Source: an uncultured Acidimicrobiia bacterium (GTDB taxonomy: Bacteria > Actinomycetota > Acidimicrobiia > Spongiisociales > UBA5794). Taken from it: 64,000 bases of DNA. The position numbers and the translations under genes are program-made. The stretch covers positions 1,610,914-1,674,913 of the forward strand of contig CAVWBO010000007.1 of assembly GCA_963753185.1 (NCBI GenBank), written 5' to 3'. This document shows, piece by piece, positions 1-64,000 of the stretch. Each line of letters starts with the position of its first letter. Positions within the stretch are counted from its first letter, which is position 1. The notes under the pieces were generated by a model. It was not told where the DNA came from, did no database searches, and worked only from the letters and a program-made list of their open reading frames with translations.

Positions 1-924
1 TCGCATGTGTCGAACTCGGATCTCGCGACCCTTGCGAGCAAGCGTGCGCTGGCGGCCGCCGGTCGATCAGCCGATGAGATCGACTACATCATCCTCGCGA
101 CCTGTACGCCCGATCGACAGATCCCATCATCGGCGTGCTACGTGCAGACGAAGCTCGGTGCGACGAACGCAGCTGCTGCCGACATCAACGCGGGGTGCTC
201 GGGGTTCATCTACGGCCTGTCCATGGCATACGGCCTGATCGGAACGTCCCAGGCATCGAAGGTGCTCGTCATCGGCTCGGAGCGCACCACCTCGTACCTC
301 GACTTCGAGGAGCGCGCAACAGCCGTCCTGTTCGGCGACGGTGCCGGGGCGGTCGTCCTCGAGGCGACCGAGTCGGACGTCGGGATCCGCGCAATCAGGC
401 TCGGTGCCGACGGCGCAGGCTCCGAGTGGCTCACGGCGCGAGGACTCGGGACGGACTATGCGGGGTCGGGTGAACGGCTCGCCATCGTCATGGACGGTGC
501 CGAGGTCTTCAAGGGCGCCGTGAAGCAGATGGGCGACAGCTCCGTCGAGATCGCAGCGGAAGCGGGCTGGGAGCTCGGCGACATCGATCTGCTCATCCCG
601 CACCAGGCCAACCTGAGGATCATCGACGCCGTGAGGCGAAGGATCGGCGCAAGTGAGGACAAGGTCTTCGTCAACATCCACAAGTACGGCAACACCTCCG
701 CCGCGACCATCCCCATTGCGCTCGCCGAGGCACTCGACGAAGGCAAGGTCGGTCCGGGGTCCCGGCTCGTGTTGGTGGCGTACGGCGCCGGGATCACCTG
801 GGGCGCGTGCGCCATCGAATGGGGAGACAGGGTGACACCAACCGGGATCATCGACGACGCGCTCCCAGAGCCCCACGAGACCGCACTCGCGATGATGCTC
901 GCCAAGCAGGTGGTGTTCTCGTGA
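1..924 (+). CDS. fabH: 3-oxoacyl-ACP synthase III (FabH), 5'-truncated by window edge
   Basis: ORF 7..924 continues open upstream to position 1. It aligns to FabH from roughly residue 50 onward, including the active-site Cys region (NAGCSGFIYGL) and the C-terminal HQANLRII and GNTSAA motifs. Confidence 0.85.
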   Translation, partial: SHVSNSDLATLASKRALAAAGRSADEIDYIILATCTPDRQIPSSACYVQTKLGATNAAAADINAGCSGFIYGLSMAYGLIGTSQASKVLVIGSERTTSYLDFEERATAVLFGDGAGAVVLEATESDVGIRAIRLGADGAGSEWLTARGLGTDYAGSGERLAIVMDGAEVFKGAVKQMGDSSVEIAAEAGWELGDIDLLIPHQANLRIIDAVRRRIGASEDKVFVNIHKYGNTSAATIPIALAEALDEGKVGPGSRLVLVAYGAGITWGACAIEWGDRVTPTGIIDDALPEPHETALAMMLAKQVVFS

Positions 925-1658
925 CCGTTCCGGTCGCCCTGGTCACGGGCGCGTCGCGGGGCATCGGCAGGGCGATCGCGATGCGTCTGGCAGGCGATGG
1001 ATTCGCCGTCGCCGTCAACTACGCGACGAACACGGACCTCGCGGACGAGGTCGTCGCGAGTATCGACGCTGCCGGAGGGACGGCACTCGCCGTTCGCGGG
1101 GACATGGCGGACGCCGATGATGTGGCGGCCACGTTCGCGCGGGTTGAACGCGATCTCGGTCCCGTGACCGTGCTCGTGAACAATGCGGGGATCACCGACG
1201 ACGGCCTCATCCTGCGGATGGACCTCGAACAATGGAACCGCGTCATCTCCACCAACCTCACGTCGGCGTACCTGTGCACGAAGGCTGCGCTCCGGGGCAT
1301 GGTCAGGGCCCGATACGGGCGAATCATCACGATCAGCTCGGTCTCGGGGATCTCGGGGAATCCGGGACAGGCGAACTACGCAGCCTCCAAGGCCGGACTC
1401 ATCGGGTTGACGAAGTCCGTCGCGAAGGAGGTCGGTTCCCGAGGCATCACGGTGAACGCCGTGGCGCCCGGATTCATCGACACCGACATGACGGAGTCCC
1501 TCGGTGAGGCCGTGACCTCGAGGGCTGTGGAACAGATCTCCCTCGGTCGTCTGGGTCGACCAGAGGAGGTCGCGTCCGTGGTTGGCTATCTTGCCTCGGA
1601 CGGCGCGTCGTACGTAACGGGTCAGACGATCGTCGTGGACGGCGGCCTGGCCCTTTGA
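921..1658 (+). CDS. fabG: 3-oxoacyl-ACP reductase (FabG, SDR family)
   Basis: The GTG at 921 overlaps the fabH stop. It encodes the TGASRGIG Rossmann motif and the NAG and YxxxK SDR catalytic pattern. Confidence 0.85.
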   Translation: MTVPVALVTGASRGIGRAIAMRLAGDGFAVAVNYATNTDLADEVVASIDAAGGTALAVRGDMADADDVAATFARVERDLGPVTVLVNNAGITDDGLILRMDLEQWNRVISTNLTSAYLCTKAALRGMVRARYGRIITISSVSGISGNPGQANYAASKAGLIGLTKSVAKEVGSRGITVNAVAPGFIDTDMTESLGEAVTSRAVEQISLGRLGRPEEVASVVGYLASDGASYVTGQTIVVDGGLAL

Positions 1659-1675
1659 ATCAGGAGGCGGAAGCC

Positions 1676-1921
1676 ATGGAACGCTCGGAAATCGAATCGA
1701 AGTTGACCGGACTCCTCGTCGACGAGCTCGGCCTCGATGCTGAAAAGATCACGATGGAGTCGAGGTTCGAGGAGGATCTCGAGGTCGACTCGCTCGGCGT
1801 CGTCGAGCTGTTGATGGCGCTCGAGGACAACTTCGGCGTACAGATCCCCGATGAGGAAGCCGAATCCCTCACCACCGTTGGCGAGGCCGTTGCCCTCGTC
1901 GAACAGAAGCTCAACGGCTGA
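1676..1921 (+). CDS. acpP: acyl carrier protein
   Basis: About 80 aa and acidic, with the phosphopantetheine attachment motif LEVDSLGVVELLMALE. It sits between fabG and fabF. Confidence 0.85.
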   Translation: MERSEIESKLTGLLVDELGLDAEKITMESRFEEDLEVDSLGVVELLMALEDNFGVQIPDEEAESLTTVGEAVALVEQKLNG

Positions 1922-1931
1922 GGGAGGCCAC

Positions 1932-3182
1932 GTGACCGATCGCCGCGTCGTCGTCACCGGGCTCGGTGCGGTCACCGCGCTCGGCAACGGTGTCGAACCG
2001 ATCTGGAAGAACCTCCTCGCAGGTACGAGCGGGATCTCGCGCATCGAGCGCGTCGACGTCTCCGACATCCCGACGAAGATCGCAGCGGAGGTCAAGGACT
2101 TCGACATCGAGCAGTACATGCCGCGCAAGGAGGCAAGGCGCCTCGACAGGAGCGCGCAGTTCTTCTGGGTCGCGACGAGCCAGGCACTCGATGACGCCGG
2201 CCTCCACTACGAGGAAGATGACCCAGCCGCCCTGCGTGCAGGCGTGCTTGCGGGAACAGGGATCGGCGGCGTCGAGACGTTCGAGTCCCAATTCGAGGTG
2301 CTGAAGGAACGGGGCCCACAACGGATGTCTCCGACAGGCATCGCCATGATCATCTCGAACATGGCCGGGGGAGTCGTCTCGATCGACTTCAATCTCTACG
2401 GTCCGAACTCCACGGTCGTGACCGCCTGCGCGGCATCCGCAAACGCCATCGGGGATGCAGCAGAGGTCATCAGACGCAATGCCGCTGATGTGATGGTCGC
2501 AGGTGGCGGTGAGGCCAGCATCACGCGGTTCGCCGTCGGAGGATTCGCCCAGGCCCGGGCGCTCAGCAAGAACAACGACGACCCTTCGGGGTCATCGCGA
2601 CCGTTCGACCTCAATCGGGACGGATTCGTGATGGGGGAGGGCGCTGCCGTCCTGGTGCTCGAGGAACTCGACCACGCCCTCGCCAGGGGGGCGACCATCC
2701 ACGGTGAGGTCCTCGGATACGGGATGTCCGCGGACGGGTACCACATCACCCTTCCGCGGCCCGGCGGAGCGGGCGCGGCACGTGCGATGACGGCGGCGCT
2801 CCAGGACGCGGGCATCGCACCCGCTGATCTCGGGTACATCAACGCCCATGGCACGTCGACCCCCGCGAATGATGCGACCGAGACGGCTGCCATCAAGCTC
2901 GCGTTTGGTGATGCCGCGTACGACATCCCCGTGTCGTCCACGAAGTCGATGACGGGGCACCTCCTCGGTGCTGCGGGGGCGATCGAGTCCCTTGCGTGTC
3001 TCCTCGCACTCCGAGATGGTGTCATTCCGCCGACGATCAACTACGAGACGCCTGATCCCGAGTGTGACCTGGACTACGTTCCGAACGCTCCGAGAACCGT
3101 CGACATCTCCACGGCGATGACGAACAGTTTCGGCTTCGGAGGACACAACGTGTCCCTCGTGTTCGGCCGGTACGGGGGCTAG
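1932..3182 (+). CDS. fabF: 3-oxoacyl-ACP synthase II (FabF/KAS II)
   Basis: It starts at GTG 1932 (VTDRRVVVTGLGAVTALG). Ketosynthase motifs are present, including the active-site Cys (TACAAS) and the HGTST and GHLLGAAG motifs. Confidence 0.85.
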   Translation: MTDRRVVVTGLGAVTALGNGVEPIWKNLLAGTSGISRIERVDVSDIPTKIAAEVKDFDIEQYMPRKEARRLDRSAQFFWVATSQALDDAGLHYEEDDPAALRAGVLAGTGIGGVETFESQFEVLKERGPQRMSPTGIAMIISNMAGGVVSIDFNLYGPNSTVVTACAASANAIGDAAEVIRRNAADVMVAGGGEASITRFAVGGFAQARALSKNNDDPSGSSRPFDLNRDGFVMGEGAAVLVLEELDHALARGATIHGEVLGYGMSADGYHITLPRPGGAGAARAMTAALQDAGIAPADLGYINAHGTSTPANDATETAAIKLAFGDAAYDIPVSSTKSMTGHLLGAAGAIESLACLLALRDGVIPPTINYETPDPECDLDYVPNAPRTVDISTAMTNSFGFGGHNVSLVFGRYGG

Positions 3183-3616
3183 AGCCGATCCTCCGGGAAT
3201 TCGCCTTCGGGCGGATCATCAGGTTCCGCCTCACATCCGACACCCGGGGGTTGTGCACCCGCAGCGATGCTCTCGTTGTACTCGTCGAACGACCGCGTCA
3301 CGAGGGCGGCGACGAGGCCGACTCCGACGAAAGAGGCAAGTCCGAGGGCGACTGCGGCACTCGCCTCCGCCGCAGCACACGAGCCGGGCAGGCAGATGGT
3401 TTCGACGATGCTCGCCCCGATGAGTGCTCCCGCCATTGCACCCACAAACACGGTCGTGGCGATCGCAGGGCGGACGTTGGCGCGCGATGCGATGACCCCG
3501 TACACGAGTCCGCCGACGCCGCCCACGGCCGCGAGGGTCGGGCCGGAGATGAACCAACCTGTCACGGCTCCGAAGCACACCGTGGTGATCGTTGCCGCGA
3601 TGTCCGAGGCGCGCAC
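3179..3616 (-). CDS. hypothetical polytopic membrane protein
   Basis: 145 aa and strongly hydrophobic (about 4 TM helices). Its start abuts the stop of the upstream membrane ORF. Confidence 0.45.
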   Translation of the reverse strand: MRASDIAATITTVCFGAVTGWFISGPTLAAVGGVGGLVYGVIASRANVRPAIATTVFVGAMAGALIGASIVETICLPGSCAAAEASAAVALGLASFVGVGLVAALVTRSFDEYNESIAAGAQPPGVGCEAEPDDPPEGEFPEDRL

Positions 3617-3617
3617 G

Positions 3618-4310
3618 TCATGTCCTCCGATCGATCGGCTGGGGGAGGACGGGCGCGATCACCGTGGTCGTATGGCGGGCTGCCGGTGTCCATGCGGCCA
3701 CACCGATGGCAAGGCCGGCAGATGCGATCGCGAGACCCGGCGCGCCCGTGGTCGCAAGGCCCGCGACCACGGCGGTGATCGGCGTTGCCGTCCTTAGCGT
3801 CCAGATCCCGATCCGATTCCCGCGCCCGTAGAGGATGGATCCGACCATGGTGATCCCTGCGAGGAACCAATGGTGCCAATCCGTTCCCGTGCCCATCAGA
3901 ACGAGGCCGAGGAACAGTGGTGCTGCGGCGCCCACGGCGATGAGGGCGACGGGGGTCGGTCCTGGGGCGTCGGCAATACGGTGGTGTCTCGTCCACAACG
4001 TGAGCCACGGTCCGAGAAGCCCGACGAGCGCCATCCCGCCGACGATGTACGCGGTCCATGTGAGAGGTGTGTCACCGACCGAGGACGTGCTCATCGCGAC
4101 AATCACGGTGCAGATCAGCACGACCCGTCCCCACGGTGCCCTCGCGAGGAGGAGTCCGGAGAGGCCCACCAACGAGGAGACGAGCAGCCCCGTGATGAGC
4201 ATCGGGACGGTGGAGCCTGCGATCGGGTCCGGTTCTACGGCGACGGCGAGGCACGCGACCACGACGGCGGCAAGGGCGACGGCGCCGATGATCAGGTGAG
4301 GTCGTGCCAC
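3618..4310 (-). CDS. hypothetical polytopic membrane protein
   Basis: 230 aa with about 6-7 predicted TM helices. It sits 8 nt downstream of the secreted-protein gene on the same strand. Confidence 0.45.
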   Translation of the reverse strand: MARPHLIIGAVALAAVVVACLAVAVEPDPIAGSTVPMLITGLLVSSLVGLSGLLLARAPWGRVVLICTVIVAMSTSSVGDTPLTWTAYIVGGMALVGLLGPWLTLWTRHHRIADAPGPTPVALIAVGAAAPLFLGLVLMGTGTDWHHWFLAGITMVGSILYGRGNRIGIWTLRTATPITAVVAGLATTGAPGLAIASAGLAIGVAAWTPAARHTTTVIAPVLPQPIDRRT

Positions 4311-4317
4311 CGCTCGA

Positions 4318-4731
4318 CTACTGCGCGGGGCGGCTATCGACCGATCCGGGGATGCGTTGGAACCCGATGAGGGCGCTGTAGCGATGGATGGCAGGATCGA
4401 GCGTTGAGAAGTCGAACTCGTACGTGGCTCCTGGTGGGAGCGTCACGGGCTCGAAGAAGTCACCCGTAGCGCTCAGGATGTATTCCCGGTCATCGTCGTT
4501 GATCCACTGGACGATCTGGGCCACGTCGAGGTCGAGGCGGAGGTTCGAGGGGCGGAATGAGCCATTCTCGAGGTGGACGATGACGACACCCTCGGGAGGC
4601 GGTTCCGTGGTCGTCGTGGTCGTGGGCGTCCGTCCTGCGTCCTGGGTGGCCTGTGATGGCTGGCTGCTGAGAGTGGTTCCGACGACGAGTAACACGGCGA
4701 AGACGACAGCCACGAGAATGCTGCTCTTCAT
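4318..4731 (-). CDS. secreted cupredoxin-like domain protein (copper ligands apparently absent)
   Basis: N-terminal signal peptide (MKSSILVAVVFAVLLVVG), a Thr/Pro linker, then a plastocyanin-like beta pattern (FRPSNLRLDLDVAQIVQWINDD...GATYEFDF) without the H/C/H/M copper ligand set. Confidence 0.4.
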   Translation of the reverse strand: MKSSILVAVVFAVLLVVGTTLSSQPSQATQDAGRTPTTTTTTEPPPEGVVIVHLENGSFRPSNLRLDLDVAQIVQWINDDDREYILSATGDFFEPVTLPPGATYEFDFSTLDPAIHRYSALIGFQRIPGSVDSRPAQ

Positions 4732-4823
4732 GAGGTTGAGCCTGCCCACACCGGTCCTCTCGATCGCGGGGTCCCCGAAGTGTAAACGAGGTGGGTCGTA
4801 CTGCGCTGTCGCTCGGGGTCACA

Positions 4824-5426
4824 TCATCGCCCGAACGGGCGCCAGATTCCTACGTCTTTCCAGTTCGTCAGGTCGTCCGAGGATATCGTCACGACCGTCG
4901 AGTGGCCGGGAGGATCGACGAGGAGTTCCGAGAGGCTCCTCCCGGTGAGCCGGAGTCGCCCAGCCTGCAGCGGGTCTTGATGCCCCACGACGACGAATTC
5001 ACGAAGGCCGCCGCGTGCGGCTTCGGCGACCACCCGCTGGACACGGTCTGCGACGGCGTCGAGTGTCTCTTCGACATCGCCGAGCGTGGATGCATCAGCG
5101 AGATACCGCTCCACCTGGCCAGGGAAGCGTGTGGCCAGATCATCCCATCGGTGGCCCGTCCAGCCCGGGTATTGGCGTGTCTCGACGAGGTCGCCGGCGA
5201 CGATCGGTTCGAGGTCATGGCGTCGCGCGATTGCCGTCGCCGTCTGGCGCGCCCTGGCGAGGGGAGAGGTGAGTACTCCTTCGATGCGGCGTTTCGCGAG
5301 GTGGGACGCGGCCGCATGGACCTGACGGACGCCGAGCGGCGAAAGGTTGAAGCCCTCCAGGTCCGCATACACGACATGGTTCGGATTCGCGACTTCGCCG
5401 TGGCGGACGAGGTGGACGATCGTCAT
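4824..5426 (-). CDS. histidine phosphatase (phosphoglycerate mutase family)
   Basis: N-terminal LVRHGE catalytic motif; 200 aa. Confidence 0.7.
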   Translation of the reverse strand: MTIVHLVRHGEVANPNHVVYADLEGFNLSPLGVRQVHAAASHLAKRRIEGVLTSPLARARQTATAIARRHDLEPIVAGDLVETRQYPGWTGHRWDDLATRFPGQVERYLADASTLGDVEETLDAVADRVQRVVAEAARGGLREFVVVGHQDPLQAGRLRLTGRSLSELLVDPPGHSTVVTISSDDLTNWKDVGIWRPFGR

Positions 5427-5613
5427 GCACCGAGCCTACGGTGCACCCGGATCGATGGATGCGGGATCGTTGTCGACCAGGCTCGTCGCCGGATCCACTC
5501 ATCGGGAACGCACCGACGGAGGTACGGCGTTGCTCAAGAACGAATGGAGCAGCACCGATGCCTGCAGGTATACTGTCCCCACGGAACACCCGTCGACGAT
5601 GCGGGAAACGCAC

Positions 5614-5949
5614 ATGCCACTGAACGAGCACGAGCAGAAGATCCTCGACGAGATCGAACGTCAGCTGTACGAGGACGATCCGAAACTCGCTGAGATGGTC
5701 GCACGGGCTGTGCGCACGGGACGGAATCGATGGAAGATGCGGCTCGCCGCAATCCTGTTCGTCGCTGGGGCCGTCATCATGTTCGCGTCGTTCACCCGAT
5801 CGTGGGTCGTCGCCGGCATGGGGTTCCTGGTCATGGTCGCGACCGCCGGATGGATGGCGCTCACCGCTCGAGCCGCCCGCATCGGATCCGGAGGAGGCAC
5901 GAGCGACCTGTTCGATCGGCTTCAGAAACGTTTGAGACGAGACGGTTAA
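5614..5949 (+). CDS. DUF3040-family small membrane protein
   Basis: MPLNEHEQKILDEIERQL N-terminus followed by two TM helices, typical of actinobacterial DUF3040 proteins. The start could alternatively be ATG 5599. Confidence 0.6.
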   Translation: MPLNEHEQKILDEIERQLYEDDPKLAEMVARAVRTGRNRWKMRLAAILFVAGAVIMFASFTRSWVVAGMGFLVMVATAGWMALTARAARIGSGGGTSDLFDRLQKRLRRDG

Positions 5950-5998
5950 CATGGCGGTTCTCGTCTCCGCCGAGCGGTAGGACTGGGCGGCGAGATCG

Positions 5999-6547
5999 AT
6001 GGTACACATAGCGGGTTGCTGCTTCACGCCCGCACGGAGACGAAGAGGGAGATGGGTCTTGGAAGGTTTCACCGCTGCACAGGCGTGCCAGCTCACGTCG
6101 TGCACACCGCACCAGCTTCGGTACTGGGACAAGGTCGGTCTCGTCCAGCCGTCGATCCAGACGACCGATGGTCGCCCTGGGAGGCGGCGGATCTACAGTT
6201 TCCGTGATCTGGTCGGCCTCCGGGTGGTGAAGAGCCTCCTCGACAATGGCCTGTCCATCCAGAGGGTCCGAAGGGCGTGGGACTACCTGAGGCGTACCGG
6301 CGAGATGGATGACCATCTCGCCGAGGTTCGCCTCGTCACCGATGGGCACTCGATCTTCGCCGTCGCCCACGATGACGCCGAACTCCTCGACGCGCTCCGC
6401 CAGGGTCAGCTCGCATTCTTCGTGAAGATCGACGAGATCGCCCAGGATGTAGAGGACGATGTCAGCAAGTTCGAGCTCGATCGCGAGACCTTCCGCGACA
6501 TGCTGAGGCGGGTCGAGGACGACGTGCGCAGTGAGGCCTCTGGCTGA
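5999..6547 (+). CDS. MerR-family transcriptional regulator
   Basis: Helix-turn-helix motif FTAAQACQLTSCTPHQLRYWDKVGLVQP followed by a coiled-coil-like C-terminus. The true start is probably an internal TTG near 6059. Confidence 0.6.
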   Translation: MVHIAGCCFTPARRRRGRWVLEGFTAAQACQLTSCTPHQLRYWDKVGLVQPSIQTTDGRPGRRRIYSFRDLVGLRVVKSLLDNGLSIQRVRRAWDYLRRTGEMDDHLAEVRLVTDGHSIFAVAHDDAELLDALRQGQLAFFVKIDEIAQDVEDDVSKFELDRETFRDMLRRVEDDVRSEASG

Positions 6548-6585
6548 CGGTCCGGTCGGCCCGTGACGAGCGTCGTGCCGAGTGC

Positions 6586-9030
6586 TCAGCGCCTGCCCAT
6601 GAGGTTCGATCGGATGCGCTTGGCGCGTTCGAGCAGTCGGGACGGTCGATAGAGCGCCCTGACGCGCTCTGCTCGCGAGTATCGGGTCGTGAGGTGCTGC
6701 GCTGCACGGAGCCTCGCAGCGGACGCATCGTCCACGAGGTCGTCCGACTGGTCTTCGCCGTAGAGTGCCCGACCGTATACCGATGCGAGCGGTACGAAGG
6801 CGGTATCGATGGCCTTGGCAGCCTCGATTGGCGTCGCTGCGGGATCGACAGGCTCGCGAAGGTCGGTGAGGCGTTCGACGATGTCGGTCCACGCCGCAGT
6901 GATGTCGCCGTTGCGGAGCCGGGTGATCAGCCTTCGGCGACGAATCATCTTCACGGCAGGCCCCGTGACGGCAAGGAGGGTCGCGAGACCCGCTGCGGCG
7001 AGGGCGACGGGAAGCCATGACGGCAGGTTCCATCCCAGGGGTCCCGCATCCGAGCCTCCTCCAGCCGGAACGAATGGCGTATCGCGTTCGATGGGCGTGA
7101 ACCTCCCGTCCGGTCCGATCTGGCCACCTTCGGTATCGACGAATGTGGGATTCGGTATGTCGTCCACATAGTCCGCGGGTGAGAAGCCGAGTGCGGCCTC
7201 GATCGTCTCGTTCGCCGTCGGTGCCGAGAAGAGACGCCTCGGTGTCGGATCGAATGCCACCCACCCGTGGCTCGGGACCCAGAGCTCGACCCAGGCGTGG
7301 GCGTTGCGGTCCATCACCTGGACCGTCGTGTCGTTGATCCTCGTCCCCGGCGTGAATCCGAGGACGACGCGCGAAGGCACGCCGACCGCCCTCGCCATGA
7401 GCGCCATCGCAGTTGCGAACTGCTCGCAGTATCCCTGCCTGGCGTATGGGTTGTCCTCGTCGGCCAGCCATGCGTACACATCACTCGTCGTGTACTCGCC
7501 GGGGACGCGGTCGTTGTACACGAACTCACCGCTGTCGCGGAACCAGTTCTCGAGGGCGAGGCCCTTCTCGAAGTTCGTCGAGACGTTTCCGACGACGCCA
7601 GCGGCGAGGGCACCGAACCCGGCTCCGAGCTCTTCGGTCGGATACTCGAGCCAGAACTCCTCATCGGTCAGTTCCTGGGGCTCCGGCGTGACGGGGGAAT
7701 CGGGAACCGACGCGCCATTGTCGGTCGCAGCCGCGAAGAGGGGACTGAGCTCGCCAGTCGTCGTTCGAGCGAGTGCAGCGATCGTCGGCCCGTCGTAGAG
7801 CGGCATGTCCGCGCGCACGGAGTAGGTCATGCCCTCGTAGCTGATGTCACCCGGCAGCATGAGTGAGCCGTCGAGGCGGCGGATCCGCAGATCGTTCTGG
7901 TCGGTGCGGTTCTGCGCGATCACGGCATTCGGTGTGACCGGCGCAGGTAGCCAGGGCTGGGCGAGATTGTCGATTCGGATGTCTGCTCGAACGGGGACCG
8001 TCACCCCCCGATAGACCTGCTCGTCCTCGATCCACGGTTCCTCGTCGAGCGGGTAGATCCGGACTCGATCAGTGGACCATCGCCCGTTCACGTACACGTC
8101 GAGGGTGACCGTCCTGAAGCGGACCGATGAGGGGTCTGCCCCGCCGATCTCTGCACGGAAGAGGGGATTCGAGGTCTGGGCGATCAGCCCCGCACGGATG
8201 TCGGTGAAGGGGTTGTATGACACGGACCCCGAATACCCGTCCGAGTACCCAGCAGGTGACCTCCACGTGATGAGGCCATCACTGGGCACCCTCTCCCCGG
8301 CGACGGCAACGGTCGACAGCGACACGAAGACCACCGCCACCACCATGCCGACGATCGCCGCCGATGGCCTGCGTGTCGGTCGCGAAACCCCGTTGACTCG
8401 CTGCAGGCGACCGGATCCCGCGTCTCGCTCGTCCGCACGTATGGCAAGGAGCGACAGGGCGACGATGCCGACGAACACAGCGAGGTGTGCCATGCCCTTG
8501 GGACGCCGATCGATGATGACGAACTGGAGGGCGACGATCAGCGGCGTCAGCACTGCAACGAACGGACGGCCGTTGAGCAAGCCGGCGACGAGGAGGAATC
8601 CGAGGATCCAGAAGAGCGACGCCAGAAGCATCACCATACCGGGGACGGGACGAACAGGCTCCACCCCGAACCGGATGATCTCGAGCGCCCGCCCGAACTC
8701 GAACACCACGGCGTCCCAGGTGGCTGCTGTCGGCAGGATGGTCCACAGGGTGTCGGGAGCCATGAGCATCCCCGCCGTCAGGACGAACGCAGCCATATTG
8801 ACGATGACGACGACGATCGCGCTCGCCCGGTACGCGATCGCCGTCCATGTGATGCCCGCGCCGAGCAGGAAGGCGATGAGGATCGCCAGCTGCCACGGCG
8901 TGCCGCTCGTGGAGTCGCGCAGCAAGGACGACAACTCCCAGAACGCAAGCCCGACGGCTGCCGTGCCTGCTATCCAGCTGTAGCGGTAGACCATCCGTGC
9001 TCCATCGCGTTGCGCCATGCGCCCGCCCAC
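6586..9030 (-). CDS. transglutaminase-like protein (TgpA/DUF3488-type; N-terminal multi-TM region plus transglutaminase core)
   Basis: N-terminal hydrophobic region, with the transglutaminase core Cys motif GYCEQFATAMALMARAVGVPSRVVLGF in the C-terminal half. It sits downstream of the DUF58 and MoxR genes. The start may instead be an internal Met (8994). Confidence 0.75.
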   Translation of the reverse strand: MGGRMAQRDGARMVYRYSWIAGTAAVGLAFWELSSLLRDSTSGTPWQLAILIAFLLGAGITWTAIAYRASAIVVVIVNMAAFVLTAGMLMAPDTLWTILPTAATWDAVVFEFGRALEIIRFGVEPVRPVPGMVMLLASLFWILGFLLVAGLLNGRPFVAVLTPLIVALQFVIIDRRPKGMAHLAVFVGIVALSLLAIRADERDAGSGRLQRVNGVSRPTRRPSAAIVGMVVAVVFVSLSTVAVAGERVPSDGLITWRSPAGYSDGYSGSVSYNPFTDIRAGLIAQTSNPLFRAEIGGADPSSVRFRTVTLDVYVNGRWSTDRVRIYPLDEEPWIEDEQVYRGVTVPVRADIRIDNLAQPWLPAPVTPNAVIAQNRTDQNDLRIRRLDGSLMLPGDISYEGMTYSVRADMPLYDGPTIAALARTTTGELSPLFAAATDNGASVPDSPVTPEPQELTDEEFWLEYPTEELGAGFGALAAGVVGNVSTNFEKGLALENWFRDSGEFVYNDRVPGEYTTSDVYAWLADEDNPYARQGYCEQFATAMALMARAVGVPSRVVLGFTPGTRINDTTVQVMDRNAHAWVELWVPSHGWVAFDPTPRRLFSAPTANETIEAALGFSPADYVDDIPNPTFVDTEGGQIGPDGRFTPIERDTPFVPAGGGSDAGPLGWNLPSWLPVALAAAGLATLLAVTGPAVKMIRRRRLITRLRNGDITAAWTDIVERLTDLREPVDPAATPIEAAKAIDTAFVPLASVYGRALYGEDQSDDLVDDASAARLRAAQHLTTRYSRAERVRALYRPSRLLERAKRIRSNLMGRR

Positions 9031-10154
9031 GTTCCGTCTGGCGTCGTCCTCACCACGAACGCGCCGAGTCTGGCGAAGCCCATGATCGTGTCGTCGTCAC
9101 CCTCAGAAACGGAAAGTACAACGGTTCTGTAGAAATCCTGACCGAGGAGCCTGAACGAGGTGAGGTCGGCGTCGTCCGGCTTGCCCGTCACCATCACGAG
9201 GACACCGCCTGCCATGCCGGACCGCCGGAGCCTGCTGATCACGTGTCGCAGATCCAGCGAACGCACGGGACGGATCACGGCGAGCTCCTCCATCACCCCA
9301 CGGTACGCGTCCGGGTTCGCCACGACCGTTCCGTTCCCGTGTCCAGCCCACATCGTCGGCGTATAGCCGGCTCGGTACAGGTGGTTGAGCACCGATGCTG
9401 CTCCCCGAACCGACTGCTCGAATGACTCCGCGCTCGCGTGGGGCTCGACCCTCGGGTCGAGGAGGACGAAGGCCCGTGATTGCCACGGCATCTCGAGCTG
9501 CTTGATCATCAGTTCGTCCCTGCGCGCAGACGACGGCCAGTGCACCCTGCGCAGGTCATCGCCCTGGTGGTACTCGCGCAAGGTGTAGAAGTCCTCTCCA
9601 CCGCTGTGCCAGAACGCAGCTCGTGACGTGTTGATGGTCTGATCCTGGCCGCGACCTGTGGGGACACCGTCGAGGGTCTCAACCCTGGGATACACGACGA
9701 GTCGGCTCGACACCCCGAACCTCGCCGTCGATTCGACGAAGCCGAGCGGGTCACCGAGGCTCACCTTCGCAGGGCCGACCGTGTAGATGCCCCTTGGCCT
9801 GCACACCACCTCGTATCTCCCCGCCATCACGTCGTCAGGGCTGATCCGATCGGCCCCGAAGCGTGCAGCGCCGAGTCCGTGGACCCGATCCTCGACGGAG
9901 ACGCGGTAGATCCGTCGGCGCGACCGAACCGCGATGTCGACGAGTGCACGCTCCCCGTCGTGAAGCTGTACGGGGTTGATGTCACGCTCGAGGGAGAGGC
10001 GCGGAGTCGCCATTCGGACGTACGCCGAGCCGCCGAGCACCGCGGCGAGGAGGAAGGCCGACAGGGCGAGGAGGAGGTCCTCCCCGAACGCAGCCCAGAG
10101 GACGCCGAGGGCCATGGCCGCCCCGACGGCTGCCCAACCCCTCGTCGTGGGCAT
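8970..10154 (-). CDS. DUF58 domain protein (vWA-like, MoxR partner)
   Basis: Its ATGA start overlaps the MoxR stop. The sequence matches the DUF58 family (EDFYTLREYHQGDDLRRVHWPSSAR). Confidence 0.75.
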   Translation of the reverse strand: MPTTRGWAAVGAAMALGVLWAAFGEDLLLALSAFLLAAVLGGSAYVRMATPRLSLERDINPVQLHDGERALVDIAVRSRRRIYRVSVEDRVHGLGAARFGADRISPDDVMAGRYEVVCRPRGIYTVGPAKVSLGDPLGFVESTARFGVSSRLVVYPRVETLDGVPTGRGQDQTINTSRAAFWHSGGEDFYTLREYHQGDDLRRVHWPSSARRDELMIKQLEMPWQSRAFVLLDPRVEPHASAESFEQSVRGAASVLNHLYRAGYTPTMWAGHGNGTVVANPDAYRGVMEELAVIRPVRSLDLRHVISRLRRSGMAGGVLVMVTGKPDDADLTSFRLLGQDFYRTVVLSVSEGDDDTIMGFARLGAFVVRTTPDGTWAGAWRNAMEHGWSTATAG

Positions 10155-11125
10155 CAGGCCGTGACCCTCGTTCCGGGGACCGGTACGGAGGCTCGGACCT
10201 CGTCGAGAACGTCCACCACGGTCGTGCCCCGCATCTGGGCATCGGGCCTGACGATGAGCCTGTGGTTGAGCACGGGCTCGAGGATCGACTTCACGTCGTC
10301 AGGGCTCGCGTAGTCCCGACCATCGGCAGCGGCTATTGCCCTGGCTGCGCGTTGGAGGTACAGGGTTGCCCGTGGTGATGCACCGAGCAGGATGTCGACA
10401 TGCGACCGGGTGGCGGCTGCGATGTCGATGAGGTACCCGCGAAGGACATCGGCGACGTGGACGGATCGAGCGATGGACGACATCTTGACGACGTCCTCGG
10501 CGTGGACGACAGACTTGAGGTCGATGAAGCGACTTCCCCCGCCGTGCGTCTGGAGCATCTCGAGTTCCTTGCTGCGCTCGGGATAACCCATGGTCACGCG
10601 CATCATGAACCGGTCGAGTTGGGCCTCGGGGAGGGGATAGGTCCCCTCGTGCTCGATGGGATTCTGCGTCGCCACGACGATGAAGGGTTCCGAGAGCACG
10701 TGGGTTTCCCCGTCGATCGTGATCTGTCGTTCCTCCATGGCCTCGAGGAGTGCCGCCTGGGTCTTCGGGCTTGCACGGTTGATCTCATCGCCGAGTACGA
10801 CGTTCGCAAACACGGGGCCAGGCCGGAAGGTGAAGGTGGTGCGCTCGCGGTCCCAGACCGAGACTCCCGTGACGTCGCTCGGGAGGAGGTCGGGCGTGAA
10901 CTGGATCCTCTGGAACTCGCTGTCGATCGATCGTGCGAGCGCCTTGGCGAGCAGTGTCTTCCCGACGCCGGGGACGTCCTCGATCAGGATATGGCCTTCG
11001 GCGATGAGGCTCGAGACGACCAGTTCGATCGTCTCGCGTTTGCCCTGGATGGCGCGCTCGATGTTCGAGGTGATTGCTTCGAACTTCTCACCGAACCACG
11101 AAAGGTCGTCCTGCGACAGGGACAC
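10154..11125 (-). CDS. MoxR-family AAA+ ATPase
   Basis: Walker A motif GVPGVGKT, plus LLEAMEERQITIDG and VVATQNP, characteristic of MoxR. Confidence 0.85.
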   Translation of the reverse strand: MSLSQDDLSWFGEKFEAITSNIERAIQGKRETIELVVSSLIAEGHILIEDVPGVGKTLLAKALARSIDSEFQRIQFTPDLLPSDVTGVSVWDRERTTFTFRPGPVFANVVLGDEINRASPKTQAALLEAMEERQITIDGETHVLSEPFIVVATQNPIEHEGTYPLPEAQLDRFMMRVTMGYPERSKELEMLQTHGGGSRFIDLKSVVHAEDVVKMSSIARSVHVADVLRGYLIDIAAATRSHVDILLGASPRATLYLQRAARAIAAADGRDYASPDDVKSILEPVLNHRLIVRPDAQMRGTTVVDVLDEVRASVPVPGTRVTA

Positions 11126-11250
11126 ATTGCCTCCTTCATGTCCGTGCGGCTACCAGACGATACCCGCCCGGAGCCCGCTTGGCGACGGGTCGGCGATGCG
11201 ACCGCACACAGAGGCGTCATGGAGGAGCCGAACCACTAGCGTGGAACCCC

Positions 11251-11496
11251 ATGATCGAGCTCCGTTCGTTCGTCGCGGTTGCGATTCGGCCCTGGCTGTG
11301 GCTGACGGCGATCGGTGCCGTGTTCGCATTCGCACGGCGACGATGGTGGGCAGAGCCCCCGTTCCTCCCCATCCCCGACCGCGACGTCCTCGAATGGCGG
11401 GTGACTACTGCCTATGGGCGGTCCGATATGACTCTTGCCCCTGAGGACCTGCTCTCGTATCTTCGGTGGAGGAAGACAAGCCTGAAGAAGGGCTGA
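11251..11496 (+). CDS. small hypothetical membrane protein
   Basis: 82 aa with one TM helix (VAVAIRPWLWLTAIGAVFAF). Its stop lies 10 nt before the next ORF, which is in a different frame. Confidence 0.4.
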   Translation: MIELRSFVAVAIRPWLWLTAIGAVFAFARRRWWAEPPFLPIPDRDVLEWRVTTAYGRSDMTLAPEDLLSYLRWRKTSLKKG

Positions 11497-11506
11497 GGAG
11501 GCCAGG

Positions 11507-12463
11507 GTGAACGAACGCTCCCTGCAGGACGACCTGCTCCGGATCCCCGGCGTCGAGGGCGCCGAGGTGGAGGGGTCGGCAGACAAACCGGCAGGACTGC
11601 GGATACGGATCGCCGAGGGCGCCGATCAGGGTGCCGTCGGTGGCGCTATACGGCGCGTCCTGACCTCCCACGGTCTCGGCACCGATACGAGGCTGCCGGG
11701 AGAGCAGAACCATGGCGGCGTCGAGGCGGGATCGAGCGCACCTCGCGAGGAGGTGTCCGACGCCGTTCCCATCGCACGAAGCGCCGGCTCGACCGCCGAC
11801 ATGCCTGGTCAGGGTTCAGGAGTCGCCGTTGCGCCGGCCGAGGAGTCGCGAGACGCCGCCGTGATCGACCTCACCGATCGCGCGTCGACAGCCTCCGAGG
11901 AACGGCCGAATGGCCCTCAAGGGCAGGACATGCCACGGGCGGACGAGATCGAGGACATGGACGAGGTCGACGCGAATCAGCGCAGGACCGCCGCCGATGA
12001 ACTCGAAGCCGCGAATCCACCGGGGCCGCGGCCCGACGACAGGTTCCCCGAAGCGTGCGAGCGACAGCCTGGCGCCAACGACCGACCTGACCACGATCAC
12101 AGATCTGACGACAGTGAATCCACGGGAGGCTTCGGGGCCAGGCTCGCGAGCGTCGCCGTCCAGGAGGGTCGTGCCGGGATCGTAGTGACCGTGGCCGCAT
12201 CCGATGGAACCCAGATCCAGCAGGCGGCTGCATCGACCGAGGGAGGCGTCGAGTCGGCCGTTGTACGTGCGACGACTCGCCTCGCGATGCCAGGGGCACC
12301 AGACGCCACGGTGATCGAGATCGAAGATCGTCGGATCGAGGGCGTCGACATCGTGCTCATCGTGCTCGATGTGGACGGCGTCATGCATGCCGGGGCCGCC
12401 GTTGTCGGTGCAGGTCGCTCCTTCGCCCTCGGCAGGGCGACGTGGTCAGCCCTCACCCTGTGA
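11507..12463 (+). CDS. hypothetical protein with two ferredoxin/HMA-like end domains separated by a highly acidic disordered segment
   Basis: GTG start. The N-terminal LRIPGVEGAEVEG...LRIRIAEGADQGAVGGAIRRVL segment resembles an HMA/ACT-like fold without CxxC. The middle is D/E-rich low complexity. Confidence 0.4.
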   Translation: MNERSLQDDLLRIPGVEGAEVEGSADKPAGLRIRIAEGADQGAVGGAIRRVLTSHGLGTDTRLPGEQNHGGVEAGSSAPREEVSDAVPIARSAGSTADMPGQGSGVAVAPAEESRDAAVIDLTDRASTASEERPNGPQGQDMPRADEIEDMDEVDANQRRTAADELEAANPPGPRPDDRFPEACERQPGANDRPDHDHRSDDSESTGGFGARLASVAVQEGRAGIVVTVAASDGTQIQQAAASTEGGVESAVVRATTRLAMPGAPDATVIEIEDRRIEGVDIVLIVLDVDGVMHAGAAVVGAGRSFALGRATWSALTL

Positions 12464-12533
12464 ATCGGACGTCCTGAGCGCTGTCCCTCGTGTCCCTGGT
12501 TCCATCCAACGCCTGACGCGGTTCGTCAGCACG

Positions 12534-12624
12534 CCGTCCCTCAACCGGCCGTCCCTCAACCGGCCGTCCCTCAACCGGCCGTCCCTCAACCGGCCGTCCC
12601 TCAACCGGCCGTCCGTCAACCGGT
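12534..12624. repeat. tandem direct repeat, 15-bp unit (GCCGTCCCTCAACCG) x6, the last copy with one substitution
   Basis: Read directly from the sequence: ccgtccctcaaccgg repeated head-to-tail. It lies between the convergent 3' ends of the 11507..12463 and 12616..13131 genes. Confidence 0.9.
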
Positions 12625-13131
12625 GGGGGCGATCAGCTCCACCACGACGTTCCGACGCTCGTCGATCTCGGGCTCTGCAACCGACGGTGCGACGGGATGC
12701 TCCGCCTGTCCGGACAACCCGAAGGCCTCGCGGTATTCGGCGACCTTCGCAACCACAGCACGGACAACGAGCCTCGTGTGGTCGTCGTTGCCGTTCCTGA
12801 GGGTCTCGAGGTCGTCATCGTCGGTGGAAATGACGGTTGCACCCGCACGCCGGATGTCGACCAGCATGATCTCCTGGAGCATCTTGTCGGGTGAGAGGGA
12901 ATCGAGCCGTGCAATCACCACGGCATCGGCCGATCCGGATCGCACGAGCTCGAGGAGGGCCCGGAAGCCGGGACGGTCGAGCGGTGCCGCAGATGCGTGG
13001 TGATCCTGGCAGATGGCGACGATGTCGTTACCCGTGTCGAGCGCCCAACGACGAATGCGCTCACTCTGGGCGAACGCGGTGTCCGACTGTCCGCGCCCGG
13101 GTGCCTCCCGGACGTACCCGACGATTTTCAT
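12616..13131 (-). CDS. serine-recombinase (resolvase) N-terminal-domain-like protein, catalytic Ser apparently replaced; no HTH domain
   Basis: MKIVGYVREA...RPGFRALLELVRSGSADAVVIARLDSLSPD parallels the resolvase pattern GYARVS...RPGL..LL.....GD.LVV..LDRLGRS. The nucleophilic Ser and the LDRLGR arginines are not conserved. Confidence 0.45.
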   Translation of the reverse strand: MKIVGYVREAPGRGQSDTAFAQSERIRRWALDTGNDIVAICQDHHASAAPLDRPGFRALLELVRSGSADAVVIARLDSLSPDKMLQEIMLVDIRRAGATVISTDDDDLETLRNGNDDHTRLVVRAVVAKVAEYREAFGLSGQAEHPVAPSVAEPEIDERRNVVVELIAPTG

Positions 13132-13283
13132 GATGCCTTCCTAGGATCGATCGCAGTATCCCAGAGCTGCGATGCGTGGTCAATCACCAGCGTTGCGTGG
13201 TCGCAAGGCGGGGAGGCGGACCCGAGGCACTCGACCGGTCCGTCGGGAACCGCCACATCGATCCATTGCTACGATACCGGGCC

Positions 13284-13772
13284 GTGGCAAGGACGCTCGT
13301 GCTGAACGCAAGCAATGAGCCGCTTTCGGTGGTTCCCGCTCGACGCGGCGTCGTGCTCGTACTCGCAGGGACCGCCGACCTCGTCGCCCATCGAGGCGAG
13401 GTTTGGAGATCAGGGCGGATCTCGGTCGACGTGCCGAGCGTCGTGCGGCTCCGCCGCTACGTGTCGGTGCCCCACGCGAGGGCCATTCCGCTCAATCGGC
13501 GGGCGATCTTCGCTCGCGACGAACACCGCTGCCAATACTGCGGCGGATCTGCCGAGAACGTCGATCACGTGATTCCGCGGGTGCTCGGCGGCACGCACCG
13601 CTGGGACAACGTCGTCGCGGCTTGTCGCCGATGCAACACCCGAAAGGGAGGGCGCACCCCGACCGAGGCAGGTCTCCAGCTGAGGCGCCAACCCACCAAA
13701 CCGGGGCGATTCGATTGGGTGCACGTCGCGGCAGGCGATGCCCTCGATGCGGCGTGGCGACCCTTCCTGTGA
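13284..13772 (+). CDS. HNH endonuclease
   Basis: HNH motif CQYCGG...DHVIPRVLGG...NVVAACRRCNTRKG. The N-terminus (RTLVLNASNEPL) matches the conserved actinobacterial HNH family. The start was taken at GTG 13284. Confidence 0.7.
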   Translation: MARTLVLNASNEPLSVVPARRGVVLVLAGTADLVAHRGEVWRSGRISVDVPSVVRLRRYVSVPHARAIPLNRRAIFARDEHRCQYCGGSAENVDHVIPRVLGGTHRWDNVVAACRRCNTRKGGRTPTEAGLQLRRQPTKPGRFDWVHVAAGDALDAAWRPFL

Positions 13773-13799
13773 TCCGCACGCGCCCCGGAGGCCGGCGCA

Positions 13800-14312
13800 C
13801 TACCGGATGACCAGAACCGGCAACGGGGAGCGACGTACGAGTTTCGCTCCCGTCGAGCCGAGCAGACCCTGGAACGCCCCGTGTCCGTGCGAACCGACCA
13901 CGATGACATCTGCCTCCAGCTCGTCGGCGAGGGCCAGGAGGGTGTCCTCGACCTCATCACCTTCGCGAACGGTGGACGTCGCCGTTCCGCCGCGAAGCCG
14001 AATCGCCTCGACCACCGGACGGCAGAACTCGATGCGCTTGTCACCGAGGTACTGATCGACGAGGGCATCGTCGCCGGGGAAGCTCCTCTCGAAGTGTGAT
14101 TCGACCTTCGGCGCACCGACGTACTCGGCATCGGTCTCAACCGAGACAGGGGGTTGGTCGCCGTATTGGAGCCGCAGCTCCTGGACGAGCCGTCTCGGCA
14201 CCCGCACGACGGTTGCCACCGTCGTCGTCCCCGCCTCGCCGGCGAGCGCCACCGAGAAGTCGGCGGCCTTGTCGATGTCCATCGATCCGTCCGTTGCAAC
14301 AAGCACGTGCAT
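13800..14312 (-). CDS. universal stress protein (UspA family)
   Basis: 170 aa: MHVLVATDGS...ADVIVVGSHGHGAFQGLLGSTGAKLV. Only the C-terminal part of the long track ORF 13800..15014 is coding. Confidence 0.75.
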   Translation of the reverse strand: MHVLVATDGSMDIDKAADFSVALAGEAGTTTVATVVRVPRRLVQELRLQYGDQPPVSVETDAEYVGAPKVESHFERSFPGDDALVDQYLGDKRIEFCRPVVEAIRLRGGTATSTVREGDEVEDTLLALADELEADVIVVGSHGHGAFQGLLGSTGAKLVRRSPLPVLVIR

Positions 14313-14411
14313 CTGGGGTCCTCCCGGTACCGGCGACCACCCAAGGCTAAACGGTTCGGCACCGGGCTGTCTCGAACAGCATCGTGCAATGCCATCAGAC
14401 GAGTCCAGAGG

Positions 14412-14486
14412 TGGAGGTTCGGTGGGGTTCTGGGGGAAATGATGTTGACAAGTGGGAGATGGTGGGCCATAGTGGGGCGCCGTGGG
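14412..14486 (+). promoter_or_regulatory. MraZ operator: array of GTGGG-type boxes at 10-bp periodicity overlapping a putative mra promoter (-35 TTGACA 14445-14450, -10 CATAGT about 14468)
   Basis: GTGGG occurs at 14452, 14462, 14472 and 14482 with exact 10-bp spacing. Degenerate copies are at 14412, 14422 and 14432. The array is immediately upstream of mraZ. Confidence 0.65.
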
Positions 14487-14516
14487 AGATGTCGGAGATG
14501 ATGGAGACGTCGAAAG

Positions 14517-14948
14517 ATGTTCCTTGGGGAATACATGCACTCGCTCGACGAGAAGGGTCGAGTCGTGATGCCGTCCAAGTTCCGAGCGGAACTTGCGACG
14601 GGCTGCGTGCTGACCAAGGGACAGGAACGTTGTCTGTACGTGTTTCCGCAGGACCGGTGGGACGAGGAGGCAGCTGCCGTCCTCAGGCTCCCGCGCACCG
14701 ATCGGCGGGCCAGGAACTACTCGCGTTCGTTCTTCGCCTCGGCATCGGATCAGAGCCTCGACCGGGCAGGTCGGTGTCAGATCCCCGAGCCGTTGCGCGG
14801 GTACGCGGGACTGACGAAGGACGTCACGGTGGTCGGCGTCGCGGACCGGATCGAGATCTGGGATTCGACGACCTGGAGGGAGGTCGCCACCGTGGCGGAC
14901 GACTACTACGCCGACATCGAGGAGGTGTTGTCGGAGGGCGGCATTTGA
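14517..14948 (+). CDS. mraZ: transcriptional regulator MraZ
   Basis: MFLGEYMHSLDEKGRVVMPSKFR; two MraZ half-domains; first gene of the dcw cluster. Confidence 0.9.
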   Translation: MFLGEYMHSLDEKGRVVMPSKFRAELATGCVLTKGQERCLYVFPQDRWDEEAAAVLRLPRTDRRARNYSRSFFASASDQSLDRAGRCQIPEPLRGYAGLTKDVTVVGVADRIEIWDSTTWREVATVADDYYADIEEVLSEGGI

Positions 14949-15074
14949 CGACGCGAACCGAGAGATCCGACACATCGTGCAGGGCTGGCTCGTGGTCAGT
15001 CCCCCGGATGCCAATTGGGAGGCCCCTTACTCCGCCCGCTTCCATGTTGGCGCCAGCGCTCCGGGGGACTGACC

Positions 15075-16007
15075 ATGGATCAGCCCATGCACGTTCATGG
15101 ATATCACGACCCCGTGATGGTCGCAGAGGTGGTCGATCTCCTCGAGCCGGCGTCGCACGGTTGGATCGTCGACGCGACCTTCGGTGGTGGGGGTCATAGC
15201 CGTGCACTCCTTGACCGCTATCGAGACCTTCGCATTGTCGCTGTTGACCGCGACCCGGATGCTGTCGCTGAGGCGAGCGGAGATCCCCGCTGCTTCGTCG
15301 TCAGGGGCAACTTCCGCGAGCTGGATCGCGTCATCGCGGAGGGGCCGTCGCCCGACAAGGTCGATGGCGTCCTCTTCGACCTCGGTGTCTCGTCGCACCA
15401 GCTCGACGATCCTGGGCGTGGCTTCTCGTACCACCATGAGGGTCCTCTCGACATGCGGATGGGCCCCGACGCGGAACGCACTGCAGCAGACGTCGTCAAC
15501 ACGTTCGACGAGGCCGAACTCGCGAGCATCATCGCCAGATACGGTGAGGAGCGATTCGCAAAGCGAATCGCAAGGGCAATCGTCGAACACCGACCGCTCT
15601 CCACGACGACGGAGCTCTCGACATGCATCGCGGAGTCCGTACCTGCTCCGGCACGGCGCGGCAAGCATCCTGCGCGGCGAACGTTCCAGGCGATCCGCAT
15701 CGCGGTCAACGACGAACTCACCGGCGTCGAGATCGGTGTCGGACTTGCCATCGACCACCTTCGAGTCGGAGGTCGGCTCGTCGTGATGGCCTACCACTCG
15801 CTCGAGGACCGCATCGTGAAGAACGTGCTGAGGGCACGGTCGATGACATGCACCTGTCCGCCAGGGCTGCCGACCTGCCAATGCGGGGCGCGGCCGGACA
15901 TCACCCTCGTCCATCGAAAGGTCCTGCGCGCTTCGGAGGCGGAGATCGCAGGCAACCCACGAGCACGCAGCGCCGTGCTCCGAGTCGCCGAGAGGATCAC
16001 CCCATGA
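15075..16007 (+). CDS. rsmH: 16S rRNA (cytosine1402-N4)-methyltransferase RsmH (MraW)
   Basis: Matches the RsmH family (DATFGGGGHS, FDLGVSSHQLD). The ATG at 15075 was preferred over the upstream track start. Confidence 0.85.
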   Translation: MDQPMHVHGYHDPVMVAEVVDLLEPASHGWIVDATFGGGGHSRALLDRYRDLRIVAVDRDPDAVAEASGDPRCFVVRGNFRELDRVIAEGPSPDKVDGVLFDLGVSSHQLDDPGRGFSYHHEGPLDMRMGPDAERTAADVVNTFDEAELASIIARYGEERFAKRIARAIVEHRPLSTTTELSTCIAESVPAPARRGKHPARRTFQAIRIAVNDELTGVEIGVGLAIDHLRVGGRLVVMAYHSLEDRIVKNVLRARSMTCTCPPGLPTCQCGARPDITLVHRKVLRASEAEIAGNPRARSAVLRVAERITP

Positions 16008-16402
16008 CCACGGAATCGATTCGATCGATCGGTGTCGCCCGTCGCAGGATCGGCCGCACAGCGGAGGCAGCGGGACCCAGGATCGTTCCCCTCGCCTTCT
16101 ACACGGTGCTCGTCGTCGCGCTGTTCTTCGCGATGATCTACCTGCGGATCGCGCTCGACCGCACGGCGTTCGAACTGGACGAGCTCGAACGGGCGATCGA
16201 GCTCGAAGAGAGCAGGACGTTGGACCTCCGGCTCGAGATCGCCCAGCTCCAGGATCCGATTCGCATCGCAACAGAGGCGGAGCGGATCGGGCTGGCGCAC
16301 CCGTCGCAGCGTCTCGCGCTCATCGTGACCACTTCGAGGGAGACCGCGCCACCCATTGTGGCCGGGACCCCGATCAGCGCCCATCAGGGCAGAACGCCTT
16401 GA
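16004..16402 (+). CDS. ftsL: cell division protein FtsL-like
   Basis: The ATG overlaps the rsmH stop. 132 aa with a single TM helix followed by a coiled coil (LDELERAIELEESRTLDLRLEIAQL), in the ftsL position. Confidence 0.6.
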   Translation: MTTESIRSIGVARRRIGRTAEAAGPRIVPLAFYTVLVVALFFAMIYLRIALDRTAFELDELERAIELEESRTLDLRLEIAQLQDPIRIATEAERIGLAHPSQRLALIVTTSRETAPPIVAGTPISAHQGRTP

Positions 16403-16505
16403 CGGTGCCGGCCATCCCTGGGTGCGATCGGGTGGGCTGCGTGTCAGGCCGGCCACCCGCCTGCGCGTTCCCCATCGGCAGGTCTTTGAACCCTGTCGTT
16501 CCGGC

Positions 16506-18248
16506 ATGAGCGGCCGAGTCTGGCGACGCGGAGACCTCAGGCTCCTCATCGTGGGTACGGCCTTCCTCCTCGCATGGGCGGGGATCGGATACCGCCTCTT
16601 CGACCTCCAGGGAACACGCGCCGTCGCCCTCGCCAGTGTCGGTTTCGACCAGCGCATACGCGAGGAGCCGATCGATGCCAGGCGGGGAACGATCTACGAC
16701 CGTGAGGGCGTTGAGCTGGCGATGACCATCGATGGCTGGAACGTCGTCGTCGACCCCACGATGCTCGATGATCCTGCCGGGGCCGCGGAGAGCCTTGCGC
16801 CGTTCGCCGATGTCCCGATGTCAGAACTCGTGACGCTGTTGACAGAGGGGCAGGAATCTGGAAAGCGATATGCCGAGATCGCCATGAGGGTCGACACCGC
16901 GAGAGCCAATGAGATTCGAGCCGTCGTGGAGGACACGGGTCTCGTCGGCGTGTTCTTCAGGGAGCAGCCGCTTCGGGTGTATCCGGCTGGCCACATCGCT
17001 GCGCAGGTGGTCGGCCTGACGAGGTACGAGGACAACAGCGGCATCGAGGGTATCGAGAAGACGTTCGATTCGGAGCTCCAGGGCGAGCCGGGGAGGCTCA
17101 TCGTCGAGCGCGATCCCTCAGGCCGCGTGATACCCCAGGGAGAGATCCTGCTCGAGCCCGCGACCCCGGGATCGGACGTGATCACGACCATCGACAGGGA
17201 GGTCCAGTTCGCCGCCGAGCAGGGCCTGAGACGAGCGATCCAGATCACGGATTCTGTCGGTGGGGCCGTCGTCGTGCTGGATCCGAAGACCGGGGCGATC
17301 CTCGCGATGGTGAGTTGGCCGGGTCTCGACCTGAACAACCGGTCGGAGGCCGCACCCGAGGTCCTGAGGAACAGGGCCGTCGCCGACGTGTACGAACCAG
17401 GATCGACACTGAAGGTCGTCACCGTCGCCGCTGCCATCGAGGAAGGCGTCGTGACGCCTGACACCCCGATCGACACGCCGAACTCGCTGGTGATCGGTGA
17501 CTTCGAGTACGAGGATCATGGATCGAACCCCGATTGGATGTCCGTCGCGGACGTCGTCATGCGCTCGTCGAACGTCGGTACGATCGAGATCCAGAACAGG
17601 CTCGGCAACGAACGGCACTATGAGTATCTGACCGCGTTCGGTCTCGGTGCGCCCTCAGGTCTCGACGTCGCAGGCGAGCGGCACGGCCGGTTGAACCCCA
17701 CCACCCAATGGACCCGGACGAGCGGTTCGTCGATCGCCATCGGCTACGCCGTCGGAACGACCCCCCTCCAGATGGCAGCGGTGTACGCCGCCATCGCAAA
17801 CGACGGCGTCTGGGTCGAGCCGCACCTGGTTCGAGAGGTCATCAGGGCGGACGGACAGCGGATCCTGACCAAGCCTCGCACGAGGGCCGTCGTGTCACAG
17901 GAAACGGCGGCAACGATGCGACGCATGCTTGGGCGGGTCGTCGAGAGCGACGAGGGAACCGGAAGCCGTGCCAGGATGTCCGACTACACCTCGGGCGGAA
18001 AGACGGGAACGAGCCAGAAGTTCGACGTGGAGCTCGAGCGTTACAGCGACGACACGATCGCATCGTTCATCGGCATGGCGCCACTGGACGATCCCGAGAT
18101 CGTCGTCGTGGTCGTTCTCGACACACCAAAGGGATCCCTCGACGACGGAGCCGATCTGTCCCTCGGTGGTGCATCCGCTGCGCCGGCCTTTGCCGAGATC
18201 ACACAGAACGCCCTGCACCAGCTCGGTGTCGCACCGGACCGGGAGTAG
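16506..18248 (+). CDS. ftsI: penicillin-binding protein (FtsI-like transpeptidase)
   Basis: Short cytoplasmic tail plus TM (LLIVGTAFLLAWAGIGYRLFDL), a PBP dimerisation domain, and a transpeptidase domain with STLK (SxxK), SSN and KTGT motifs. Confidence 0.85.
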   Translation: MSGRVWRRGDLRLLIVGTAFLLAWAGIGYRLFDLQGTRAVALASVGFDQRIREEPIDARRGTIYDREGVELAMTIDGWNVVVDPTMLDDPAGAAESLAPFADVPMSELVTLLTEGQESGKRYAEIAMRVDTARANEIRAVVEDTGLVGVFFREQPLRVYPAGHIAAQVVGLTRYEDNSGIEGIEKTFDSELQGEPGRLIVERDPSGRVIPQGEILLEPATPGSDVITTIDREVQFAAEQGLRRAIQITDSVGGAVVVLDPKTGAILAMVSWPGLDLNNRSEAAPEVLRNRAVADVYEPGSTLKVVTVAAAIEEGVVTPDTPIDTPNSLVIGDFEYEDHGSNPDWMSVADVVMRSSNVGTIEIQNRLGNERHYEYLTAFGLGAPSGLDVAGERHGRLNPTTQWTRTSGSSIAIGYAVGTTPLQMAAVYAAIANDGVWVEPHLVREVIRADGQRILTKPRTRAVVSQETAATMRRMLGRVVESDEGTGSRARMSDYTSGGKTGTSQKFDVELERYSDDTIASFIGMAPLDDPEIVVVVVLDTPKGSLDDGADLSLGGASAAPAFAEITQNALHQLGVAPDRE

Positions 18249-18252
18249 GGCC

Positions 18253-19734
18253 GTGGCAGCGACGCTCGGGCAGATCGCAGACACCCTCGGGATCCAGATC
18301 GAATCCGCCGACCGATCCGTGATCGTCACCGACGTCACCCATGATTCACGTGCCGTGGCCGAGGGATGCCTCTTCGTCGCCGTGACCGGAGCGCGCCACG
18401 ATGGCCACGCCTTCGTCGGGGCAGCCGTAGCCGCTGGCGCAAGGGCGATCCTCGCCGAGCACCCCATCGACCCAGGGGCAATCGTGCGTCCAATTCCCGT
18501 CCTGGTGGTCACCGATACGCGGGCTGCAATGGCAGCGGCGGCGCGCGAGGTACATGGTCGTCCCGATGAAGTCCTGTCGATCATCGGTGTGACAGGGACG
18601 AACGGCAAGACGACGGTCACCCACATGTGTGAGGCCGTATGGGAGTCCGTCGGGCGCCCTCACGGGATCGTCGGAACGCTCGGTTCCCGGTTCGCAGGCA
18701 CCCCCGTTCCTCTCAGCCGTACGACACCGGAATCCACCGACCTCCAGCGTCTCCTCGGAACCATGCGCGACGCGGGAGTGGAGTCCGTTGCCATGGAGGT
18801 CTCGTCCCACGCGATGGCGCTCCACCGGGCCGACGCGATCCATTTCCGAGCTGTCGGGTTCACGAACCTCACCCAAGACCACCTCGACTTCCATGGGACC
18901 ATGGCGGCCTACCTCGGAGCAAAGAAGGAGCTCTTCGGCCGAGGTCGAGCGGATACGGCGGTCGTGAACGTCACCAACGCGCCAGGTCGGGATGTTGCTG
19001 CGAGCACGCCGCTGCGCGTCATGGCCGTCGGGTGGACAGACGACCTCGCCGTCCATGCGAGCGGGGTGGCGCTGACCCGAACCGGATCGACGTTCACCAT
19101 CACGCATCGAGGCGAACGAGCGACCGTGACGCTTCCCCTGCTCGGGGCCTTCAACGTCGAGAACGCCCTCGTCGCCGTTGGGCTCCTGTTGTGCGACGGC
19201 GTCGACCTCGACCAGGCGGCAGCTGGTCTCGCGACGATGCGGCCGATACCCGGTCGAATGGAAGTCGTTGGCCACGAACACGATGTCACCGTCGTCGTCG
19301 ACTACGCGCACACACCGGACGCGATCGAGTCCGTCCTCGGCACGGTCGCGGACATGTCGTTCGCGAGGACGATCGTCGTTCTCGGGGCGGGGGGCGACAG
19401 AGACCAGGGAAAGCGCTCGGCGATGGGCTCGGCGGCGGCCAGGGGTTCTGACATCACGATCGTCACGACAGACAATCCGCGATCGGAGGACCCTGTCGCG
19501 ATCGCTCGCGTGGTCCAGGAAGGAGCGCTGTCGGCACGCGCAGGTGATGTGCGTGTCGTCATCGACAGGCGCGAAGCGATCGACGCTGCGATCAGGATCG
19601 CGACACCAGGCGATATCGTCCTCATCCTGGGGAGGGGTCACGAGCCAGACCAGGAGATCGCAGGCCTCATGCATCCGTTCGATGATCGGGCGGTGGCACG
19701 TGCTGCGCTGGCAGAGCTGGGAGCGGGGATGTGA
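18253..19734 (+). CDS. murE: UDP-MurNAc-L-Ala-D-Glu:meso-DAP ligase MurE
   Basis: GTG start just after the ftsI stop. Mur ligase P-loop GVTGTNGKTT and the DNPR motif (TTDNPRSE). Confidence 0.85.
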   Translation: MAATLGQIADTLGIQIESADRSVIVTDVTHDSRAVAEGCLFVAVTGARHDGHAFVGAAVAAGARAILAEHPIDPGAIVRPIPVLVVTDTRAAMAAAAREVHGRPDEVLSIIGVTGTNGKTTVTHMCEAVWESVGRPHGIVGTLGSRFAGTPVPLSRTTPESTDLQRLLGTMRDAGVESVAMEVSSHAMALHRADAIHFRAVGFTNLTQDHLDFHGTMAAYLGAKKELFGRGRADTAVVNVTNAPGRDVAASTPLRVMAVGWTDDLAVHASGVALTRTGSTFTITHRGERATVTLPLLGAFNVENALVAVGLLLCDGVDLDQAAAGLATMRPIPGRMEVVGHEHDVTVVVDYAHTPDAIESVLGTVADMSFARTIVVLGAGGDRDQGKRSAMGSAAARGSDITIVTTDNPRSEDPVAIARVVQEGALSARAGDVRVVIDRREAIDAAIRIATPGDIVLILGRGHEPDQEIAGLMHPFDDRAVARAALAELGAGM

Positions 19735-21077
19735 ACGCTTCTACACGTCTCGAATGGCCGATCCAAGCTGTCGCGGCAGCCGTCGCGGGAAGGCTGATCG
19801 GAGGTGGCGAGGCCATCGTCTCGTTTGTCGCGACGGACAGCCGTTCGGACGTCCGCGGTGCGGCATTCGTCGCCATTCGCGGAGATCGATTCGACGGGCA
19901 CGACTTCGTAGCTGCCGCGATCGAAGGAGGCGCCGCAGTGGTGATCGTCGATCGCTCGTATCGAGGGTCCGTTGAGCCGAGGATCGTTGTCGACGATACG
20001 CTGGCTGCCCTCCTCGATCTCGCAGTGAAGCGGCGAGGCGAGCTGACCGTACCGGTGATCGCCATCACCGGATCCACGGGCAAGACCTCGACGAAGGACC
20101 TCGTCACGGCTGGGATCGCGGGCTCCTGGGCTTCGCCGAGGTCGTTCAACAACGAGGTCGGCCTGCCGCTCACCGTCGTGAACACACCGGAAGCTGCGAC
20201 GGCAGTCGTCCTCGAGGTCGGGTCACGAGGGAAGGGACACATAGCCTCGATGCGGGCGGCCATTCGCCCTGACGTCGCGGTCGTCACGAACCTCGGTGTC
20301 GTCCACCTCGAGACCTTCGGATCGGAGGAGGGTCTCGCCAACGCGAAGTACGAACTCATCGAAGCGCTCGGGCCGTCGGGTGTCGCCGTGGTGCCCGACG
20401 ACGAGCCCCGTCTCCAGCGGGGAACCGCGCCCCACCAGCTGACTTTCGGCGAAGGTCGAGGGGACGTGGCCGTTGCGGACATCGTCGTCGATGCACTCGG
20501 ACGTCCGACGTTCTCCCTCAGCGCTGCAGGGACGTCCCACAGGGTGTCGCTCGCCGTCGCAGGAGCGCACCATGCCCGCAACGCCGCCGCTGCCGTCTGC
20601 GTGGCGGTCGCGCTCGAGTATGACGTCAGCGAGTTCGTCGAGCGTTTGTCCGTGGCAGCAGGCTCGGCGTGGCGCATGGAGATCCACGAGGGTCGGTTCA
20701 CGGTCATCAACGACGCGTACAACGCGAACCCACAGTCCGTCGCCTCCGCCCTCGAGACACTCGCGGCGATGGGGGGGGCACGGCGATACGCCGTTCTCGG
20801 GCCGATGGCAGAGCTCGGGCCTGTCTGTGAGACGGCCCATCGGGAGATGGGTCAGCTCGCGTCGCGGCTCGGAATCGACGGGATCATCGTCGTGGGAGTG
20901 GACCACGGCTACGTCATCGGCGCGGGTGCACTCGCCACGAATGCCGTGGATATCGAGGATGCAGCCGATACGCTGCGCGCCGTCGTGGAGCCGGGAGATG
21001 TCGTGTTGGTCAAAGCGTCGCGTTCGGCGGGTCTCGAGCGGCTCGCCATCGCCCTCGCCGAGGAGGCACGACAGTGA
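19731..21077 (+). CDS. murF: UDP-MurNAc-tripeptide:D-Ala-D-Ala ligase MurF
   Basis: GTG overlapping the murE stop; ITGSTGKTSTKD P-loop; Mur ligase family. Confidence 0.85.
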   Translation: MNASTRLEWPIQAVAAAVAGRLIGGGEAIVSFVATDSRSDVRGAAFVAIRGDRFDGHDFVAAAIEGGAAVVIVDRSYRGSVEPRIVVDDTLAALLDLAVKRRGELTVPVIAITGSTGKTSTKDLVTAGIAGSWASPRSFNNEVGLPLTVVNTPEAATAVVLEVGSRGKGHIASMRAAIRPDVAVVTNLGVVHLETFGSEEGLANAKYELIEALGPSGVAVVPDDEPRLQRGTAPHQLTFGEGRGDVAVADIVVDALGRPTFSLSAAGTSHRVSLAVAGAHHARNAAAAVCVAVALEYDVSEFVERLSVAAGSAWRMEIHEGRFTVINDAYNANPQSVASALETLAAMGGARRYAVLGPMAELGPVCETAHREMGQLASRLGIDGIIVVGVDHGYVIGAGALATNAVDIEDAADTLRAVVEPGDVVLVKASRSAGLERLAIALAEEARQ

Positions 21078-22129
21078 TCTCGCTGCTGTTGTCATCGGCG
21101 ATCGCGTTTGCCCTCGTCATCGCTGTCACACCACTTGCGATCCGCTCGCTTCGCCGAAGGAACATCGGCCAGTTCATCCAGTCCGAGGTCGAGGGACACA
21201 TGCACAAGCAGGGCGTTCCGACGATGGGCGGAATCGTGATCATCCTCGGCGCTACGGCCGGCTATCTCTTCGCCCACTACAAGGTGTTCACGTTCGGAAG
21301 CGGGTTCGGCTTCAGCGCCCAGCCGATGGATGACAAGGCCGTTCTCGCCCTCGTCGCCTTGATCGGCATGGGCATGATCGGATTCGCCGACGACTTCACC
21401 AAGTACGCGAGGAAGCGGAACGAGGGCCTTTCGAAGCGATGGAAGTTCTCGGGCCAGCTCGTCATCGCAGGGATCGTTGCCTGGGGTGCCGCCCGTGCGG
21501 GCGTGAGCACCGAACTGTCATTCGTGCGACCACTCGGAATCGACCTGGGACCGGTCCTCTTCTTCCTCCTCGTGCTGTTCCTCTTGACCGCGACCGCGAA
21601 CGGGGTGAACCTCACCGATGGCCTCGACGGTCTCGTGGCGGGGTCCAGTGCGCTCGTGTTCGGAGCGTTCGTCCTCATCGCCTTCTGGCAGTCGAGGAAT
21701 CCCGGCTTCTATTCGGTCGATGGAGCCCTCGACCTTGCCGTGCTCGGTGCGGCACTCCTCGGTGCCGTGCTCGCGTTCTTGTGGTGGAACGCGGCTCCGG
21801 CGAAGATCATCATGGGGGACACCGGCTCACATGCGATCGGCGGTGCGATGGCAGCCTTGGCCATCCTCACGAACACACAGCTTCTCTTGGCCGTCCTCGG
21901 GGGGCTGTACGTGTTGGAGACGCTTTCCGTGATCATCCAGGTGGTCTCGTTCCGGGGCTTCGGACGACGCGTGTTCCGCATGGCGCCGATCCATCACCAC
22001 TTCGAGTTGAAGGGTTGGCCTGAGACGACGGTGATCATCAGGTTCTGGATCCTGTCCGGCATCATGGTCGCGATCGGTGTCGGCCTGTTCTATGCCGACT
22101 GGGTAGCAGGTCCGGGGTCGATCCAATGA
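21074..22129 (+). CDS. mraY: phospho-N-acetylmuramoyl-pentapeptide transferase MraY
   Basis: 10-TM protein with the GVPTMGG motif and a DD motif region. Confidence 0.9.
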   Translation: MISLLLSSAIAFALVIAVTPLAIRSLRRRNIGQFIQSEVEGHMHKQGVPTMGGIVIILGATAGYLFAHYKVFTFGSGFGFSAQPMDDKAVLALVALIGMGMIGFADDFTKYARKRNEGLSKRWKFSGQLVIAGIVAWGAARAGVSTELSFVRPLGIDLGPVLFFLLVLFLLTATANGVNLTDGLDGLVAGSSALVFGAFVLIAFWQSRNPGFYSVDGALDLAVLGAALLGAVLAFLWWNAAPAKIIMGDTGSHAIGGAMAALAILTNTQLLLAVLGGLYVLETLSVIIQVVSFRGFGRRVFRMAPIHHHFELKGWPETTVIIRFWILSGIMVAIGVGLFYADWVAGPGSIQ

Positions 22130-23415
22130 GGTACCTCGTGCTCGGCTCCAGCCTGCGAGGCCTCTCCGATGCGACAGCCCTCGCGCTCGAGGACGGTCAC
22201 AGCGTCGCTGTCTACGACGCCGAGCACCCTGCCTCTGGCGTCGAATTCGAAGGTCCCGTCGAGGTCCTCCCGCGCGAATGGAACCAGGGCAACCTCGACG
22301 GCATCGATCGGGTCATCACGAGTCCGTGGTTCGCGGAGACCACGCCGCCACTTGCGGATGTCCTCGCAGCAGGTATCGATGTCGTCACGGAGGCAGGGTT
22401 TGGCCTCGAGCACCTCTCCCTACCCGTGGTCGCTGTCACGGGGACGAATGGGAAGACGACGGTCACCGAGGTGGCGACGGCGATGCTTCGAGCGTCGGGC
22501 GTCGACGCCCTCGCTGCGGGGAATATCGGCGTCCCTGTCTCATCGATCCGCCAGGGGGATGCCGAGATCCTGGTCCTCGAGCTGTCGTCGTACCAGCTCC
22601 GGTTCATGGACCCCGTCAAGGCTGTCGCTTCGACCGTGCTCAACATCGCACCCGATCACCTCGACTGGCATGGTTCATTCGCGGCGTACGCAGAGGCGAA
22701 GGCTCGAATCGTGCGCGATGCGCCCGCCGATTCGGTGTTCGCGTACGACCCAGGGGATCCGCTTGTGTCGCGAATCGCCACGTCCGCACCATGCAGGACG
22801 GTGCCGTGCTCGGGTACGACGGTGCCGATCAACGGCAACGGCGTCCACGAAGGTGAGATCGTGGTGAACGGACATCGGTATCGGCCGCAGACCGGTGACG
22901 CGTCCTTCCTGTTCGACCTCGTTGTTGCGGCGACCCTGGCATCTGCGTGCGGTGGCACCGTCGAGGGCATCCGGGGAGTGATCGAGGCCTTCGAACCGGG
23001 AGCACATCGCCGGGAGCTGGTTGGGACACTGGACGGCGTGCGCTTCGTCAATGACTCGAAGGCGACCAATCCCCATGCCGTGATGGCTGCGGTGTCGGAG
23101 TTCACATCGGTCGTCCTCCTCGTCGGCGGTCGGAACAAAGGCCTCGATCTCGCACCCCTCGTGTCCATCCCCGGTGTCATCCACCTCATCGCCTTCGGTG
23201 AGGCGGGACCGGAGATCGCAGGGGCGTCATCGGAACCCATCCCCGTCGTGCCGACACTCCGTGCGGCGTTCGCCCTCTCGCTCGCGGTTGCGCAACCGGG
23301 CGACACGGTCCTTCTCTCGCCGGGATGTGCGAGCTTCGACGAGTTCGACTCCTACGCCGCACGGGGGGATGCGTTCAGGGAAATGGTGGCGGCAGCAGGC
23401 GGAGTGGCGGCATGA
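22126..23415 (+). CDS. murD: UDP-MurNAc-L-Ala:D-Glu ligase MurD
   Basis: VTGTNGKTTVTE P-loop; Mur ligase C-terminal domain. Confidence 0.85.
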   Translation: MRYLVLGSSLRGLSDATALALEDGHSVAVYDAEHPASGVEFEGPVEVLPREWNQGNLDGIDRVITSPWFAETTPPLADVLAAGIDVVTEAGFGLEHLSLPVVAVTGTNGKTTVTEVATAMLRASGVDALAAGNIGVPVSSIRQGDAEILVLELSSYQLRFMDPVKAVASTVLNIAPDHLDWHGSFAAYAEAKARIVRDAPADSVFAYDPGDPLVSRIATSAPCRTVPCSGTTVPINGNGVHEGEIVVNGHRYRPQTGDASFLFDLVVAATLASACGGTVEGIRGVIEAFEPGAHRRELVGTLDGVRFVNDSKATNPHAVMAAVSEFTSVVLLVGGRNKGLDLAPLVSIPGVIHLIAFGEAGPEIAGASSEPIPVVPTLRAAFALSLAVAQPGDTVLLSPGCASFDEFDSYAARGDAFREMVAAAGGVAA

Positions 23416-24578
23416 CCGACACCCTCTCGAGCAGGGCACTGCGGCACGCCAGGACACAGGAGCGCGTTCGGTCCGCCGGCGCCAGACGATCCGTGTTCCT
23501 GATGGTCGTCGTCGCGATGCTCGTGACGATCGGACTCGGGGCCATGCTGTCGGCCTCGTCCGTGGTGTCGCTTCGTTCGAGCAGCGATCAATTCGAGCTG
23601 TTCTCGAGGCAGCTGATGTGGGTCGGGCTCGGGCTGTCGGCTCTCGTGATCGCCGCATTCATCCCGTACCGATTCTGGCAGCGTGTGGCGCTTCCACTCT
23701 ATGTCGCGACCCTCCTCGCTCTCGTCGTCACGATCGCGATCGGGGACACCAGGGGTGGGGCGACCCGTTGGATCGTTGTCGGCCCGATCACGATCCAGGC
23801 CGCCGAATTCGCGAAGTTCTCCGTCCTTGCGCTCCTCGCAGCCGTCCTCACGAAGAAAGGGGAACTCCTCTCGAGCCTCGGCCACGTCCTCGCACCACTT
23901 GCTGCCATCATCGGTGCGGTCGGACTCCTGCTGCTCGCACAGCCCGACTTCGGGAACCTCCTCCTGATCGTGCTGCCGGCGTTCGTCATGCTCGCCGTGT
24001 CGACCGTTCCCATGCGTTTCGTCTTCGGTCTCGGCGCGCTTGGCGCAATGGCGATGACGGCACTCGCAATGTCGGCGGACTACCGCAAGGCCCGGCTCCT
24101 CGGATTCCTCGATCCGTTCTCGAATGCACAGGGCTCCGGATTGCAGGCGGTGCAGTCCATGGTCGCTCTGGGGACGGGAGGCCTCTTCGGTGTTGGTCTC
24201 GGGCAGAGCCGCGCGCGCTGGTCGTGGCTGCCGAACGCGCACACGGACTTCATCTTCGCCATCATCGGGGAGGAGACCGGACTCGCCGGAGCCGGGATCG
24301 TCATCACCCTCTTCGCCCTCCTCGCAGTCGTCGGGGTCTCGATAGCATTCCGAGCACCCGAGGGTTTCGGAAGGCTGCTCGCCGTAGGAATCGCCTCGTG
24401 GCTGACGATCCAGGCCCTCGTCAACATCGGCGGCGTTGTCGCCGTGCTCCCGATCACCGGTGTGCCGCTTCCATTCATCTCGAACGGAGGGAATGCAATG
24501 CTGGTCAACCTCTTCGCCATCGGAGTCCTGCTCAACATCAGTCGCTCGTCGGATCGGGCACGGTCGAGCGCAGGATGA
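23412..24578 (+). CDS. ftsW: cell division/peptidoglycan polymerase FtsW (SEDS family)
   Basis: ATG overlapping the murD stop; multi-TM SEDS pattern (GGLFGVGLGQS). Confidence 0.85.
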   Translation: MTDTLSSRALRHARTQERVRSAGARRSVFLMVVVAMLVTIGLGAMLSASSVVSLRSSSDQFELFSRQLMWVGLGLSALVIAAFIPYRFWQRVALPLYVATLLALVVTIAIGDTRGGATRWIVVGPITIQAAEFAKFSVLALLAAVLTKKGELLSSLGHVLAPLAAIIGAVGLLLLAQPDFGNLLLIVLPAFVMLAVSTVPMRFVFGLGALGAMAMTALAMSADYRKARLLGFLDPFSNAQGSGLQAVQSMVALGTGGLFGVGLGQSRARWSWLPNAHTDFIFAIIGEETGLAGAGIVITLFALLAVVGVSIAFRAPEGFGRLLAVGIASWLTIQALVNIGGVVAVLPITGVPLPFISNGGNAMLVNLFAIGVLLNISRSSDRARSSAG

Positions 24579-25660
24579 CTGTGAGCGTCGCGATCGCCGC
24601 CGCTGGATCCGGCGGTCATGTCTTTCCTGCCCTTGCGGTCGCTGACGCCCTCACCGAGCGCGGGCTCCGCCATGAGGATGTGACGTTCTTCGGTGGCGAC
24701 CGGATGGAGGCAACGACCGTTCCGGCGGCCGGCTACCCGTTCGTCGGTGTGGACATCCACGGTTTGCGCAGGAACCTGTCGATCGACAACGTCATGCTTC
24801 CCCTGAGGGTGCTCCGTGCACGATCCGCCATCTCCGCGTCGATCGCGTCGGGTGGCATGCGGGTCATGGTCGTGTTCGGGGGATACATCGCAGGCCCTGC
24901 CGCACTCGCAGCGTCGCGGCAGGGGATTCCCCTCGTCGTGCACGAGGCGAACGCCGTGCCGGGTCTCGCGAATCGGCTGATCGCGCGGAGGGCGAGCGTC
25001 GTCTACACGTCGTTCCCTGCGACGAACGAGCGTCTGGGAGGCGCTGTCACGATCGGCAGTCCCCTCCGGTCGGCATTCGCATCGTTCGATCGGGCTGCTT
25101 CCCGACCGTCGGCACGTGCGAAGTACGGGCTCGCGCCCGATGGCGTCGTCCTCGCCGTCGTCGGCGGAAGCCAGGGGGCCCAGTTCCTCAACGACGTCGC
25201 CAGGGTCCTCGCTACGGACCCTGCGCGGACGTTCGCCATCGTCCATGTCACGGGACCGTCGCACGCAGACGCGGCGACAGCAGAAGCGGGTTCCGTGAGC
25301 GGTTGGATGCCGATACCGTTCGAGGACGACATGATCGACCTGTACGCCGCCGCCGACCTCGTCCTGTCGAGGGCGGGTGCGCTCACGGTGTCCGAGCTGC
25401 AGGCGACCAGAACGCCGTGCGTCGTCGTTCCGCTGCCCGCCGGGGACGCCTATCAGAAGCGCAACGCCGAGGATCTCGTCGCATCGGGTGGAGGAATCGT
25501 CGTCCCGCAGACATCGGTGACCGAGGTCGCGGACGTGGTTCGATCCGTCCTGGCCGATGGCGAGCGGCGCACGGTCATGGCGGCGGCCGTGCCGACCATC
25601 GACCACGCGGCCGCGGCAGCAACGATGGCCGATCGAGTATTGGAGCTTGCAGATGCGTGA
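24575..25660 (+). CDS. murG: UDP-GlcNAc:lipid I GlcNAc transferase MurG
   Basis: ATG overlapping the ftsW stop. N-terminal GGSGGH-like loop (AAAGSGGHVFPALAVA) and a GT28 C-terminal domain. Confidence 0.85.
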   Translation: MTVSVAIAAAGSGGHVFPALAVADALTERGLRHEDVTFFGGDRMEATTVPAAGYPFVGVDIHGLRRNLSIDNVMLPLRVLRARSAISASIASGGMRVMVVFGGYIAGPAALAASRQGIPLVVHEANAVPGLANRLIARRASVVYTSFPATNERLGGAVTIGSPLRSAFASFDRAASRPSARAKYGLAPDGVVLAVVGGSQGAQFLNDVARVLATDPARTFAIVHVTGPSHADAATAEAGSVSGWMPIPFEDDMIDLYAAADLVLSRAGALTVSELQATRTPCVVVPLPAGDAYQKRNAEDLVASGGGIVVPQTSVTEVADVVRSVLADGERRTVMAAAVPTIDHAAAAATMADRVLELADA

Positions 25661-27017
25661 TCCGTCGACCATCCCGAACCGCGTGCACATCGTCGGCGCG
25701 GGAGGCACGGGAATGTCCGGTCTCGCGAAGATCCTCTCACAGCTTGGCCATTCCGTCTCAGGCTCTGACCTGAAGCCGGGTCGGATGCTCGACGTCCTTC
25801 GTGATGTCGGCGTCGAGACCTGGTTGGGCCACGACCCCGCATCGATGGCGGAGGTCGGTGTCGTCGTCCGATCTTCGGCCGTTCCGGCAACCGATCCCGA
25901 GGTCGAAGCGGCGCGCGCCCTCGGGATCGAAGTATGGGACCGACCGCAGCTCCTGTCGCGGTTGACGGCGGAGAACCCCACGATGGGAGTCGCAGGGACC
26001 CACGGCAAGACCACGTCGACGGCGATGATGGTCTCGGCACTACGGGGCATGGGACATGACCCCTCGTTCCTCGTCGGTGGCGAGATCGTCGGCCTCAATA
26101 CGGGTGCACACGTGGGCGACGAGACGTTCGTGCTCGAGGCGGACGAGGCGTTCGGAACCTTCAGACACCTCGACCTCGCGTCGGTGCTCGTGACGAACAT
26201 CGAGGCAGACCACCTCGACTACTACGGGACGATCACCGCCCTCGAAGATGCATTCGGCCAGGTCGTCGACCGTGTCACCGGTCCCAGGGTCGGATGCATC
26301 GACGATGCCGGTGTCAGGCGCCTCGCCCAGCGGGTCGAGCTCACGGGATACGGTGTCTCAGAGGATGCGGAGTTCCGGATCGAGGACCTCGACCATGCCG
26401 GTGGCGGTGTGTCGTTCACGCTGTCAGGACCCGGCGAGCCCGTGAGGGTCGCTCTCTCCAAGCCGGGTATGCACGTCGCGTCCAACGCAGCAGGTGTTGT
26501 CACGATGCTCACGATGCTCGGCTACGACCAGGATGCAGCTGCCACCGCCCTCCGGGGCTTCAGCGGTGTCCGCCGTCGCTATGAAGTGCGCGGCATCGTT
26601 CGCGGCGTCACGGTCGTCGACGACTATGCCCATCACCCGACGGAGGTCGGTGCCACCATCGAGGCCGCAGCACGTGCGACGACGGGCAAGGTCATCGTCG
26701 TGTTCCAGCCGCACCGATACACCCGTACGGCTGATCTCGGTCCGGCGTTCGGGGTGCCCCTTGCACGCGCCGATCACGTCGTCGTGACGGACATCTACTC
26801 GGCAGGAGAGCAGCCGATCATCGGCGTGTCAGGGAGGGTCGTCGTTCAAGCGACAGAGGCGGCCGGCGGAACGGCGTCGTTCGTCCGGGTGCTCGCCGAT
26901 GTTCCCGAATACATCGCATCGATCGCCACCGAAGGCGACACCGTCCTCCTGCTTGGAGCAGGTGACATCACGACGATCGCTGCCGAGGTGACCAAGGCGA
27001 TCGGAGCCAGCCCGTGA
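25653..27017 (+). CDS. murC: UDP-MurNAc:L-Ala ligase MurC
   Basis: VHIVGAGGTGMSGLA N-terminus and GTHGKTTST P-loop. Confidence 0.85.
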   Translation: MRDPSTIPNRVHIVGAGGTGMSGLAKILSQLGHSVSGSDLKPGRMLDVLRDVGVETWLGHDPASMAEVGVVVRSSAVPATDPEVEAARALGIEVWDRPQLLSRLTAENPTMGVAGTHGKTTSTAMMVSALRGMGHDPSFLVGGEIVGLNTGAHVGDETFVLEADEAFGTFRHLDLASVLVTNIEADHLDYYGTITALEDAFGQVVDRVTGPRVGCIDDAGVRRLAQRVELTGYGVSEDAEFRIEDLDHAGGGVSFTLSGPGEPVRVALSKPGMHVASNAAGVVTMLTMLGYDQDAAATALRGFSGVRRRYEVRGIVRGVTVVDDYAHHPTEVGATIEAAARATTGKVIVVFQPHRYTRTADLGPAFGVPLARADHVVVTDIYSAGEQPIIGVSGRVVVQATEAAGGTASFVRVLADVPEYIASIATEGDTVLLLGAGDITTIAAEVTKAIGASP

Positions 27018-27913
27018 TCGCCCACTCCGGCGTCAAACAGGACGTGATCCTCGCTCCGTTCACGACCTACAAGGTGGGTGGCCCTGCACAGTGGTTCGTC
27101 GAGCCGAACGATCTCGAGGAGCTACGGTCGGTCCTCGAGGTGACGCCACCGGGCATCGATATCTGGGTTCTCGGCAGGGGGTCGAACGTCGTCATCTCCG
27201 ACGACGGGTACGACGGTCTCGTGATCAGGCTCGGGCCAGGCTTCTGTGCGTCCGACGTGCGACAGGATGGGAGCGTCGTCGCCGGTGGCGGTCTCTCCCT
27301 ACCCGTGCTTGCGCGCGCTGCCGTCGACGCCGGTCGTGGTGGGCTGGAGTTCTACGTGGGGATTCCCGGCACCGTCGGCGGTGCACTGCGAATGAATGCG
27401 GGCGGTCATGGCTCAGACACGGCCTCCGTCGTCACGAGCGCCCGGATCCTGCGGGTGTCGGGCAGGGTGGTCGACACGGTGCCCGTCGGCGACCTCTCGT
27501 TCTCGTACCGCAGCTCCGCCCTCACCGACGACGACATCGTCGTCCAAGCGACGTTCGCGACGCACGCCATCGATCCGGAGCTCGGGCGGGCGGAGCTGCG
27601 TGAGATCACCCGATGGCGAAAAGCCCATCAGCCCGGCGGCACACTGAACGCCGGAAGCGTCTTCAAGAACCCGCCAGGGGACTCGGCGGGCGCGATCATC
27701 GATCGCCTCGGGTTGAAAGGGACAGGGGTTGGCAGCGTTACGGTGTCCGATGTCCACGCGAATTGGCTCGTGGCGTCGAGTGATGCAACGGCCGGCGACA
27801 TCCATCGCTTCGTCCACCGGATCCGGCGGATCGTCGCCGATCGCGCAGGGATCGAGCTCGAACCTGAGATCCGCTTCGTCGGTCGCTTCCCCGACGACGA
27901 GGTGACACCGTGA
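27014..27913 (+). CDS. murB: UDP-N-acetylenolpyruvoylglucosamine reductase MurB
   Basis: FAD-binding PCMH domain (GRGSNVV) and a MurB C-terminal domain. Located inside the dcw cluster between murC and ftsQ. Confidence 0.8.
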   Translation: MIAHSGVKQDVILAPFTTYKVGGPAQWFVEPNDLEELRSVLEVTPPGIDIWVLGRGSNVVISDDGYDGLVIRLGPGFCASDVRQDGSVVAGGGLSLPVLARAAVDAGRGGLEFYVGIPGTVGGALRMNAGGHGSDTASVVTSARILRVSGRVVDTVPVGDLSFSYRSSALTDDDIVVQATFATHAIDPELGRAELREITRWRKAHQPGGTLNAGSVFKNPPGDSAGAIIDRLGLKGTGVGSVTVSDVHANWLVASSDATAGDIHRFVHRIRRIVADRAGIELEPEIRFVGRFPDDEVTP

Positions 27914-28677
27914 CGTCGATGGACTCACGGGTCGCGGATCGTCGTAGGGGAGTGTCCGAGGACAAAGCCCGGAAGCGACTCCGATGGATCCTGATCCTCC
28001 TGATCGTCCTTCTCGTGTCCGGTGCATCGATATGGCTCATCCGGTCGCCGCTGCTGTCGATCTCGAAGGTCGAGATCACGGGTGTCGTCAAGTCCGACCC
28101 GGCCGAGCCGATCACCGAGCTCGCGATGGGAGTCGGGCGTCCCACCATCGATGTCGATGCGGGTGCGCTCGAGCGCGCGATCGAGGACGATCCCTGGGTG
28201 GCGGATGCGTCGGTGTCCGTGATGTGGCCGGGCACGCTCGTCGTCGACATCGTGGAGCACACCGCCGTCGCTCCCGTGCGGTACGGCGATCGCTGGATGC
28301 TTGCGGCCGTCGAAGGTGCCGTGATCGTCGATGCGGGCGATCCGGGTTCGGGTCCACGCATCGAGATCGACCTCGAGGGAACCGGTCCCGGAGCAACGAC
28401 CACCGATAGGCGGATCATCGGTGCCCTCGCCTTCGTCGATGCGACTGCGATCGACCTCAGGGAAGGTCTGCGTGTGTCAGCAGATGGGGATTCGCTGACG
28501 GCGGTCGTCGACGGCCACGTCGTGCGCCTCGGTCGGCCCGTCGACATGGCCATGAAGGCTGCCGTCCTCGAGAGCCTCATCGCGCAGGGCCTCGAACCCG
28601 GTGCGTTCGTCGACCTGATCGCGCCCAGCCGACCGGCAGTCCTGAACCCTCCATCTCAACAAGAGGGTGAGGAATAG
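27910..28677 (+). CDS. ftsQ: cell division protein FtsQ/DivIB
   Basis: Single TM ([19 protein letters not shown]) followed by POTRA-like and FtsQ beta domains. Confidence 0.75.
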
Positions 28678-28739
28678 GTGCAACACGAAGGTCGACTGCA
28701 CCGGTAAGGTTGCCGGGCCACACGGGAGAGGTGACCAAT

Positions 28740-29837
28740 ATGACGAGGGATACAGCCAAGGCGCCGAGCACCTACTTGGCCGTCATCAAGGTGGTCGGTG
28801 TCGGAGGCGGAGGCGTCAACGCCGTCAATCGCATGATCGACATGGGAGTCGGTGGGGTCGAGTTCATCGCGGTGAACACCGACGCCCAGGCCCTCCTCAT
28901 GTCCGATGCCGATGTCAAGCTCGACATAGGGCGTGACTCCACGCGCGGTCTCGGAGCGGGGGCCAACCCCGAGGTCGGTCGCGAGGCCGCAGAGGACCAC
29001 AGGGACGAGATCGAGGATGCCCTCGGAGGGTCCGACATGGTCTTCATCACGGCCGGTGAGGGTGGGGGGACCGGCACCGGTGCAGCTCCCGTCGTCGCGG
29101 AGGTTGCTCGATCCCTCGGCGCACTTACCGTCGGCGTCGTCACACGGCCCTTCGGCTTCGAGGGCCGCCGCCGCTCCGTCCAGGCGGAGCAGGGAATCCA
29201 AGCCCTCAAGGCAGCGGTCGACACGCTGATCATCATTCCGAACGAGCGCCTCCTCGAGATCGCGGACCAGAACACTCCCGTCGTCGACGCCTTTCGGATG
29301 GCGGATGAGGTCCTCACGGCAGGGGTCAAGGGGATAACCGAGCTCATCACGACCCCGGGGCTGATCAACGTCGACTTCGCCGACGTGAAGACGGTGATGT
29401 CCGACGCGGGCTCAGCGGTGATGGGGATCGGTGTCGCAACGGGTGACAGTCGGGCCCTTCAGGCGGCCGAGAAGGCGATCTCGAGTCCACTACTCGAAAC
29501 CTCGATGGAGGGCGCACGGGGTGTGCTCTTGTCGATCGCTGGACCCAGGGACATGACCCTGCACGAGGTCAACACGGCCGCATCACTCATCAGCGAACAC
29601 TCCGACGCCGATGCGAACATCATCTTCGGATCGGTGATCGACGAGACGCTCGGTGATGAGATGCGGGTCACGGTCATCGCGGCCGGGTTCGACAGGGACC
29701 GACGGGGAAGCTTCACGCCGTCGCTCCCCGGCACGACGGCGCCACCTCGCCAACGGTCGTCGCTGCTCGATCAGGGTCGCGACGACGGACCTGATGGAAC
29801 CGACGAGATGGACATCCCCGGATTCGTTCAGGGATGA
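28740..29837 (+). CDS. ftsZ: cell division GTPase FtsZ
   Basis: Tubulin signature [20 protein letters not shown] motif, and a disordered C-terminal tail. A GGGAGAGG SD precedes the start. The alternative GTG is at 28731. Confidence 0.9.
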
Positions 29838-30458
29838 TCCGATCGGAGGCGATCCGAACGGTCGCGTTCGGCACCCTCGCCGACGGCGACGGACGCACAG
29901 ACCCTGACGCGCGAAGTCGGATGAGCGCAACCCTCGGTATCCCCGACGCTTGGGCGACGATCACGCAGGTCCACGGCGCAACCGCGCGCCGCGCGATGGA
30001 GGCTTCCCCGCTCGGGGAGGCCGACGGGGTATGGACACCTGAACGGGATCTCCCGATCGTCGTGGCGACGGCAGACTGCGTTCCGGTGGCGATCGAGGCA
30101 GGCGGTGCCATCGGCCTTGTCCATGCGGGCTGGCGCGGCGTGGTGGCTGGCATCGTGACAGCGACGATCGAGGCAATGGTGGATGAGGGGCAGGAACCGG
30201 CACGCGGCAGTCCTGGGACCCCACATCGGGCCTTGCTGCTACGAGGTAGGTACCGAGGTCATCGAAGCCGTCGGGGGCCATGAATCACGAACCATGTGGG
30301 GGACGGTGAGTCTCGATCTCGCGGGGGCGATTCGCGAGCAGCTGGTGGACATTCCAGTCGAGGAGGTAGCGATCTGCACACGTGAGGACGGTCGTTTCTC
30401 ATCACATCGACGCAACGGCACCAGCCATCGACAGGTGACGGTGGCGTGGCGGTCGTAG
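29834..30458 (+). pseudogene. pgeF: pgeF/yfiH (DUF152 purine nucleoside phosphorylase/laccase-like), frameshifted around 30185-30210
   Basis: The N-terminal half (HAGWRG motif) is in one frame (29834..30283). The C-terminal half, with the IGPCCYEVG motif, is in the +1 frame (30183..30458). The frame switch occurs near a GGGG run. Confidence 0.7.
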
Positions 30459-31113
30459 GGCTCGATGCCGTGCTGGACCGGATTGCACGGGCATGCGCAC
30501 GTCGCGGTGTGGGGAGCGACGGCATCACACTCGTGGTCGTGTCGAAGCATCGCACGGACGAGGAGGTTCTCGCGGTGTACGAATGCGGCCAGCGCGTGTT
30601 CGCAGAGAATCGCGCACAGGAGCTCGCGCGCGACGCGACGCCGACCTCCCCGATGACATCGAATGGCACTTCGTTGGGCCCCTGCAGAGCCGGAAGGCGG
30701 CATCGGTCGGCGGGAACGCAGCGCTCCTGCAGTCGATGGACAGGCTGAAACTCGCTCGGATCTGGCGGGACCACTCCATCGACACACCGGTCCTGGTGCA
30801 GTTCAACCTGGCGGGAGAGCCGCAGAAGTCTGGGTTCCCGCCCGACGAGCCGGGTCGGGTCCTCGATGATCTCGTCACGCTCGGCCTCGATGTGAGGGGC
30901 GTGATGGCGATTCCTCCGAACGCCACCGATCCCGAGTCGGCGCGACCGTGGTTCGCCCGGCTCCGGGAGATTTTCGACCTCTACCGGAGGGACCTGCCGA
31001 CGATCGACACCTGTTCGATGGGTATGTCGAACGACCTCGAGGTCGCGATCGAGGAGGGTGCCACCATGGTGCGCATCGGACGGGCTATCTTTGACAGGAC
31101 AGCCGACACCTGA
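30446..31113 (+). pseudogene. yggS: PLP-homeostasis protein YggS (alanine-racemase-fold), frameshifted around 30631-30645
   Basis: The N-terminus (VVSKHRTDEEVLAVYECGQRVFAENRAQEL) is in frame 30446..30748. The rest (IEWHFVGPLQSRK...) is in frame 30493..31113. The shift lies in a gcgcgcgacgcgacgccgac repeat. Confidence 0.7.
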
Positions 31114-31135
31114 GACGACCTACGGGACGGTACGC

Positions 31136-31726
31136 ATGGCATCTCTGTGGAACAAGACGCTCTTCTACCTGGGTCTCATGGATGAGGACGCCCCGAGCGA
31201 CGAGGCCCGCGACCAGTCCGTCGGTGACGTACGCCCGATGGGAGCTGAACGACCAGGGACCCCGCCACCCGGGCAGATGTCGACGGTTCGCCCCCCGGGG
31301 AGTGGTGTCGCAGGACGCCGTGTCGAGCCTCCCGCATCGACCCGCCGCCAGATGTCGGGTGACCCCGGCCACGCGGAGGCAGGCGTGTACATCCACTCGA
31401 ACGTGTCATCCATCGGCGGGACGGACATGCCCATGCGGAGGACGGAACCGGAGTCCCAGATCATCGCCGCTCGGAACTTCTCGGACGCCCAGGCCCTCGC
31501 AGATGCGATCCGATCGGGCAGGAGCGTCGTCCTGGACCTTCGCGGCACCGAACCAGAGATGGTGAGGCGACTCGTCGACTTCGCCTCCGGCCTGACATAC
31601 GCGCTCGACGGGAAGATGTCGAAGACCTCGCAGGGCGTGATCCTCGTGACCCCGGGCGGTGTCAGCATCGGGATGGCTGAGCAGGAGCGGCTCTCCGCGC
31701 TCGGACTCTACGGATCAGCGAACTGA
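31136..31726 (+). CDS. sepF: cell division protein SepF
   Basis: MASLWNKTLFYLGLMDED N-terminus and a C-terminal DUF552 domain (VVLDLRGTEPEMVRRLVDFASGLTYALDGKM). Confidence 0.85.
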   Translation: MASLWNKTLFYLGLMDEDAPSDEARDQSVGDVRPMGAERPGTPPPGQMSTVRPPGSGVAGRRVEPPASTRRQMSGDPGHAEAGVYIHSNVSSIGGTDMPMRRTEPESQIIAARNFSDAQALADAIRSGRSVVLDLRGTEPEMVRRLVDFASGLTYALDGKMSKTSQGVILVTPGGVSIGMAEQERLSALGLYGSAN

Positions 31727-31727
31727 G

Positions 31728-31994
31728 GTGGGGATCCTTCGCACGCTGGTCCAGTTCGTTTCGCTCGCCCTTCTCGTGTGGATCGTGTTGTCCTACATCG
31801 TGGTGTTCGGGCGCATCCCGTTCGACCATCCGATCCGTCGGCTCTACGAGCTGCTGTCGCGCATGATCGAGCCGATCCTGCGTCCGATCAGGGCAGTCGT
31901 GCCTCCGGTGCGTGTCGGGGGAGCGGCACTCGACCTCTCGCCGCTGATCCTGATCTTCGGGCTCCAGATACTCGCTGCCGTGCTTCCACGCTGA
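31728..31994 (+). CDS. yggT: YggT-family membrane protein
   Basis: GTG immediately after the sepF stop. 88 aa with two TM helices; YggT pattern (ILSYIVVFGRIP...LLSRMIEPILRPIR). Confidence 0.75.
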   Translation: MGILRTLVQFVSLALLVWIVLSYIVVFGRIPFDHPIRRLYELLSRMIEPILRPIRAVVPPVRVGGAALDLSPLILIFGLQILAAVLPR

Positions 31995-31998
31995 AGGA

Positions 31999-34900
31999 TC
32001 ACGATTCCGTCGGCGCCTTGCTCACGGTGACGGTCATCGACGATCCGGCCAGCTCCACCAGGTCGCCGTCGGTCGCATCCCGCTCGATACGGACCGCAAG
32101 GACCTCGGATGCGATGAGGTCGGCGTGGAGCCCGAAGCATGCGACCACGTCGTCGTCGTCGGAGTCCCACCGGACGACGATCCGATCGACAACGTCGAGG
32201 CCCAGGTCGCGGCGCGCTGCCTGGAGCCTGTTGACGACTTCGCGTGCAAGGCCCTCGATGCGCAGATCATCGTCGAGCCGCGTGTCGAGGGCCACGGACA
32301 GGGAGCCCTCCGTCGCGACGACGGTGCCTTCTCGAGCTGTGCGGCTGATCACGAGGTCGTCTGCCACGAGACCGAAGCCGGTCACGGCTTCCGGTACCCC
32401 GTCGAGGATCGAACTCAGGGTCGCCTGGTCCAGCCCTGCGATCGCGTCGGCGACCGTGCCCATGAGTTTTCCGAATCGCGGCCCGAGGACCCTGAAGTTG
32501 GGTTTGGCCTCGAGGTCGACCAGGCCTGCCTCGTCGGCGTGGACTTCGACGGAATGGACGTTGAGCTCCTCGGCGATGAGCTCGGCATGGCTCGATATCG
32601 CCGCGCCCTCTGATGCCGACCTCGTCACCACCGTGACGAGGCGCAGGGGCTGGCGGGTCCGTATGCCCTCGCGCTTGCGTAGGCCGCGTCCGAGATTGAC
32701 GACGGTTCGCACCGTCGACATGGCGGCCTCGAGGCCGGGGTCGATCGATGAAGGCACCGCCTCGGGGTAGTCGGTGTGGTGGATGCTCCCCGGAGCGTCC
32801 GCGTTGATGGATCGAACGAGCCCTTGGTAGATCTCCTCCGTCACGAACGGCAGCACGGGTGCGGCCACGGAGGCGAACGTCGTGAGCACCTCGTACAGCG
32901 TCGCGAAGGCCGAGAGCTTGTCGGCGTCGTCCTCGATGCCGCGATGAGTCCAGAACCGGCGTCGGCTCCTGCGGATGTACCAGTTGGTGAGATGCTCCAC
33001 GAACCCGATCACCCGAGGGATGACGGCGTAGAGCCGATACGCCTCCATCTCCCTGTTGACATCGGAGATCAGGCTCTGGATCATCGAAACGATCCATCGA
33101 TCGATCTCGGGACGATCGTCGAGTGGGGGAGCGCCTTTGAGGTCCTGTGCGGTCAGACCGTCCGCCGCTGCGTATGTGGTGAAGAACGAGTACGAGTTCC
33201 ACAGCGGCAGGAGGACCGTGCGAACGACCTCTCGAACCCCAGCCTCGGAGAACCTGAGGGGCTCACCCCGCACGACGGGAGAGTTGATCAGATAGGCGCG
33301 AAGGGCGTCTGCCCCGAACTCGTCGAGCACATGGGAGGGATCCGGGTAGTTGCGGAGGGACTTCGACATCTTCCTGCCGTCCTCCGCGAGGATCATCCCT
33401 GTCACCACACAGTTCTGGAACGGGGCCTCGTCACGGATCGCAGTCGACAACACGAGCAGGGTGTAGAACCAGCCGCGCGTCTGGTCGAGCCCCTCGGCGA
33501 TGAAGTCCGCAGGGAATCGCTGCTCGAAGCGTTCGAGGTTCTCGAACGGATAATGGATCTGGGCGAACGGCATGGATCCGCTCTCGAACCAACAGTCGAG
33601 CACCTCGGGAACCCTGCGCATCGTTCCCGCGCATTCGTCGCAGGTCCACGTGATGGCATCGACGAAGTGTTTGTGCAGATCCTCGAGGCGCGTACCAGAG
33701 AGCTCAGCCAGTTGGTCGCGCGACGACACGGCCCTCATGTGCCCTCCCTCGTCGCACTCCCAAACAGGGATGGCCGAACCCCAGTATCGGTTGCGGCTGA
33801 TCGCCCAGTCCCTTGCGCCCTCGAGCCAGTTCCCGAATCGGTTCGCGCCGATCGCCTCGGGTATCCATCGGATTCCCTTGTTGATCTCGACCATGCGATC
33901 CCTGAACTGCTCGACTGCGACGAACCATGTAGGGATGGCCTTGTAGATCAGTGGTGTTCCCGTCCGCCAGCAGAACGGGTACGAGTGGTTGATGGTTGCC
34001 CGAGCAAAGAGCGCACCGGATTCTGCGAGAAGCGCCATCAGGGTTGCATCGGCCTCCTTGACGTTCATTCCCGAAACGTCAGGCACCTCGTCCGTGAAGC
34101 GGGCCTCCTCATCGACCGGATCCACCAGAACGTCGATCCCTGCCTCACCGAGGGCACGGAAGTCCGCTTCACCGTATGCCGGAGCCATGTGGACGAGGCC
34201 CGTACCCTCGTCTGTGGTCACATCGTTCGAGTGGATCACGACGAATGCACCGTCGGCCGCCCTCTCCGAGAAGTAGGGGAACGGCGGCCGATAGCGGGTG
34301 CCGATCAGGTCCGACCCCATCGCCGTACCGAGAACTTCGGCATCCTCGCCGAAGATCCGCTCGACGAGGTCTGTTGCCGACCAGTAGACGTGTTGTCCGG
34401 ATCGGATCCGTGTGTATTCGACGTTCGACCCGACGGCGATCGCCAGGTTTGCAGGGACGGTCCACGGGGTCGTCGTCCAGAACAGCAACCGATCGCCTGA
34501 GGTGACGGGACCATGTCCGTCGAGGACCTCCACGGCGACGGTGATGGCGGGATCGTCCACATCGCGGTAGTCCAGGTTCGCTTCGAAGTTCGACAGCGGC
34601 GTCGTCGCACCGTACGAGTACGGGAGAACCTTGAAGTCCCGATAGACGAGACCTCGATCCCACAGCTGTCCGAAGACCCACCAGACGCTTTCCATGAAGT
34701 CGACGTCCATCGTCTTGTAGTCGTTCTCGAAGTCGACCCACCGTCCGATGCGCCCTGTGATCTCGTACCAGTCCTCGGTCGTCGTATTGACCATCGCTCG
34801 GCACGCCTCGTTGAAAACGTCGATTCCGAGCGCCTGGATCTGGCGTGGACCCGAGACACCGAGTTGCTTTTCGACCTCCATCTCGACGGGGAGGCCGTGC

Positions 34901-35172
34901 GTATCCCACCCGAACCTCCGCTCGACGCGGTGTCCTCGCATGGTCCAATATCGCGGGACGATGTCCTTCACGACGCCTTGGAGGATGTGCCCGTAATGCA
35001 TCGACCCCGTGGCGAAAGGTGGCCCGTCGTAGAACGTGTACTCGGTCTCTGGGCTGCGAAGGTCAACGGACCTCGCGAAGGCGTCGATCGATTCCCAGAA
35101 CGCGAGGATCCGTGCGTCGAGCGCAGGGAAATCGACGGCGGAATCCACTCGGGGGAAGCTGGTCTCTGTCAC
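31999..35172 (-). CDS. ileS: isoleucyl-tRNA synthetase (type 2/eukaryote-like form)
   Basis: HIGH motif (HYGHIL), KMSKS motif (KMSKSLRN), and a C-terminal zinc-binding region. The start was moved to GTG 35172 (VTETSFPRVDSAVDFPALDARILAFW), preceded by a UGAGGA SD, because the track start 35262 lies upstream of the T-box motif. Confidence 0.85.
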   Translation of the reverse strand: MTETSFPRVDSAVDFPALDARILAFWESIDAFARSVDLRSPETEYTFYDGPPFATGSMHYGHILQGVVKDIVPRYWTMRGHRVERRFGWDTHGLPVEMEVEKQLGVSGPRQIQALGIDVFNEACRAMVNTTTEDWYEITGRIGRWVDFENDYKTMDVDFMESVWWVFGQLWDRGLVYRDFKVLPYSYGATTPLSNFEANLDYRDVDDPAITVAVEVLDGHGPVTSGDRLLFWTTTPWTVPANLAIAVGSNVEYTRIRSGQHVYWSATDLVERIFGEDAEVLGTAMGSDLIGTRYRPPFPYFSERAADGAFVVIHSNDVTTDEGTGLVHMAPAYGEADFRALGEAGIDVLVDPVDEEARFTDEVPDVSGMNVKEADATLMALLAESGALFARATINHSYPFCWRTGTPLIYKAIPTWFVAVEQFRDRMVEINKGIRWIPEAIGANRFGNWLEGARDWAISRNRYWGSAIPVWECDEGGHMRAVSSRDQLAELSGTRLEDLHKHFVDAITWTCDECAGTMRRVPEVLDCWFESGSMPFAQIHYPFENLERFEQRFPADFIAEGLDQTRGWFYTLLVLSTAIRDEAPFQNCVVTGMILAEDGRKMSKSLRNYPDPSHVLDEFGADALRAYLINSPVVRGEPLRFSEAGVREVVRTVLLPLWNSYSFFTTYAAADGLTAQDLKGAPPLDDRPEIDRWIVSMIQSLISDVNREMEAYRLYAVIPRVIGFVEHLTNWYIRRSRRRFWTHRGIEDDADKLSAFATLYEVLTTFASVAAPVLPFVTEEIYQGLVRSINADAPGSIHHTDYPEAVPSSIDPGLEAAMSTVRTVVNLGRGLRKREGIRTRQPLRLVTVVTRSASEGAAISSHAELIAEELNVHSVEVHADEAGLVDLEAKPNFRVLGPRFGKLMGTVADAIAGLDQATLSSILDGVPEAVTGFGLVADDLVISRTAREGTVVATEGSLSVALDTRLDDDLRIEGLAREVVNRLQAARRDLGLDVVDRIVVRWDSDDDDVVACFGLHADLIASEVLAVRIERDATDGDLVELAGSSMTVTVSKAPTES

Positions 35173-35174
35173 GG

Positions 35175-35365
35175 CGTCGTCCTCAATCTCGTCACCTCTC
35201 GGTGCCGGGACGGGGGACCCGCGGTACCACCCGGCTTGCCAGAACGAGTCTGGCCGCTCCATTCGACCCGTTTCGTGGGCTGACCGACGGGTTCTACTCC
35301 CGACGCCAAACGGCCGTCGGTTTCTTCCCGTAGCTCGGAGGTGATGTTCCCCTTCGCAGGTGGCG
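35175..35365 (-). ncRNA. T-box leader (Ile specifier) regulating ileS
   Basis: Exact T-box core GGGUGGUACCGCG on the minus strand (plus 35220-35232), about 45 nt upstream of the ileS start. A candidate specifier loop (AACAUCA, giving AUC followed by A) lies near 35344-35346, about 120 nt 5' of the T-box. Confidence 0.7.
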
Positions 35366-35488
35366 GCCTCTCACCGGCACCGCCTCGCTGTGGACCTGGT
35401 ATCGGAGGGGATTCGTCCTCGTCGACGCGCCTCAAGAGGATAGCGCGCCGGGGACGGACATCGAGCCGCGAGCCCCTATCGTCGCGTC

Positions 35489-35788
35489 GTGTCATCTGCG
35501 ATCAGGCCGTCCGAGTCAGGCGTCGTCGTGGACGTCCTCGTCCAGCCAAACGCCAGTGCGGCGGAGATCGTGGGACCCCATGGGGACCGCATCAAGGTAC
35601 GGGTCACGGTTCCACCCGAGCGGTTGCGAGCGAACGAAGCGGTGTGCACCCTGCTTGCGCGTGCCTGTGGCGTGCGCGGCGCAACCGTTGTGGCTGGTCG
35701 AACAACGCGAGCAAAGACCGTCGAACTCCATGGCGCGGACATCGCGAAGGTCCGATTGGTGCTGCTCGGACCGCAGAAAGGAACGTGA
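35489..35788 (+). CDS. YggU-like DUF167 protein
   Basis: 99 aa; the DUF167 pattern (VVVDVLVQPNASAAEIVG...RIKVRVTVPPERLRANEAVCTLLA) is read directly from the sequence. Divergent from ileS. Confidence 0.6.
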   Translation: MSSAIRPSESGVVVDVLVQPNASAAEIVGPHGDRIKVRVTVPPERLRANEAVCTLLARACGVRGATVVAGRTTRAKTVELHGADIAKVRLVLLGPQKGT

Positions 35789-35822
35789 CGGTGCTACATT
35801 CCTCCCGCCAGCAGGAGGAGAC

Positions 35823-36194
35823 ATGGCCAGGCAACTCTCAGCTTCGACGCTCGACCGTCTCCGCCGCAAACTCGCGGAAGAGCGTGAACGCCTCGAGCAG
35901 ATAATCGACGAGCATGAGCGGGAGCGTGAGGAGAGCAAGCTCTCCGAAGCATCGGCCGACCGCAGCGCCGATCCCGACAACGTCGATGGCGGTGCCATCG
36001 AAGTCGAGATGGAGATGGACATCGCGATGGTCCAGAATGCCCGAGGCCTGCTCGAACGTGTCAAACATGCACAGGATCGCATGCAGAAGGGTCTCTACGG
36101 AACATGCGAAGTGACGGGCGAACCGATTCCGCTGGCTCGGCTGGAAGCCCTGCCGTACGCGACGACGACGGTGGAAGCGGCAAACCGCATCTGA
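35823..36194 (+). CDS. DksA/TraR-family protein, zinc-finger cysteines mostly absent
   Basis: ATG preceded by a GGAGGAG SD; coiled-coil N-terminus. The C-terminal GLYGTCEVTGEPIPLARLEALPYATTTVEA retains the DksA/TraR finger spacing but has only one Cys. Confidence 0.6.
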   Translation: MARQLSASTLDRLRRKLAEERERLEQIIDEHEREREESKLSEASADRSADPDNVDGGAIEVEMEMDIAMVQNARGLLERVKHAQDRMQKGLYGTCEVTGEPIPLARLEALPYATTTVEAANRI

Positions 36195-36646
36195 GCAACA
36201 GGCTGCTCGCCATCGCCGTCGCGGGTGCGGTGGTCCTCGTCGACCAGGTCACCAAGTGGTGGGCCGTCAATGAGCTGGCGGACGGTCCGGTCGTCCTCAT
36301 CGACGACTTCCTCCAGCTCCGTCTGCTGTTCAACACGGGAGCATCCTTCTCGATCCTGTCCAACGCAGGGCCGATCCTCGCCATCGTCGCCTTCGGCGTG
36401 ATCGGCCTCATCATCTACATCCTCGGTGATGCATCCCGTCGCGTCGAAGCCGTTGCCCTGGGACTCGTGCTCGGCGGCGCAGTCGGCAACCTGCTCGACA
36501 GGGTTCTTCGCGGAGATGGGCTCCTCGACGGAGCGGTCGTCGACTTCATCGACTTCTCGTTCTTCGCGACGTTCAACGTGGCCGACGCGGCGATCAACGT
36601 CGGAGTCGTGCTCCTTCTGATCGCGACCTTCGTCCGCCGCCGATGA
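36104..36646 (+). CDS. lspA: lipoprotein signal peptidase II
   Basis: Four-TM signal peptidase II pattern (VDQVTKWWAV...NTGASFSIL...DFIDF...FNVADAAI). The start is uncertain; the only in-frame start is ATG 36104, which overlaps the upstream gene. Confidence 0.8.
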   Translation: MRSDGRTDSAGSAGSPAVRDDDGGSGKPHLSNRLLAIAVAGAVVLVDQVTKWWAVNELADGPVVLIDDFLQLRLLFNTGASFSILSNAGPILAIVAFGVIGLIIYILGDASRRVEAVALGLVLGGAVGNLLDRVLRGDGLLDGAVVDFIDFSFFATFNVADAAINVGVVLLLIATFVRRR

Positions 36647-37590
36647 CGTCCGTCGTCGTCCCCATGGAGCTCGATGGCGAACGAGCGGACAAAGTGATCG
36701 CCGTGGTTCTCGACGTGGCTCGGTCAGAGAGTCGTGGTGCCTTCGACGAGGGAAGGGTGTCCATCGCCGGCCATGCCGTCAGGCCGGGGCAACGCGTTGC
36801 AGGAGGCGATCAGATCGAGGTCGAGCTCGCTGCGAGGGCCGTCGACCTCGTCGCTGATCCTTCCGTGCCGTTCTCCGTCGTCTATGAGGATTCCGATCTT
36901 GCCGTCGTGGACAAGCCCGTCGGCGTGGTCGTCCATCCTCCATCCGACCGGGCTGCACCCTCGCTCGTCCATGGATTGATCGCACGCTACCCGGAGATCG
37001 TGGGCGTCGGCGTCGACGGGAGGTGGGGTATCGTGCATCGACTCGACAGGGACACATCCGGCCTGCTCGTGGTTGCCAGGACGCATCGTGCCCACGAAGC
37101 GCTCAGCGAGCTGATGCGGTCCCGGCGGGTGTCCCGTCGATACCTGTCGCTCGTTGCTGGTGCATTCGATGCCGCTCGGGGGACGATCGATGCGCCGATC
37201 GGGCGTGATCCCTCGAATCCGACGAGGATGCGGATCGACCGGGCCGGTCGAAGGTCGATCACGCACTACCGAAGGATCGCGACCTGGGCGGACCGCGACC
37301 TGTCCCTGGTGTACGTAGCCCTCGAGACGGGGAGGACGCACCAGATCAGGGTTCACATGCAGGCGATCGACCATCCCATCGTCGGGGACCCGTCGTACGG
37401 CCGTCCGGGTGGCGACGCCGACCCGGGGAGGCCGTGGCTCCATGCCCAACGGTTGGTCTTCGACCATCCGTTCGCGGATCGGGTCGTCGATGTCACGGCC
37501 GATCTTCCCGCCGATCTCGTCGATAGTCTTGCGCGCATCGGGCCGCCGACGAGCGGCTCGATCGACGACTTCGCCGAGGAGCTGCCATGA
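36643..37590 (+). CDS. RluA-family pseudouridine synthase (RluD-like)
   Basis: S4-like N-terminus and the catalytic HRLDRDTSGLLVVART motif. Confidence 0.8.
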   Translation: MTSVVVPMELDGERADKVIAVVLDVARSESRGAFDEGRVSIAGHAVRPGQRVAGGDQIEVELAARAVDLVADPSVPFSVVYEDSDLAVVDKPVGVVVHPPSDRAAPSLVHGLIARYPEIVGVGVDGRWGIVHRLDRDTSGLLVVARTHRAHEALSELMRSRRVSRRYLSLVAGAFDAARGTIDAPIGRDPSNPTRMRIDRAGRRSITHYRRIATWADRDLSLVYVALETGRTHQIRVHMQAIDHPIVGDPSYGRPGGDADPGRPWLHAQRLVFDHPFADRVVDVTADLPADLVDSLARIGPPTSGSIDDFAEELP

Positions 37591-39062
37591 CCGCCCACTA
37601 TGAACGCCTCTCCAACCTCGACGCATCGTTCCTGGCCCTCGAATCCCGCTCGACCCATATGCACGTCGGCGCCGTCGCGATCTTCGGTCCGGGACCCCAT
37701 AGCACGGCGGACGGAGTGGACATCGGCTTCATCCGCGATCTGATCGCCTCGCGACTCGACGCGATACCGAGGTATCGCCAACGGATCGCGACCGTTCCCA
37801 TCGAAGGTCACCCCGTGTGGGTCGATGACGAGCATTTCCACCTTGACTACCACGTTCGTCACACGGCCCTCCCCAACCCGGGGAGCGACGACCAGCTCAA
37901 GGCACTCGTCGGGCGGCTCATGTCCCAGCAACTCGATCGAACCCGCCCCTTGTGGGAGCTGAACATCGTCGAGGGGATCGAGGGGGGCGGGTTCGCGGTC
38001 GTTGGCAAGATCCACCACTGCATGATCGACGGAATCTCCGGCATCGACCTGATGGCGGTCATCCTCGACTTCACGCCGGACGCGCAGATCACGCCGGCGA
38101 CGCCGTGGAAACCGAGGCCCGCCCCGAACGGGACCGAGCTGGCGGTGAAGGAGATCTCGCGAGCGCTCTCGACGGTGCTCGCGAACGTCTCGGACTTCTC
38201 GTCGATCGTGTCGGACATCGATGCGGTACGCAACGACCTCGGGAAACGGGTGCGCGCCGTGGGCGCGTCGCTGTCATCGGGATGGTTGACCCAGACCGGC
38301 CACACGCCGCTCAACGGCCCGATCGGACCGGCGCGATGGTTCGACTGGATCGACATCCCCCTCATCGACGTGAAGGCGATCAAGAACGAACACGGTGCAA
38401 CGGTCAACGATGTGATGCTCGCCATCGTCGCCGGCGGTGTGCGCCGCTACCTCCTCACCGAGGGGGGGATGACCGACGAGGAGGTCGCCGCGACCGAGTT
38501 TCGGATCATGGCACCGGTGTCCGTGCGGTCCGAGACGGAGCAGGGAACCCTTGGGAACAAGGTGGCGATGTGGCTGATGACCCTGCCGATCGGTGAACCC
38601 GACCCGGCCACGCGGGTCAAGGCGGTCACGGAAGCGACCAAGAACCTCAAGGAGACGGACCAGGCGCTCGGAGCGTCGACGCTGGTCTCGGTGTCGACGG
38701 GAGCACCGGCGACGATCGTTTCCCTCGCCACACGCCTGGCGAGTGGCATCCGCCCGTTCAACATGACGGTCACGAACGTTCCAGGACCCCAATTCCCGAT
38801 GTACCTCGCGGGCAGTGAGATGCAGGCGTCGTATCCCCTCGTCCCGCTGTGGCAGAGCCACGGTGCAGGTGTTGCGATGTTCTCGCTCAACGGGAAGATC
38901 GACATCGGGATCAACATGGACAGGACCCTCATCGAGGAACCTCGAGCGCTCGGTGAGGCGATCCGGGCATCGTTCGAAGAGCTCGTCCGAACGCCTCGCG
39001 CCACGACACCCGAACCTCGCGCCAAGAAGGTCAAGAAGGCGCCTCCCATGGGAACCCGCTAG
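37587..39062 (+). CDS. wax ester synthase/diacylglycerol acyltransferase (WS/DGAT) family
   Basis: Active-site HHxxxDG motif (HHCMIDGISG) within an N-terminal condensation-like domain; 491 aa. Confidence 0.8.
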   Translation: MTAHYERLSNLDASFLALESRSTHMHVGAVAIFGPGPHSTADGVDIGFIRDLIASRLDAIPRYRQRIATVPIEGHPVWVDDEHFHLDYHVRHTALPNPGSDDQLKALVGRLMSQQLDRTRPLWELNIVEGIEGGGFAVVGKIHHCMIDGISGIDLMAVILDFTPDAQITPATPWKPRPAPNGTELAVKEISRALSTVLANVSDFSSIVSDIDAVRNDLGKRVRAVGASLSSGWLTQTGHTPLNGPIGPARWFDWIDIPLIDVKAIKNEHGATVNDVMLAIVAGGVRRYLLTEGGMTDEEVAATEFRIMAPVSVRSETEQGTLGNKVAMWLMTLPIGEPDPATRVKAVTEATKNLKETDQALGASTLVSVSTGAPATIVSLATRLASGIRPFNMTVTNVPGPQFPMYLAGSEMQASYPLVPLWQSHGAGVAMFSLNGKIDIGINMDRTLIEEPRALGEAIRASFEELVRTPRATTPEPRAKKVKKAPPMGTR

Positions 39063-39106
39063 TCCAGGAGCACCGAACGACCGAAGGTTCGACGTCTGCG
39101 CAGCCG

Positions 39107-40132
39107 TCAGCCGAAGAACGTCCTCGCCGTCGCATAGAGCGACTCGGGTACACCCCTGATCCCTGACGTCGCCTCCTCGAGTGGCACCGGCACGATCTCC
39201 GTGGCTTTGACACCCGCCATCACGTTCGTGAGGCCATCGATCGCCATGTCCGCTGCCGCGACGCCGAGGCGCGTGGCGAGCACGCGGTCGGAGGCGGCAG
39301 GCGTGCCGCCACGCTGGATGTGCCCAAGGATGGATACGCGAGTTTCGAAGCCGGTCAGATCCTCGATGGCGTCTGCAACCTGATAGCCGACGCCGCCGAG
39401 GCGGTCGAACCCGAAGGCGTCCTTCTTGAGATCGAGGGGCTGGTACCCCGCGGGTGGCTCGATGCCCTCCGCGATGACCACGATCGAGTATCGGTGACCC
39501 GTCCGGTGGCGCTTTCGCAGCGTCGATGCGACCTGTTCGAGGTCGTATGCGAATTCCGGTATGAGTACGTAATCCGCACCACCCGCGATCCCCGCGTAGG
39601 TCGCGATCCATCCCTTCGTTCGACCCATCACCTCGACCACGATGACGCGGTTGTGCGCCTCCGCGGTCGTTGCGAGACGGTCGATCGCCTCGGTCGCGAT
39701 CTGGACGGCTGTGGCGAACCCGAAGGTGGTGTCCGTGCCATTGATGTCGTTGTCGATCGTCTTTGGCACACCGATGACATTCAGGCCCTCCTCCGCGAGC
39801 TGCCTGGCTGAACGGAGCGTGCCATCGCCTCCGATGACGACGAGCCTGTCGATGCCGTTGCGTGAAATGGTGGCGCTGCACGACGACAGTCCGTCGCCGT
39901 GCACATAGGGGTCCATCCTCGAGGTTCCGAGCATCGTTCCGCCTCGCCCGAGGATGCCACGTACCGCGTCACGGTCGAGGGTCATGGTGCGGTCGTTCAT
40001 GAGGCCCTCCCACCCGTCACGTATCCCCACGACCTCGGTGTCGCGCTCGAGGGCCCTCCCGACGACACCGCGGATGACGGCATTGAGTCCTGGGCAATCG
40101 CCACCTGCGGTGAGCACTCCGATGACGCTCAC
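39107..40132 (-). CDS. pfkA: 6-phosphofructokinase
   Basis: TAGGDCPGLNAVIRG, GGDGT and MGR motifs; 341 aa. Whether it is ATP- or PPi-dependent cannot be decided from the sequence. Confidence 0.85.
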   Translation of the reverse strand: MSVIGVLTAGGDCPGLNAVIRGVVGRALERDTEVVGIRDGWEGLMNDRTMTLDRDAVRGILGRGGTMLGTSRMDPYVHGDGLSSCSATISRNGIDRLVVIGGDGTLRSARQLAEEGLNVIGVPKTIDNDINGTDTTFGFATAVQIATEAIDRLATTAEAHNRVIVVEVMGRTKGWIATYAGIAGGADYVLIPEFAYDLEQVASTLRKRHRTGHRYSIVVIAEGIEPPAGYQPLDLKKDAFGFDRLGGVGYQVADAIEDLTGFETRVSILGHIQRGGTPAASDRVLATRLGVAAADMAIDGLTNVMAGVKATEIVPVPLEEATSGIRGVPESLYATARTFFG

Positions 40133-40238
40133 GGATCCTCCTCGGAGGGGTTGCGGACCGATCGTAGGGCGTGAACGGTGCTCGTCGGGCGTGTTCGCGC
40201 CGCCCTAACATTAGGGGTCCGCCGGGTCACGCGATCGG

Positions 40239-43200
40239 GTGGTGATCTGGGCGAGACAGGCACGACGAAGGCGGGCACGCACAAGCCGCCCCACATGCTT
40301 ACATGCATGGTATTCGACGATCGAGGTCCGTTTGGCCGACAGCTTCGCCCACCTTCATGTCCACACCGAGTTCTCCATGCTGGACGGGGCTGCTCGTGTG
40401 CATGATCTCGTGAGGGCCGTGGAAGCAGACGGCCAGCCGGCTGTTGCGATCACCGATCACGGCGTGCTGTATGGCGTCGTTGACTTCTACAGGGCGGCAC
40501 GGGACGTCGGGGTGAATCCCATCATCGGCATCGAGGCGTACGTCACCCCGGGAAGTCGATTCGACCGGCCGGCGCGCCGTGACGACATCCGTTACCACAT
40601 GACGATCCTCGCTGAGAACGAGACCGGGTATCGCAACCTGATGCAACTCGCGTCGCTCGCGTATCGGGACGGGTACTACTACAAGCCGCGCATGGACGCG
40701 GAGCTGCTCAGCACCTACTCAGAGGGCCTGATCGCGACAACGGGGTGCCTCGGTGGCCACGTCCCGCAGCTCCTTGGTGTCGACGAACCCGCCGACGACG
40801 ACCAAAGGGGCCAGGAGCGTGACGTCGACGCCGCGATCGCCGCCGCCGCGATGTATCAGGACATCTTCGGCAGGGACAACTTCTTCATCGAGCTCCAGGA
40901 CCATGGCATCCCGGCTCAGCGGCGGATCATGGCGGATCTCCTCGACATCGGGAGGCGAATCGACGCACCGCTGCTCGCGGCGAACGACTCCCACTACACG
41001 CGGGCAGACGAGGCAGATGCCCACGATGCCCTGCTGTGCATCCAGACCGGGTCGGTGAAGTCCGAGGAGAACCGTTTCAAGTTCCACTCCCAGGAGTTCT
41101 ACGTGAAGTCGGCGGACCAGATGCGGGCGCTGTTCCCGTCCGGCGAGTTTCCCGGCGCATGCGACAACACGCTCTGGATCGCCGAGCGGGCGCGTGTGGA
41201 GATCGAGTTCGACCAGATCCTGCTTCCGAACTTCGAGGTCCCCAGCGGATACGACGAGGACTCGTACCTGCGACACCTCGTCGTCGAGGGCGCCAGAGCC
41301 CGTTACGGGACACCCGATGCGGTCGTGTCGGATCGGATCGACTACGAACTCCGTGTGATCTCGGAGATGGGGTTCTCTGCGTACTTCCTGATCGTGTGGG
41401 ACCTCATCGCCCACGCCGCCCGGCGAGGAATCCGGACAGGGCCGGGTCGCGGTAGCGCCGCGGGTTCGATCGTCGCATATTGCCTGAGGATCACCGACCT
41501 CGACCCCATCGCCTACGGCCTGATCTTCGAGCGCTTCTTGAACCCCGGCCGCAAGGAGATGCCGGACATCGACATGGACTTCGACGAACGGTACCGGTCC
41601 GAGATGATCGCCTACTGCGCCCAGAAGTACGGCTCGGACCACGTGGCGCAGATCATCACCTTCTCGACCATCAAGGGGAAACAGGCGATCAGGGATGCAG
41701 CCAGGGTGCTCGACTATCCCTACTCGGTCGGGGACCAGCTCGCGAAGGCGATGCCACCCGCGATCCTCGGAAACGACGCGACGATCGACCAGTGCCTCGA
41801 GGTACCGGGAGGGGACGCGTCGACCATCGACCGCGATCACTACTCCGCCGCGTCGGGACTCCGGGAGCTTCTCGACACCATGGATGGTGCCCGCGAGATC
41901 ATCGAAACGGCACGCGGGCTCGAAGGCCTGCGACGCCAGGACTCGATCCACGCGGCGGCTGTCGTGATCTCACCGCAACCGCTGACCACGATCGTTCCCA
42001 CCCAACAGAAGGGAGAGGGCGCCGAGATCGTCACCCAATACGAGATGCATGGGGTCGAGGCGCTCGGGCTCCTCAAGATGGATTTCCTCGGCCTTCGCAA
42101 CCTCTCGACCATCGAGCGGTCCCTGGAGCTGATCGAACGCAATACGGGCACTCGTCCGGACATCGACGGGGTGGCCCTCGACGACCCTGCCGTGTACGAA
42201 ATGCTCCAGCGAGGCGACTCGGTCGGAGTCTTCCAGTTCGAGGGCGGTCCGATGCGTGCCCTCATGAGGAACCTCGGACCTGACCGGTTCGAGCACCTCA
42301 TCGCGCTCAACGCGCTGTACCGGCCAGGCGCCCTCGGCGCAGGAATGCACCTCGAATACGCCGATCGCAAGAACGGCAAGGCCGAAGTCGGCTACCTCCA
42401 TCCCGATCTCGAGCCTGTCCTGTCCGACACCTACGGGATCATGGTCTACCAGGAGCAGGTGATGCAGACCGCCGAGCGAGTCGCCGGCTTCTCGATGGTC
42501 GATGCGGACAGCCTTCGGAAGGCGATGGGAAAGAAGATCCCCGCCCTGATGAGGGAGCAGCAGGACAAGTTCGTCGCAGGGTGCATCGCGAACGGCTACG
42601 AAGAGCAGCTCGGTGTCGACCTGTTCGGCTTCATCGAGCACTTCGCCGGATATGGCTTCAACAAGAGCCACTCCGCGGCGTATGCGCTCGTGGCCTACCA
42701 GACGGCCTGGCTCAAGGCCCATTACCCAGCCGAGTACATGGCTGCCCTCCTGACCTCCGTCAAACGTGACAAGGATCGGACGGCCGCGTACCTGCACGAG
42801 TGTCGCATGATGGGGATCCCCGTACGTGTCCCCGGAGTGAACGTCTCGGAACGGGACTTCCTCGCCCACGATGGACAGATCATCTTCGGCCTGTCAGCCG
42901 TGCGCAACGTCGGAGAGGCGGTGACCGACCTCATCGTCGCTGAACGGCTCGAACACGGACCATACGAGGACTTCTTCGACTTCATCGACAGGGTGGACAT
43001 CCAGGTCCTCAACAAGCGAACGATCGAGTCGATGATCAAGGCTGGCGCGTTCGACTCACTCGGGTATTCACGGCGCGGATTGCTCGAGGTTTCGCACACC
43101 ATCGTCGATGGGACCCTCGATCGACGCCGCGCCGAGGAGGCGGGCCAGTACAGCCTGTTCGGCGGCTCCACGGCCACGGCGACCGCGGTCGGGACGTCGG

Positions 43201-43835
43201 TTCCCGAGCACGAGTGGGACAAGAAGGTGCGGTTGGCATTCGAGAAGGAGATGCTCGGACTGTACGTCTCGGACCATCCGCTGCTCGGTGTCGAGAAGGC
43301 GCTGACGGGCATGACCGACACCGTGATTCCCGGACTGTGGGAACGCGAGGACCGCTCCCAGGCGACGATCGCAGGCGTCGTCGGTTCGGTGAACCGCCGA
43401 TACACCCGTGCAGGACAGCCCATGGTGTACTTCGTCCTCGAGGATCTCCAGGGTTCGGTCGAAGCGGTTGCCTTCCCGAAGACCGTCGCGGAGCACGGCC
43501 CGATGATTCGCGAGGATGCCGTGCTCGTGCTCCGGGGGAGGGTCGACCACCGAGGGGACGATGTGAAGTTCATCGTCCAGTCCGTGTCCGAGCCCGACCT
43601 GTCGAGTGACCGGAGTGTTCGTGTCAGGGTTCCGGCGTCACGGCTGTCACCGACGGTCGTCGGGCGGTTGAAGGACGTCCTGGCAAACCATCCCGGTACC
43701 GCGCCCGTCTACATCCACATGCACGGAGACTCGGGCGAGAAGGTGCTGAGGGTCGGTCAGGAACACCGCGTCGACCCACGATCCGCACTCTTCGCGGAGC
43801 TCCAGGAGCTCTTCGGGCCGTCAAGCGTGTTCTGA
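40239..43835 (+). CDS. dnaE: DNA polymerase III alpha subunit
   Basis: PHP domain (HLHVHTEFSMLDGA), polymerase core and an OB-fold C-terminus; 1198 aa. The probable true start is TTG 40332 (LADSFAHLHVH...). Confidence 0.9.
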   Translation: MVIWARQARRRRARTSRPTCLHAWYSTIEVRLADSFAHLHVHTEFSMLDGAARVHDLVRAVEADGQPAVAITDHGVLYGVVDFYRAARDVGVNPIIGIEAYVTPGSRFDRPARRDDIRYHMTILAENETGYRNLMQLASLAYRDGYYYKPRMDAELLSTYSEGLIATTGCLGGHVPQLLGVDEPADDDQRGQERDVDAAIAAAAMYQDIFGRDNFFIELQDHGIPAQRRIMADLLDIGRRIDAPLLAANDSHYTRADEADAHDALLCIQTGSVKSEENRFKFHSQEFYVKSADQMRALFPSGEFPGACDNTLWIAERARVEIEFDQILLPNFEVPSGYDEDSYLRHLVVEGARARYGTPDAVVSDRIDYELRVISEMGFSAYFLIVWDLIAHAARRGIRTGPGRGSAAGSIVAYCLRITDLDPIAYGLIFERFLNPGRKEMPDIDMDFDERYRSEMIAYCAQKYGSDHVAQIITFSTIKGKQAIRDAARVLDYPYSVGDQLAKAMPPAILGNDATIDQCLEVPGGDASTIDRDHYSAASGLRELLDTMDGAREIIETARGLEGLRRQDSIHAAAVVISPQPLTTIVPTQQKGEGAEIVTQYEMHGVEALGLLKMDFLGLRNLSTIERSLELIERNTGTRPDIDGVALDDPAVYEMLQRGDSVGVFQFEGGPMRALMRNLGPDRFEHLIALNALYRPGALGAGMHLEYADRKNGKAEVGYLHPDLEPVLSDTYGIMVYQEQVMQTAERVAGFSMVDADSLRKAMGKKIPALMREQQDKFVAGCIANGYEEQLGVDLFGFIEHFAGYGFNKSHSAAYALVAYQTAWLKAHYPAEYMAALLTSVKRDKDRTAAYLHECRMMGIPVRVPGVNVSERDFLAHDGQIIFGLSAVRNVGEAVTDLIVAERLEHGPYEDFFDFIDRVDIQVLNKRTIESMIKAGAFDSLGYSRRGLLEVSHTIVDGTLDRRRAEEAGQYSLFGGSTATATAVGTSVPEHEWDKKVRLAFEKEMLGLYVSDHPLLGVEKALTGMTDTVIPGLWEREDRSQATIAGVVGSVNRRYTRAGQPMVYFVLEDLQGSVEAVAFPKTVAEHGPMIREDAVLVLRGRVDHRGDDVKFIVQSVSEPDLSSDRSVRVRVPASRLSPTVVGRLKDVLANHPGTAPVYIHMHGDSGEKVLRVGQEHRVDPRSALFAELQELFGPSSVF

Positions 43836-43860
43836 GAGCGAGCGCGTGGTGCCGGTCCCC

Positions 43861-44910
43861 TCAGGACTCGGCGATGAGACCCATCACACCGCTCTCAGCG
43901 ATCATCGCTGCGAGGTCCTCGACCGTGGTCGGTGGTGGTGAGCGCCACGCAATGGTCGAAACGGGGACGTCGTACAGAGCGGCGAGTTCGTCGACAGCAT
44001 CGGACTGGCGTCGTGCCTCCGATGCCCATGCCGCCAGATTGGTCCTGACCGCGACGCGCAGGTCGGGATCATCGATCCCACGCAACGGTCGCTGGGCATC
44101 CTCGGTCCAGACGCTCGGCAGGGCCCGGTTGAACACGATGATCGCGGGTTCGATGCGGATGTCCCCGAGCTCGCGGAAGAAGCGATGGGTCTCGTGCAGG
44201 GGGGTCGGGTCTGCCGTCGTCGCAATCACGGTGGTCGCCGCCCGTAGGTAGCGCTCGATCGTCCTCGATCGCGACGAGAGGGCGTCGTACATCGTCCGGA
44301 GGTCGAGCAGGAAATCCGCGACGTCCGAGAGCATCGGACCTCCGAGGATCGTGTCGGCGATGCGAAGCATCGGCTTCGCGGTGAACCGGTAGAGGATGCT
44401 GCGTCCGGGGAGGTGCGATCCCGTGAGCCACTTGAGGAGTTTCCCGGAGATGAGGTCTCCTGTTGTCGCCGGAGCACGGAAGAAGTCGATGCCGCCGCCG
44501 GACGGCGGTGTATCTACGACGATCACGTCGTACGATCGGGACTCGATGTACTCGGCAGTTCGCTCGCCCGCGGCGTACGCCTGGGCCGCAGGGAACCGAT
44601 CGGCGATCGCCCGGAAGTAGGGGTTGACGAGGAGCCGATCTCCCACGTCGGGGTCCGCGTATCGGTGGATGATCGCCTCCCAACTGGCGGACACGTCGAG
44701 CATCGCAGCCGACATGCCTTCGACCATCGTCACGGGGGTGGGCTCGTCGCCGAGCGTCGAAACCCCGAGCGCGTCTGCCAGCCGTTTCGCGGGATCGATG
44801 GTCAGCACCAGCGTCTTGAGTCCTGCTCCTGCGAGCGCCACGCCCAACGCGGCGGACAGTGTCGTCTTGCCGACTCCGCCCGCGCCGGTCACGACGATCG
44901 TTCGTGTCAT
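43861..44910 (-). CDS. ArsA/GET3-like anion-transporting ATPase family protein
   Basis: P-loop VVTGAGGVGKTT. Its start is paired by a 4-nt overlap with the upstream ATPase gene. Confidence 0.7.
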   Translation of the reverse strand: MTRTIVVTGAGGVGKTTLSAALGVALAGAGLKTLVLTIDPAKRLADALGVSTLGDEPTPVTMVEGMSAAMLDVSASWEAIIHRYADPDVGDRLLVNPYFRAIADRFPAAQAYAAGERTAEYIESRSYDVIVVDTPPSGGGIDFFRAPATTGDLISGKLLKWLTGSHLPGRSILYRFTAKPMLRIADTILGGPMLSDVADFLLDLRTMYDALSSRSRTIERYLRAATTVIATTADPTPLHETHRFFRELGDIRIEPAIIVFNRALPSVWTEDAQRPLRGIDDPDLRVAVRTNLAAWASEARRQSDAVDELAALYDVPVSTIAWRSPPPTTVEDLAAMIAESGVMGLIAES

Positions 44911-45770
44911 CGCGGCTCCTCGATCGCATCTGCGAGCTGGACGGCGACCTCGCCGGGCGTGAGCACCCCTCGCAGGAAGGGCAGCTCGAGGTCGTGGTCG
45001 ATCTCGCGCGCCCAGAGATCCTGCTCGAGCTCCATCGACACCTGGAGAGTCGCCGCGTCTCGCGCCGAGCCTGCGGGCAGCCCGTCGAGGTCCGACGCTG
45101 CGATCCCGCTCGCTTCGAGCCAGCGGTTGAGGATGACCATCGGCGGCGGGCAGACGTTGTCTGCGAGCAGCGACTCGATCGATTCGACCGTCTCACGCAC
45201 GGGAAGCTCGGACGGCGTGCACACGAACACGACCTTGGTCACCGACGGATCCTCGAGCGTCCTGGCGAGCCTGTCCGCCTGCCTCCTCACATTTCCACCG
45301 GGAACGAGCTCTGCGATCGTCGTGGGTGCGCGCAGGTACGACTGGAACTGCCCGAGTGAAGGTGCGTCCACCACCACGGCGTCCCAAACGTCGCGCCACG
45401 CCTCGTAGACCGGCTTTCCGATGCTGATGATCTCTCGGACGCCGGGTGCCGTGTCCGCCAGAACGGAGAGGGCTCCGGCGATCTGCCTCGTCGGAGCGCC
45501 CTGGGGCAGCCTCAGCTGGAGTTTGAGGTACTCGTCGAGCCCGGTCGCCCTGTCCATGACCATCGCGAAGAGGCCTGGCCTGGTCTCGACCGGCCGGTAG
45601 CGGAGGTCGGCACGGCGGAGGTGCGCGGCGAGGCCCGTGCTCTGGCCCATGTCGATCGCGAGGACCCGCTGACCCCTGCGTGCCCGTTCAATGGCGATCG
45701 CTGCGGATACGGCCGACTTCCCTGTGCCACCCTTGCCTGAAACGAAGACGAGATCGCACGTGGTCATCAC
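44907..45770 (-). CDS. ArsA/ParA-like P-loop ATPase (partner of the downstream ATPase)
   Basis: Deviant Walker A motif VSGKGGTGKS. Confidence 0.7.
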   Translation of the reverse strand: MMTTCDLVFVSGKGGTGKSAVSAAIAIERARRGQRVLAIDMGQSTGLAAHLRRADLRYRPVETRPGLFAMVMDRATGLDEYLKLQLRLPQGAPTRQIAGALSVLADTAPGVREIISIGKPVYEAWRDVWDAVVVDAPSLGQFQSYLRAPTTIAELVPGGNVRRQADRLARTLEDPSVTKVVFVCTPSELPVRETVESIESLLADNVCPPPMVILNRWLEASGIAASDLDGLPAGSARDAATLQVSMELEQDLWAREIDHDLELPFLRGVLTPGEVAVQLADAIEEPR

Positions 45771-45844
45771 GCCGAGGCTAGTTCTCGTGGTCGGAGTGTT
45801 CGCCTACGCTTGGGCGATGTAGCCGGAATGGGCAAGGAGACATC

Positions 45845-46057
45845 GTGGCGCAACTGGACATGGACGACTTCCTCAGGCGATTCGCCGAGCGGGCCGAGGC
45901 CGTCAAGGAACGTGGCGTACCGCCCCTCGAGGGTCAGGCCCGCAAAGCGTTCATCGATTCGGCCGAGAAGGATTTCCTCGACTACTCGTTGATCGCCTCC
46001 GCATCGTGGACGGTCGACGACGGCCACCTGGTGCTGAGGATCCCGCTCTCAGGCTGA
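45845..46057 (+). CDS. small hypothetical protein
   Basis: 70 aa, acidic, with no TM segment. Its 3' end overlaps the convergent 556-aa gene by about 9 nt. Confidence 0.35.
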   Translation: MAQLDMDDFLRRFAERAEAVKERGVPPLEGQARKAFIDSAEKDFLDYSLIASASWTVDDGHLVLRIPLSG

Positions 46058-47719
46058 GGGATCGTCGATCCCGAGATCTGCCCGCCTGGCGGCTGCCCTC
46101 CGTTCGGTTTCGATGCGGGCGAGGTCGTAGTCCTCGTGGTCGACGAAGGTCATTGCATCGGCGATCCTGCGGTGGCCTGCGACGTCACGGATCTGGTCGT
46201 GCATGATCTGGCAGACCCGCCGGTAGTCCGGGTGGCCACCCTGCTGGGTTCGCAGTTCGAGCATGTGGAACGCCTCGCGTGCATTCAGGTTCATCGCGAA
46301 CCGGATGTTGAACGCAAAGGGGATGGCATATTGTGCAACCGAGCTCGACGTGCGGGACGAGAGCGCTGCGTGGTACTCCGCGAGGTCATCCATGGCGCCG
46401 TCCCACTCCGACTCGGCCCCGATGTCGATGACCGATTGCGGAGTGATGTAACCGTGGTCGACGCCGAGGTCCTGCCACTCGATGGTGAGCATCCGGTGGC
46501 GCTGCAGGTCGCGGAAGATCCCGTAGTCGCACAGGATGTCGAAGCGATAGAAGGTCTGCTCCATCGCGCGGCCGGGTTTGTGGCGTCGATTGGTGCGGGT
46601 CCCGATGTACGCACCGAAGATCTCATCGATCTCGGACTCAGACATCGCGTCGACGATCCCTCGAATCTGGGCTTCGGGGAGGTTGGATGCGCCGTACAGG
46701 GCGGCTGCCGCGACCTTGCGCTCCCCGTCACGGTCGTAGTCGACGAGTGTCACGGCAGGAGCCCGTTGGGTGTCAGACGACAGCCGTGCTGCCAATACCT
46801 CCATCGCGCGGCGATTGTCCGACAAGTACTCTGTCCATGCGCCGCCCCTGTCGGGGACATCGACACGCTTCATGAAGGATGGGATCATCGTGCGCAGCTC
46901 ACGAAGCATCTCGGTTCCGCACCACTGCACCTCCTCGAGTGGATGGGCTGCCATGCGCAGGAGGAGGGACTCGTAGGCCTGACCTGACGCGAATACGCCG
47001 ACGTTCGAGAGGGTCGCGGCAGGCAGGAGGCCCCGTGCGTCGTCGCACGCCTTCGCCCTGATGGTCGACCTCCACACGAAGGACGAGTCGCCATCCTGGC
47101 GGGGATAGAGCTCCTCGTAGTAGGTGACGAGCCTGCCCACGATCGCGCTGTAGGTCTCGAAGAGTCCGTCCATCGTCGTCGTGTACTCGTCCGCGAGGCC
47201 TGCGCCGGCGATCTCGGAAGGGACCACGTACCGAAAGCGACCACCGAGTCGGGTGTCGTAGAAGATGTAGCGCGTCGATTGCTCGAGGTACGACGCGAGG
47301 CGCCCCCACTCGAGCACCTTCGTGAGGATGTTCGATGCCTGTTCGACGGCGACGTGGGCGGCGCCGAGCTGCGCTACCGAGTCGTCCCCGTACTGGGTGA
47401 AGACCCTGTCGTAGAGCTGCTCGGCGCGTTCGAGCCCGACGGTGTCACTGTCGGACCTTGCTGTCGCGATGTGTCGGATTCCGAGGTCCGGGTCGGCAGC
47501 GAACTCATCGAGGAACAGTCGCCGGACCGACTTGTCCGACCTGCTGTAGCGTGCGAAGAGTGCCCCTTTGACGACCTCCGGGAGGTTCCGTATCCCGAAC
47601 ACCGGACGATCGAGATTCGTGAAGAACGGTTCGAGGGTCGCTCGCTCGCCATCGGTGAACGTCTCGATGTGGAAGGGTGGGGGAGTGGGTGTCACGTCCT
47701 GGTCTCCTGGGTGAGGCAC
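46049..47719 (-). CDS. hypothetical 556-aa protein (possible tandem ThyX/Thy1-like RHR-motif domains)
   Basis: Long ORF with a good start context. It contains FRDLQRHRML and ARYSRSDKS segments reminiscent of the flavin-dependent thymidylate synthase RHR signature, but the downstream S..S.RY part is not evident. Confidence 0.35.
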   Translation of the reverse strand: MPHPGDQDVTPTPPPFHIETFTDGERATLEPFFTNLDRPVFGIRNLPEVVKGALFARYSRSDKSVRRLFLDEFAADPDLGIRHIATARSDSDTVGLERAEQLYDRVFTQYGDDSVAQLGAAHVAVEQASNILTKVLEWGRLASYLEQSTRYIFYDTRLGGRFRYVVPSEIAGAGLADEYTTTMDGLFETYSAIVGRLVTYYEELYPRQDGDSSFVWRSTIRAKACDDARGLLPAATLSNVGVFASGQAYESLLLRMAAHPLEEVQWCGTEMLRELRTMIPSFMKRVDVPDRGGAWTEYLSDNRRAMEVLAARLSSDTQRAPAVTLVDYDRDGERKVAAAALYGASNLPEAQIRGIVDAMSESEIDEIFGAYIGTRTNRRHKPGRAMEQTFYRFDILCDYGIFRDLQRHRMLTIEWQDLGVDHGYITPQSVIDIGAESEWDGAMDDLAEYHAALSSRTSSSVAQYAIPFAFNIRFAMNLNAREAFHMLELRTQQGGHPDYRRVCQIMHDQIRDVAGHRRIADAMTFVDHEDYDLARIETERRAAARRADLGIDDPSA

Positions 47720-47773
47720 CGTACACCCAGCGGGGGGTCCTCTTCAATTCCGCCGCCTCGGTAGCCTCGCTCC

Positions 47774-48022
47774 GTGGCCTTCGTTCGTTTCGTACTCGGC
47801 GTTCTGATCGCTGTGACGGTGGTCGTCGCGGCGATCCCTGCGGTCGTGCTGGTGGACCTCGTGTCGGGTGGGACGGGTCTCGGGCTGTGCCCTGACGGCC
47901 TCGGGACGTGCACGACCTCCATCTACACCATGGCCGAACTGACGGTGATCCTCGCGATCGTCCTCGGCATCCTCGGCGCCGGCATGGCGCTGTGCGTCCG
48001 ATTGCTTCGCCGTGTGCGCTGA
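47774..48022 (+). CDS. small Cys-containing 2-TM membrane protein
   Basis: GTG start; 82 aa with two hydrophobic helices flanking CPDGLGTC. Confidence 0.35.
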   Translation: MAFVRFVLGVLIAVTVVVAAIPAVVLVDLVSGGTGLGLCPDGLGTCTTSIYTMAELTVILAIVLGILGAGMALCVRLLRRVR

Positions 48023-48039
48023 CGAAGTACGCTCGCACC

Positions 48040-48486
48040 ATGGATCGATTCGACGATGACGTACGCGAGCCTTCGATGCCTCTGCGTGAAAGGCTCCCCG
48101 ACTATGCCGCCGTGTTCGGAGTCGGGCTCGCAGCATGCGTCGCCGTCGGGCTCGTGGTCTTCGTCCTGTCGACCGTGTCCCTGGCATCGTCCATCGGCTA
48201 CACGGTCATCCTCTACGGTGTCGTCCTCATGCTCGCGGGTGGCGCGACCGGTGGGGGGTACACCAACCTCGGAATGGGGGCGGTCGGCGCAATGTTCGGA
48301 TCTCGACGTACCGATGAGCCCCACGAGAACCTCGGTCGGACATGGTCGGGAAGGGGCAGGGTCGATCCTGCGGAGCGCCTCGAGCGTGGGCTGCGCCCCG
48401 ACGCGAACCCGCGGGCGTTCTGGCAGGTGATCGGTGGGGTCTCGTACCTGGCGATCGGCCTTGCCGTGGTGGTGATCTGGTCCTAA
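48040..48486 (+). CDS. hypothetical membrane protein
   Basis: 148 aa with about 4 TM helices. Starts at ATG 48040 (MDRFDDDVREPS). Confidence 0.4.
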   Translation: MDRFDDDVREPSMPLRERLPDYAAVFGVGLAACVAVGLVVFVLSTVSLASSIGYTVILYGVVLMLAGGATGGGYTNLGMGAVGAMFGSRRTDEPHENLGRTWSGRGRVDPAERLERGLRPDANPRAFWQVIGGVSYLAIGLAVVVIWS

Positions 48487-48929
48487 TCGAACGCCGCGGC
48501 GGTGTGCTCGTGTGCGACGACGAACAGTCCACTCGAGGTGGCCACCGTCCTGTCCGCTCCCTCCATGCGTGCATCGACAAGGAGGCGTCTGCCCCGACGT
48601 TCGCGAACGACTCCGTGGAGGGTGTACCTGGCGTCCGTGTGCGCAGGGGTCAGGTAGCGGATCTCGAGCCTCGCGGTGAACACGAGGACTCCCTCGGTCA
48701 GCATTGCGGACCATGCCGACGCCTCATCGAGTGCGGCCGCAACGACGCCACCATGGAGCGTCGACGCGAACCCTTCGTACTCGGGTCGGGGAACGAAGGT
48801 CGCGGTCACCTCGTCCCGATCCACCATGAAGTCCTCGAGGTGGAGTCCGATGGGGTTGCCGGGGCCGCAACCGAAGCAGCGGTCGTACCGAGCTCGCAAG
48901 CTGGCAATCCGCTCCGGTGACGCCGTCAT
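48483..48929 (-). CDS. PaaI/hotdog-fold thioesterase
   Basis: Motif CFGCGPGNPIGLHL typical of PaaI-type thioesterases. The start was taken at the internal Met (MTASPER). Confidence 0.65.
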   Translation of the reverse strand: MTASPERIASLRARYDRCFGCGPGNPIGLHLEDFMVDRDEVTATFVPRPEYEGFASTLHGGVVAAALDEASAWSAMLTEGVLVFTARLEIRYLTPAHTDARYTLHGVVRERRGRRLLVDARMEGADRTVATSSGLFVVAHEHTAAAFD

Positions 48930-49045
48930 CGGCGATCCCCTCCTCCGGTCGGGACCGGTCGTCGAGCGTTCGAGCCGTCGCACCGCCGATGGGTCGCGCG
49001 GCGTGCTTCATCGCGGTTCACCGGGCCACGGTACCATCGCCCGCC

Positions 49046-49720
49046 ATGGCGCCAACCCACACCGAGGAACCGTCCCCTCAGGAGAAACGCAATGCACGCG
49101 TCATCCTCAGGAGGCTCAGGACCCGGTATCCGGAGATGCACACCGCGCTCGAGTACCAGGACGCGTGGCAGCTCCTGGTTGCGACGGTGCTGTCCGCCCA
49201 GACGACGGATGAGAACGTCAATCGGGTGGCACCCGTCCTGTTCGACCGCTACCCGACACCGGAGGACCTCGCATCCGCCGATCCGGAGGAGGTCGAGCGC
49301 ATCATCTACTCGACCGGGTTCTACCGACAGAAGACGAAGAGCGTCACCGCCCTCGCCGCTGACCTCGTGGCGTCCCACGGCGGTGAGGTCCCGAGGGACC
49401 TCGATGCGCTCACGAAGCTTCGTGGTGTCGGCCGCAAGACCGCATCGGTCGTCCTTGCCGAGGTGTGGGGCGATCCAGCGATCGCAGTCGACACGCATGT
49501 CAAGCGGGTCACGAATCGGCTGGGCATCACCCACTCCCCGGACCCTGCCAGGATCGAGCGTGAGCTCATGGGCCTGTACCCGAAGAAGGACTGGGCGGGC
49601 GTATCGATGCGGTTCATCCAGTTCGGTCGCGAGGTCTGCGATGCGCGGTCGCCGCGTTGTTGGGAGTGTCCCCTCGCAGATCGGTGCAGGTTCGAGCCGA
49701 AGGCGACACCAACGGTGTGA
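49046..49720 (+). CDS. nth: endonuclease III
   Basis: HhH-GPD domain (LTKLRGVGRKTASVVL) and the C-terminal 4Fe-4S ligands CDARSPRCWECPLADRC. Confidence 0.85.
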   Translation: MAPTHTEEPSPQEKRNARVILRRLRTRYPEMHTALEYQDAWQLLVATVLSAQTTDENVNRVAPVLFDRYPTPEDLASADPEEVERIIYSTGFYRQKTKSVTALAADLVASHGGEVPRDLDALTKLRGVGRKTASVVLAEVWGDPAIAVDTHVKRVTNRLGITHSPDPARIERELMGLYPKKDWAGVSMRFIQFGREVCDARSPRCWECPLADRCRFEPKATPTV

Positions 49721-51072
49721 CTCGGTCCCTGCCATTGGCCCTGCGACGCAACCCGAGAGACCGGATGATCGCGGCCCTCGCGATCCCCGCCCTCGGGACC
49801 CTGGCGATGGACCCTCTCGTGTCGATCGTCGACACCGCCTGGGTAGCGAGACTCGGGACGGAGGCACTCGCCGCCCTCGCGATCGCATCGGCGGTCTTCG
49901 CTGCCGTGTTCTCGATCTTCAACTTCGTCCACATGACGATCACCCCGCTCGTGGCGGGCGAGGTCGGGGCCGGTCGGACTGATCGCGCGGGCGCCGTGTC
50001 GAGGGGGGCACTCGGTGTGTCCTTCGGCATCGGCCTCGTCGTCGGGCTCGTGGCGATCGCCTTCTCCGACGCGATCGTCGCATTGTTCGGAGCAGCCCCA
50101 GACGTCGCCGAACTGGCGTCGGATTACCTACGGATCCGGTTCATAGCGCTGCCGATGATGCTCGTCGCGATGGTGGGACACGGGATCTTCCGCGGCCACT
50201 CGGACACGAGGACGCCACTGTGGGTGGCGGTGGGCATGAATGCCATGAATCTCATCCTCGATCCGTTGTTGATATTCGGGCTCGGGCTCGGCGTCGCCGG
50301 TGCGGCGTGGGCAACCGTCGTTGCACAGACGATCGCGGCCGTGTGGTTCCTCGTGCTGATCCTCGGGACACAACGTGAGCGTCTCGGTACCGACGCTCCT
50401 GTGGGGGACCTCGGTTCCCTCGGAATCGGCAGGATCCTCGATGCCGGCTGGCCGATGATGGTTCGGAGCGCGGCGCTGCTCGCGGCCCTGACGGCAACGA
50501 CCGTGGCGGCGTCGCGCATCGGAACGGATCAGGTCGCTGCCCACCAGATCGCGATCCAGGTGTGGCTTTTCCTCTCCTTCGTGCTCGACTCGTTCGCCGT
50601 CGCCGCACAGGCGATGGTCGGCACGGATCTCGGCGCAGGGTCCGTAGCTTCGGCCCGAGGGATCGCGAACCGGTTGCTCGTCCTCGGATTCGTGGCGGGG
50701 GCCGCCCTGTCCGTTGGGCTCGCCCTCACGGCAGGCCTCATACCTGGGCTCTTCTCGGTCGACGATGCGGTGGGCGCAGAGCTCGATTCGATCTATCCGT
50801 TCGTCGTCCTGCTGCAGCCTCTGACGGCGCTCGTGTACGTATGGGACGGCATCGCCATAGGGGCAAGCGCCTTCAGGTATCTCGCCGCGTCGATGGTCGT
50901 GGCGGGCGTCGTGACGATTGCGGCGCTCGCGACCGTCGGCGACACGCTGGTGGGCGTGTGGTTCGCGATCACGCTGCTCACCGTCACCCGGCTGGCGGCG
51001 TTCGTGGTGTGGCACCCCGGGTGGCCACGGGCCGGCGTACCAGGTCCATCCCGCGCGTCTCGGGCAACCTGA
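49717..51072 (+). CDS. MATE-family efflux transporter
   Basis: 12-TM pattern matching MATE (ALPMMLVAMVGHGIFRGHSDTRTPL). The GTG at 49717 overlaps the nth stop. Confidence 0.75.
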   Translation: MTRSLPLALRRNPRDRMIAALAIPALGTLAMDPLVSIVDTAWVARLGTEALAALAIASAVFAAVFSIFNFVHMTITPLVAGEVGAGRTDRAGAVSRGALGVSFGIGLVVGLVAIAFSDAIVALFGAAPDVAELASDYLRIRFIALPMMLVAMVGHGIFRGHSDTRTPLWVAVGMNAMNLILDPLLIFGLGLGVAGAAWATVVAQTIAAVWFLVLILGTQRERLGTDAPVGDLGSLGIGRILDAGWPMMVRSAALLAALTATTVAASRIGTDQVAAHQIAIQVWLFLSFVLDSFAVAAQAMVGTDLGAGSVASARGIANRLLVLGFVAGAALSVGLALTAGLIPGLFSVDDAVGAELDSIYPFVVLLQPLTALVYVWDGIAIGASAFRYLAASMVVAGVVTIAALATVGDTLVGVWFAITLLTVTRLAAFVVWHPGWPRAGVPGPSRASRAT

Positions 51073-52240
51073 GGACCAGGAGCATCGAAACGACGAGTCC
51101 CGCGCCGAGCCCCGACACCGTCGCGGCGAGCCCGATCGTGTCGATGAGCCACGCACCGATGCCGAAGCCGGCGATGCTTCCGACGATTGCCGCGTTCGTG
51201 ACCCATGCGTTCGCCGTTGCGCGAACCCTTGTCGGGAAGAGCTCCGATCGATGCGCTCCGAACGACGGGGTCAGCATCGTGGCTCCGAGCGTCGCGAGGA
51301 ATATCGAGGCGGCGAGGAACCACCCGGAGTCGAGTGCGTAGAACCCGACTCCTCCCACGAGCCCGATCGCGAGTGCTGCAACGGACGTCGGTCGGCGTCC
51401 GTACCGATCGGCAGCCCGACCTCCGACGAGGAGCCCGACTGCCCCGACTCCGGAGAAGACGATGAGGAGGAATCGAGCGGCGCCGGTATCCCAATCGAGG
51501 TCGTTGATCAGCCGTTCGAGAACGAAGTCGAACGCCGGGGATGAGAATGCAGCGACGAAGAACGAGATCCCCGCGAGCGGCCAGAAGTGCTTGGAGAGGC
51601 CCATGTCGAGCGCCTTCACGAACGCGATCCGGGGTCCCGGTGTGAACGCGCGGCTCTCCGGGAGGTACCGCGAGAGCATCGGGAGGAACAGGAGGCCGAG
51701 CGCCGCAAGCCCGAACAGGACACGCCACGCATTGTCGTTTCGCTCTGCGATCGGCAACAGGATGAGGCCGAGGCCGACACCCATCGAACCGGCGAGCCCC
51801 AGAACGCCGATGCCGAGTGCTCGGACGCCTGGCTGGAGTTCCTCCGCTATCAGGACGAGCGTCAAGGCAGCCAACGCGACGACGGCGAGCCGAACGATGG
51901 CCTGCGAGACAACGTACGCGGGAACCGATGGTATCAGTGCGGTTGCGAGGCTTCCGAAGAGCAGGAGTGCGAATGCCGCCAGGATCGGTCGTTTGCGTCC
52001 GTGGGTGTCGGCGGACATCGCGAAGAGCACGCCGAGAAGTGACACTGCCCTGACGATCGCGAACACGGCACTCATCTGACCTTCCGTGAGGTCGAGAGCG
52101 GTACGTGCAAACGGCAGGGTGTGGGGCATCTGGCTGCCCGCGTAGCCTGCCACGAATCCCATGATCGACGTGAGGAACAGGATGCGCCTGTCCCCACTCG
52201 AGAACGCGGTCAACTGTCGAGTTGAGTTCGGGAGACCCAT
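50984..52240 (-). CDS. MFS transporter
   Basis: 12 TM, with the MFS loop motif ADRYGRRP. Its 3' end overlaps the MATE gene 3' end by 89 nt (convergent). Confidence 0.7.
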   Translation of the reverse strand: MGLPNSTRQLTAFSSGDRRILFLTSIMGFVAGYAGSQMPHTLPFARTALDLTEGQMSAVFAIVRAVSLLGVLFAMSADTHGRKRPILAAFALLLFGSLATALIPSVPAYVVSQAIVRLAVVALAALTLVLIAEELQPGVRALGIGVLGLAGSMGVGLGLILLPIAERNDNAWRVLFGLAALGLLFLPMLSRYLPESRAFTPGPRIAFVKALDMGLSKHFWPLAGISFFVAAFSSPAFDFVLERLINDLDWDTGAARFLLIVFSGVGAVGLLVGGRAADRYGRRPTSVAALAIGLVGGVGFYALDSGWFLAASIFLATLGATMLTPSFGAHRSELFPTRVRATANAWVTNAAIVGSIAGFGIGAWLIDTIGLAATVSGLGAGLVVSMLLVLRLPETRGMDLVRRPVATRGATPRTPPAG

Positions 52241-52405
52241 CGTGCCTTCGTCGACGACGGCGGTGAGGATAGTGGCGTTCGGCCCGGGGAGGCATCGACC
52301 AGATGCGACCCCGAGCTCTGTCCTGGTTCATTGCCATCGTGTGAAGTGGGAACATCAGCGACCCCCGTACCGTTGACCATCCGACGATCCCGGACCAGGG
52401 CAACC

Positions 52406-53152
52406 ATGGAAGTGTCACTCCTAGCAGCAGTCTTCGCCGGAGCGGCGTCGTTCCTCTCACCGTGTGTGCTTCCGCTCCTTCCCGGATACGTCTCCCTCAT
52501 GTCGGGCTACGACATGGCAGAGCTCGCCGAGGGCAACGTGTCGATGGGCAGGGTCGTCGGCCGGACAGCGCTCTTCGTCGGAGGCTTCAGCGCCGTGTTC
52601 ATCGCCCTCGGTGCGACGGCGACGTCCCTCTCGGGGTTCCTCAACCAGTCGATCTTCACGGTGATCGCCGGGTGGTTGATCGTCGCCATGGGTTTGTTCA
52701 TCGCCACGACCGCGGTGTGGACGCCCTCGTGGCTGCTGCCCGTGATGAAGGACCGTCGCATCGAGTCGTCGGGAGCGCGAAGGCTCGGCCTGTTCGGCCC
52801 TCCCGTGATGGGGGCGGCGTTCGCATTTGGATGGACGCCGTGCATCGGGCCGTTCCTGGCGACCGCCTTGCTGCTGGGTGCGAACGGCGACACGGTCACC
52901 GATGGCATGATCGTCCTCGCCTTCTACAGCCTCGGCCTCGGAATACCGTTCCTGCTCACCTCGCTTCTCCTGGCCAAGGCGTTCTCGGCGTTCGCCTGGG
53001 TCAAGCGATACCTCACCCAGATCACGGTGGTGTCAGGTCTGATGCTGGCGTTCTTCGGCGTCCTGCTCATCACGGGACGGATCACCGACCTGTCCGCCTG
53101 GTTCTCGGATCTGCTCATCCGCATCGGCCTCGAGGACCTCGCCGAGATCTGA
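52406..53152 (+). CDS. ccdA: cytochrome c-type biogenesis / thiol-disulfide transmembrane protein CcdA (DsbD-like)
   Basis: SPCVLPLLPGYVS and a second TPCIGP cysteine motif; 6 TM. Confidence 0.8.
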   Translation: MEVSLLAAVFAGAASFLSPCVLPLLPGYVSLMSGYDMAELAEGNVSMGRVVGRTALFVGGFSAVFIALGATATSLSGFLNQSIFTVIAGWLIVAMGLFIATTAVWTPSWLLPVMKDRRIESSGARRLGLFGPPVMGAAFAFGWTPCIGPFLATALLLGANGDTVTDGMIVLAFYSLGLGIPFLLTSLLLAKAFSAFAWVKRYLTQITVVSGLMLAFFGVLLITGRITDLSAWFSDLLIRIGLEDLAEI

Positions 53153-53182
53153 TCCCGCTCGGACCCGGTACCCTCGCCACCC

Positions 53183-54697
53183 ATGCGACCGACGCTCAGC
53201 CTCGACGAGTTCCTGCTGTTGGCTCGCGATCACTCCGTCGTTCCGATCGGTGTGGAGATCATGGCCGACTCGCTGACACCTGTTTCGGCGTATCGGGCGC
53301 TCGCCGGTGCCGGTGACGGTTTCCTCCTCGAGTCGGTGGAGGGGGGGAGCGCTGGGGACGGTGGTCGTTCATCGGATGGTGCCCCGCCTTCACGATCACG
53401 ACGACGCGAGGCGTCACATCCATCGATCACCCCGACGTGGCTGTACCGGATGGGGATCCCCTCGACGTGCTCGCCGCGATCACGGACCGCTATGTCGTGC
53501 CAGACGACTCGGACCTCGGATTCCCCTCCGAGGTTCCTCCCCTCCACAGCGGCGCAGTGGGCTTTCTGTCCTACGACATCGTGCGCCACATCGAACGTCT
53601 GGACAATCAGCCCCCCGATGACCGCAACCTGCCAGAGATGGTGTGGCACATGGTCGGGAAGCTCGCCGCGTTCGACCGCGTGCGCGACTCGATCCTCGTG
53701 ATCGTCAACGTCTTCGTCGGGGACGATCCGTCCACGCAGTATGCGGATGCAGTCGGATCCATCGCCTCGACCATCGAGATCCTCTCGACCTCGACGCCCA
53801 TCGAGGCACTCGAGCGCCCCCGATTCGACGGCGTCCCGAACTCGACGAGCAACATGACGAGGGAGGACTTCGAGGGGGCTGTCCGTGTGGCGATCGACCA
53901 CATCCGGGCTGGCGATGCGTTCCAGATCGTCCCGTCGATCCGATTCGAAGCCACCCTTGGCGGGGATCCACTCGCCCTGTACCGCGCATTGCGGATCGTC
54001 AATCCGTCGCCGTTCATGTTTCTCGTTCGCTCCGGCGAGCTCGCGATCGTCGGCTCGTCCCCGGAGTTGATGTCGCGGGTCCGAAACGGAAGGGTCTACT
54101 CGCGGCCGATCGCCGGCACGAGGCCACGCGGGGAGACGGCGGATGAGGATCTCGCACTCGAACAGCAGCTTCTCGCCGACCCCAAGGAGCGAGCGGAACA
54201 CGTGATGCTCATCGATCTCGCCCGCAACGACCTCGGCAGGGTGTGCGTCTTCGGGACGGTGCAGGTCGATGACCTCATGGTCGTCGAGCGATACTCACAC
54301 GTCATGCACATCGTGTCCGGCGTCTCGGGGGATCTCGTCGAGGGGACGAGCCCTGTCGACGTCCTGCGCGCGACCTTCCCGCACGGAACGGTCTCCGGCG
54401 CCCCGAAGGTCCAGCGCGATGGAGATCATCGACACCCTCGAACCGACGGCGCGCGGTCCCTATGCGGGGGCCGTCGGCTACATCGACTTCTCCGGGAACC
54501 TCGACACGGCGATCGGTCTCCGAACCTGTGTCGTGCGCGGCTCCACGGCGTGGGTCCAGGCGGGCGCCGGCGTCGTCGCAGATTCCGATCCTGCTACCGA
54601 GTACGAGGAGTGCGTCGCAAAGGCTCGTGCCGTCCTCGCTGCCATCGAAGCCGCCCGCCATCTCGGCGGATCGATCCCCGCGGAGGACGAGCGGTGA
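53183..54697 (+). pseudogene. trpE: anthranilate synthase component I, interrupted by two frameshifts (about 53341-53347 and about 54410-54418)
   Basis: Three consecutive pieces in different frames: the N-terminus (53183 frame) up to LLESVEGG; the middle (ERWGRWSFIGW...GTVSGAPKV); and the C-terminus ([33 protein letters not shown], 54269 frame). The first shift lies in a G7 homopolymer. Confidence 0.8.
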
Positions 54698-56073
54698 CGT
54701 TCCTCGACCAGATCCTGAGATCCGCCGACGTCCGAGCCGAGGGTGCTCGGCGCGACATCGAGCACTTCCACGCGAGATCCACCGACGCACCTTCGCAGCG
54801 CAGCCTCGCTGAGGCGCTCGTCGCGGACGGGCTTTCGGTCATCGCGGAGATCAAGCGGCGCTCACCATCCGCCGGCGACATCGATGCATCACTCGATCCT
54901 GTGTCGCTCGCCCTCGCATACGAGGCAGGCGGGGCGGCGGCGATCTCGGTTCTCACAGAGCCCCACTTCTTCGGAGGGTCGCTCGACGATCTGGTGGACG
55001 TGCGCGCTGCAGTCTCGATTCCGGTGCTGCGCAAGGACTTCACAAGGGATCCCGCACAGGTCTGGGAGGCCAGGGCGGCAGGGGCAGACGCCGTTCTGCT
55101 GATCGTCGCTGCGCTTGACGACCGTGACCTGCACGCATGCCTCGCGGCCGCGCACGATGCCGGGGTTGACGCCGTGGTGGAGGTTCACACCCTCGTGGAG
55201 GTCGCACGTGCGGTCGCGGTCGGCGCCGGAATCATTGGCGTCAACAACCGTGACCTTCAGAGCTTCACCACGGACCTCACCGTTGCCGAGACCGTCTCGA
55301 TGGCGATCCCGGACGGCGTGGTGCGAATCGCCGAGTCCGGGGTGTCGTCTGCCGAAGGAGCTCGAAGAATGGCAACGGCGGGCTACGACGCGATCCTCGT
55401 CGGTGAGGCTCTCGTTCGTCACGGCGATCCAGCCTCGTTCGTGAACGACGCTGAGGGGCCTGCCATGACGTGGGTCAAGATCTGCGGGATCACCACGCCT
55501 GAGGCGATCCGGTCGGCAGAGGATGCAGGCGCCGATGCCCTCGGCTTCGTGCTCGCCCCGGGTTCGGTCAGGACCCTGTCCGTCGAGGCTGCGCGCCCCC
55601 TGGTGGGTTCGGCATCGATCTCGACCTATGCCGTGGTCGTCGACCTCACACCCGACGAAGCACTCCATGTCGCCGACACGATCGGGGTGACCGGCATCCA
55701 GGCCCACGGGCTCCACGCTCTGGAAACCGCTCGATCCGCCGCCGAGGCAGGCTTCGAGGTGTTGTGCCCGATTCCGGTCGGCCAAGGCGGGCCCACCGTC
55801 GATCCCGCGGCCGTGGTGTCCGAAGCGGTGGTCCTGTTCGATACCGCCCGACGCAGCGGTCACGGGGGATCGGGCACGCCATTTGTGTGGGGCACCATCG
55901 CCGACATCGAGCGTCCCTACGTGGTGGCAGGGGGCCTAGGGCCCGACAATGTCCGGGAGGTGATCGAGCAACTCGATCCCTTCGGTGTCGATGCGTCGAG
56001 CCGTCTCGAGACCATTCCGGGCATCAAGGATCCCGATACCATCAGGGCCTTCGTCGAGGAGGCCAAACGATGA
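54694..56073 (+). CDS. trpC: bifunctional indole-3-glycerol-phosphate synthase / phosphoribosylanthranilate isomerase (TrpC-TrpF fusion)
   Basis: GTG overlapping the trpE stop. The IGPS domain ([15 protein letters not shown]...VLRKDF...GVNNRDL) is followed, without a stop, by the PRAI domain ([10 protein letters not shown]...GFVLAPGS...). Confidence 0.8.
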
Positions 56074-56089
56074 GCGCCGAGCGTGACCG

Positions 56090-57268
56090 ATGAGACTGCA
56101 ACGCCCCGACACCAGTGGTCGATTCGGTGCCTATGGCGGTAGGTATGCGCCCGAAACCCTGATGCCAGCGCTCATCGAGCTCGAGACTGCCTTCGTCGCG
56201 GCATGGTCGGACGACGCGTTCCACGCCGAGCTATCGGGCCTCCTGAGCGATTTCGTGGGTCGTCCGACGCCCGTGTATCGCGCCACTCGCCTGTCGGAGC
56301 TCCTCGGAATCGACCTGTGGTTCAAGCGCGAGGACCTGGCCCATACGGGGGCCCACAAGATCAACAACACGGTCGCGCAGGGTCTCCTCGCGAAGCGCAT
56401 GGGGAAGAAGCGAGTAATCGCCGAGACCGGTGCCGGCCAGCATGGGGTCGCTACCGCAACGGCGTGCGCGCTCTTCGGTATCGACTGCGCCATCTACATG
56501 GGCGACAAGGACATGGAGCGGCAGTCGCTCAATGTGCACAGGATGCGCCTCCTCGGAGCCGAGGTCATCCCGGTGTCGTCCGGAGCGGGGACCCTGAAGG
56601 ACGCCGTGTCGGCGGCGATGCGCGACTGGGTTGCCTCCGTCGAATCGACGCACTACATCATCGGCTCCGTGGTCGGTCCCCACCCGTTCCCCTGGATGGT
56701 CCGCGAGTTCCAGAAAGTGATCGGCGAGGAGCTGCGAGCCCAAATGAACGGCGTGGTCAGACCCGCCCCGGACGTGATCGTGGCATGCGTCGGTGGCGGC
56801 TCCAACGCGATGGGTGTGTTCCACCCGTTCGCAGGTGATCGAAACGTCGAACTCGTCGGCGTCGAGGCCGCGGGTCTCGGACTCGCGACCGGCAAACATG
56901 GCGCGTCCCTTGGCGAGGGTTCGCCAGGGGTCCTCCACGGTGCGATGACCTACATGCTCCAGGACGAGTTCGGTCAGGTCGAGGAGGCACATTCGGTGAG
57001 TGCCGGTCTCGACTACCCGGGTGTCGGCCCCGAGCACGCATACTTCAAGGATGCCTCGCTCGTCCGATACGAGAGTGTCACGGATGCCGAGGCGATCGAG
57101 GCCTTCCACCTGATGGCGCGAACGGAGGGGATCATCCCGGCCCTGGAGTCCGCCCATGCTCTCGCGTGGATCGTCCGCGAGGCACCTGCCCTCGGTGGAC
57201 GGACGGTCGTACTGAACCTGTCGGGACGCGGGGACAAGGATGTGGACCAGGTCGTGTCCCGACCATGA
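56090..57268 (+). CDS. trpB: tryptophan synthase beta chain
   Basis: [17 protein letters not shown]-terminus, the PLP-lysine region HTGAHKINN, and the GGGSNAMG motif. Confidence 0.9.
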
Positions 57269-58080
57269 GCGGTGAAGGCCGGGCCGAGCTCGAGGCCGTG
57301 TTCGCACTTGCGAGGGCTGAGAACCGCGCCCTCCTCCTCCCATACCTCACGGCGGGTCTCCCGACGCTCGACGACTCCGTCGAGCTGTTCGTCGCGATGG
57401 CAGATGCGGGGGCCGACGGATTCGAGGTCGGCATTCCGTATGCGGATCCGCTGATGGATGGGCCCGTGATCATGCGGGCAGGGGAGCTCGCTCTCGAGGG
57501 TGGCATCACGGTCGAGGGTTCGCTCGAGGTCGTGCGCCGCGTGCGAGAGAGGACGGGAAAGCCGATCCTCGTGATGACGTACGTCAATCCCGTCCTGCGT
57601 CACGGAATCGACGCCTTCTTCGACAGGGTCGCCGACGCGGGAGGATCCGGGGTGATCATCGCGGACCTGCCCGTGGACGAATCGGGGCCGTTCGTCGACG
57701 CGGCCGCCATGCGCGGCCTCGGGATGGTCCAGTTCGCCGCCCCGACCACCGACCATGATCGTCTCGCAGCGATCGCAGGGCGCGATCCTGTGTTCGTGTA
57801 CGCGATCGCCGAAGTGGGAGTGACCGGTGAGCGGCATGGGGCCTCGACCCGGATCGAGGGGCTTGCATCAGCCATCCGAGGCGTGACACAGGCGCCAATC
57901 GTCTTCGGTGTGGGCATTGCGACGCCTGACCAGGCGGCAGCCGCTGCTCGTGTCGGCGACGGCGTGATCGTCGGGACGGCGATCGTGAGACGGGTGCTCG
58001 AATCCGAGTCGGTGGACGACGCCCGCCGTGCACTCGTCGATGCGGTCGAGGCACTAGCCATCGCGGTCCGGCGCGGATAG
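57265..58080 (+). CDS. trpA: tryptophan synthase alpha chain
   Basis: ATG overlapping the trpB stop; TrpA pattern ([10 protein letters not shown]...[21 protein letters not shown]). Confidence 0.85.
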
Positions 58081-58141
58081 ACCTTCAGTTCGCAGTGCGG
58101 CGTCTGCCGATGGAACCTCATGGACATGACGCGTCGCGCCG

Positions 58142-58224
58142 TACCGGGAGTGGGACTCGAACCCACACGAGCTTTCGCCCAACGGATTTTGAGTCCGCCG
58201 CGTCTACCATTCCGCCATCCCGGC
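58142..58224 (-). tRNA. tRNA-Leu (anticodon CAA), CCA not encoded
   Basis: Hand-folded: acceptor GCCGGGA/TCCCGGT, D-arm GCGGAATGGTAGACGC, anticodon loop CTCAAAA, a long variable arm, and T-arm GTGGGTTCGAGTCCCAC. Confidence 0.75.
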
Positions 58225-58403
58225 TCGGTGGAGAGCACGATGGTAGGGGCGAGCGACCCATTGACGTTGCGTCCTTCGTGTGTGAATCATCGAGGAGCCA
58301 GAGGGTGTCGCACGGTGGGGACGTCGCAGGAAGCAGGAGAGAATGTCAGTGACACAATGTGGTCGGTGTGCTACTCTCTGCAAGAATTCGAGCTGAGGGG
58401 CCG

Positions 58404-59000
58404 ATGAGGATGTTCACACGCCGAAGGAACGAGACCAACGAACGCGGAGTAGCCATGGTGGAGCTGGCGTTGGTGCTCCCCCTGTTCATCCTGCTCATCT
58501 TCGGGCTCATCGAGTTCGGGCTTCTCTTCCGCGAGCGCCTGACGATCGCCTCTGCGGTCTCGTCTGCGGCGAGGACGGGTGCGACGATGGGACAGAATGA
58601 CGAGGCCGATTATCGGATCCTCCAGGCCCTCGAGGCAGGTCTCTACGATCAGGTCGACGCCTCCGTCCTCATCAGCGTCGAGATCTTCAAGGCCAATCCC
58701 GTCACCGGCGCCAAGGCGGGCCCCGTCGACCGATACATCTACGATGGGAGCCTCGTGGGGTGCAAGTGGAGTCCATGCCCCGACCCCAGCCTTGCGGTGA
58801 TTCCCTACGGCAGCCCCGCAACGTACCCACCGAGCGCGCGGGACACGACCCTCGATCCCCTCGGTGGCGGTCTCGATGTCCTCGGTGTCGAGGTCGTGTA
58901 CCAGCACTCGACGGCCACGAACCTCATGCCCATGCTCGATTTGCAGTTGACCGAACGAGCCCTCGTCCGCCTCGAGCCTGACGTTTTCGGAGCGCCGTGA
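58404..59000 (+). CDS. TadE-like pilus assembly/pseudopilin protein
   Basis: N-terminal TadE motif ERGVAMVELALVLPLFILLIFGLIEFG. A GAGGGG SD precedes the ATG. Confidence 0.65.
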   Translation: MRMFTRRRNETNERGVAMVELALVLPLFILLIFGLIEFGLLFRERLTIASAVSSAARTGATMGQNDEADYRILQALEAGLYDQVDASVLISVEIFKANPVTGAKAGPVDRYIYDGSLVGCKWSPCPDPSLAVIPYGSPATYPPSARDTTLDPLGGGLDVLGVEVVYQHSTATNLMPMLDLQLTERALVRLEPDVFGAP

Positions 59001-60541
59001 TGCGACGGGTCGTCGACCGACTCCACGAGATCAGGAGGGAGCAGTCCGGCGTCGTTCTCATCCTCGTCGCCGTGCTCCTTCCGGTCTTCATGGGCATGGT
59101 CGGATTCGGCGTGGACTTCGGATGGCTGTACTGGAACGGCGTGAAGATCCAGCACGGTGCGGACGCAGCTGCACTGGCCGGTGTGATCTACGAGCCGGAC
59201 GACCAGACGTTGGCCTACTCCTCGGCCCACCAGGCAGCGGCAGAGAACGGCTACAACGGTCTCAACGCTGGAACCACGGTCGTTCCCGTCGACTACTCGG
59301 ATGATCCGACTGCAGTGAACAACCCGAACCAACTCCGGGTCACGGTGACCCACGCCGTCCCGACGTTCTTCATGAAGGTCTTCGGTATCGATTCGATCGA
59401 CATCACGAAGACGGCCCTTGCGGAGTACGTCCTGCCGCTTCCCCTCGGCAGTCCCGAGCGCCGCTTTGGCAACGACCCTGCGACGGGCCATGCACCGGAG
59501 TTTTGGGGCAACATCCACGGGTACTACACGGGCCGGAGCATGGGGGACAGATACTCGTCCCAATGCCTCAGCGGCGGAAGTGGATCAGGGTGCACCGCGA
59601 ACCCAGACAAGCGGCCAACCGTATGGGACGGTGCAACGCCCGGTACGATCAGCTCGACGACGGGCGGCTACATCTACGGTGTGGAGGTGGGACCGGGTCA
59701 GACGAACCTGTCGGTTGAGATCTTCGACGGTCCGTTCACCCGTGGTGGGGGAGACTTCATCCTCGTGGGCGACAACCCGCAGGGCTCGAGCCCCGGACCG
59801 ACGACCGTCTTCATCCTGTACGGCCCCGACCCGACACCACTCGACACCACCGATGCCAACGAGGTCCTGTGCACCGTTGTATATGCGCCTCGCGATGCGT
59901 ACATGCCGGGGGCGACCGCCGCGACGACTTGGGCCGATGTCGATGCCTTCCTCCCGGGAGGTGTGGCCTCGCTGTGGGATGAGATGTGCCCTGCGACGAA
60001 CCTCGACCGCGGTCCCGGCGTCTATCCACTCCGTGTCATCACCCTGGACAATGGCGAGCGTGGACTCAATCGTTGGTCGCTGAAGGCATCGGCCAGCGGT
60101 GGCAATCCGAGGATCTTCGGGCTCGGATCGATGGCGATCTACTCGAATGTCGACGGGGCGACCGGGGACACGGTCTTCTACCTCGCCGAGGTGGAGGCCG
60201 TGCACGCAGGTAAGGACCTGGTCATCTCCCTATGGGACCCGGGAGACGCATCCGGCAACCACTCCCTGCGGATCCGCAACCCCCAAGGTGGCCTCCCCTC
60301 GTGCACGTGGACGTCGACGAACCCTTCATATCCTGGCGGTTCACTCGGGTCATGTGACATCCCGACCAGTTCGAGTCGTTTCAACGACCACCTCGTGACG
60401 ATCCGGATCGACCTTCCAGACGACTACACGTGTGCCGCTGACTGTTGGTGGAAGATCGACTACAACTACCCGGGTCAGACGAACGACACGACGACGTGGG
60501 AAGCGCGGATCGAGGGCAACCCCGTGAAGCTGGTCGAGTAG
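58997..60541 (+). CDS. TadG-like (Tad N-terminal domain) protein with large Cys-containing C-terminal domain
   Basis: ATGA overlap with the tadE-like stop. N-terminal Tad domain VVLILVAVLLPVFMGMVGFGVDFGWLYWNGVKIQHGADAAALAG. The roughly 400-aa C-terminal domain, with several Cys pairs, is of unknown function. Confidence 0.6.
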   Translation: MMRRVVDRLHEIRREQSGVVLILVAVLLPVFMGMVGFGVDFGWLYWNGVKIQHGADAAALAGVIYEPDDQTLAYSSAHQAAAENGYNGLNAGTTVVPVDYSDDPTAVNNPNQLRVTVTHAVPTFFMKVFGIDSIDITKTALAEYVLPLPLGSPERRFGNDPATGHAPEFWGNIHGYYTGRSMGDRYSSQCLSGGSGSGCTANPDKRPTVWDGATPGTISSTTGGYIYGVEVGPGQTNLSVEIFDGPFTRGGGDFILVGDNPQGSSPGPTTVFILYGPDPTPLDTTDANEVLCTVVYAPRDAYMPGATAATTWADVDAFLPGGVASLWDEMCPATNLDRGPGVYPLRVITLDNGERGLNRWSLKASASGGNPRIFGLGSMAIYSNVDGATGDTVFYLAEVEAVHAGKDLVISLWDPGDASGNHSLRIRNPQGGLPSCTWTSTNPSYPGGSLGSCDIPTSSSRFNDHLVTIRIDLPDDYTCAADCWWKIDYNYPGQTNDTTTWEARIEGNPVKLVE

Positions 60542-60580
60542 CCGAACCCGGGGTCCACAGCACCGCTACGCTCGCCAACC

Positions 60581-63202
60581 ATGGCGAAGCTCGCACTGCT
60601 CGATGGTCATTCGCTCGCATATCGAGCGTTCTACGCGCTCCCTCCGGATCTCGCTACGCCTTCCGGACAGGTCACGAACGCCGTGTTCGGGTTCACCTCG
60701 ATGCTCATCAAGCTGCTCGACGAGGAAGCCCCCGACGCGATTGCCGTCGCGTGGGACCGCAGGGAGCCAACCTTCCGGTCGGAGGCGTACCCCGCCTACA
60801 AGGCAACCCGTGATGCCGCTCCCGACCTCTTTCGTAGTCAGCTGCCACTGATCCGCGACGTCCTCGAAGCGATGGAGATCCCCCAGGTCAGCCTCGCGGG
60901 CTACGAGGCGGACGACGTGATCGCCACCCTCGTGGAGAGCGGCAGAGCGCAGGGTTACGACCTCGTCGTCGTGACGGGGGACCGTGATGCGTTCCAGCTG
61001 TCGACGAACGACGTCACGATCCTGTACACGCGACGCGGAATCTCCGACATGGTCCACGCAACGCCCGCGTGGATCCGGGAGCGTTACGGGATATCGCCGG
61101 ATCGTTACGTCGAGTACGCAGCTCTGCGCGGAGACACCTCGGACAACCTCCCCGGCGTTCCCGGCGTCGGCGAGAAGACGGCGGCGAAGCTGATCACGAC
61201 GTATCCGAGCCTCGAGGACCTCTACGACCACATCGACGAGCTGAGCCCGAGGCTTCGGGACAACCTCGAATCGGCGCACGATCAGGTGCTGTTGAACCGA
61301 ACCCTCATGACAATGGTGCGCGACGTCCCGATCGAAGGGCTCGATGCCGAGGACCTCGAGCTCCGACCGTTCGATCGTGAGCGTGTTCGCGCTCTCTTCG
61401 ACGACCTTGCGTTCCGCAGCCTCTGGATCCGGCTGGACAAGCAGGGCGGCCTCGGAGACGGGGGTGGCGTGGAGTTGGAGGACATGGACGTCGTGACCGC
61501 TACGACACTGGATGGGGCGTTGGAAGCATTCCAGGGAGCCGGAACGGCGGTTGCCCCCGTGTGGGATGACGAAACACTGTCGGGATTGGTGGCCCACGGC
61601 GATCCTGCGACGTTCGTGCCGCTCGATCTCGTAGCAGGAGTCCTGTCGGGCGAGGGCTGCAGCGTGGTCGGACACGACCTCAAACCGGTGGTCAGGGCGC
61701 TCATCGAGAGCGACATCGCGGTACCGAGGATCGGATTCGACACGATGCTCGCAGCGTGGCTCGTGAACCCTGCCCAGCGAGCGCCAGACCTCGACGAGCT
61801 CGCGCATCGGGAGCTCGGAGTCGACGTCGATTCGTCGAAGGCCGGCAGATCATCAGGCGGGACCCAGACGTCGATGTCGTTCGACGAGCCGGGGCTCGAC
61901 CTCGTCGGCCCCGCCCGCCGGGCAGCAGCGATCCACCAGCTCGTGGATCCGCTCACGGTGCAGCTCGACGCCAGGGGATCTCTCGATTTGCTCGAGAGCA
62001 TTGAGCTGCCGCTCATGGCCATCCTGGCAGCGATGGAGGAGGCAGGAGTCGGCCTCGACACCGACTTCCTGAGATCGTACGGAAGGGACATCTCGGTCCG
62101 TATCGCCGACCTGGAGCAGCGAATCCACCTCGAGGCGGGCCGAGCGTTCAACGTCAACTCGACGCTGCAGCTGCGCAGCGTCCTGTACGACGAGCTCGGG
62201 CTGCCCGTTGTGAAGAAGACCCCAAAGGGAGCGCCCTCGACGGATGCATCGGTCCTCGAGAAGCTTCGCGGCGATCACGGGATCGTCGATGCGATCCTCT
62301 CGTTTCGAGAGCTCGACAAGTTGCGTTCCACGTACGTCGACTCCCTCCTCGCCCTCGTGCAACCGGATGGGCGCCTTCGCGGACGTTTCAACCAGACAGG
62401 TGCTGCGACAGGTCGGCTCTCGATGGAACAGCCCAACCTCCAGAACATCCCTGCTCGCAGCGTCGAGGGCCGCGCCATCCGGAGGGCATTCATAGCAGGA
62501 GAAGGATCGGTCCTCCTGGTCGCCGACTACAGCCAGATCGAACTCAGGATCCTCGCGCACCTCAGCGGTGACCCCGGGTTGATCGATGCCTTCGAGACGG
62601 GGGTCGACATCCACGCGGCGACGGCCGCACGAGTCAACGCCGTGCCACTCGATGATGTCACCGACGACATGCGGCGGACGTCCAAGATGATCAACTTCGG
62701 GCTCCTCTACGGTATGGAGGCCTATGGTCTCGCACAACGGCTCGACATCGACAGGTCCGAGGCGCAGCGCCACATCGACGAGTACTTCGAGCAGTTCCCC
62801 GATGTGCGGGAGTACATGGCCGGTATCGTCGACGAAGCACGCTCGACCGGGTACACGACCACGATCCTCGGACGAAGGAGGTACCTCCCCGAGCTCCACA
62901 GTCGCAGCACCCGCGAACGCCAGATGGGGGAGCGCATGGCGCTCAACGCTCCGATCCAGGGTTCCGCCGCCGACATCATCAAGAAAGCGATGATCGAGCT
63001 CGATCGGCACCTCAGGTCGGTCGGTTCGGGTGCGGAGATGGTGCTCCAGATCCACGACGAGCTCGTCCTCGAGGTCCCCGATGCCGAGATCGCGGCGGTG
63101 ACTGCTGCCACGGTCGACATCATGCGGTCCGTCGTCGACCTCCGCGTACCCCTCGAGGTGGCAACGGGTGCGGGTGTGAACCTCGCCGAGGCACACCACT
63201 GA
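60581..63202 (+). CDS. polA: DNA polymerase I
   Basis: 5'-3' exonuclease N-terminus (LLDGHSLAYRAFYAL), a 3'-5' exo-like middle, and polymerase motifs A (LLVADYSQIELRILAH) and B (RRTSKMINFGLLYG), plus QIHDELV. Confidence 0.9.
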   Translation: MAKLALLDGHSLAYRAFYALPPDLATPSGQVTNAVFGFTSMLIKLLDEEAPDAIAVAWDRREPTFRSEAYPAYKATRDAAPDLFRSQLPLIRDVLEAMEIPQVSLAGYEADDVIATLVESGRAQGYDLVVVTGDRDAFQLSTNDVTILYTRRGISDMVHATPAWIRERYGISPDRYVEYAALRGDTSDNLPGVPGVGEKTAAKLITTYPSLEDLYDHIDELSPRLRDNLESAHDQVLLNRTLMTMVRDVPIEGLDAEDLELRPFDRERVRALFDDLAFRSLWIRLDKQGGLGDGGGVELEDMDVVTATTLDGALEAFQGAGTAVAPVWDDETLSGLVAHGDPATFVPLDLVAGVLSGEGCSVVGHDLKPVVRALIESDIAVPRIGFDTMLAAWLVNPAQRAPDLDELAHRELGVDVDSSKAGRSSGGTQTSMSFDEPGLDLVGPARRAAAIHQLVDPLTVQLDARGSLDLLESIELPLMAILAAMEEAGVGLDTDFLRSYGRDISVRIADLEQRIHLEAGRAFNVNSTLQLRSVLYDELGLPVVKKTPKGAPSTDASVLEKLRGDHGIVDAILSFRELDKLRSTYVDSLLALVQPDGRLRGRFNQTGAATGRLSMEQPNLQNIPARSVEGRAIRRAFIAGEGSVLLVADYSQIELRILAHLSGDPGLIDAFETGVDIHAATAARVNAVPLDDVTDDMRRTSKMINFGLLYGMEAYGLAQRLDIDRSEAQRHIDEYFEQFPDVREYMAGIVDEARSTGYTTTILGRRRYLPELHSRSTRERQMGERMALNAPIQGSAADIIKKAMIELDRHLRSVGSGAEMVLQIHDELVLEVPDAEIAAVTAATVDIMRSVVDLRVPLEVATGAGVNLAEAHH

Positions 63203-63341
63203 TCAGGCTCGACGGTCCAGCGGTACCCGGGTCACGGGAACGTGTTGTATGTTGGTGCATCGGTGCGATACCATGGCTAAGTCCTGGCTCCCTCTTCGCG
63301 CGCTCAGGATGTATTACGTATCCAAGGAGACCAACCCTTCC

Positions 63342-64000
63342 ATGCCCACCGACAACGAAACCGACCTCGCGTCGATCGACGTCCCCCAGGACGACGACGC
63401 GTCGACTGATCCGAACGACATCCTCACCGACGGTGCCTCGAGCACCGATACCGAGACCACTGCCGTGGCTCCCGAGGCTCTGGACGCACCGCCAGAGGAG
63501 GCAGATGCGCCTGTCGAGGCTGCGGCCGCCGACATGACATCGACGACAGAGGCCGTCGCATCCGTGGATGAGGATTCCGGCGAGGAATCAGATGGGCCGG
63601 TCGATTCGAAGCAGACGTCGGAATCCGAGGAGGCGGACGAACCCGTCGCGGACTCACCCCGGGGCGATCGCCCTGCGATCAGCGCTCCCGGTCAGATCGG
63701 GGACGTGCCGAACGACCTGTCGGCCGATGACTTCGCCGCCGCCATCGAGCAAACGGTGTTCGAGTTCAAGGAAGGCGACATCGTCGTCGGCACCGTCGTG
63801 CGGGTCGATCCGGACGAGGTGCTCGTCGACATCGGCTACAAGTCGGAAGGCGTGATCCCCCCGTACGAGCTCTCGGTTCGGAACAACTCCAACCCGGACG
63901 AGATCGTCAAGATCGGCGACAGGATCGAGGCTCTCGTTCTCCAGAAGGAGGACGACCAGGGTCGCCTCGTTCTCTCGAAGAAGCGAGCCCAGTACGAGCG
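63342..64000 (+). CDS. rpsA: 30S ribosomal protein S1, 3'-truncated by window edge; unusually long acidic N-terminal extension
   Basis: AAGGAGA SD 12 nt upstream of the ATG. About 120 aa of D/E/T-rich low complexity precede the canonical S1 start region (FKEGDIVVGTVVRVDPDEVLVDIGYKSEGVIP...RLVLSKKRAQYE). Confidence 0.8.
   Translation, partial: MPTDNETDLASIDVPQDDDASTDPNDILTDGASSTDTETTAVAPEALDAPPEEADAPVEAAAADMTSTTEAVASVDEDSGEESDGPVDSKQTSESEEADEPVADSPRGDRPAISAPGQIGDVPNDLSADDFAAAIEQTVFEFKEGDIVVGTVVRVDPDEVLVDIGYKSEGVIPPYELSVRNNSNPDEIVKIGDRIEALVLQKEDDQGRLVLSKKRAQYE

Follow-up and report, generated by a model that had tools for sequence, protein, structure and literature searches.

A resolvase-like protein lacking the catalytic serine lies in a conserved gene block between the MoxR operon and mraZ in Acidimicrobiia

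Genes and features of the block

The window analysed here is a stretch of 64,000 nucleotides from an uncultured Acidimicrobiia bacterium. The left anchor of the conserved block is the gene of a MoxR AAA+ ATPase (10154-11125, minus strand), identified by Pfam family PF07726 (E=8.7e-67) and by synteny, with genes for a DUF58 protein (8970-10154) and a transglutaminase-like protein (6586-9030) upstream of it. On the other side a universal stress protein of 170 residues (13800-14312, minus strand; PF00582, E=6.5e-16) is the neighbour towards mraZ and is syntenic in relatives. The right anchor (14445-14948, plus strand) consists of the mraZ promoter, TTGACA-17-CATAGT (14445-14473), four GTGGG boxes and mraZ itself (14517-14948), and the dcw cluster begins here. 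The initial annotation had listed a small reading frame, an acidic protein, a tandem repeat, a resolvase-domain reading frame and an HNH reading frame in the 2.6-kb stretch between these anchors; all were found in the sequence, with small corrections.

The gene mem82 (11251-11496, plus strand) points away from moxR and is followed in its operon by one other gene. It encodes a basic, Trp/Arg-rich protein of 81 residues with the conserved features P14, W17, PFLPxPD, WRxxTAYG and YLxWR, and has no match in Pfam, NCBIfam, PADLOC or PHROG. An orthologue adjoins MoxR in nearly all loci, including a clade without the second gene, acid318. The small reading frame is present as described, but its membrane nature is doubtful: a hydrophobic N-terminal helix is confined to this subclade, and distant orthologues have a charged amphipathic helix in its place.

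The product of acid318 (11507-12463, plus strand) is, as had been stated, an acidic two-domain protein of 318 residues. In the structural model an N-terminal alpha-beta-beta-alpha domain (residues 1-55) and a C-terminal (beta-beta-beta-alpha)x2 domain (residues 212-318) flank an acidic disordered linker (approximately residues 60-210), which contains an AVIDLTD motif and is modelled with low confidence. The C-terminal domain has the duplicated beta-beta-beta-alpha arrangement of the LeuA_dimer regulatory domain, and as modelled it is a LeuA/citramalate-synthase regulatory fold, while the sequence has no Pfam match at E<=1, including none to PF08502 (LeuA_dimer). The ferredoxin/HMA-like ends proposed earlier were rejected, as the HMM search returned no Pfam match, the N-terminal domain has no Cys motif of the GMxCxxC metal-site kind, and the model topologies differ from the beta-alpha-beta-beta-alpha-beta order of that fold. 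It had also been suggested that mem82 and acid318 are one frameshifted gene. In about 40 relatives, however, they are two separate reading frames, found in relative frame 0, +1 or +2, and the junction contains either a GGAGG-type Shine-Dalgarno (SD) sequence and a GTG codon in a gap of 10-36 nt or an ATGA overlap. In each relative they are separate genes with translational coupling.

The resolvase-like protein, ResL (12616-13131, minus strand), consists of 171 residues. It matches Pfam PF00239 (Resolvase) with E=2.1e-15 and 57.6 bits (cutoff 23.3), and a Foldseek search of the PDB with its AlphaFold2 (AF2) model (pLDDT 84.9) returned serine-recombinase catalytic domains at ranks 1-46. The core and helix E comprise residues 1-137 and are followed by an acidic linker and a C-terminal VVVELI peptide (residues 162-167); residues 140-171 are disordered (pLDDT 41-61), and this tail is modelled with low confidence. 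The AF2 model contains no helix-turn-helix (HTH) or structured domain beyond helix E, in line with the initial annotation, and all family members are 130-190 residues long.

ResL has its own conserved sigma-70-type predicted promoter and SD sequence. The promoter region (13155-13202, minus strand) contains a -35 element TTGACC (13183-13178), a 17-nt spacer and a TG-extended -10 element GATACT (ending at 13155), and AGGAAGG stands immediately 5' of the ATG. The promoter scan found 2 sites against 0.3 expected, and the layout is kept in relatives down to 54-58% ResL identity. Two copies of TGCGTGGTC, which reads GACCACGCA on the ResL strand, lie 21 nt apart, at 13173-13181 and 13194-13202 (repeat families D3 and D6). 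Outside this region the window shows no enrichment of the 9-mer.

At the 3' end of ResL there is a 15-nt tandem repeat of 6.1 copies (12533-12623; TRF score 175, 98% matches) with the unit GCCGTCCCTCAACCG on the plus strand, or CCGGTTGAGGGACGG in the ResL sense. Each unit contains an in-frame TGA, and the ResL stop codon lies in the first unit in the ResL sense, which is the last on the plus strand. At the same position there are 6 copies here, 2.1 in L003 and about 2 in L001 and L002 (relatives at 91-93%), and none in more distant relatives; the region has no significant RNA structure (z = -1.0). The repeat reported earlier is therefore real, but an iteron or protein-binding array was rejected because the array is not conserved among relatives and each unit duplicates the 3' end of ResL, stop codon included. 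It is a lineage-specific slippage expansion around that codon, without a conserved role.

The last gene of the block encodes a stand-alone HNH endonuclease of 162 residues (13284-13772, plus strand; PF01844 and PF14279, E=1.9e-13 and 6.8e-13), which also matches phrog_16726 (E=9e-29). A domain of about 70 residues at the N-terminus precedes the beta-beta-alpha-Me core CQYC...DH...WDN...CRRCN, in which the catalytic His and Asn and both CxxC zinc ligand pairs are present. The initial annotation was right about the stand-alone nuclease and its intact motif but placed the start at 13176. The start is the GTG at 13284: alignments with homologues start only at residues 35-39 of the long reading frame, and gene callers predict 157 residues. 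This GTG is preceded at 7-9 nt by a conserved TACGAT -10 box, and the mRNA is probably leaderless.

Associations between ResL and its neighbours

An acid318 homologue is found beside every tail-bearing ResL with enough flanking sequence, including the very divergent loci L060-L064. The five tail-less ResL proteins (137-141 residues; L049, L052-L056) come from loci without acid318 where MoxR is still present, and mem82 is also retained in L052-L056. The co-occurrence of the acidic tail and its VVVELI-type end with acid318, and its absence in one acid318-less clade, suggests a partnership but is no proof of one. The correlation is statistically weak because the tail-less proteins look like one clade, and it probably rests on a single evolutionary event.

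Conserved gene order by itself is no proof of shared function. The genes of the block could be functionally unrelated neighbours, fixed by chance and by operon boundaries, with a function of ResL unconnected to mem82, acid318 or the HNH protein. This would agree with the separate promoter of ResL, its convergent arrangement with acid318 and divergent arrangement with the HNH gene, the changes of orientation without gene loss (ResL flipped in 4 loci, HNH in 7) and the lack of a mechanistic link between the folds. However, the ResL tail and acid318 are absent together, and the adjacency of the genes outlasts both the inversions and about 60% sequence divergence. Unrelated neighbours are a possible explanation but not a probable one.

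The HNH nuclease must also be considered as a partner. It adjoins ResL in 33 of the 44 loci covering that side, even where either gene is flipped. Its divergence tracks that of ResL best of all neighbours (rho 0.91) and the pair is retained in the acid318-less clade; for these two reasons it could be the real partner, in place of acid318. ResL would then serve a housekeeping nuclease, for example one of DNA repair or processing, as a non-catalytic subunit that binds DNA structures or has a regulatory role, and the intact HNH catalytic motifs and the common divergent control region of about 150 bp are compatible with this. However, the remaining 11 of the 44 loci have an intact ResL and no HNH gene, the two genes have separate promoters, apart from its generic HNH domain the HNH protein resembles no known two-component system, and ResL has no evident DNA-binding surface beyond a partial pocket. 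Such a partnership is unlikely. The HNH gene, intact and transcribed on its own, is often found beside ResL but can be dispensed with.

Conservation and origin of the block

The relatives compared are metagenome-assembled genomes throughout, in which the loci were located by peptide patterns. ResL was found at 50 loci, all from Acidimicrobiia, and it lies between the MoxR triad and mraZ in all 28 loci that have both anchors, at identities as low as 36%. The identity of ResL correlates with that of MoxR, DUF58, MraZ, RsmH, the PBP and the HNH protein (Spearman 0.74-0.91).

The initial annotation regarded the stretch as a non-housekeeping insertion that interrupts otherwise syntenic blocks. On that reading it would be a recent genomic island, with a degenerate resolvase and a homing-type HNH nuclease as cargo acquired between housekeeping operons. 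Resolvase and HNH domains are indeed typical of mobile elements, there are weak matches to PHROG integrase, invertase and HNH families, and the tandem repeat adjoins the resolvase-like gene. However, the distribution is not patchy and there are no empty sites, as each of the 28 MoxR-MraZ intervals is occupied by the same genes in the same order, and the divergence follows that of the neighbours with a dN/dS of about 0.05. The G+C content of the block (0.64-0.70) is the same as that of the flanks. No tRNA gene was found in window positions 1-30000, the only direct repeats around the block are short, chance-level matches, and the window contains no active integrase and no second recombinase or integrase besides ResL. 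No family member was found on viral contigs, where the sole matches were canonical large serine integrases, and PADLOC gave no match for the block. A recent insertion is accordingly very improbable. The synteny comparison proposed with the initial annotation instead places the block itself at the same position in the relatives examined, a result which that annotation had named as one that would weaken its case. The 2.6-kb stretch, located between the MoxR-DUF58-transglutaminase operon and the mraZ/dcw cluster, is ancient and has been passed on vertically with the chromosome of Acidimicrobiia; it consists of lineage-specific conserved core genes rather than a foreign insertion.

Active site and selection of ResL

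The residue numbering of the catalytic positions (S10, R68, R71 and others) follows the gamma-delta resolvase sequence. As had been noted earlier, ResL has YVREA in place of Y-x-R-x-S, with Ala at the nucleophile position, and LDSLSPD in place of LDRLGRD. The family form of the latter motif is L-[SDA]-[AS]-L-S-P-D; among 47 orthologues the equivalent of R68 is Ala or Ser and that of R71 is Pro, while D72 is retained. Equivalents of S39/G40 are also missing. Y6, R8 and the equivalents of Q19, D36, R45 and D72 remain, forming part of the phosphate-binding pocket.

A ResL without Ser10 cannot form the covalent phosphoserine intermediate and should therefore not be a recombinase. It might still act as a recombinase or nuclease through an unorthodox nucleophile, Thr10, Cys41 or Tyr6. 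Position 10 is Thr, its commonest residue, in 19 and Ser in 6 of the 47 orthologues; among the pocket residues Y6, R8 and D43 never vary and R53 is conserved at 96%, and C41 is invariant in the main clade. However, the same position is also Ala (12), Leu (5), Ile (2) or other single, non-nucleophilic residues, C41 is replaced by Phe in divergent family members, the R68/R71 equivalents required for catalysis in known enzymes are gone, and there are neither recombination sites nor a DNA-binding domain. Activity of this kind is hardly credible.

ResL is under strong purifying selection, with a dN/dS of 0.05-0.09. Having lost catalytic residues and its C-terminal domain, ResL might seem a decaying, pseudogenised relic without function, but that idea can practically be dismissed in view of this dN/dS, the seventeen positions invariant or nearly so across the 47 orthologues, the conserved promoter and SD sequence, and the intact reading frame in all 50+ loci. 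Since the catalytic Ser and the DNA-binding domain have been lost and yet selection is strong, ResL now does some other job. The earlier view of a domesticated rather than active resolvase agrees with the retained fold and the lost residues, and ResL is best read, from its sequence and model, as an exapted, non-catalytic serine-recombinase fold.

Proposed history and function

We consider it likely that the block is an ancient vertical one and not an insertion, and that ResL is a dead, recombinase-derived protein kept by selection. Its ancestor would have been one of the small serine recombinases of actinobacteria that have YVRVST / RLDRLARD motifs and a C-terminal HTH. In the ResL lineage the nucleophilic Ser10 would then have disappeared, together with the equivalents of S39/G40 and R68/R71 and the entire DNA-binding domain. 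The alpha/beta core, the long helix E used for dimerisation and some of the phosphate-binding pocket would have remained.

We tentatively propose that ResL is a non-catalytic, probably dimeric adaptor, and that the short hydrophobic VVVELI-type strand of its acidic tail might dock onto the neighbouring acid318, a protein whose C-terminal domain has the ligand-binding LeuA regulatory fold. More speculatively still, ResL, acid318 and mem82, with HNH as a frequent fourth member, could form an undescribed module specific to Acidimicrobiia, in which a dead recombinase, tethered by its C-terminal peptide to a ligand-sensing LeuA-fold protein, acts in the vicinity of the MoxR chaperone system or the dcw cluster and perhaps has one of them as its target. 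If so, this would be the first clear case of a serine-recombinase catalytic domain exapted to a cellular role other than recombination. The pairing of the ResL tail with acid318 is concrete and can be tested.

Databases label the ResL family "recombinase family protein" or "DNA invertase Pin-like". Such labels wrongly give each Acidimicrobiia genome that carries the gene an invertible switch or a mobile element next to its cell-division cluster, and recognition of a dead, vertically inherited branch corrects them. ResL is a natural example of a serine-recombinase catalytic domain retained for a non-catalytic purpose; our literature searches found no description of such a use. It represents an undescribed dead, chromosomally fixed recombinase branch.

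Comparison with known systems

It is useful to compare ResL with the small serine recombinases (gamma-delta/Tn3 resolvase, Hin/Gin/Pin and the actinobacterial "recombinase family protein" of about 240 residues). It has the same catalytic-domain fold including helix E and shares with them Y6, R8 and the counterparts of Q19, D36, R45 and D72. Two further features, a QE motif that follows the LDRL region and DPxRxxxR in helix E, are common to ResL and the actinobacterial subgroup (for example, Gordonia P0302). The nearest active relatives of ResL are YVRVST / RLDRLARD proteins of 220-400 residues, such as the Gordonia "recombinase family protein". However, ResL lacks Ser10, S39/G40, R68/R71 and the HTH, in place of which it has the acidic disordered tail with the VVVELI-type end, and it is single-copy, chromosomally fixed and vertically inherited, without recombination sites or mobile context.

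The best structural matches are the catalytic domains of IS607-family TnpA and of the large serine integrases TP901-1, phiC31 and Bxb1 (3bvp, E=2.3e-7; 6dgc, E=5e-7; 4bqq/9rah, E about 1e-6), at a sequence identity of 15-22%; the ResL family sequence profile gave no match to solved recombinases. Those enzymes keep the Ser nucleophile and DNA-binding domains (N-terminal MerR-like, or C-terminal recombinase and zinc-ribbon), whereas ResL has neither. The YneB-type resolvase-like proteins of Bacillus (NCBIfam NF049883) match ResL marginally (E=0.01, 15 bits against a cutoff of 175). YneB is presumably a chromosomal resolvase-like gene near a cell-division or SOS-related locus, which is a likeness to ResL, but membership was rejected in view of the sub-cutoff match, the other phylum and the other gene context.

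The HNH protein of the window has the same CxxC...DH...N...CxxC beta-beta-alpha-Me core as known stand-alone endonucleases (HNH_5/HNH; IscB and Cas9 HNH domains; Gmet_0936, PDB 4h9d). Matches to solved chains have E-values from 6e-10 to 1e-5, the HNH domains of IscB and Cas9 being nearest, and NCBIfam and PADLOC searches found no membership in an RNA-guided or defence system. It differs by its additional N-terminal domain and by being a chromosomal, syntenic gene. The C-terminal domain of acid318 resembles the allosteric LeuA_dimer domain at the C-terminus of LeuA and citramalate synthase at a residue identity of only 15-16%, and it is joined through an acidic disordered linker of about 150 residues to a small N-terminal domain rather than to a TIM-barrel synthase.

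Fold and active site of ResL

The gene of ResL, a 171-residue protein with a serine-recombinase domain, is located on the minus strand (12616-13131) and its product matches Pfam Resolvase (PF00239, E=2.1e-15, 57.6 bits). The AlphaFold2 model, made with 119 homologues (pLDDT 84.9), contains four beta-alpha units; a long helix covers residues 118-137, and the chain beyond residue 140 is disordered. When this fold was compared with the PDB, the matches ranked 1-46 were all serine-recombinase catalytic domains. The fold matches include TP901-1 integrase (E=2.3e-7), IS607-type TnpA, phiC31 and Bxb1, as well as Sin, Tn3 and gamma-delta resolvase.

The active site was compared with that of the nearest active relatives and of gamma-delta resolvase. 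ResL keeps Y6, R8 and the residues corresponding to Q19, D36, R45 and D72, the S39/G40 pair is lost, and the arginines of the LDRLGR motif are replaced in the family, which has L-x-[AS]-L-S-P-D. The position of the nucleophile is occupied by Ala in the window and, in 47 diverse orthologues, by Thr (19), Ala (12), Ser (6), Leu (5), Ile (2) or other residues found singly. All family members are 130-190 residues long, and none contains a DNA-binding domain. The initial annotation of a resolvase domain lacking the serine, the arginines and the helix-turn-helix is thus borne out by Pfam, the model, the residue comparison and the member lengths, and a recombinase fold whose active site has been taken apart supports its suggestion that the fold is domesticated or regulatory.

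Judged from the aligned residues, a covalent phosphoserine mechanism is excluded for ResL. An alternative nucleophile appears very unlikely, because the family has no reactive residue that is conserved throughout. A metal site formed by C41, H44, H45 and H118 was considered in view of their invariance among close relatives, but the histidines are only 47-62% conserved in the wider set, and in divergent members C41 is replaced by Phe. Retention of helix E in the model suggests that ResL still dimerises, and with half of the phosphate pocket retained, binding of an anionic ligand may also persist.

Organization of the gene block

The window is a segment of actinobacterial chromosome with a G+C content of 64-67%. 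On the minus strand are the genes of a transglutaminase-like protein (6586-9030), DUF58 (8970-10154) and MoxR (10154-11125, Pfam MoxR/AAA_3). These are followed on the plus strand by mem82 (11251-11496), coding a small protein of 81 residues, and acid318 (11507-12463), coding an acidic protein of 318 residues. Beyond a tandem repeat (12533-12623, 15 nt x 6.1) and ResL lie the HNH nuclease gene (13284-13772, plus strand, Pfam HNH/HNH_5), the universal stress protein gene (13800-14312, minus strand, Pfam Usp) and mraZ (14517-14948, plus strand, Pfam MraZ), with rsmH and the dcw cluster downstream of mraZ. The DUF58 and transglutaminase-like frames share 61 nt (8970-9030), and a similar overlap of about 45-60 nt is found in relatives; it could be genuine, or the transglutaminase-like gene could start further downstream.

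The coordinates first assigned to these features were retained with the exception of the HNH start, which was moved to the GTG at 13284. Alignments with HNH homologues begin at residues 35-39 of the 198-residue frame, gene callers give an HNH protein of 157 residues on identical contigs, and a conserved TACGAT box precedes the conserved start by 7-9 nt. On these three grounds the HNH gene is most likely a leaderless frame of 162 residues.

Conservation of the block in Acidimicrobiia

A pattern scan with one genome per species found 50 ResL loci, all from metagenome-assembled genomes of Acidimicrobiia. One contig (L006, CAXMSN010000040.1) is titled "uncultured Kiloniellales bacterium", an alphaproteobacterium, and carries the whole Acidimicrobiia block with 58-79% protein identity; it is probably mis-binned. 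Gene order was compared by tblastn with twelve window proteins as queries. The order transglutaminase-DUF58-MoxR, mem82-acid318, ResL, HNH (not always present), Usp and MraZ-RsmH-PBP is constant down to 36% ResL identity, and ResL lies between MoxR and MraZ in all 28 loci that have both. The identity of ResL to the window protein is correlated with the identities of the housekeeping neighbours, each taken separately (Spearman 0.74-0.91), and its dN/dS against three relatives of 91-93% identity is 0.05-0.09.

The G+C content of the block (0.64-0.70) is that of its flanks. No tRNA gene occurs within 30 kb, there is no second recombinase in the window, and the viral contigs gave no matches other than canonical large serine integrases, which have YVRLS and RLDRLVR motifs. 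A defence-system reading was dropped, as PADLOC yielded nothing beyond generic HNH matches. The initial annotation had regarded the block as an insertion and had named in advance its conservation at the same position in relatives as an observation against that view. Such conservation is what the gene-order data reveal, and this result, together with the composition, the lack of tRNA genes and the viral-contig search, leads us to abandon the insertion.

The distance from MoxR to MraZ varies from 2.5 to 7.0 kb among the loci, the window being compact with 3.4 kb. In five loci (L011, L014, L018, L019 and L031) the interval from Usp to mraZ is longer by about 3 kb, which indicates true lineage-specific insertions in this neighbourhood, though none in the window. 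In 4 of 40 loci (L006, L033, L048 and L049) ResL is the only gene inverted, the rest of the order being frozen, and HNH alone is inverted in at least seven (L039-L044, L060 and L061). These single-gene inversions apparently arose several independent times. An invertible segment, to which the four ResL inversions might point, is unsupported, the flanking inverted repeats being weak (74-88% over 12-22 nt).

Spacer and promoter sequences

The unit of the 15-nt repeat, read in the ResL sense, is CCGGTTGAGGGACGG; the last two codons and the stop of ResL make up the first copy. The same place holds two copies in the 91-93% relatives (TRF 2.1 in L003) and none in more distant ones, and unrelated arrays occupy this spacer in other lineages. 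With a copy number of 6, 2 or 0 the array is not conserved, so the name "iteron-like" does not suit it; it is a lineage-specific slippage expansion within a convergent intergenic spacer. Neither a significant RNA fold (z = -1.0) nor an Rfam match was obtained for the region. In another relative (L016, 6217-6728) the ResL/acid318 spacer has grown to about 490 nt, containing tandem repeats of unrelated sequence (CAGACAG, GGAGAAC) as well as duplicated segments, among them a second acid318 3' end; taken with the 15-nt array, this marks the spacer as a repeat hot spot. The best inverted repeat of the region (12316-12338 and 12648-12670, 23 nt, 87% complementary) reflects two similar peptides encoded on opposite strands, one in acid318 (..IEIEDRRIE..) and one in the ResL tail (..EIDERRN..). 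The match is probably due to chance; its ResL part is not conserved in relatives.

The putative ResL promoter consists of TTGACC, a 17-nt spacer and a TG-extended GATACT, followed by AGGAAGG and the ATG, and this layout persists in relatives down to 54-58% identity. Having a conserved promoter of its own, ResL is predicted to be expressed independently. Two direct copies of GACCAC/GTGGTC, 21 nt apart (13173-13181 and 13194-13202), are present, one of them overlapping the -35 box. The pair is common to the window and most relatives, and L006 has four tandem CGTGGTC copies in opposite orientation (5914-5941). This motif may be an operator for some regulator. At mraZ, four GTGGG boxes with a period of 10-11 nt overlap and follow the promoter TTGACA-17-CATAGT (14445-14495; AGTGGGAGAT GGTGGGCCAT AGTGGGGCGCC GTGGGAG), as would be expected if MraZ regulated its own gene. 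Control of the ResL promoter by MraZ, considered in view of the GTGGTC direct repeats, found no support: unlike the GTGGG boxes at 10-11 nt, these repeats have another sequence and are 21 nt apart.

The mem82 and acid318 proteins

Neither protein has a match in Pfam, NCBIfam, PADLOC or PHROGs. The two had been suspected of being one split gene. They are separate in about 40 relatives, in all three relative frames, with either a 10-36 nt gap containing a GGAGG-type Shine-Dalgarno sequence and a GTG start or an ATGA stop/start overlap. By these junctions they are a predicted translationally coupled pair with no frameshift. The hydrophobic N-terminus of mem82, first called a membrane protein, is confined to a subclade, distant orthologues having a charged amphipathic helix; the conserved core is PFLPxPD...WRxxTAYG...YLxWR. 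The HMA- or ferredoxin-like ends proposed for acid318 have no HMM support, and its model shows another topology: the N-domain is small (alpha-beta-beta-alpha), the linker of about 150 residues is acidic and disordered, and the C-domain has two beta-beta-beta-alpha units (pLDDT >95).

Possible partners of ResL

The C-terminal tail of ResL consists of an acidic linker and a peptide of the form [VIL]3-[EQRK]-[LI]-[IVL]. In every locus with enough flank, an acid318 homologue is found beside a tail-bearing ResL, usually stop-to-stop at 2-100 nt. This includes the very divergent loci L060-L064, where 222-residue neighbours were recognized as acid318 homologues by hhalign. Five ResL proteins of 137-141 residues have no tail (L049, L052, L053/54, L055 and L056); at these loci acid318 is absent, while HNH, mem82 and/or MoxR are still there. 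This is the most informative comparative signal on the role of ResL. The joint presence and joint absence lead us to propose that the tail could be the peptide by which ResL docks on acid318, and that ResL would serve as a non-catalytic adaptor within a module that includes this protein of LeuA regulatory fold. The partnership is offered tentatively, as a possible rather than a probable one. Since the tail-less proteins look like one clade, tail and acid318 may have been lost together in a single event. An AVIDLTD sequence in the acid318 linker, resembling a SUMO-interaction motif, was rejected as the counterpart of the tail; it is not conserved in distant homologues.

A serious rival is that ResL partners with the HNH nuclease instead. 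Of all neighbours, HNH has the highest identity correlation with ResL (0.91), and the clade without acid318 has retained this pair. The two genes are adjacent in 33 of 44 loci, but the other 11 have an intact ResL and no HNH. It is also possible that the neighbours in the block have no functional link.

Relation to known serine recombinases

A profile search of the whole library found about 55 clusters (50% identity) of domain-only ResL-like proteins. Next below them in score are ordinary recombinases of 220-400 residues in which the serine and the arginines are present, among them a Gordonia "recombinase family protein"; such proteins are the likely ancestors of ResL. The family profile matched only spurious designed TIM barrels among PDB sequences, and in NCBIfam the matches to XisF, IS607, YneB and CcrA were all sub-threshold. 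ResL is outside every curated family, and in the literature we found no description of a serine-recombinase derivative that lacks the Ser, consists of the domain alone and is chromosomally fixed. What looked like a strange insertion is ordinary conserved chromosome, holding an uncharacterised family of pseudo-recombinases whose proposed partner can be put to the test.

Fold and ancestry place ResL in the serine-recombinase superfamily, and current sources label its family recombinase or invertase. However, the features that define the enzyme family, namely the nucleophilic serine, R68/R71, the DNA-binding domain and recombination sites, are missing from ResL, and for this reason it should not be given either name.

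Follow-up and report, generated by a model that had tools for sequence, protein, structure and literature searches.

A strain-variable 15-bp tandem repeat at the 3′ ends of two convergent genes in an uncultured Acidimicrobiia bacterium

Introduction

The MIRU-VNTR loci of mycobacteria are intergenic tandem repeats of an actinobacterial chromosome, the units of which overlap flanking stop codons and vary in copy number from strain to strain. MIRUs are 40–100 bp long and occupy tens of dispersed loci, where they separate co-directional genes within operons. In res sites, the subsites are inverted half-sites around a central dinucleotide, upstream of the resolvase gene, and not head-to-tail 15-mers at its 3′ end. 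Other bacterial VNTRs, or minisatellites, serve for typing by MLVA, as exemplified by the tandem-repeat markers of Wolbachia (PMC3287509) and by the Xanthomonas schemes (PMC4045669, PMC6459536). Heptamer repeats have been described in intergenic DNA of Beggiatoaceae, Cyanobacteria and Bacteroidetes (PMC4679880).

The array described here lies in a 64-kb stretch of DNA from an uncultured Acidimicrobiia bacterium, which was analysed as a whole and is hereafter called the window. It is an ordinary, hypervariable minisatellite, one more intergenic VNTR, here in uncultured Acidimicrobiia. As in the VNTRs used for MLVA, units of roughly 10–20 bp are arranged head-to-tail at a single non-coding locus, near-identical strains differ in the number of copies and in unit variants, and a homogeneous interior is bounded by divergent edges. 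The array differs from these VNTRs in its host, an uncultured environmental member of the Acidimicrobiia, and in the overlap of its edge unit with the stop codon of a gene. It has in common with the MIRU-VNTRs an intergenic position in an actinobacterial genome, the stop-codon overlap and the variable copy number, but its unit is 15 bp long, it occupies one locus within the searched DNA, and it is found between convergent genes.

Like iterons and the res sites of the Tn3 family, the array is short repeated DNA beside a gene with a serine-recombinase fold. Unlike them, it has no origin context, its unit is not conserved, it sits on the wrong side of the gene, and its repeats are direct instead of inverted half-sites; in contrast to the Tn3-family resolvases, the neighbouring protein has neither the nucleophile nor a DNA-binding domain. 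The heptamer repeats known as STRR in Cyanobacteria and as TAACTGA repeats in marine Beggiatoaceae (PMC4679880) are matched by the tandem heptamers of distant orthologous spacers and of other intergenic regions in those marine-sediment Acidimicrobiia contigs, whereas the array of the window has a period of 15, is unique in 64 kb and contains no inverted pair. No period-7 array was detected in the 64-kb window with Tandem Repeats Finder.

Results and discussion

Sequence and position of the array

The features of the locus are collected in Table 1.

Table 1. Features of the array and of its surroundings (positions in the window)
Feature	Position	Strand	Remarks
Transglutaminase-like gene	6586–9030	−	
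DUF58 gene	8970–10154	−	
MoxR AAA gene	10154–11125	−	
Small gene, 81 aa	11251–11496	+	
Acidic hypothetical gene, 318 aa, pI 4.44	11507–12463	+	Stop codon 69 nt from the array
Small hairpin CTGACG-CGGTT-CGTCAG	12513–12529, extendable to about 12507–12536		Between the array and the stop codon of the acidic gene
Tandem array, 6 × 15-bp units	12533–12622		5 × GCCGTCCCTCAACCG, then 1 × GCCGTCCGTCAACCG; exact matching
Edge unit with C>G	12608–12622	−	Reads CGGTTGACGGACGGC; includes the TGA stop and the final Gly codon of the resolvase-like gene
Gene with resolvase N-terminal domain only, 171 aa	12616–13131	−	Pfam PF00239, 2.1e-15, 57.6 bits
HNH gene	about 13299–13772	+	
Usp gene, 170 aa	13800–14312	−	
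MraZ gene	14517–14948	+	Followed by RsmH and FtsI

By exact matching, perfect GCCGTCCCTCAACCG units start at positions 12533, 12548, 12563, 12578 and 12593, and are followed at 12608 by GCCGTCCGTCAACCG, as the first-pass annotation had described: six copies, with a C-to-G change in the last. Tandem Repeats Finder delineated a repeat of period 15 at 12533–12623, with 6.1 copies, 98% matches and a score of 175. This score is by far the highest of the 64-kb window, where the runner-up array reaches 55. The longest run of self-identity at a lag of 15 extends over 67 bases, as against 7–11 in 20 shuffled sequences. At other lags, the longest self-identity is also 7–11, with the exception of lag 30, which is due to the array itself. 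The six-copy repeat far exceeds chance expectation.

The span of 12480–12625 given in the annotation holds the array in its right-hand part only. The annotation also located the repeat in the spacer between two convergent genes. The genes are indeed convergent, with a spacer of 152 nt, but the array is not wholly intergenic, since the variant edge unit contains the TGA stop codon of the resolvase-like ORF (12616–12618, minus strand) together with its final two codons. An in-frame TGA is found on the minus strand in every unit of the array. The CGGCCG palindromes reported earlier are present five times, each of them formed at a junction between units. The prediction that a frame of the plus strand would read (PSLNR)n across the array was likewise correct. 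The ORF that crosses the array (12369–12800) is not enriched in third-position GC, and is therefore not coding. A coding repeat was ruled out on this ground and by the stop codon of the acidic gene, which is conserved 69 nt before the array. Changes in copy number by steps of 15 bp leave every reading frame unaltered.

No further copy of the unit within one mismatch is present on either strand of the 64-kb window. The 30-mer composed of two units has no match in the 185,579 species-representative genomes of GTDB, nor in IMG/VR. Among 94 fetched loci, the single unit was found in one only, the contig L093 presented below, the other 93 being without it. Upstream of the array, the segment CGCTGTCCCTCGTGTCCCTG at 12479–12498 has two stretches similar to the beginning of the unit (CGCCGTCCCTC; the first at 91%), which may be decayed partial units or may be due to chance.

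Alleles of the array in near-identical strains

L093, a contig from a JGI metagenome, crosses the whole spacer with four units, versus six in the window, which leaves a gap of 31 nt in the alignment of the two. All the flanking columns of this alignment are identical. Ten substitutions were counted over the full 1.8 kb, and the identity outside the array is ~99.4%. In the L093 array, the unit nearest to the hairpin, at the far edge, has a variant sequence of its own (GCCGTCCGTCA-CCG), and L093 is for this reason a different allele and not a collapsed form of the array of the window. A contig from another sample, L001, is 99.8% identical to the window and encodes an identical resolvase-like protein; its units carry a T-to-C change (GCCGTCCCCCAACCG). 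This contig and one from a third sample both stop 31 nt past the stop codon of the resolvase-like gene, inside the array. Such a break is expected of assembly with k = 31 inside the array, which explains why short-k metagenome assemblies are interrupted exactly at this distance from the gene.

The interior units of the window are mutually identical and the variants are found at the edges, at one edge in the window and at both in L093. To judge from the units themselves, an identical interior with variant edges is the pattern that would be expected of a recent expansion. The copy numbers given here are derived from assemblies, not from reads. No extra alleles were obtained from the side of the acidic gene: the 318-aa protein of the window is not itself on record, and contigs found via the upstream 81-aa gene end short of the array.

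Origin from a two-copy repeat

Nine contigs from sister species (L002–L004 and L087–L092; 87–93% protein identity) all have a spacer of 78 nt with exactly two diverged copies, as in GGCTGAGGGACGGGC GGCTGACGGACGGGC. Unit 1 of this two-copy repeat is the counterpart of the edge unit 12608–12622 of the window. GGTTGA, in place of the GGCTGA of the sister species, is common to all the units in the lineage of the window, which indicates homogenisation or re-expansion after the substitution. The second GGCTGA, an in-frame back-up stop codon, is kept in unit 2 of all the sister species. Its retention could hint at weak constraint.

Two copies are the ancestral state, and the comparisons as a whole place the origin of the VNTR in an earlier tandem duplication, with the stop codon inside the duplicated segment. 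An ancestor of the species group very probably duplicated in tandem a 15-bp segment from the end of the resolvase-like gene, with its last codons and its TGA. The sister species have retained the two copies, which have since diverged. In the lineage of the window, re-expansion to about 4–6 near-identical copies would have proceeded via replication slippage or unequal recombination between units, and the number and the sequence of the units continue to change from one population to the next. This passage from a two-copy proto-repeat to 4–6 copies with turnover of the units is a clean small example of the birth of a minisatellite from a stop-codon duplication.

The array is very probably a single-locus, strain-variable minisatellite, the expansion of which would be driven by slippage and nearly neutral. 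Its units are head-to-tail, its copy number varies between conserved flanks, and unit variants are accompanied by homogenisation. A VNTR was among the options listed in the first-pass annotation, and the differences in copy number and in unit sequence between near-identical strains bear it out. The array is most likely devoid of sequence-specific function. It matters little biologically, and can be used as a strain-level marker for this population.

Repeats in distant orthologous spacers

The length of the spacer varies across 80 metagenome orthologue loci from none to about 230 nt. In a more distant clade, the two convergent genes abut or overlap without a spacer, and their stop codons overlap. 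Unrelated tandem repeats are frequent in the orthologous spacers. They are mostly heptamers, often in inverted pairs; the spacer of L005 contains a 24-mer in 3.9 copies. That of L078, a distant orthologue, contains 2.1 copies of the 16-mer CCGGTTGATCTCACAT, which duplicate CCGGTTGA with the stop codon. This independent duplication of the same stop-codon segment could reflect a mutational hotspot or selection. At L082, another distant orthologous locus, a 15-bp array of 4.3 copies (CGACGCCAGCTCTCA) at positions 1774–1838 is in frame within the region encoding the C-terminus of the convergent gene product, to which it adds (WRRES)n. The TAG stop codons of both genes overlap there in CTAG. The related L085 is without the expansion.

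In the nearer clade, 13 of 27 non-redundant spacers contain a tandem repeat. Repeat clusters amount to 0.38 per kb in the flanks of these loci, or roughly one per 2–3 genes, and high-scoring arrays are about equally frequent in other intergenic DNA. Given these frequencies, the spacer is not demonstrably special as a repeat hotspot. The repeats of the orthologous spacers reflect a genome-wide habit of those organisms and not a property of the spacer.

Folding of the spacer and transcript ends

Only the small hairpin at 12513–12529 is retained in the centroid fold of the spacer. It has no T-tract, and is presumably the terminator hairpin of the convergent pair. Since it lies between the stop codon of the resolvase-like gene and this hairpin, the array probably forms the 3′ UTR of the transcript of that gene.

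This position in a convergent spacer, with a stop codon on one side and a hairpin on the other, would suit a functional 3′ UTR or terminator element, in which CGGCCG hairpins would insulate the convergent genes or stabilise the mRNA, the copy number tuning expression. The palindromic junctions do pair in nested fashion in minimum-free-energy folds. The spacers of distant orthologues often hold inverted heptamer pairs, which fold far better than shuffled sequences (z = −3.4, −4.2 and −2.8). However, the array of the window folds on either strand no better than shuffles (z = −1.0, −0.2 and −0.7), and the nested helices are missing from the minus-strand centroid. Two diverged copies suffice in the sister species, and the spacer is missing altogether in many orthologues. 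A promoter and terminator scan of the spacer returned no canonical site, and nothing terminator-like was detected. A functional 3′ UTR element is thus considered unlikely. An RNA element was ruled out by the absence of any Rfam match for the array and by the folds of both strands.

The resolvase-like protein and the gene order

Homologues of the resolvase-like protein (235 detected, of about 170–180 aa, with 57–100% identity) share numerous invariant residues in their alignment, and VVVELIxPTG is conserved at their C-terminus. A Foldseek search with the predicted model (pLDDT 74) retrieved the catalytic domains of TP901-1, IS607-like TnpA and PhiC31 with E-values of 1e-7 to 1e-6. The protein is therefore predicted to have the catalytic-domain fold of serine recombinases. 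A sequence search of the PDB with the profile of the family produced only designed TIM barrels, which were judged spurious, and the fold search was used instead.

Residues were compared with what we take to be the sequence of the gamma-delta resolvase. At position 10, which is the nucleophile in that enzyme, the protein of the window has Ala, and other members of the family have Thr or Ser. LDRLGR is replaced by LDSLSPDK, with loss of the arginines. According to the alignment and the model, helix E is followed only by a disordered tail, and the protein has no DNA-binding domain and no helix-turn-helix. It is predicted to be catalytically dead. The description of the gene as a degenerate recombinase in the first-pass annotation is apt as regards the lost catalytic residues; it does not hold as regards decay, the family being conserved class-wide with fixed synteny and not a decaying mobile-element gene. 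The gene is a conserved Acidimicrobiia gene found throughout the class, and not mobile-element debris.

The closest relatives are metagenome-assembled genomes of Acidimicrobiia, and a resolvase-like protein identical to that of the window is on record from a contig of 2.7 Mb. In close relatives, the resolvase-like gene adjoins those of HNH, Usp and MraZ, which are fixed neighbours in all those examined. It is always convergent with the gene of the conserved, unannotated acidic protein (loci L002–L092). The acidic protein has no match in Pfam or NCBIfam; it belongs to a conserved family without annotation, and the end of its gene is conserved in relatives. The array is located just upstream of the dcw cell-division cluster, the head of which consists of MraZ, RsmH and FtsI. 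The window has a GC content of 65%, and no compositional island, GC anomaly or GC-skew switch was found near the array. An origin or a genomic island was ruled out by the lack of a GC-skew switch and of a GC anomaly.

The identical and regularly spaced units, each with a short palindrome, and the proximity of a recombinase-fold gene and of an HNH gene recall an iteron-like array, which would be bound by the resolvase-like or the HNH protein, or by some other factor. This had been suggested in the first-pass annotation and is improbable. The unit and its copy number vary even between near-identical strains, and the unit is absent from orthologous spacers, including those of loci that keep both genes. 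Moreover, the resolvase-like protein is predicted to consist of a catalytic-domain fold and a disordered tail, there is no signature of a replication origin at the locus, and both genes have their 3′ end, not a promoter, at this site.

It is improbable as well that the array is a population-variable functional spacer, in which the length, or a factor binding the 15-mer, would set the interference between convergent transcription events. If so, the array would be a contingency locus for a conserved gene pair beside the cell-division cluster, and the recurrent independent arrays in other Acidimicrobiia spacers would be selected and not mutational.

An artefact of assembly, by spurious expansion or by collapse, or membership of a dispersed REP-like family can be regarded as very improbable. 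Short-k assemblies do break at the array, which makes the exact copy number assembly-dependent, but independent datasets, three or four in number, have a repeat at this exact site, and a distinct allele is spanned, between unique flanks, by one contig. The 90-bp array is also shorter than common read lengths. Both possibilities had been raised in the first-pass annotation; the independent contig that spans a distinct allele argues against a pure artefact. As for a dispersed family, the DNA examined represents 64 kb of the 2.7-Mb genome, but no dispersed copy turned up in the window, in the GTDB representatives or in IMG/VR, and the only fetched locus with the unit, L093, has it at the same site.

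Finally, a remnant of a res or other recombination site, or the scar of a mobile element that carried the recombinase, is extremely improbable, although a gene with a Pfam Resolvase domain adjoins the array and the first-pass annotation had put forward a res-like origin: the gene family is chromosomal, its neighbours (Usp, HNH, the acidic gene and the dcw cluster) are fixed in all the close relatives examined, its pairing with a homologue of the convergent acidic gene persists in distant loci, no compositional island is present, the protein has neither the catalytic serine nor the LDRLGR arginines nor a DNA-binding domain, and the units of the array, at the 3′ end of the gene, are direct repeats.

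Other repeats at the locus and in related contigs

An imperfect inverted repeat (12316–12338 and 12648–12670) brackets the spacer, its arms being located in the 3′ coding ends of both convergent genes. The arms are 23 nt long with 87% complementarity in the window, and 32–33 nt long with 75–78% complementarity in relatives (L002, L003 and L091). Both encode the peptide EI(D/E)(D/E)RR..V. A long-range structure enclosing the spacer was set aside, the repeat probably resulting from similar acidic and Arg motifs and from near-palindromic codons rich in GATC and TCGA. It may be due to chance in such codons, or be the trace of an inverted duplication.

Upstream of mraZ, four GTGGG boxes recur with an exact period of 10 bp (14452, 14462, 14472 and 14482; window 14445–14486). 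They directly follow TTGACA (14445–14450), about 30 nt upstream of mraZ. A second repeat, the 9-bp GGAGATGTC, is present three times at 14485–14512. Both the boxes and the 9-bp repeat are conserved in the sister species L002–L004. In E. coli, the MraZ operator is made of TGGGN repeats. By analogy, the GTGGG boxes are probably the MraZ operator of the dcw promoter. A 404-aa ORF on the minus strand (13800–15014) is an over-extension, the real Usp protein being the one of 170 aa (13800–14312), as called in relatives. The surplus overlaps the promoter region of mraZ and mraZ itself on the opposite strand.

Many intergenic tandem heptamers were observed in contigs of marine-sediment Acidimicrobiia (L005, L006, L010, L013, L017–L025 and L033–L036). 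They include CCAGATA, CAGCTCA, ACAGACA, CCGTCTA and others, and are often found as two reverse-complement arrays. A literature search found no description of such heptamer repeats in Acidimicrobiia. The paired reverse-complement arrays form strong predicted hairpins, with z = −2.8 to −4.2. Examples of sites are +3 to +48 after the stop codon in L020 and −1184 to −1148 in L017. In six loci, (CCGTCTA)n occurs at the same position, after the HNH gene.

Follow-up and report, generated by a model that had tools for sequence, protein, structure and literature searches.

The window analysed here, a stretch of 64,000 nucleotides from an uncultured Acidimicrobiia bacterium (GCA_963753185.1, CAVWBO010000007.1:1610914-1674913; 65.4% G+C), carries a complete dcw cluster from mraZ to ftsZ, which is followed by pgeF, yggS, sepF, and yggT. 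According to the list of open reading frames (ORFs), both pgeF (29834-30458) and yggS (30446-31113) need two reading frames. The features of this region are as follows.

28740..29837, plus strand: ftsZ, the intact upstream neighbour (98.6% identity to the FtsZ of the sister species across 365 aa, without gaps)
29834..30205, plus strand: 5' segment of pgeF (YfiH family), matching PF02578 positions 31-140 and aligned with residues 1-124 of the sister PgeF
30206..30207, plus strand: lesion A, a +1 insertion (GG against a single G in the intact sequence), from DNA alignment
30207..30458, plus strand: 3' segment of pgeF, in the frame of coordinate 30207, matching PF02578 positions 141-238
30446..30628, plus strand: 5' segment of yggS (PLP-binding COG0325 family), matching TIGR00044 positions 8-63, with the geometry of the sister yggS
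30629..30630, plus strand: lesion B, net -1 (CG against the intact codon CTC, Leu), from DNA alignment
30631..31113, plus strand: 3' segment of yggS, matching TIGR00044 positions 72-227
31136-31726, plus strand: sepF, intact, downstream (Pfam SepF match; gap-free against the sister species)
31728-31994, plus strand: yggT, intact, downstream (Pfam YGGT match; gap-free against the sister species)

The two pgeF ORFs (29834..30283 and 30183..30458) lie in different frames, and their matches to Pfam family PF02578 are exactly contiguous in profile positions, with 82.3 and 54.4 bits that both reach the gathering cut-off of 22.9. The 5' segment encodes ...QVHG..., ATADCVP, and HAGWRG ... EGQEPAR, and the frame of 29834 ends with ...HAGWRGVVAGIVTATIEAMVDEGQEPAR; the product of the 3' segment reads AVLGPHIGPCCYEVG ... 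FSSHRRNGT ... VAWRS, followed by a stop at 30458. Similarly, yggS is covered by ORFs 30446..30748 and 30493..31113, which match different parts of the NCBIfam profile TIGR00044. Its 5' segment starts with a GTG at 30446 that overlaps the pgeF stop and encodes ...VVSK...FAENRAQELA, while the 3' segment yields RRDADLPDDIEWHFVGPLQSRK ... RIGRAIFDRTADT and then a stop. A 125-aa YggS fragment (P0046), identical to that of the window, is a gene call on a contig of 2,700,352 bp that is presumably the source record. On the upstream side, the TGA stop of ftsZ overlaps the ATG of pgeF in an ATGA at 29834-29837. The split of both genes at these coordinates, which had been predicted from the sequence, is borne out by the ORFs and the contiguous profile coordinates, and the predicted translational coupling of the neighbours is visible in this ATGA and in the GTG overlap at pgeF/yggS.

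In all relatives inspected, which comprised 14 GTDB loci per gene and four JGI loci of a sister species, pgeF and yggS follow ftsZ in the same gene order and are each encoded in a single frame. In one of the 14 GTDB loci (L010, for yggS), a run of N breaks the sequence, and the apparent frame change there was put down to that run. Loci anchored on FtsZ in GTDB species representatives, a set that does not include the source genome, assign the window to uncultured Acidimicrobiia, with a best FtsZ identity of 89%, to long-contig 'MFD' MAGs. Closer sister species (82-87% protein identity) have a 206-aa PgeF and a 221-aa YggS, and their junction peptides (...EGH[VA]PERAVLGPHIGPCC... in PgeF and ...AQELALRR.ADLPDDIEWHF... 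in YggS) show that the window has one base too many in pgeF and one too few in yggS. JGI metagenome contigs were also scanned twice with exact patterns that span the pgeF and yggS sites, and no match was obtained. Exact-product look-ups returned no record for the frameshifted fragments (149, 206, and 100 aa) or P0046, nor for FtsZ (365 aa) or MraZ.

A much closer sequence was provided by a protein search, which led to a 201-aa YggS (P0001) with 99% identity, encoded on a 1342-bp contig of a Logan assembly (run SRR25893897; contig L081). This contig aligns to window positions 29829-31170 with more than 99.7% identity, and the only differences are a G/C substitution at 30102, an extra window G at 30206, and TC against G at 30630, which amounts to two length changes and two base mismatches (at 30102 and at 30630, the latter within lesion B) in 1.3 kb. 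In L081, PgeF and YggS are both in frame and complete in length. An uninterrupted single frame in an independent assembly had been named beforehand as the observation that would mark the shifts as artefacts, and it was seen for both genes in this contig. The comparison with orthologues from close relatives, also proposed in advance, points the same way: neither shift is carried by any relative or independent assembly examined. The ratio of indels to substitutions between L081 and the window appears far from what natural divergence would produce in conserved coding DNA. With its one or two substitutions, L081 may come from a different or sister strain, in which case a strain-specific mutation may still be formally allowed.

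Alignment of the DNA with the near-identical contig L081 and with the sister species located the lesions exactly and confirmed the prediction of one frameshift per gene. At lesion A, the window reads GCACGCGGCAG and the intact sequence GCACGCGCAG (local context GCACGCG[G]CAG), and the gap column is specific to the window in comparison with L081, L083, L001, and L002. The pgeF shift had been thought compatible with an extra G in a GGGG run; however, this run (30187-30190) is the same in the intact L081, and the actual lesion lies 16-19 nt downstream of it. At lesion B (30630), the window has GCTCGCGC-G-CGACG against the intact GCTCGCGC-TC-CGACG, and the intact product P0001 spans the site as AQELALRRDADLP. 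The slippage of a repeat that had been suggested for yggS was not found: the change is TC to G with no repeat unit lost, although the site does fall inside the GC-rich string in which slippage had been proposed. Neither lesion in the dcw genes is a homopolymer or repeat-slippage event. The two lie within 424 nt of each other.

A comparison over a larger part of the window was made by tblastn with 37 genes of the sister species, whose loci correspond to about 21.1-40.1 kb (L083) and 43.9-60.5 kb (L082) of the window. Against these approximately 36 kb, 34 of the 37 sister genes were single-frame and gap-free, and a frame switch was seen only in pgeF, yggS, and trpE. The stretches at 1-21 kb and 60.5-64 kb were checked by Pfam domain coverage. 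A codon-usage frame plot proved too noisy for the detection of frameshifts, and Pfam coverage and tblastn with the sister genes were used instead. One further candidate, a suspected frameshift near 3630 on the minus strand, was rejected as two genes, with a GGAGGA-GTG start. The original prediction had described the surrounding dcw genes as intact, and this holds from mraY through yggT, whereas the rest of the window is not clean: with the frameshifts in trpE, at least four one-base indels are present in the approximately 36 kb of checkable sequence. The features of the trp region are listed below.

53183..54697, plus strand: trpE in three frame segments (53183-53347, 53347-54412, and 54414-54697; frames 2, 1, and 2 in tblastn of the sister TrpE)
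53341..53347, plus strand: lesion C, net -1, a G7 run one short of the eight bases required (sister sequence GGGGGGCG)
54413, plus strand: lesion D, net +1, an extra A (window GTCCAGCGCG against sister GTCC-GTGCG)
55453..55468, plus strand: trpC/trpF junction, in one frame without a stop in the window (GAGGGGCCTGCCATGA)

In the three-frame translation of trpE, FLLESVEGG and ERWGRWSFIG join at the G7 run (53341-53347), and SGAPKV and (R)... join at 54413. The resulting 918-aa ORF (53317-56073) contains, in Pfam searches, a truncated chorismate-binding domain (profile positions 2-187 of 257) followed by the IGPS and PRAI domains, and the first 30 positions of the TrpE N-terminal domain lie in another frame than this ORF. 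After repair, TrpE (504 aa) is gap-free against 505-aa homologues and scores 519.1 bits with TIGR00564 (cut-off 517.7). The rest of the trp operon (trpB, trpA, and the trpC and trpF domains) is intact. The closest TrpE in the protein database had 90% identity, and no near-identical one was found there.

Independent, same-strain evidence for trpE came from another Logan run, ERR15459714, in which the products of ccdA (52406-53152), sepF, and yggT of the window have exact matches. On a 2216-bp contig of this run, the gene that begins 31 nt after ccdA, corresponding to the trpE start, shows no stop in the 413 codons up to the end of the contig, whereas the same trpE frame in the window stops after 171 codons (ORF 53153..53698). 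This implies that the site-C frameshift is absent from that assembly; the evidence consists of gene coordinates only and concerns site C, and the contig ends approximately 8 nt past site D. The two contigs of the run correspond to window positions of about 52207-54421 (the contig that ends near site D) and 31037-33485, the second beginning inside yggS at about 31037. That contigs break so close to the lesions would be in keeping with heterogeneous reads that cause k-mer branching. A search of the literature found no mention of the run accessions SRR25893897 and ERR15459714.

In the sister species, trpC and trpF are separate genes with a GTGA overlap. In the window, one G fewer in the GGGG run of GAGGGGCC would be predicted to restore an ATGA-coupled stop. 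The single frame may represent either a real TrpCF fusion or a candidate fifth indel.

The condition of the genes after one-base repair was examined by profile and structure comparisons. Repaired YggS scores 152.1 bits against the TIGR00044 cut-off of 106.25, covers profile positions 8-227 of 229, and aligns over residues 6-217 with E. coli YggS (PDB 1W8G), including the lysine of the VSK motif. The YggS/YlmE/PLPBP family (COG0325) comprises PLP-homeostasis proteins (PMC9605639, PMC11619424), and the gene resembles its members in the full-length match above the curated cut-off, in the VSK motif, and in the classical ylmE place between ylmD and sepF, but differs from them in being split as deposited.

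YfiH/PgeF is a peptidoglycan-editing hydrolase of UDP-MurNAc-monopeptide (PMC8844914, PMC12280929), with Cys107 and His124 as catalytic residues and Asp89 in the triad, in addition to His71, Trp127, and Arg128 (PMC8844914). Over residues 25-205, and thus through the join, repaired PgeF aligns with solved YfiH structures, and its QVHG, TADC, and HAGWRG motifs match His71, Cys107, and His124/Trp127/Arg128 of E. coli YfiH, respectively (compared with the 243-aa chain 1U05). The gene is similar to this family (DUF152, Pfam Cu-oxidase_4) in its profile match, in its place immediately behind ftsZ, where Gram-positive bacteria have ylmD, and, after repair, in these residue equivalents together with a C-terminal S-x-R-R motif. 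It departs from PgeF in that the repaired product reaches 115.7 bits, below the cut-off of 141.15 of the NCBIfam PgeF equivalog TIGR00726, and in that the NCBI name of the sister orthologues is only 'polyphenol oxidase family protein'; its activity is a prediction from sequence. Accordingly, the predicted identities of both genes stand at the family level by Pfam and NCBIfam, with membership of the YfiH/Cu-oxidase_4 family (PF02578) upheld for 'pgeF' and strict PgeF orthology not. No signs of decay were seen in the repaired genes, which have no extra stops and no further indels, encode full-length products without gaps against homologues, and retain their active-site residues, and the divergence of pgeF, yggS, and trpE from the sister species is like that of neighbouring genes.

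Homopolymers are the classic error context of long reads, and it had been proposed to check whether other frameshifts in the assembly cluster in them. Other frameshifts were indeed found in the window, in trpE, but just one of the four lesions lies in a homopolymer (G7), the remaining three sites being of other composition. All four indels, when placed on the corrected sequence, fall within 2 nt of a GCGC (30206, 30630, 53341-53352, and 54413-54417). With 467 occurrences of GCGC in the window, 5.5% of positions are within that distance of one. The joint probability is 8.9e-6, or approximately 0.006 when corrected for 661 three- to five-mers, in a post hoc comparison based on four sites; the next-best motif was 27 times weaker. 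This adjacency accords better with an error of basecalling or consensus that is tied to a motif (methylation-type) than with four mutations that arose independently, and the signature may reflect HhaI-type cytosine methylation that disturbs long-read basecalling.

Indels in nanopore consensus sequences are a common cause of frameshifts in gene calls, and polishing is required for bins of low coverage (PMC9262707); the sources of error that have been named include methylation and high G+C (PMC11649196). The lesions described here are like such artefacts in MAGs and isolate assemblies (PMC9262707; PMC11649196) in that otherwise conserved genes are broken by one-base indels into neighbouring ORFs, a homopolymer is under-called at one of the four sites (G7 for eight bases), the G+C content is high, and an independent assembly lacks the lesions. 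They differ in that three of the four sites are outside homopolymers and all lie at GCGC, which would suggest a modification-linked class of error.

Taken together, the frameshifts in pgeF and yggS are very probably single-base consensus indel errors of the source assembly rather than features of the genome. The original prediction had left assembly error and recent inactivation side by side, and the former is favoured over the latter by the single frame of both genes in L081 and by the additional window-specific indels of trpE. The source is apparently a MAG of an uncultured Acidimicrobiia bacterium that was assembled from long reads, on one 2.7-Mb contig, and its reads were presumably of nanopore type, judging from the length of the contig and from the long-read MAGs that are its closest relatives. 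The errors would arise at a methylated GCGC motif and/or from low or strain-mixed coverage. The real genome most likely has intact copies of pgeF and yggS, translationally coupled within the conserved ftsZ-pgeF-yggS-sepF-yggT tail of the dcw cluster.

It is possible, if somewhat unlikely, that co-occurring strains were merged into a chimeric consensus, such that collapsed strain variation, and not motif-dependent basecalling error, led to local mis-consensus. The SNP-level differences from L081 show that strain variants exist, the end of the ERR15459714 contig approximately 8 nt from trpE site D is as expected at a k-mer branch, and the lesions cluster locally, all of which speak for such a chimera, but the GCGC adjacency of all four sites would be left unexplained. 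A chimera of this kind is a sub-type of the artefact explanation and is compatible with the preferred reading of consensus error.

A biological origin is improbable. It would mean a genuine and very recent loss of function in the sequenced strain or population. The genes pgeF, yggS, and trpE would then be pseudogenes of recent date, as could result, for instance, if the organism depended on its community and selection on its accessory or biosynthetic genes were relaxed. The four lesions form two tight pairs, for which we estimate roughly p = 0.01 under a uniform model, and this pairing also matches real pseudogenes that gain secondary lesions, pgeF with yggS and the two sites in trpE then being secondary hits in dead genes. 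PgeF and YggS are dispensable in model bacteria, and L081 could be a sister strain. However, the genes show no other decay, since they retain their catalytic residues and have diverged to a similar extent as their neighbours; the remainder of the trp operon is intact; and ERR15459714, whose proteins are identical to those of the window, has trpE open through site C. In addition, length changes about as numerous as substitutions, as seen against L081, are implausible in nature, the lesions are common to no related strain or lineage examined, and we know of no mutational basis that would link one-base indels to GCGC. It is very improbable that all four lesions are real and that the strain has very recently lost PgeF, YggS, and TrpE via a GCGC-associated indel process, which would imply incipient auxotrophy or gene decay together with an unknown motif-linked mutational mechanism. 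The genes might also be expressed in spite of the shifts, through transcriptional slippage or programmed ribosomal frameshifting; this would find some room in the tightly coupled operon and in the G7 run of trpE site C, which could in principle slip. Such recoding is excluded in practice, since all relatives are in frame, none having the shifted arrangement and all carrying the same junction peptides in one frame. A slippery heptamer or homopolymer is absent from sites A, B, and D, and an in-frame version exists in L081 at the near-identity given above.

With consensus error as the preferred explanation, the main value of these findings is quality control. The genes pgeF, yggS, and trpE should not be scored here as pseudogenes or missing functions, for instance when auxotrophy or cell-wall editing is deduced, and the 918-aa 'trpE-trpC-trpF' ORF is an artefact. 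If the GCGC link holds genome-wide, it flags a methylation-linked class of error in this assembly and hints at an HhaI-type GCGC methyltransferase in the organism. Knowledge of PgeF or YggS themselves is unchanged.

Several other features of the window were observed. The dcw cluster is closely preceded by a small serine recombinase with a resolvase N-domain (12619-13140, minus strand) and an HNH endonuclease ORF (13134-13769, plus strand), which may be the remnant of a small mobile element (12619-13769); codon-usage coding scores are low in parts of 11.1-14.7 kb, and the G+C content there is not deviant. A single tRNA-Leu(CAA) (58141-58224, minus strand) is located between trpA and a TadE/TadG-like Flp-pilus gene pair (58353-60541). 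The ThyX ORF (46052-47743, minus strand) is twice as long as usual, at approximately 548-564 aa, and contains two stretches that match Thy1; the length of 548 aa is conserved in the sister species. At 43864-45803 (minus strand), a pair of neighbouring ArsA/ParA-like ATPase genes overlaps by a few bases, and both genes are intact and likewise conserved in the sister species.

Follow-up and report, generated by a model that had tools for sequence, protein, structure and literature searches.

T-box riboswitches that act on translation have been described upstream of ileS in Actinobacteria, including a few in which Stem I is of the canonical long form (PMC7583486; PMC11297988). The leaders of Mycobacterium tuberculosis, M. 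smegmatis and Nocardia farcinica are examples, described by Sherwood, Grundy and Henkin (2015), to whom PMC7583486 and PMC11297988 refer. According to the former review, Stem I is intermediate or ultrashort and devoid of the elbow platform in the majority of translational T-boxes, with "a few" retaining the canonical long version (PMC7583486).

The leader described here lies in a 64-kb stretch of DNA (hereafter the window, meaning the whole stretch analysed) from an uncultured lineage of Acidimicrobiia, a host unlike the Mycobacterium and Nocardia models; no description of a T-box from Acidimicrobiia emerged from a literature search. Like the translational ileS T-boxes of Actinobacteria, it precedes the same gene and displays an AUC specifier, a Stem II with an S-turn, a Stem IIA/B pseudoknot, a Stem III, a discriminator with a UGGN bulge and an alternative helix that sequesters the Shine-Dalgarno (SD) sequence, along with the lack of a terminator. 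It is set apart by a canonical Stem I of 96 nt, whereas the Stem I of the M. tuberculosis, M. smegmatis and N. farcinica leaders, as summarized in the review, is ultrashort or intermediate and lacks the interdigitated T-loop platform (PMC7583486). Its overall architecture and every conserved motif are instead those of the transcriptional T-boxes of Firmicutes (typified by Bacillus subtilis tyrS and glyQS, and forming the bulk of RF00230), the shared elements being the long Stem I, the K-turn, the specifier loop, the AG bulge, the distal loop and a bulged helix containing the T-box sequence. The Firmicutes versions differ in possessing an intrinsic terminator with a U-tract where the window has an SD sequestrator, and the window's leader is probably kept below the RF00230 gathering threshold by its high G+C content.

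Taken together, the match to RF00230, the covariation, the presence of two mutually exclusive folds, the lack of a terminator and the evidence that the 30 codons ahead of the start are non-coding identify the minus-strand segment 35434-35203, with a probability of about 85%, as the 5' leader of the ileS mRNA and a tRNA-Ile-responsive T-box riboswitch acting on translation initiation. The binding of tRNA-Ile, the sensing of its charging state and the translational read-out are attributed to it by analogy with the known mechanism of the T-box family. All features of the leader lie on the minus strand, and their coordinates are mostly given in descending order, in the direction of transcription.

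Recovery of the leader and its conserved motifs

The initial annotation had placed an isoleucine T-box upstream of a minus-strand ileS. The Rfam model RF00230 matches the leader RNA (35203-35434) over its full length, from model position 1 to 219 of 219, with a score of 65.4 bits and E-values of 4.9e-14 in a 501-nt search and 6.2e-12 across the whole window. Given that the curated gathering score of RF00230 is 93 bits, the leader is significant by E-value and not by gathering score, and the anticipated hit to this model is thus obtained in length and significance, while falling short of the curated cut-off. At the gathering threshold, a default Rfam scan of the window reported a single tRNA and missed the leader, which was recovered upon repeating the scan with E-value reporting; no second T-box was detected in the window by this means. 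A match to IRES_Bip at 22427-22488 (E = 0.0098; 22.9 bits against 40) is weak and was taken as chance.

Direct reading of the strand locates the T-box core, GGGUGGUACCGCG, at 35232-35220, exactly where it had been claimed. The heptamer AACAUCA occupies 35348-35342, so that the AUC triplet (35345-35343), which is followed by a purine (A35342), lies 113 nt 5' of the core, close to the 120 nt or so first estimated. The hexamer UGAGGA is found at 35185-35180, and the SD sequence proper, GAGGA (35184-35180), ends 7 nt before a GTG codon at 35172-35170. This codon is 47 nt downstream of the core, in agreement with the approximate value of 45 nt proposed earlier.

Comparative support for the T-box fold

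For comparison we used the closest relatives of the window's ileS, 80 loci from metagenome-assembled genomes of Acidimicrobiia (Actinomycetota), with 62-83% identity over the first 291 residues of the protein; they are denoted below by L numbers where individual loci have to be told apart. The pattern GGTGGNACCG is present in 38 of the 80 loci, 50-81 nt upstream of the start codon, and 37 of these contain GGTGGTACCG. These 37 relatives share the window's core at the same place, the thirty-eighth match being L043, whose core is a variant and whose leader reads GUC instead of AUC. All 18 relatives that were tested with RF00230 gave full-length matches below the gathering score. Including the window, the 19 tested leaders (drawn from L001-L023 and L042) score between 36 and 77 bits, and a value below 93 is therefore typical of the clade and not peculiar to the window copy. 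Composition and the training of the model, rather than decay, probably account for it.

The fold was examined on a MAFFT alignment (A2) of 28 leaders with a long Stem I. Unguided, RNAalifold retrieves from it Stem I (three helices and the base), Stem II, Stem III and the bulged antisequestrator, with compensatory changes at 28 of 40 pairs. For a recount, the closing pairs of the K-turn and the Stem IIA/B pseudoknot were added by hand to this structure. In the resulting T-box structure 92.5% of the positions are paired across the 28 leaders, as against 33-50% in controls whose 3' partners were slid by 1-3 columns, and double changes occur at 32 of 48 pairs, as against 13-18 in the slid controls; none of 500 shuffles attains any of the observed measures of pairing or covariation. 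The initial proposal of a T-box is thereby borne out by both the model match and the covariation in the 28 related leaders. The pairs of the antisequestrator are themselves invariant, and covariation is hence neutral with respect to this helix.

Folding energy does not set the region apart from shuffled sequence: the 301-nt fold is no better than its shuffles (z = 0.32), and the values for Stem I alone and for the sequestrator are z = -0.23 and z = -1.33, respectively. Minimum free energy is thus non-discriminating at 67% G+C, and the structural support is comparative, in the form of covariation.

The same comparisons bear on the question of whether the leader could be a decaying, non-functional remnant of a T-box. 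Such a reading might draw on the sub-gathering Rfam score, on the absence of the core from 41 of the 80 relatives and on the case of L006, which is without a T-box amid T-box-bearing relatives. It is nevertheless very improbable, given that the low score (36-77 bits) is common to the whole clade and that every functional motif is intact, with purifying selection evident across 28-38 leaders on the specifier with its purine, the G.A pairs of the K-turn, the AGCGA motif and the distal loop, as well as on the T-box sequence of 19 nt and the pairing of the SD.

Stem I, the specifier and the central helices

Stem I of the window's leader is of the canonical long form, extending over 96 nt (35428-35333), as delineated by the Rfam alignment, the column map and covariation in all four of its helices. 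Its base forms a K-turn, in which the closing pairs G35428-C35333 and C35427-G35334 are followed by a bulge at 35426-35424 and by tandem G.A pairs between 35423-35422 and 35336-35335; the G and A residues concerned are invariant in 28 leaders, a conservation seen at the level of sequence. Further up, the AG bulge is represented by AGCGA at 35389-35385, which aligns to AGAGA of RF00230, and the distal loop (35378-35368) holds GGUGAGAG at 35375-35368, which aligns to GGUGaaA of the model. Among the 28 long-Stem-I leaders AGCGA is retained in all and RGUGNRAG in 27, again as primary sequence, and the helix flanking them covaries; this conservation shows that the motifs of the elbow platform are under selection.

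The expectation of a very short Stem I, carried over from background on actinobacterial ileS T-boxes, is accordingly inapplicable to the window, whose Stem I is complete with K-turn, AG bulge and distal loop. An ultrashort version does occur in other members of the same clade. A truncated Stem I is a typical and non-obligatory mark of the translational subclass, and its place is taken here by 96 nt bearing the platform motifs; together with the sub-gathering Rfam score, this is the only respect in which the leader departs from the defining features. Membership in the subclass is still allowed, since the review mentions a few of its members with a long Stem I (PMC7583486), and the window's leader is one of this minority of translational T-boxes with the canonical long form.

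The specifier, AUC for isoleucine, together with the purine A35342 occupies 35345-35342, aligns to the specifier position of RF00230 and is in keeping with the identity of the downstream gene as ileS. The triplet is invariant in all 38 leaders, the base preceding it is variable (C in 27, T in 6, G in 3 and A in 2), and the base following it is always a purine (A in 34 and G in 4), a combination that renders the specifier unambiguous. Registers shifted by one base, which would read CAU or UCA, were ruled out on the same grounds, namely the free variation of the base before AUC and the constancy of the purine after it.

Downstream of Stem I the leader contains the elements expected of the family. 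Stem II (35331-35287) encloses an internal loop with GAAGA and AGUAGAA strands, corresponding to the S-turn region; its two helices (helices 6 and 7) are paired in 97% and 91% of cases, with compensatory changes at 6 of 7 pairs. The Stem IIA/B pseudoknot (35286-35267) combines helix IIA (35286-35284 with 35276-35274) and helix IIB (35279-35277 with 35269-35267), which are paired in 88% and 81% of cases, respectively, with compensatory changes at 4 of 6 pairs, all of them assigned by hand; the window's own third pair in IIA is a G.A mismatch. The Stem III hairpin (35254-35238) is paired in 99.4% of cases and shows compensatory changes at 6 of 6 pairs. On the whole, helices 6-10, comprising Stem II, the pseudoknot and Stem III, are 81-99% paired, with compensatory changes at 16 of 19 pairs.

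The translation start of ileS

The gene downstream of the leader encodes a protein of 1057 residues when read from the GTG at 35172 (31999-35172, minus strand). It contains the Pfam domains tRNA-synt_1 (E = 1.5e-142), Anticodon_1 and DUF5915, and the best PDB matches of the reading frame are isoleucine-tRNA ligases. The longest open reading frame, 31999-35262, begins 30 codons further upstream with an in-frame ATG at 35262 and translates the T-box core as part of ...FWQAGWYRGSP.... The initial annotation had argued that this start lies inside the riboswitch and that the N-terminus derived from it is wrong.

Two readings of these 30 codons have to be weighed. If ATG 35262 were the real start, the T-box-like sequence would encode a conserved N-terminal extension of IleS (MERPDSFWQAGWYRG...), and the frame is indeed open from this ATG in the window; among the relatives, 25 of 38 likewise show no interruption of the frame across the core, as chance would predict in GC-rich DNA. 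Conservation as protein is at odds with the distances between the core and the start codon, which fall in phases 0, 1 and 2 in 10, 13 and 13 leaders, respectively, and with the occurrence of an in-frame stop between the two in 13 of 38 relatives. The region also shows compensatory base-pair changes. Furthermore, all tblastn matches in the 80 relatives start at residues 1-6 of the GTG-started protein, with none reaching upstream of the GTG, and at the same place the relatives carry a start codon, GTG or ATG, together with an SD sequence. Alignments with solved IleS structures concur: residues 43-44 of the long frame correspond to residues 8-9 of the solved proteins, whose N-termini are thereby placed some 5 residues past the GTG. 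Finally, ATG 35262 is not preceded by an SD sequence, in contrast to the GTG with GAGGA 7 nt upstream.

The possibility of a coding extension is on this evidence negligible. The true start of ileS is the GTG at 35172-35170, and the upstream extension is not protein, as follows from the occurrence of all three phases, the in-frame stops, the limits of the tblastn matches, the PDB alignments and the compensatory changes at paired positions. The earlier view of the N-terminus is hereby upheld, relatives and PDB proteins alike beginning near the GTG, and the correction of the start from ATG 35262 to GTG 35172 removes 30 false codons from the gene.

Antisequestrator, sequestrator and the probable mode of control

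The conserved T-box sequence AANNNGGGUGGNACCGCG is represented in the window by CAAGCCGGGUGGUACCGCG at 35238-35220, which supplies the 5' strand and the bulge of the antisequestrator and is invariant in 28 relatives. The antisequestrator, or discriminator, spans 35234-35205 as a bulged helix of -19.4 kcal/mol, in which helix A1 pairs 35234-35230 with 35209-35205 and helix A2 pairs 35222-35219 with 35213-35210. When the segment 35240-35200 is folded alone, the 7-nt bulge UGGUACC (35229-35223) is left unpaired, and the UGGU within it is complementary to an ACCA 3' end. A UGGU of this kind fits a tRNA with discriminator base A, as is the case for bacterial tRNA-Ile.

The alternative to this helix is a sequestrator hairpin at 35222-35174, with a minimum free energy of -21.6 kcal/mol for the segment 35222-35165. 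In it the strand GGGUCC..CGUCC.. (35220-35207) pairs with the SD region GAGGAC (35184-35179) around an inner hairpin CACC-GAGA-GGUG, engaging 5 of the window's 6 SD nucleotides. As the two structures share the strand 35222-35205, they are mutually exclusive, and the search for alternative folds thus returns a competing pair of comparable stability (-19.4 vs -21.6 kcal/mol). The sequestrator fold is the more stable of the two in 37 of 38 leaders. Three or more SD nucleotides are paired with the antisequestrator strand in 31 of 38 leaders, and the minimum-energy fold is without such pairing in the other 7; part of these 7 misses is due to the automated assignment of start codons, which erred in a few relatives (e.g. 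L050 and L063) and so lowered the SD-pairing count.

No intrinsic terminator was found on either strand of 34900-36200, and a U-run after the hairpin is absent from the window and from 37 relatives. Given the hairpin that buries the SD sequence and the lack of a terminator, the leader most likely belongs with the translational T-boxes known from actinobacterial ileS genes. This agrees with the initial preference for SD sequestration over termination, an SD-sequestering helix being present in 31 of 38 leaders without terminator or U-run.

A T-box acting on transcription would require either that the hairpin at 35222-35174 serve as a U-tract-less ("I-shaped") terminator or that Rho-dependent termination take place within ileS once translation is blocked. 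The sequestrator is a stable GC-rich hairpin, and a long Stem I with an elbow platform is characteristic of T-boxes that control transcription, where the tRNA has to be captured quickly (PMC7583486); Rho-dependent polarity may in addition arise as a secondary consequence. Transcriptional control is nonetheless unlikely as the primary mode, in view of the lack of any terminator-like site, the absence of a U-run after the hairpin in the window and 37 relatives, and the nature of the alternative helix, whose 3' strand in 31 of 38 leaders is the SD sequence itself, located 5-9 nt away from the start codon; it is this last feature that defines the translational class (PMC7583486; PMC11297988).

Under translational control, the leader would be expected to operate as follows. 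The AUC specifier in Stem I would be available for pairing with the tRNA-Ile anticodon, the AG bulge and the distal loop of this stem would stack against the elbow of the tRNA, and the codon-anticodon helix would be buttressed by Stem II and the IIA/B pseudoknot. If the bound tRNA were uncharged, its free ACCA end would pair with the UGGU of the bulge and stabilise the antisequestrator (35234-35205), leaving the SD sequence GAGGA (35184-35180) and the GTG at 35172 free, so that IleS would be made. With a charged tRNA the slightly more stable sequestrator (35222-35174) would form instead, pair with the SD sequence and block initiation.

Putative promoter and gene neighbourhood

A sigma-70 consensus scan found no promoter. 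Comparison with the relatives points to a putative -10 hexamer of the TANNNT type, TATCCT at 35442-35437, just upstream of the leader. In 31 of the 37 related leaders a regular-expression search detects a TANNNT hexamer at a fixed distance, 12-17 nt ahead of the first pair of Stem I, and in 4 of the 6 leaders that it missed (L011, L016, L019 and L026) the hexamer can be read from alignment A1, the remaining two being L021 and L022. TATCCT probably serves as the -10 element in the promoter of ileS, and the conserved hexamer predicts a transcription start at about 35431-35429, just 5' of Stem I.

Divergent from ileS on the plus strand is a cluster of three genes at 35556-37590, namely an open reading frame for a DksA/TraR-type zinc-finger protein (35556-36194), lspA (36104-36646) and a gene for an RluD-like pseudouridine synthase (36643-37590). 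The zinc-finger domain is located at the C-terminus of the first of these, whose real start is for this reason probably later than annotated. On the other side ileS is flanked by two convergent plus-strand genes, yggS-like (30493-31113) and sepF (31058-31726). The sole tRNA gene of the 64-kb window is tRNA-Leu(CAA) at 58141-58224 on the minus strand, and no tRNA-Ile gene is present in it.

Possible truncation and loss among the relatives

Several close relatives of the window have an ultrashort Stem I, in which the GAGGA base is separated from the AUC specifier by about 15-20 nt. Three groups of such leaders are apparent, the first comprising L004:1296-1459, L005:1298-1462 and L042:1298-1462, the second L019:1264-1431, L021:1266-1432 and L022:1276-1444, and the third L050:1298-1471 and L063:1297-1468, alongside the intermediate L069:1284-1469. 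In a rough neighbour-joining tree of the N-terminal regions of IleS the ultrashort leaders fall into three separate clades nested among leaders with a long Stem I, suggesting at least three independent truncations. Two further leaders are aberrant: L043:1215-1505 reads GUC instead of AUC, aligns poorly and deviates in its core (GGUGGGACCGUG), and L032:1229-1519 retains AUC and the core together with an unalignable Stem I and a long insertion in Stem II.

The T-box core is absent from 41 of the 80 related ileS loci, in which up to 1500 nt of upstream sequence contain no TGGNACC; L018, with too little upstream sequence to be judged, is counted outside these 41. The loci without a core include L006, L020, L024, L028, L029, L031, L033, L034, L037, L038, L044, L045, L047-L049, L051, L052 and L068, among others. 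In 18 core-less loci that were scanned, RF00230 gave no match at E <= 0.1. A divergent or more distant T-box in the core-less loci was also considered and ruled out, given the lack of TGGNACC within 1500 nt or less and the lack of an RF00230 match in the 18 loci scanned. L006 has a short upstream intergenic region and is nested among relatives that bear a T-box.

On the basis of a tree that is admittedly crude, these patterns suggest that the truncation of Stem I and the loss of the T-box have occurred repeatedly in Acidimicrobiia. A more specific scenario, for which we consider the prospects evenly balanced, is that the window's leader, with its long elbow-binding Stem I and its SD sequestrator, exhibits the ancestral state, that Stem I was cut down to the ultrashort version at least three times independently, and that the riboswitch as a whole was lost in other lineages.

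Implications

In terms of biological principle the leader offers nothing new, tRNA-Ile-dependent translational control of ileS being already established in Actinobacteria. Its practical bearing is on annotation: standard Rfam annotation misses the T-box leaders of this high-G+C clade systematically, and riboswitch censuses of Acidimicrobiia consequently undercount them on account of the gathering threshold. A modest point of biological interest is the co-occurrence here of the translational platform with a full canonical Stem I, the ultrashort form being found in close relatives. If the window's leader does preserve the ancestral state, the clade would provide a natural series of closely related leaders in which to ask why translational T-boxes can dispense with contact to the tRNA elbow.

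Follow-up and report, generated by a model that had tools for sequence, protein, structure and literature searches.

We found that four genes within the window carry isolated 1-nt indels, five in total: trpE has two, and trpC, pgeF and yggS have one each. By the window we mean the whole 64-kb stretch of DNA (64,000 nucleotides) from an uncultured Acidimicrobiia bacterium that was analyzed. Two of the indels are deletions and three are insertions, and the inserted base is an A in every case. We conclude that all five, including both in trpE, are probably residual errors in the assembly consensus and not part of the organism's DNA. Nothing in the data points to a new mechanism or sets trpE apart from the other affected genes, and the outcome is a caution about annotation.

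A complete anthranilate synthase component I is encoded at 53183-54697 on the plus strand, spread over three frames, as seen from three-frame translation and Pfam matches. The preliminary description had claimed as much, with two frameshifts, the first inside a G homopolymer and the second outside any homopolymer, and on both points the translation, the Pfam matches, the alignment to a sister species and a Viterbi scan on codon statistics agree. The parts of the gene are as follows.

53183 to 53347, plus strand: trpE piece 1, residues 1-55, frame mod2 from the ATG at 53183 (MRPT...LLESVEGG)
53341 to 53347, plus strand: trpE site 1, a run of seven G's, one base fewer than in all relatives
about 53347/53348 to 54412, plus strand: trpE piece 2, residues 56-410, frame mod1 (ERWGRWSFIGW...GAPKV)
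54413, plus strand: trpE site 2, a surplus A within GTC C[A]G CGC G
54414 to 54697, plus strand: trpE piece 3, residues 411-504, frame mod2 (AMEIID...EDER, then the stop)

Piece 2 matches Anth_synt_I_N (62-138) and Chorismate_bind (2-187), and piece 3 matches Chorismate_bind (186-257). The stop codon, TGA at 54695-54697, overlaps the GTG start of trpC at 54694.

We placed the two lesions by alignment to L001, a sister-species contig from an ENA metagenome that is syntenic with the window over 15 kb at 86.6% nucleotide identity and carries an intact trpE of 505 aa. Site 1 is a 1-nt deletion, GGGGGGCGAG in L001 compared to GGGGGGGAG in the window (in wider context, GAGGGGGGCGAG compared to GAGGGGGGGAG); the codons of the sister species at this position are GAG GGG GGC GAG, and restoring one base in the window yields VEGGERWGRW. 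Site 2 is a 1-nt insertion, GGTCC-GTGCG in L001 compared to GGTCCAGCGCG in the window, where no slippery motif is found; deletion of A54413 in silico regains GAPKVRAMEIID. The Viterbi scan puts the frame switches at 53341/2 and 54415/6.

Left unrepaired, the sequence holds the TrpE domains PF04715 and PF00425 without a single uninterrupted frame, and the ORF from the native ATG has 172 codons. The frame of piece 1, continued past site 1, reaches a stop at 53699-53701 and gives a product of 172 aa; this mod2 frame holds four stops, the first of them at codon 173. With a G added at site 1 and A54413 removed, we obtained a TrpE of 504 aa that scores 519.1 bits on TIGR00564 (cut-off 517.7), with residues 28-488 matching profile positions 1-454 of 455. 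The nearest database protein, P0001, is intact and 90% identical to the repaired TrpE, and codon-by-codon comparison with the relatives showed that the repair keeps both conserved motifs, LLES...GGERWGRWSF and GAPKVRAMEIID. We also considered that the two trpE indels might compensate each other, as their net length change is zero; this was rejected, since the shifted frame has stops and the middle segment, read in its own frame, still codes for native TrpE.

The comparison set comprised 17 Acidimicrobiia relatives, among which 266 columns of the TrpE alignment are invariant. The gene is in frame at both sites in all 17, and the repaired TrpE of the window alters none of the invariant columns. 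Between the window and L001, dN/dS for trpE is 0.128 (Nei-Gojobori), and 14 neighboring genes have values of 0.04-0.19. Thus, with the repaired protein unaltered, dN/dS normal and the relatives in frame, the lesions are either extremely young or not real. To judge from these substitution patterns, trpE does not look like a pseudogene decaying under relaxed selection after loss of the Trp pathway. A decay of this pathway had been one of three explanations offered in the preliminary description, and a long-standing decay finds no support, with 266 of 266 invariant columns kept and a dN/dS like that of the neighbors.

The remainder of the operon and the gene upstream of it are as follows.

52406 to 53152, plus strand: gene for a DsbD-like membrane protein, directly upstream of trpE, used as exact-sequence anchor for conspecific contigs
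54694 to 55464, plus strand: trpC (IGPS), with a surplus A at 55448 (GAACG[A]CGCTG)
55465 to 56073, plus strand: trpF (PRAI), the C-terminal half of a 459-aa fusion ORF in the window
56090 to 57268, plus strand: trpB, intact (TIGR00263, 587 bits)
57265 to 58080, plus strand: trpA, intact (TIGR00262, 214 bits)

The insertion at 55448 lies eight codons ahead of the ancestral trpC stop, such that the ATGA stop/start overlap is lost and trpC is fused in frame to trpF; in the L001 alignment, the window near the trpC 3' end reads TTCGTGAACGACGCTGAGGGGCCTGCCATGACG. Throughout the 17 relatives, trpC and trpF are not fused, and the stop of the one overlaps the start of the other in an (A/G)TGA (in L001, for example, trpC ends in FVDALRGAS and the stop). 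Indeed, removal of A55448 from the window gives FVNALRGLP followed by a stop and the same ATGA overlap. The earlier claim that a trpCF gene, trpB and trpA are intact downstream of trpE is therefore right for trpB and trpA (TIGR00263 and TIGR00262) and wrong for trpCF, which is the product of a 1-nt insertion. Read mechanically, the window also contains an 878-aa ORF, 53437-56073, that leads from mid-trpE through the out-of-frame 3' end of trpE into trpC-trpF; it runs through because frame mod1 has no stop there, and gene-calling software might output a chimeric protein from it. Just downstream of trpA, a tRNA-Leu(CAA) gene at 58141-58224 on the minus strand is 95.7% identical to its L003 counterpart in surrounding DNA of about 70% identity.

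It had also been noted that trpG and trpD are missing from the cluster, and this is correct, since we found no GATase or Glycos_transf_3 domain (Pfam) in the whole 64-kb window. The closest relatives have an intact trpE and the same order, DsbD-trpE-trpC-trpF-trpB-trpA, without trpG or trpD; since all relatives examined, each with an intact trpE, also lack a clustered trpG and trpD, their absence is no sign of decay. The trpE-trpC-trpB-trpA cluster of Mycobacterium tuberculosis, with trpD and trpG elsewhere, is the textbook actinobacterial arrangement. More distant Acidimicrobiia (L004 11886-13801; L014 12218-14609) have a response regulator and a histidine kinase between trpE and trpC.

The gene singled out in the preliminary description, trpE, is not the only broken one: two genes of the division and cell-wall cluster carry one frameshift each.

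29834 to 30458, plus strand: pgeF/yfiH (Cu-oxidase_4), with a 1-nt insertion near 30202 (CCGGC[A]CGCGG), frame mod2 to mod0
30446 to 31113, plus strand: yggS (PLP-binding, Ala_racemase_N), with a 1-nt deletion within 30620-30636 (GAGCT^CGCGCGCG), frame mod2 to mod1

Both genes were flagged by the Pfam coverage of all ORFs in the window, and the breaks were confirmed by three-frame translation, by the Viterbi frame model, which detected both (windows of codon log-odds missed them), and by tblastn with the products of two relatives. In the relatives, pgeF, which directly follows ftsZ, is an intact gene of 207-209 aa and yggS one of 219-223 aa. The repaired PgeF and YggS have fuller Pfam matches (31-238 of 238 and 37-216 of 220). 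No further stop-free frame switches were detected, with 18-36 kb and 43-60 kb compared to relatives and the remainder surveyed by codon statistics alone. Two other long G runs, G8 in murF (20771-20778) and G7 in a wax-ester synthase gene (38462-38468), are in frame, and thus there is no general homopolymer problem in the window.

The survey also brought up two features apart from the indels. A small stretch at 11074-13772 with a weak codon signal holds two ORFs without a Pfam match, a minus-strand serine-recombinase (Resolvase) gene and a gene for an HNH endonuclease. This stretch, possibly an insert of mobile or foreign origin, lies upstream of a Usp gene and of mraZ-rsmH, with which the division cluster begins. 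At 46049-47719 on the minus strand, a ThyX-type thymidylate synthase of 556 aa has two Thy1 stretches and is about twice as long as usual, as is its counterpart in the sister species (548 aa in L001).

We then compared the positions of the five indels. They fall into two clusters, at 30.2-30.6 kb and 53.3-55.4 kb, neither of them longer than 2.2 kb (for five uniform events, p about 0.003); local GC content was rejected as the cause, as it is 0.65-0.67 in the clusters, the same as in the remaining window. A GCGC or CGCG is no more than 2 nt away from four of the five sites, and from all five once the indels are repaired; in the window as a whole, this holds for only 10.7% of positions (post hoc test, p about 6e-4). 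The three inserted A's sit between G/C bases and duplicate no neighbor, and insertion of a non-duplicating A is atypical of spontaneous slippage mutations. Taken together, the GCGC/CGCG bias and the clustering look like a context-dependent error signature, and the A insertions with their GCGC/CGCG adjacency could be a motif-linked signature of either error or mutation.

The indels bear two marks of an artefact: they are isolated 1-nt changes in unrelated genes whose products are full length once repaired, and they show a bias in context (one G homopolymer; GCGC/CGCG adjacency, post hoc). Their density is about 1 per 13 kb, or roughly 200 when scaled up to 2.7 Mb, and this is within the published range for assemblies from Nanopore data only, since such assemblies of a high-GC actinobacterium had 114-794 differences per 2.56 Mb, with inflated gene counts (PMC11649196). 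Moreover, Nanopore MAGs below about 40x coverage retain frameshifting indels (PMC9262707). The errors would have arisen in base-calling, consensus or polishing, and the apparent source, a 2.70-Mb single-contig MAG, is of a size typical of long-read MAGs, which suggests long-read data. In the cell, trpE would then be ordinary and intact, trpC and trpF behind it would overlap without being fused, and trpB and trpA would come next; pgeF and yggS would be intact as well.

We examined sequences of the same species in other read sets for the state of these sites. The identical DsbD-like protein is found on a 2216-nt Logan contig (a k-mer assembly) of run ERR15459714 that is equivalent to window positions 52207-54422. 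According to the gene table of this contig, the gene that follows the DsbD-like gene begins 31 nt downstream of it, as trpE does in the window, and is free of stops for at least 413 codons, up to where the contig breaks off. Since the window frame stops at codon 173, a gene with 413 open codons means that the ERR15459714 contig is in frame across site 1. Thus, an in-frame allele of site 1 exists within the same species; ERR15459714 may represent another strain, and this allele is equally compatible with strain polymorphism. Its end lies 8-9 nt downstream of site 2, which may be coincidence, or may reflect a variant or a coverage break there. A contig of run ERR12037369 ends too early to inform on the trpE sites.

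Two independent Logan contigs of run SRR25893897 match the window elsewhere: L084 is 99.92% identical to 39093-41587 (the pfk-dnaE region) without gaps, and L085 is 98.98% identical to the trpB-trpA stretch (56019-58167) without coding indels. With this 4.6 kb of overlap free of coding indels, the window consensus is good elsewhere. The differences between the window and the conspecific trpB and trpA are six synonymous compared to three nonsynonymous. The unequal identities of L084 and L085 within one run suggest either several conspecific strains or an unusually variable trp region.

Exact look-ups (NCBI, ENA) placed the window's intact proteins all on one contig of 2,700,352 bp. By the same kind of look-up, the broken ORF products were absent from the protein collection, as were the repaired TrpE (two variants), TrpC, TrpF, PgeF and YggS (five variants), and a homology search of this collection with the 878-aa chimeric ORF returned neither a self-match nor a conspecific fragment. 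The DNA pattern around site 1 had 0 matches in JGI metagenomes, look-ups via TrpB, TrpA and FtsZ reached no contigs covering sites 2 to 5, and our literature search found no mention of the conspecific run accessions.

We rated consensus error as the best explanation because of the indel rate, the flawless repaired genes, the ERR15459714 allele, the clustering, the context bias and the non-templated A's. Of the three options in the preliminary description, sequencing or consensus error is the best supported and is probable, and a very recent strain-specific inactivation is a less likely alternative. Several observations argue against the artefact. Other long G runs in the window are in frame, and L084 and L085 are without coding indels. 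A further one concerns indispensable-type genes (dnaE, ileS, mur and fts genes, fab genes and polA), which hold ~48% of the window (about 31 kb) and contain none of the five indels. Blind errors would miss these genes with p about 0.04-0.07, with the trpC indel at a harmless position, and their avoidance is the pattern that purifying selection on real mutations would give.

A serious rival, less likely than consensus error, is that the indels are real, very recent and specific to this strain, with the genes still intact in other conspecific strains; its main support is the avoidance of essential genes and the location of three lesions in one operon. The strain would then have lost anthranilate synthase, such that it is a Trp auxotroph or feeds on anthranilate or indole, and would have lost PgeF and YggS as well and gained a TrpC-TrpF fusion. 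This fits the finding that each of the five lesions either hits a dispensable gene or sits where it does no harm, with about 31 kb of indispensable-type genes spared (p about 0.04-0.07), and three indels within one trp operon fit relaxed selection after a first knock-out, a logic that leaves the adjacent pgeF and yggS indels unexplained. Moreover, public read sets hold conspecific strains that differ by 0.1-1%, which makes strain-specific alleles plausible. The in-frame allele of site 1 in ERR15459714 argues against real lesions. Runs of seven or eight G's or C's are mutational hot spots, and the other long G runs in the window are correct, which also fits real mutations; by contrast, the non-templated A insertions and the GCGC/CGCG bias are not a known pattern of spontaneous mutation. 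No decay accompanies the lesions (0 of 266 TrpE columns altered, dN/dS normal), and the conspecific trpB and trpA differences, mostly synonymous (6 compared to 3), suggest that the pathway is still selected in the species. Finally, five core-gene indels per 64 kb would mean about 200 in the whole genome, an unusual number where the genome is compact, gene-dense and of the free-living type.

A variant of real mutation, which we regard as improbable, is a burst of context-specific 1-nt indels beside GCGC/CGCG through a shared mechanism, perhaps linked to methylation or repair, which would have disabled trpE, pgeF and yggS in a wild Acidimicrobiia strain and joined TrpC to TrpF. If such a burst were true, the first step of the evolution of an auxotrophy and of a gene fusion would have been caught in nature.

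We give very little credence to the G run as a reversible phase-variation switch, in which slipped-strand mispairing would silence and reactivate trpE. Such a switch calls for an in-frame allele with G8 rather than GGGGGGCG; a G run of 7-8 nt does lie inside the coding region, and another conspecific read set does hold an in-frame allele, but the tract is not conserved, with interrupted runs in the relatives, and the second, non-repeat indel keeps trpE off at any tract length.

Least probable of all is programmed recoding, which the preliminary description had named as programmed frameshifting; a -1 ribosomal frameshift on G_GGG_GGG or transcriptional slippage would have to be followed by a +1 event near 54413. 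The sequence GAG GGG GGG AGC fits X_XXY_YYZ in the incoming frame mod2 (53341-53347), and a -1 slip there would give exactly the conserved VEGGERWGRW; however, we found no stimulatory RNA structure 3' of the run in folds without pseudoknots, as 53339-53440 folds at -40 kcal/mol compared to a shuffle mean of -41.6 kcal/mol (for the downstream 100 nt, z = +0.48 and 141 of 200 shuffles fold as well). The 17 relatives are all in frame at site 1 and show no G7 or G8 run there, their codons being GGG GGC, GGT GGT and the like. Site 2 is not slippery and has no hungry-codon motif, and a +1 shift there would yield KVSAME or KVQAME, such that the Arg of the conserved KVRAME is not restored. Uncorrected at site 1, the incoming frame stops after 172 codons, and the three isolated indels outside trpE point to a general phenomenon and not to a trpE-specific signal.

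Taken at face value, the sequence would be annotated with a Trp auxotrophy, a bifunctional TrpCF that would count as novel, and a chimeric ORF of 878 aa, and metabolic reconstructions from the uncorrected MAG would wrongly omit tryptophan synthesis, PgeF and YggS. If the lesions were real, they would show that one strain of an uncultured Acidimicrobiia lineage lost anthranilate synthase very recently, which would be of modest interest. Neither the artefact nor the real lesions would raise a new question.

Among known systems, the trp cluster of M. tuberculosis has the same gene order as the window, and trpG and trpD are absent from the cluster in both, as in all Acidimicrobiia relatives examined; the window differs in having trpF, fused to trpC via a 1-nt insertion. 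The trpE gene of the window shares a homopolymer of seven within its coding sequence with the 7C phase-variation tract of M. tuberculosis glpK, and a formal slippery heptamer with the A_AAA_AAG -1 sites of dnaX and IS elements. Unlike these three systems, it lacks a stimulatory structure, conservation and a regulatory logic, and it bears a second, non-slippery lesion. Young strain-specific pseudogenes of bacteria resemble the genes described here in their disrupted frames, in their intact relatives and in lesions that are absent from at least one conspecific population. The window trpE differs from them in that it has two independent indels with its conserved sites unsubstituted, and the window indels differ in their high local density and their location in core housekeeping genes. 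Compared to the indels of long-read-only assemblies (PMC9262707; PMC11649196), those of the window are distinct in that four of the five sites are non-homopolymer, that all three insertions are A's beside CGCG or GCGC, and that they avoid essential genes, which artefacts should not do. They are like the indels of such assemblies in being isolated 1-nt changes that split conserved genes at about 1 per 13 kb, in including one shortened G/C homopolymer, in their setting on a megabase contig of a high-GC actinobacterial genome, and in that the repaired genes are perfect.
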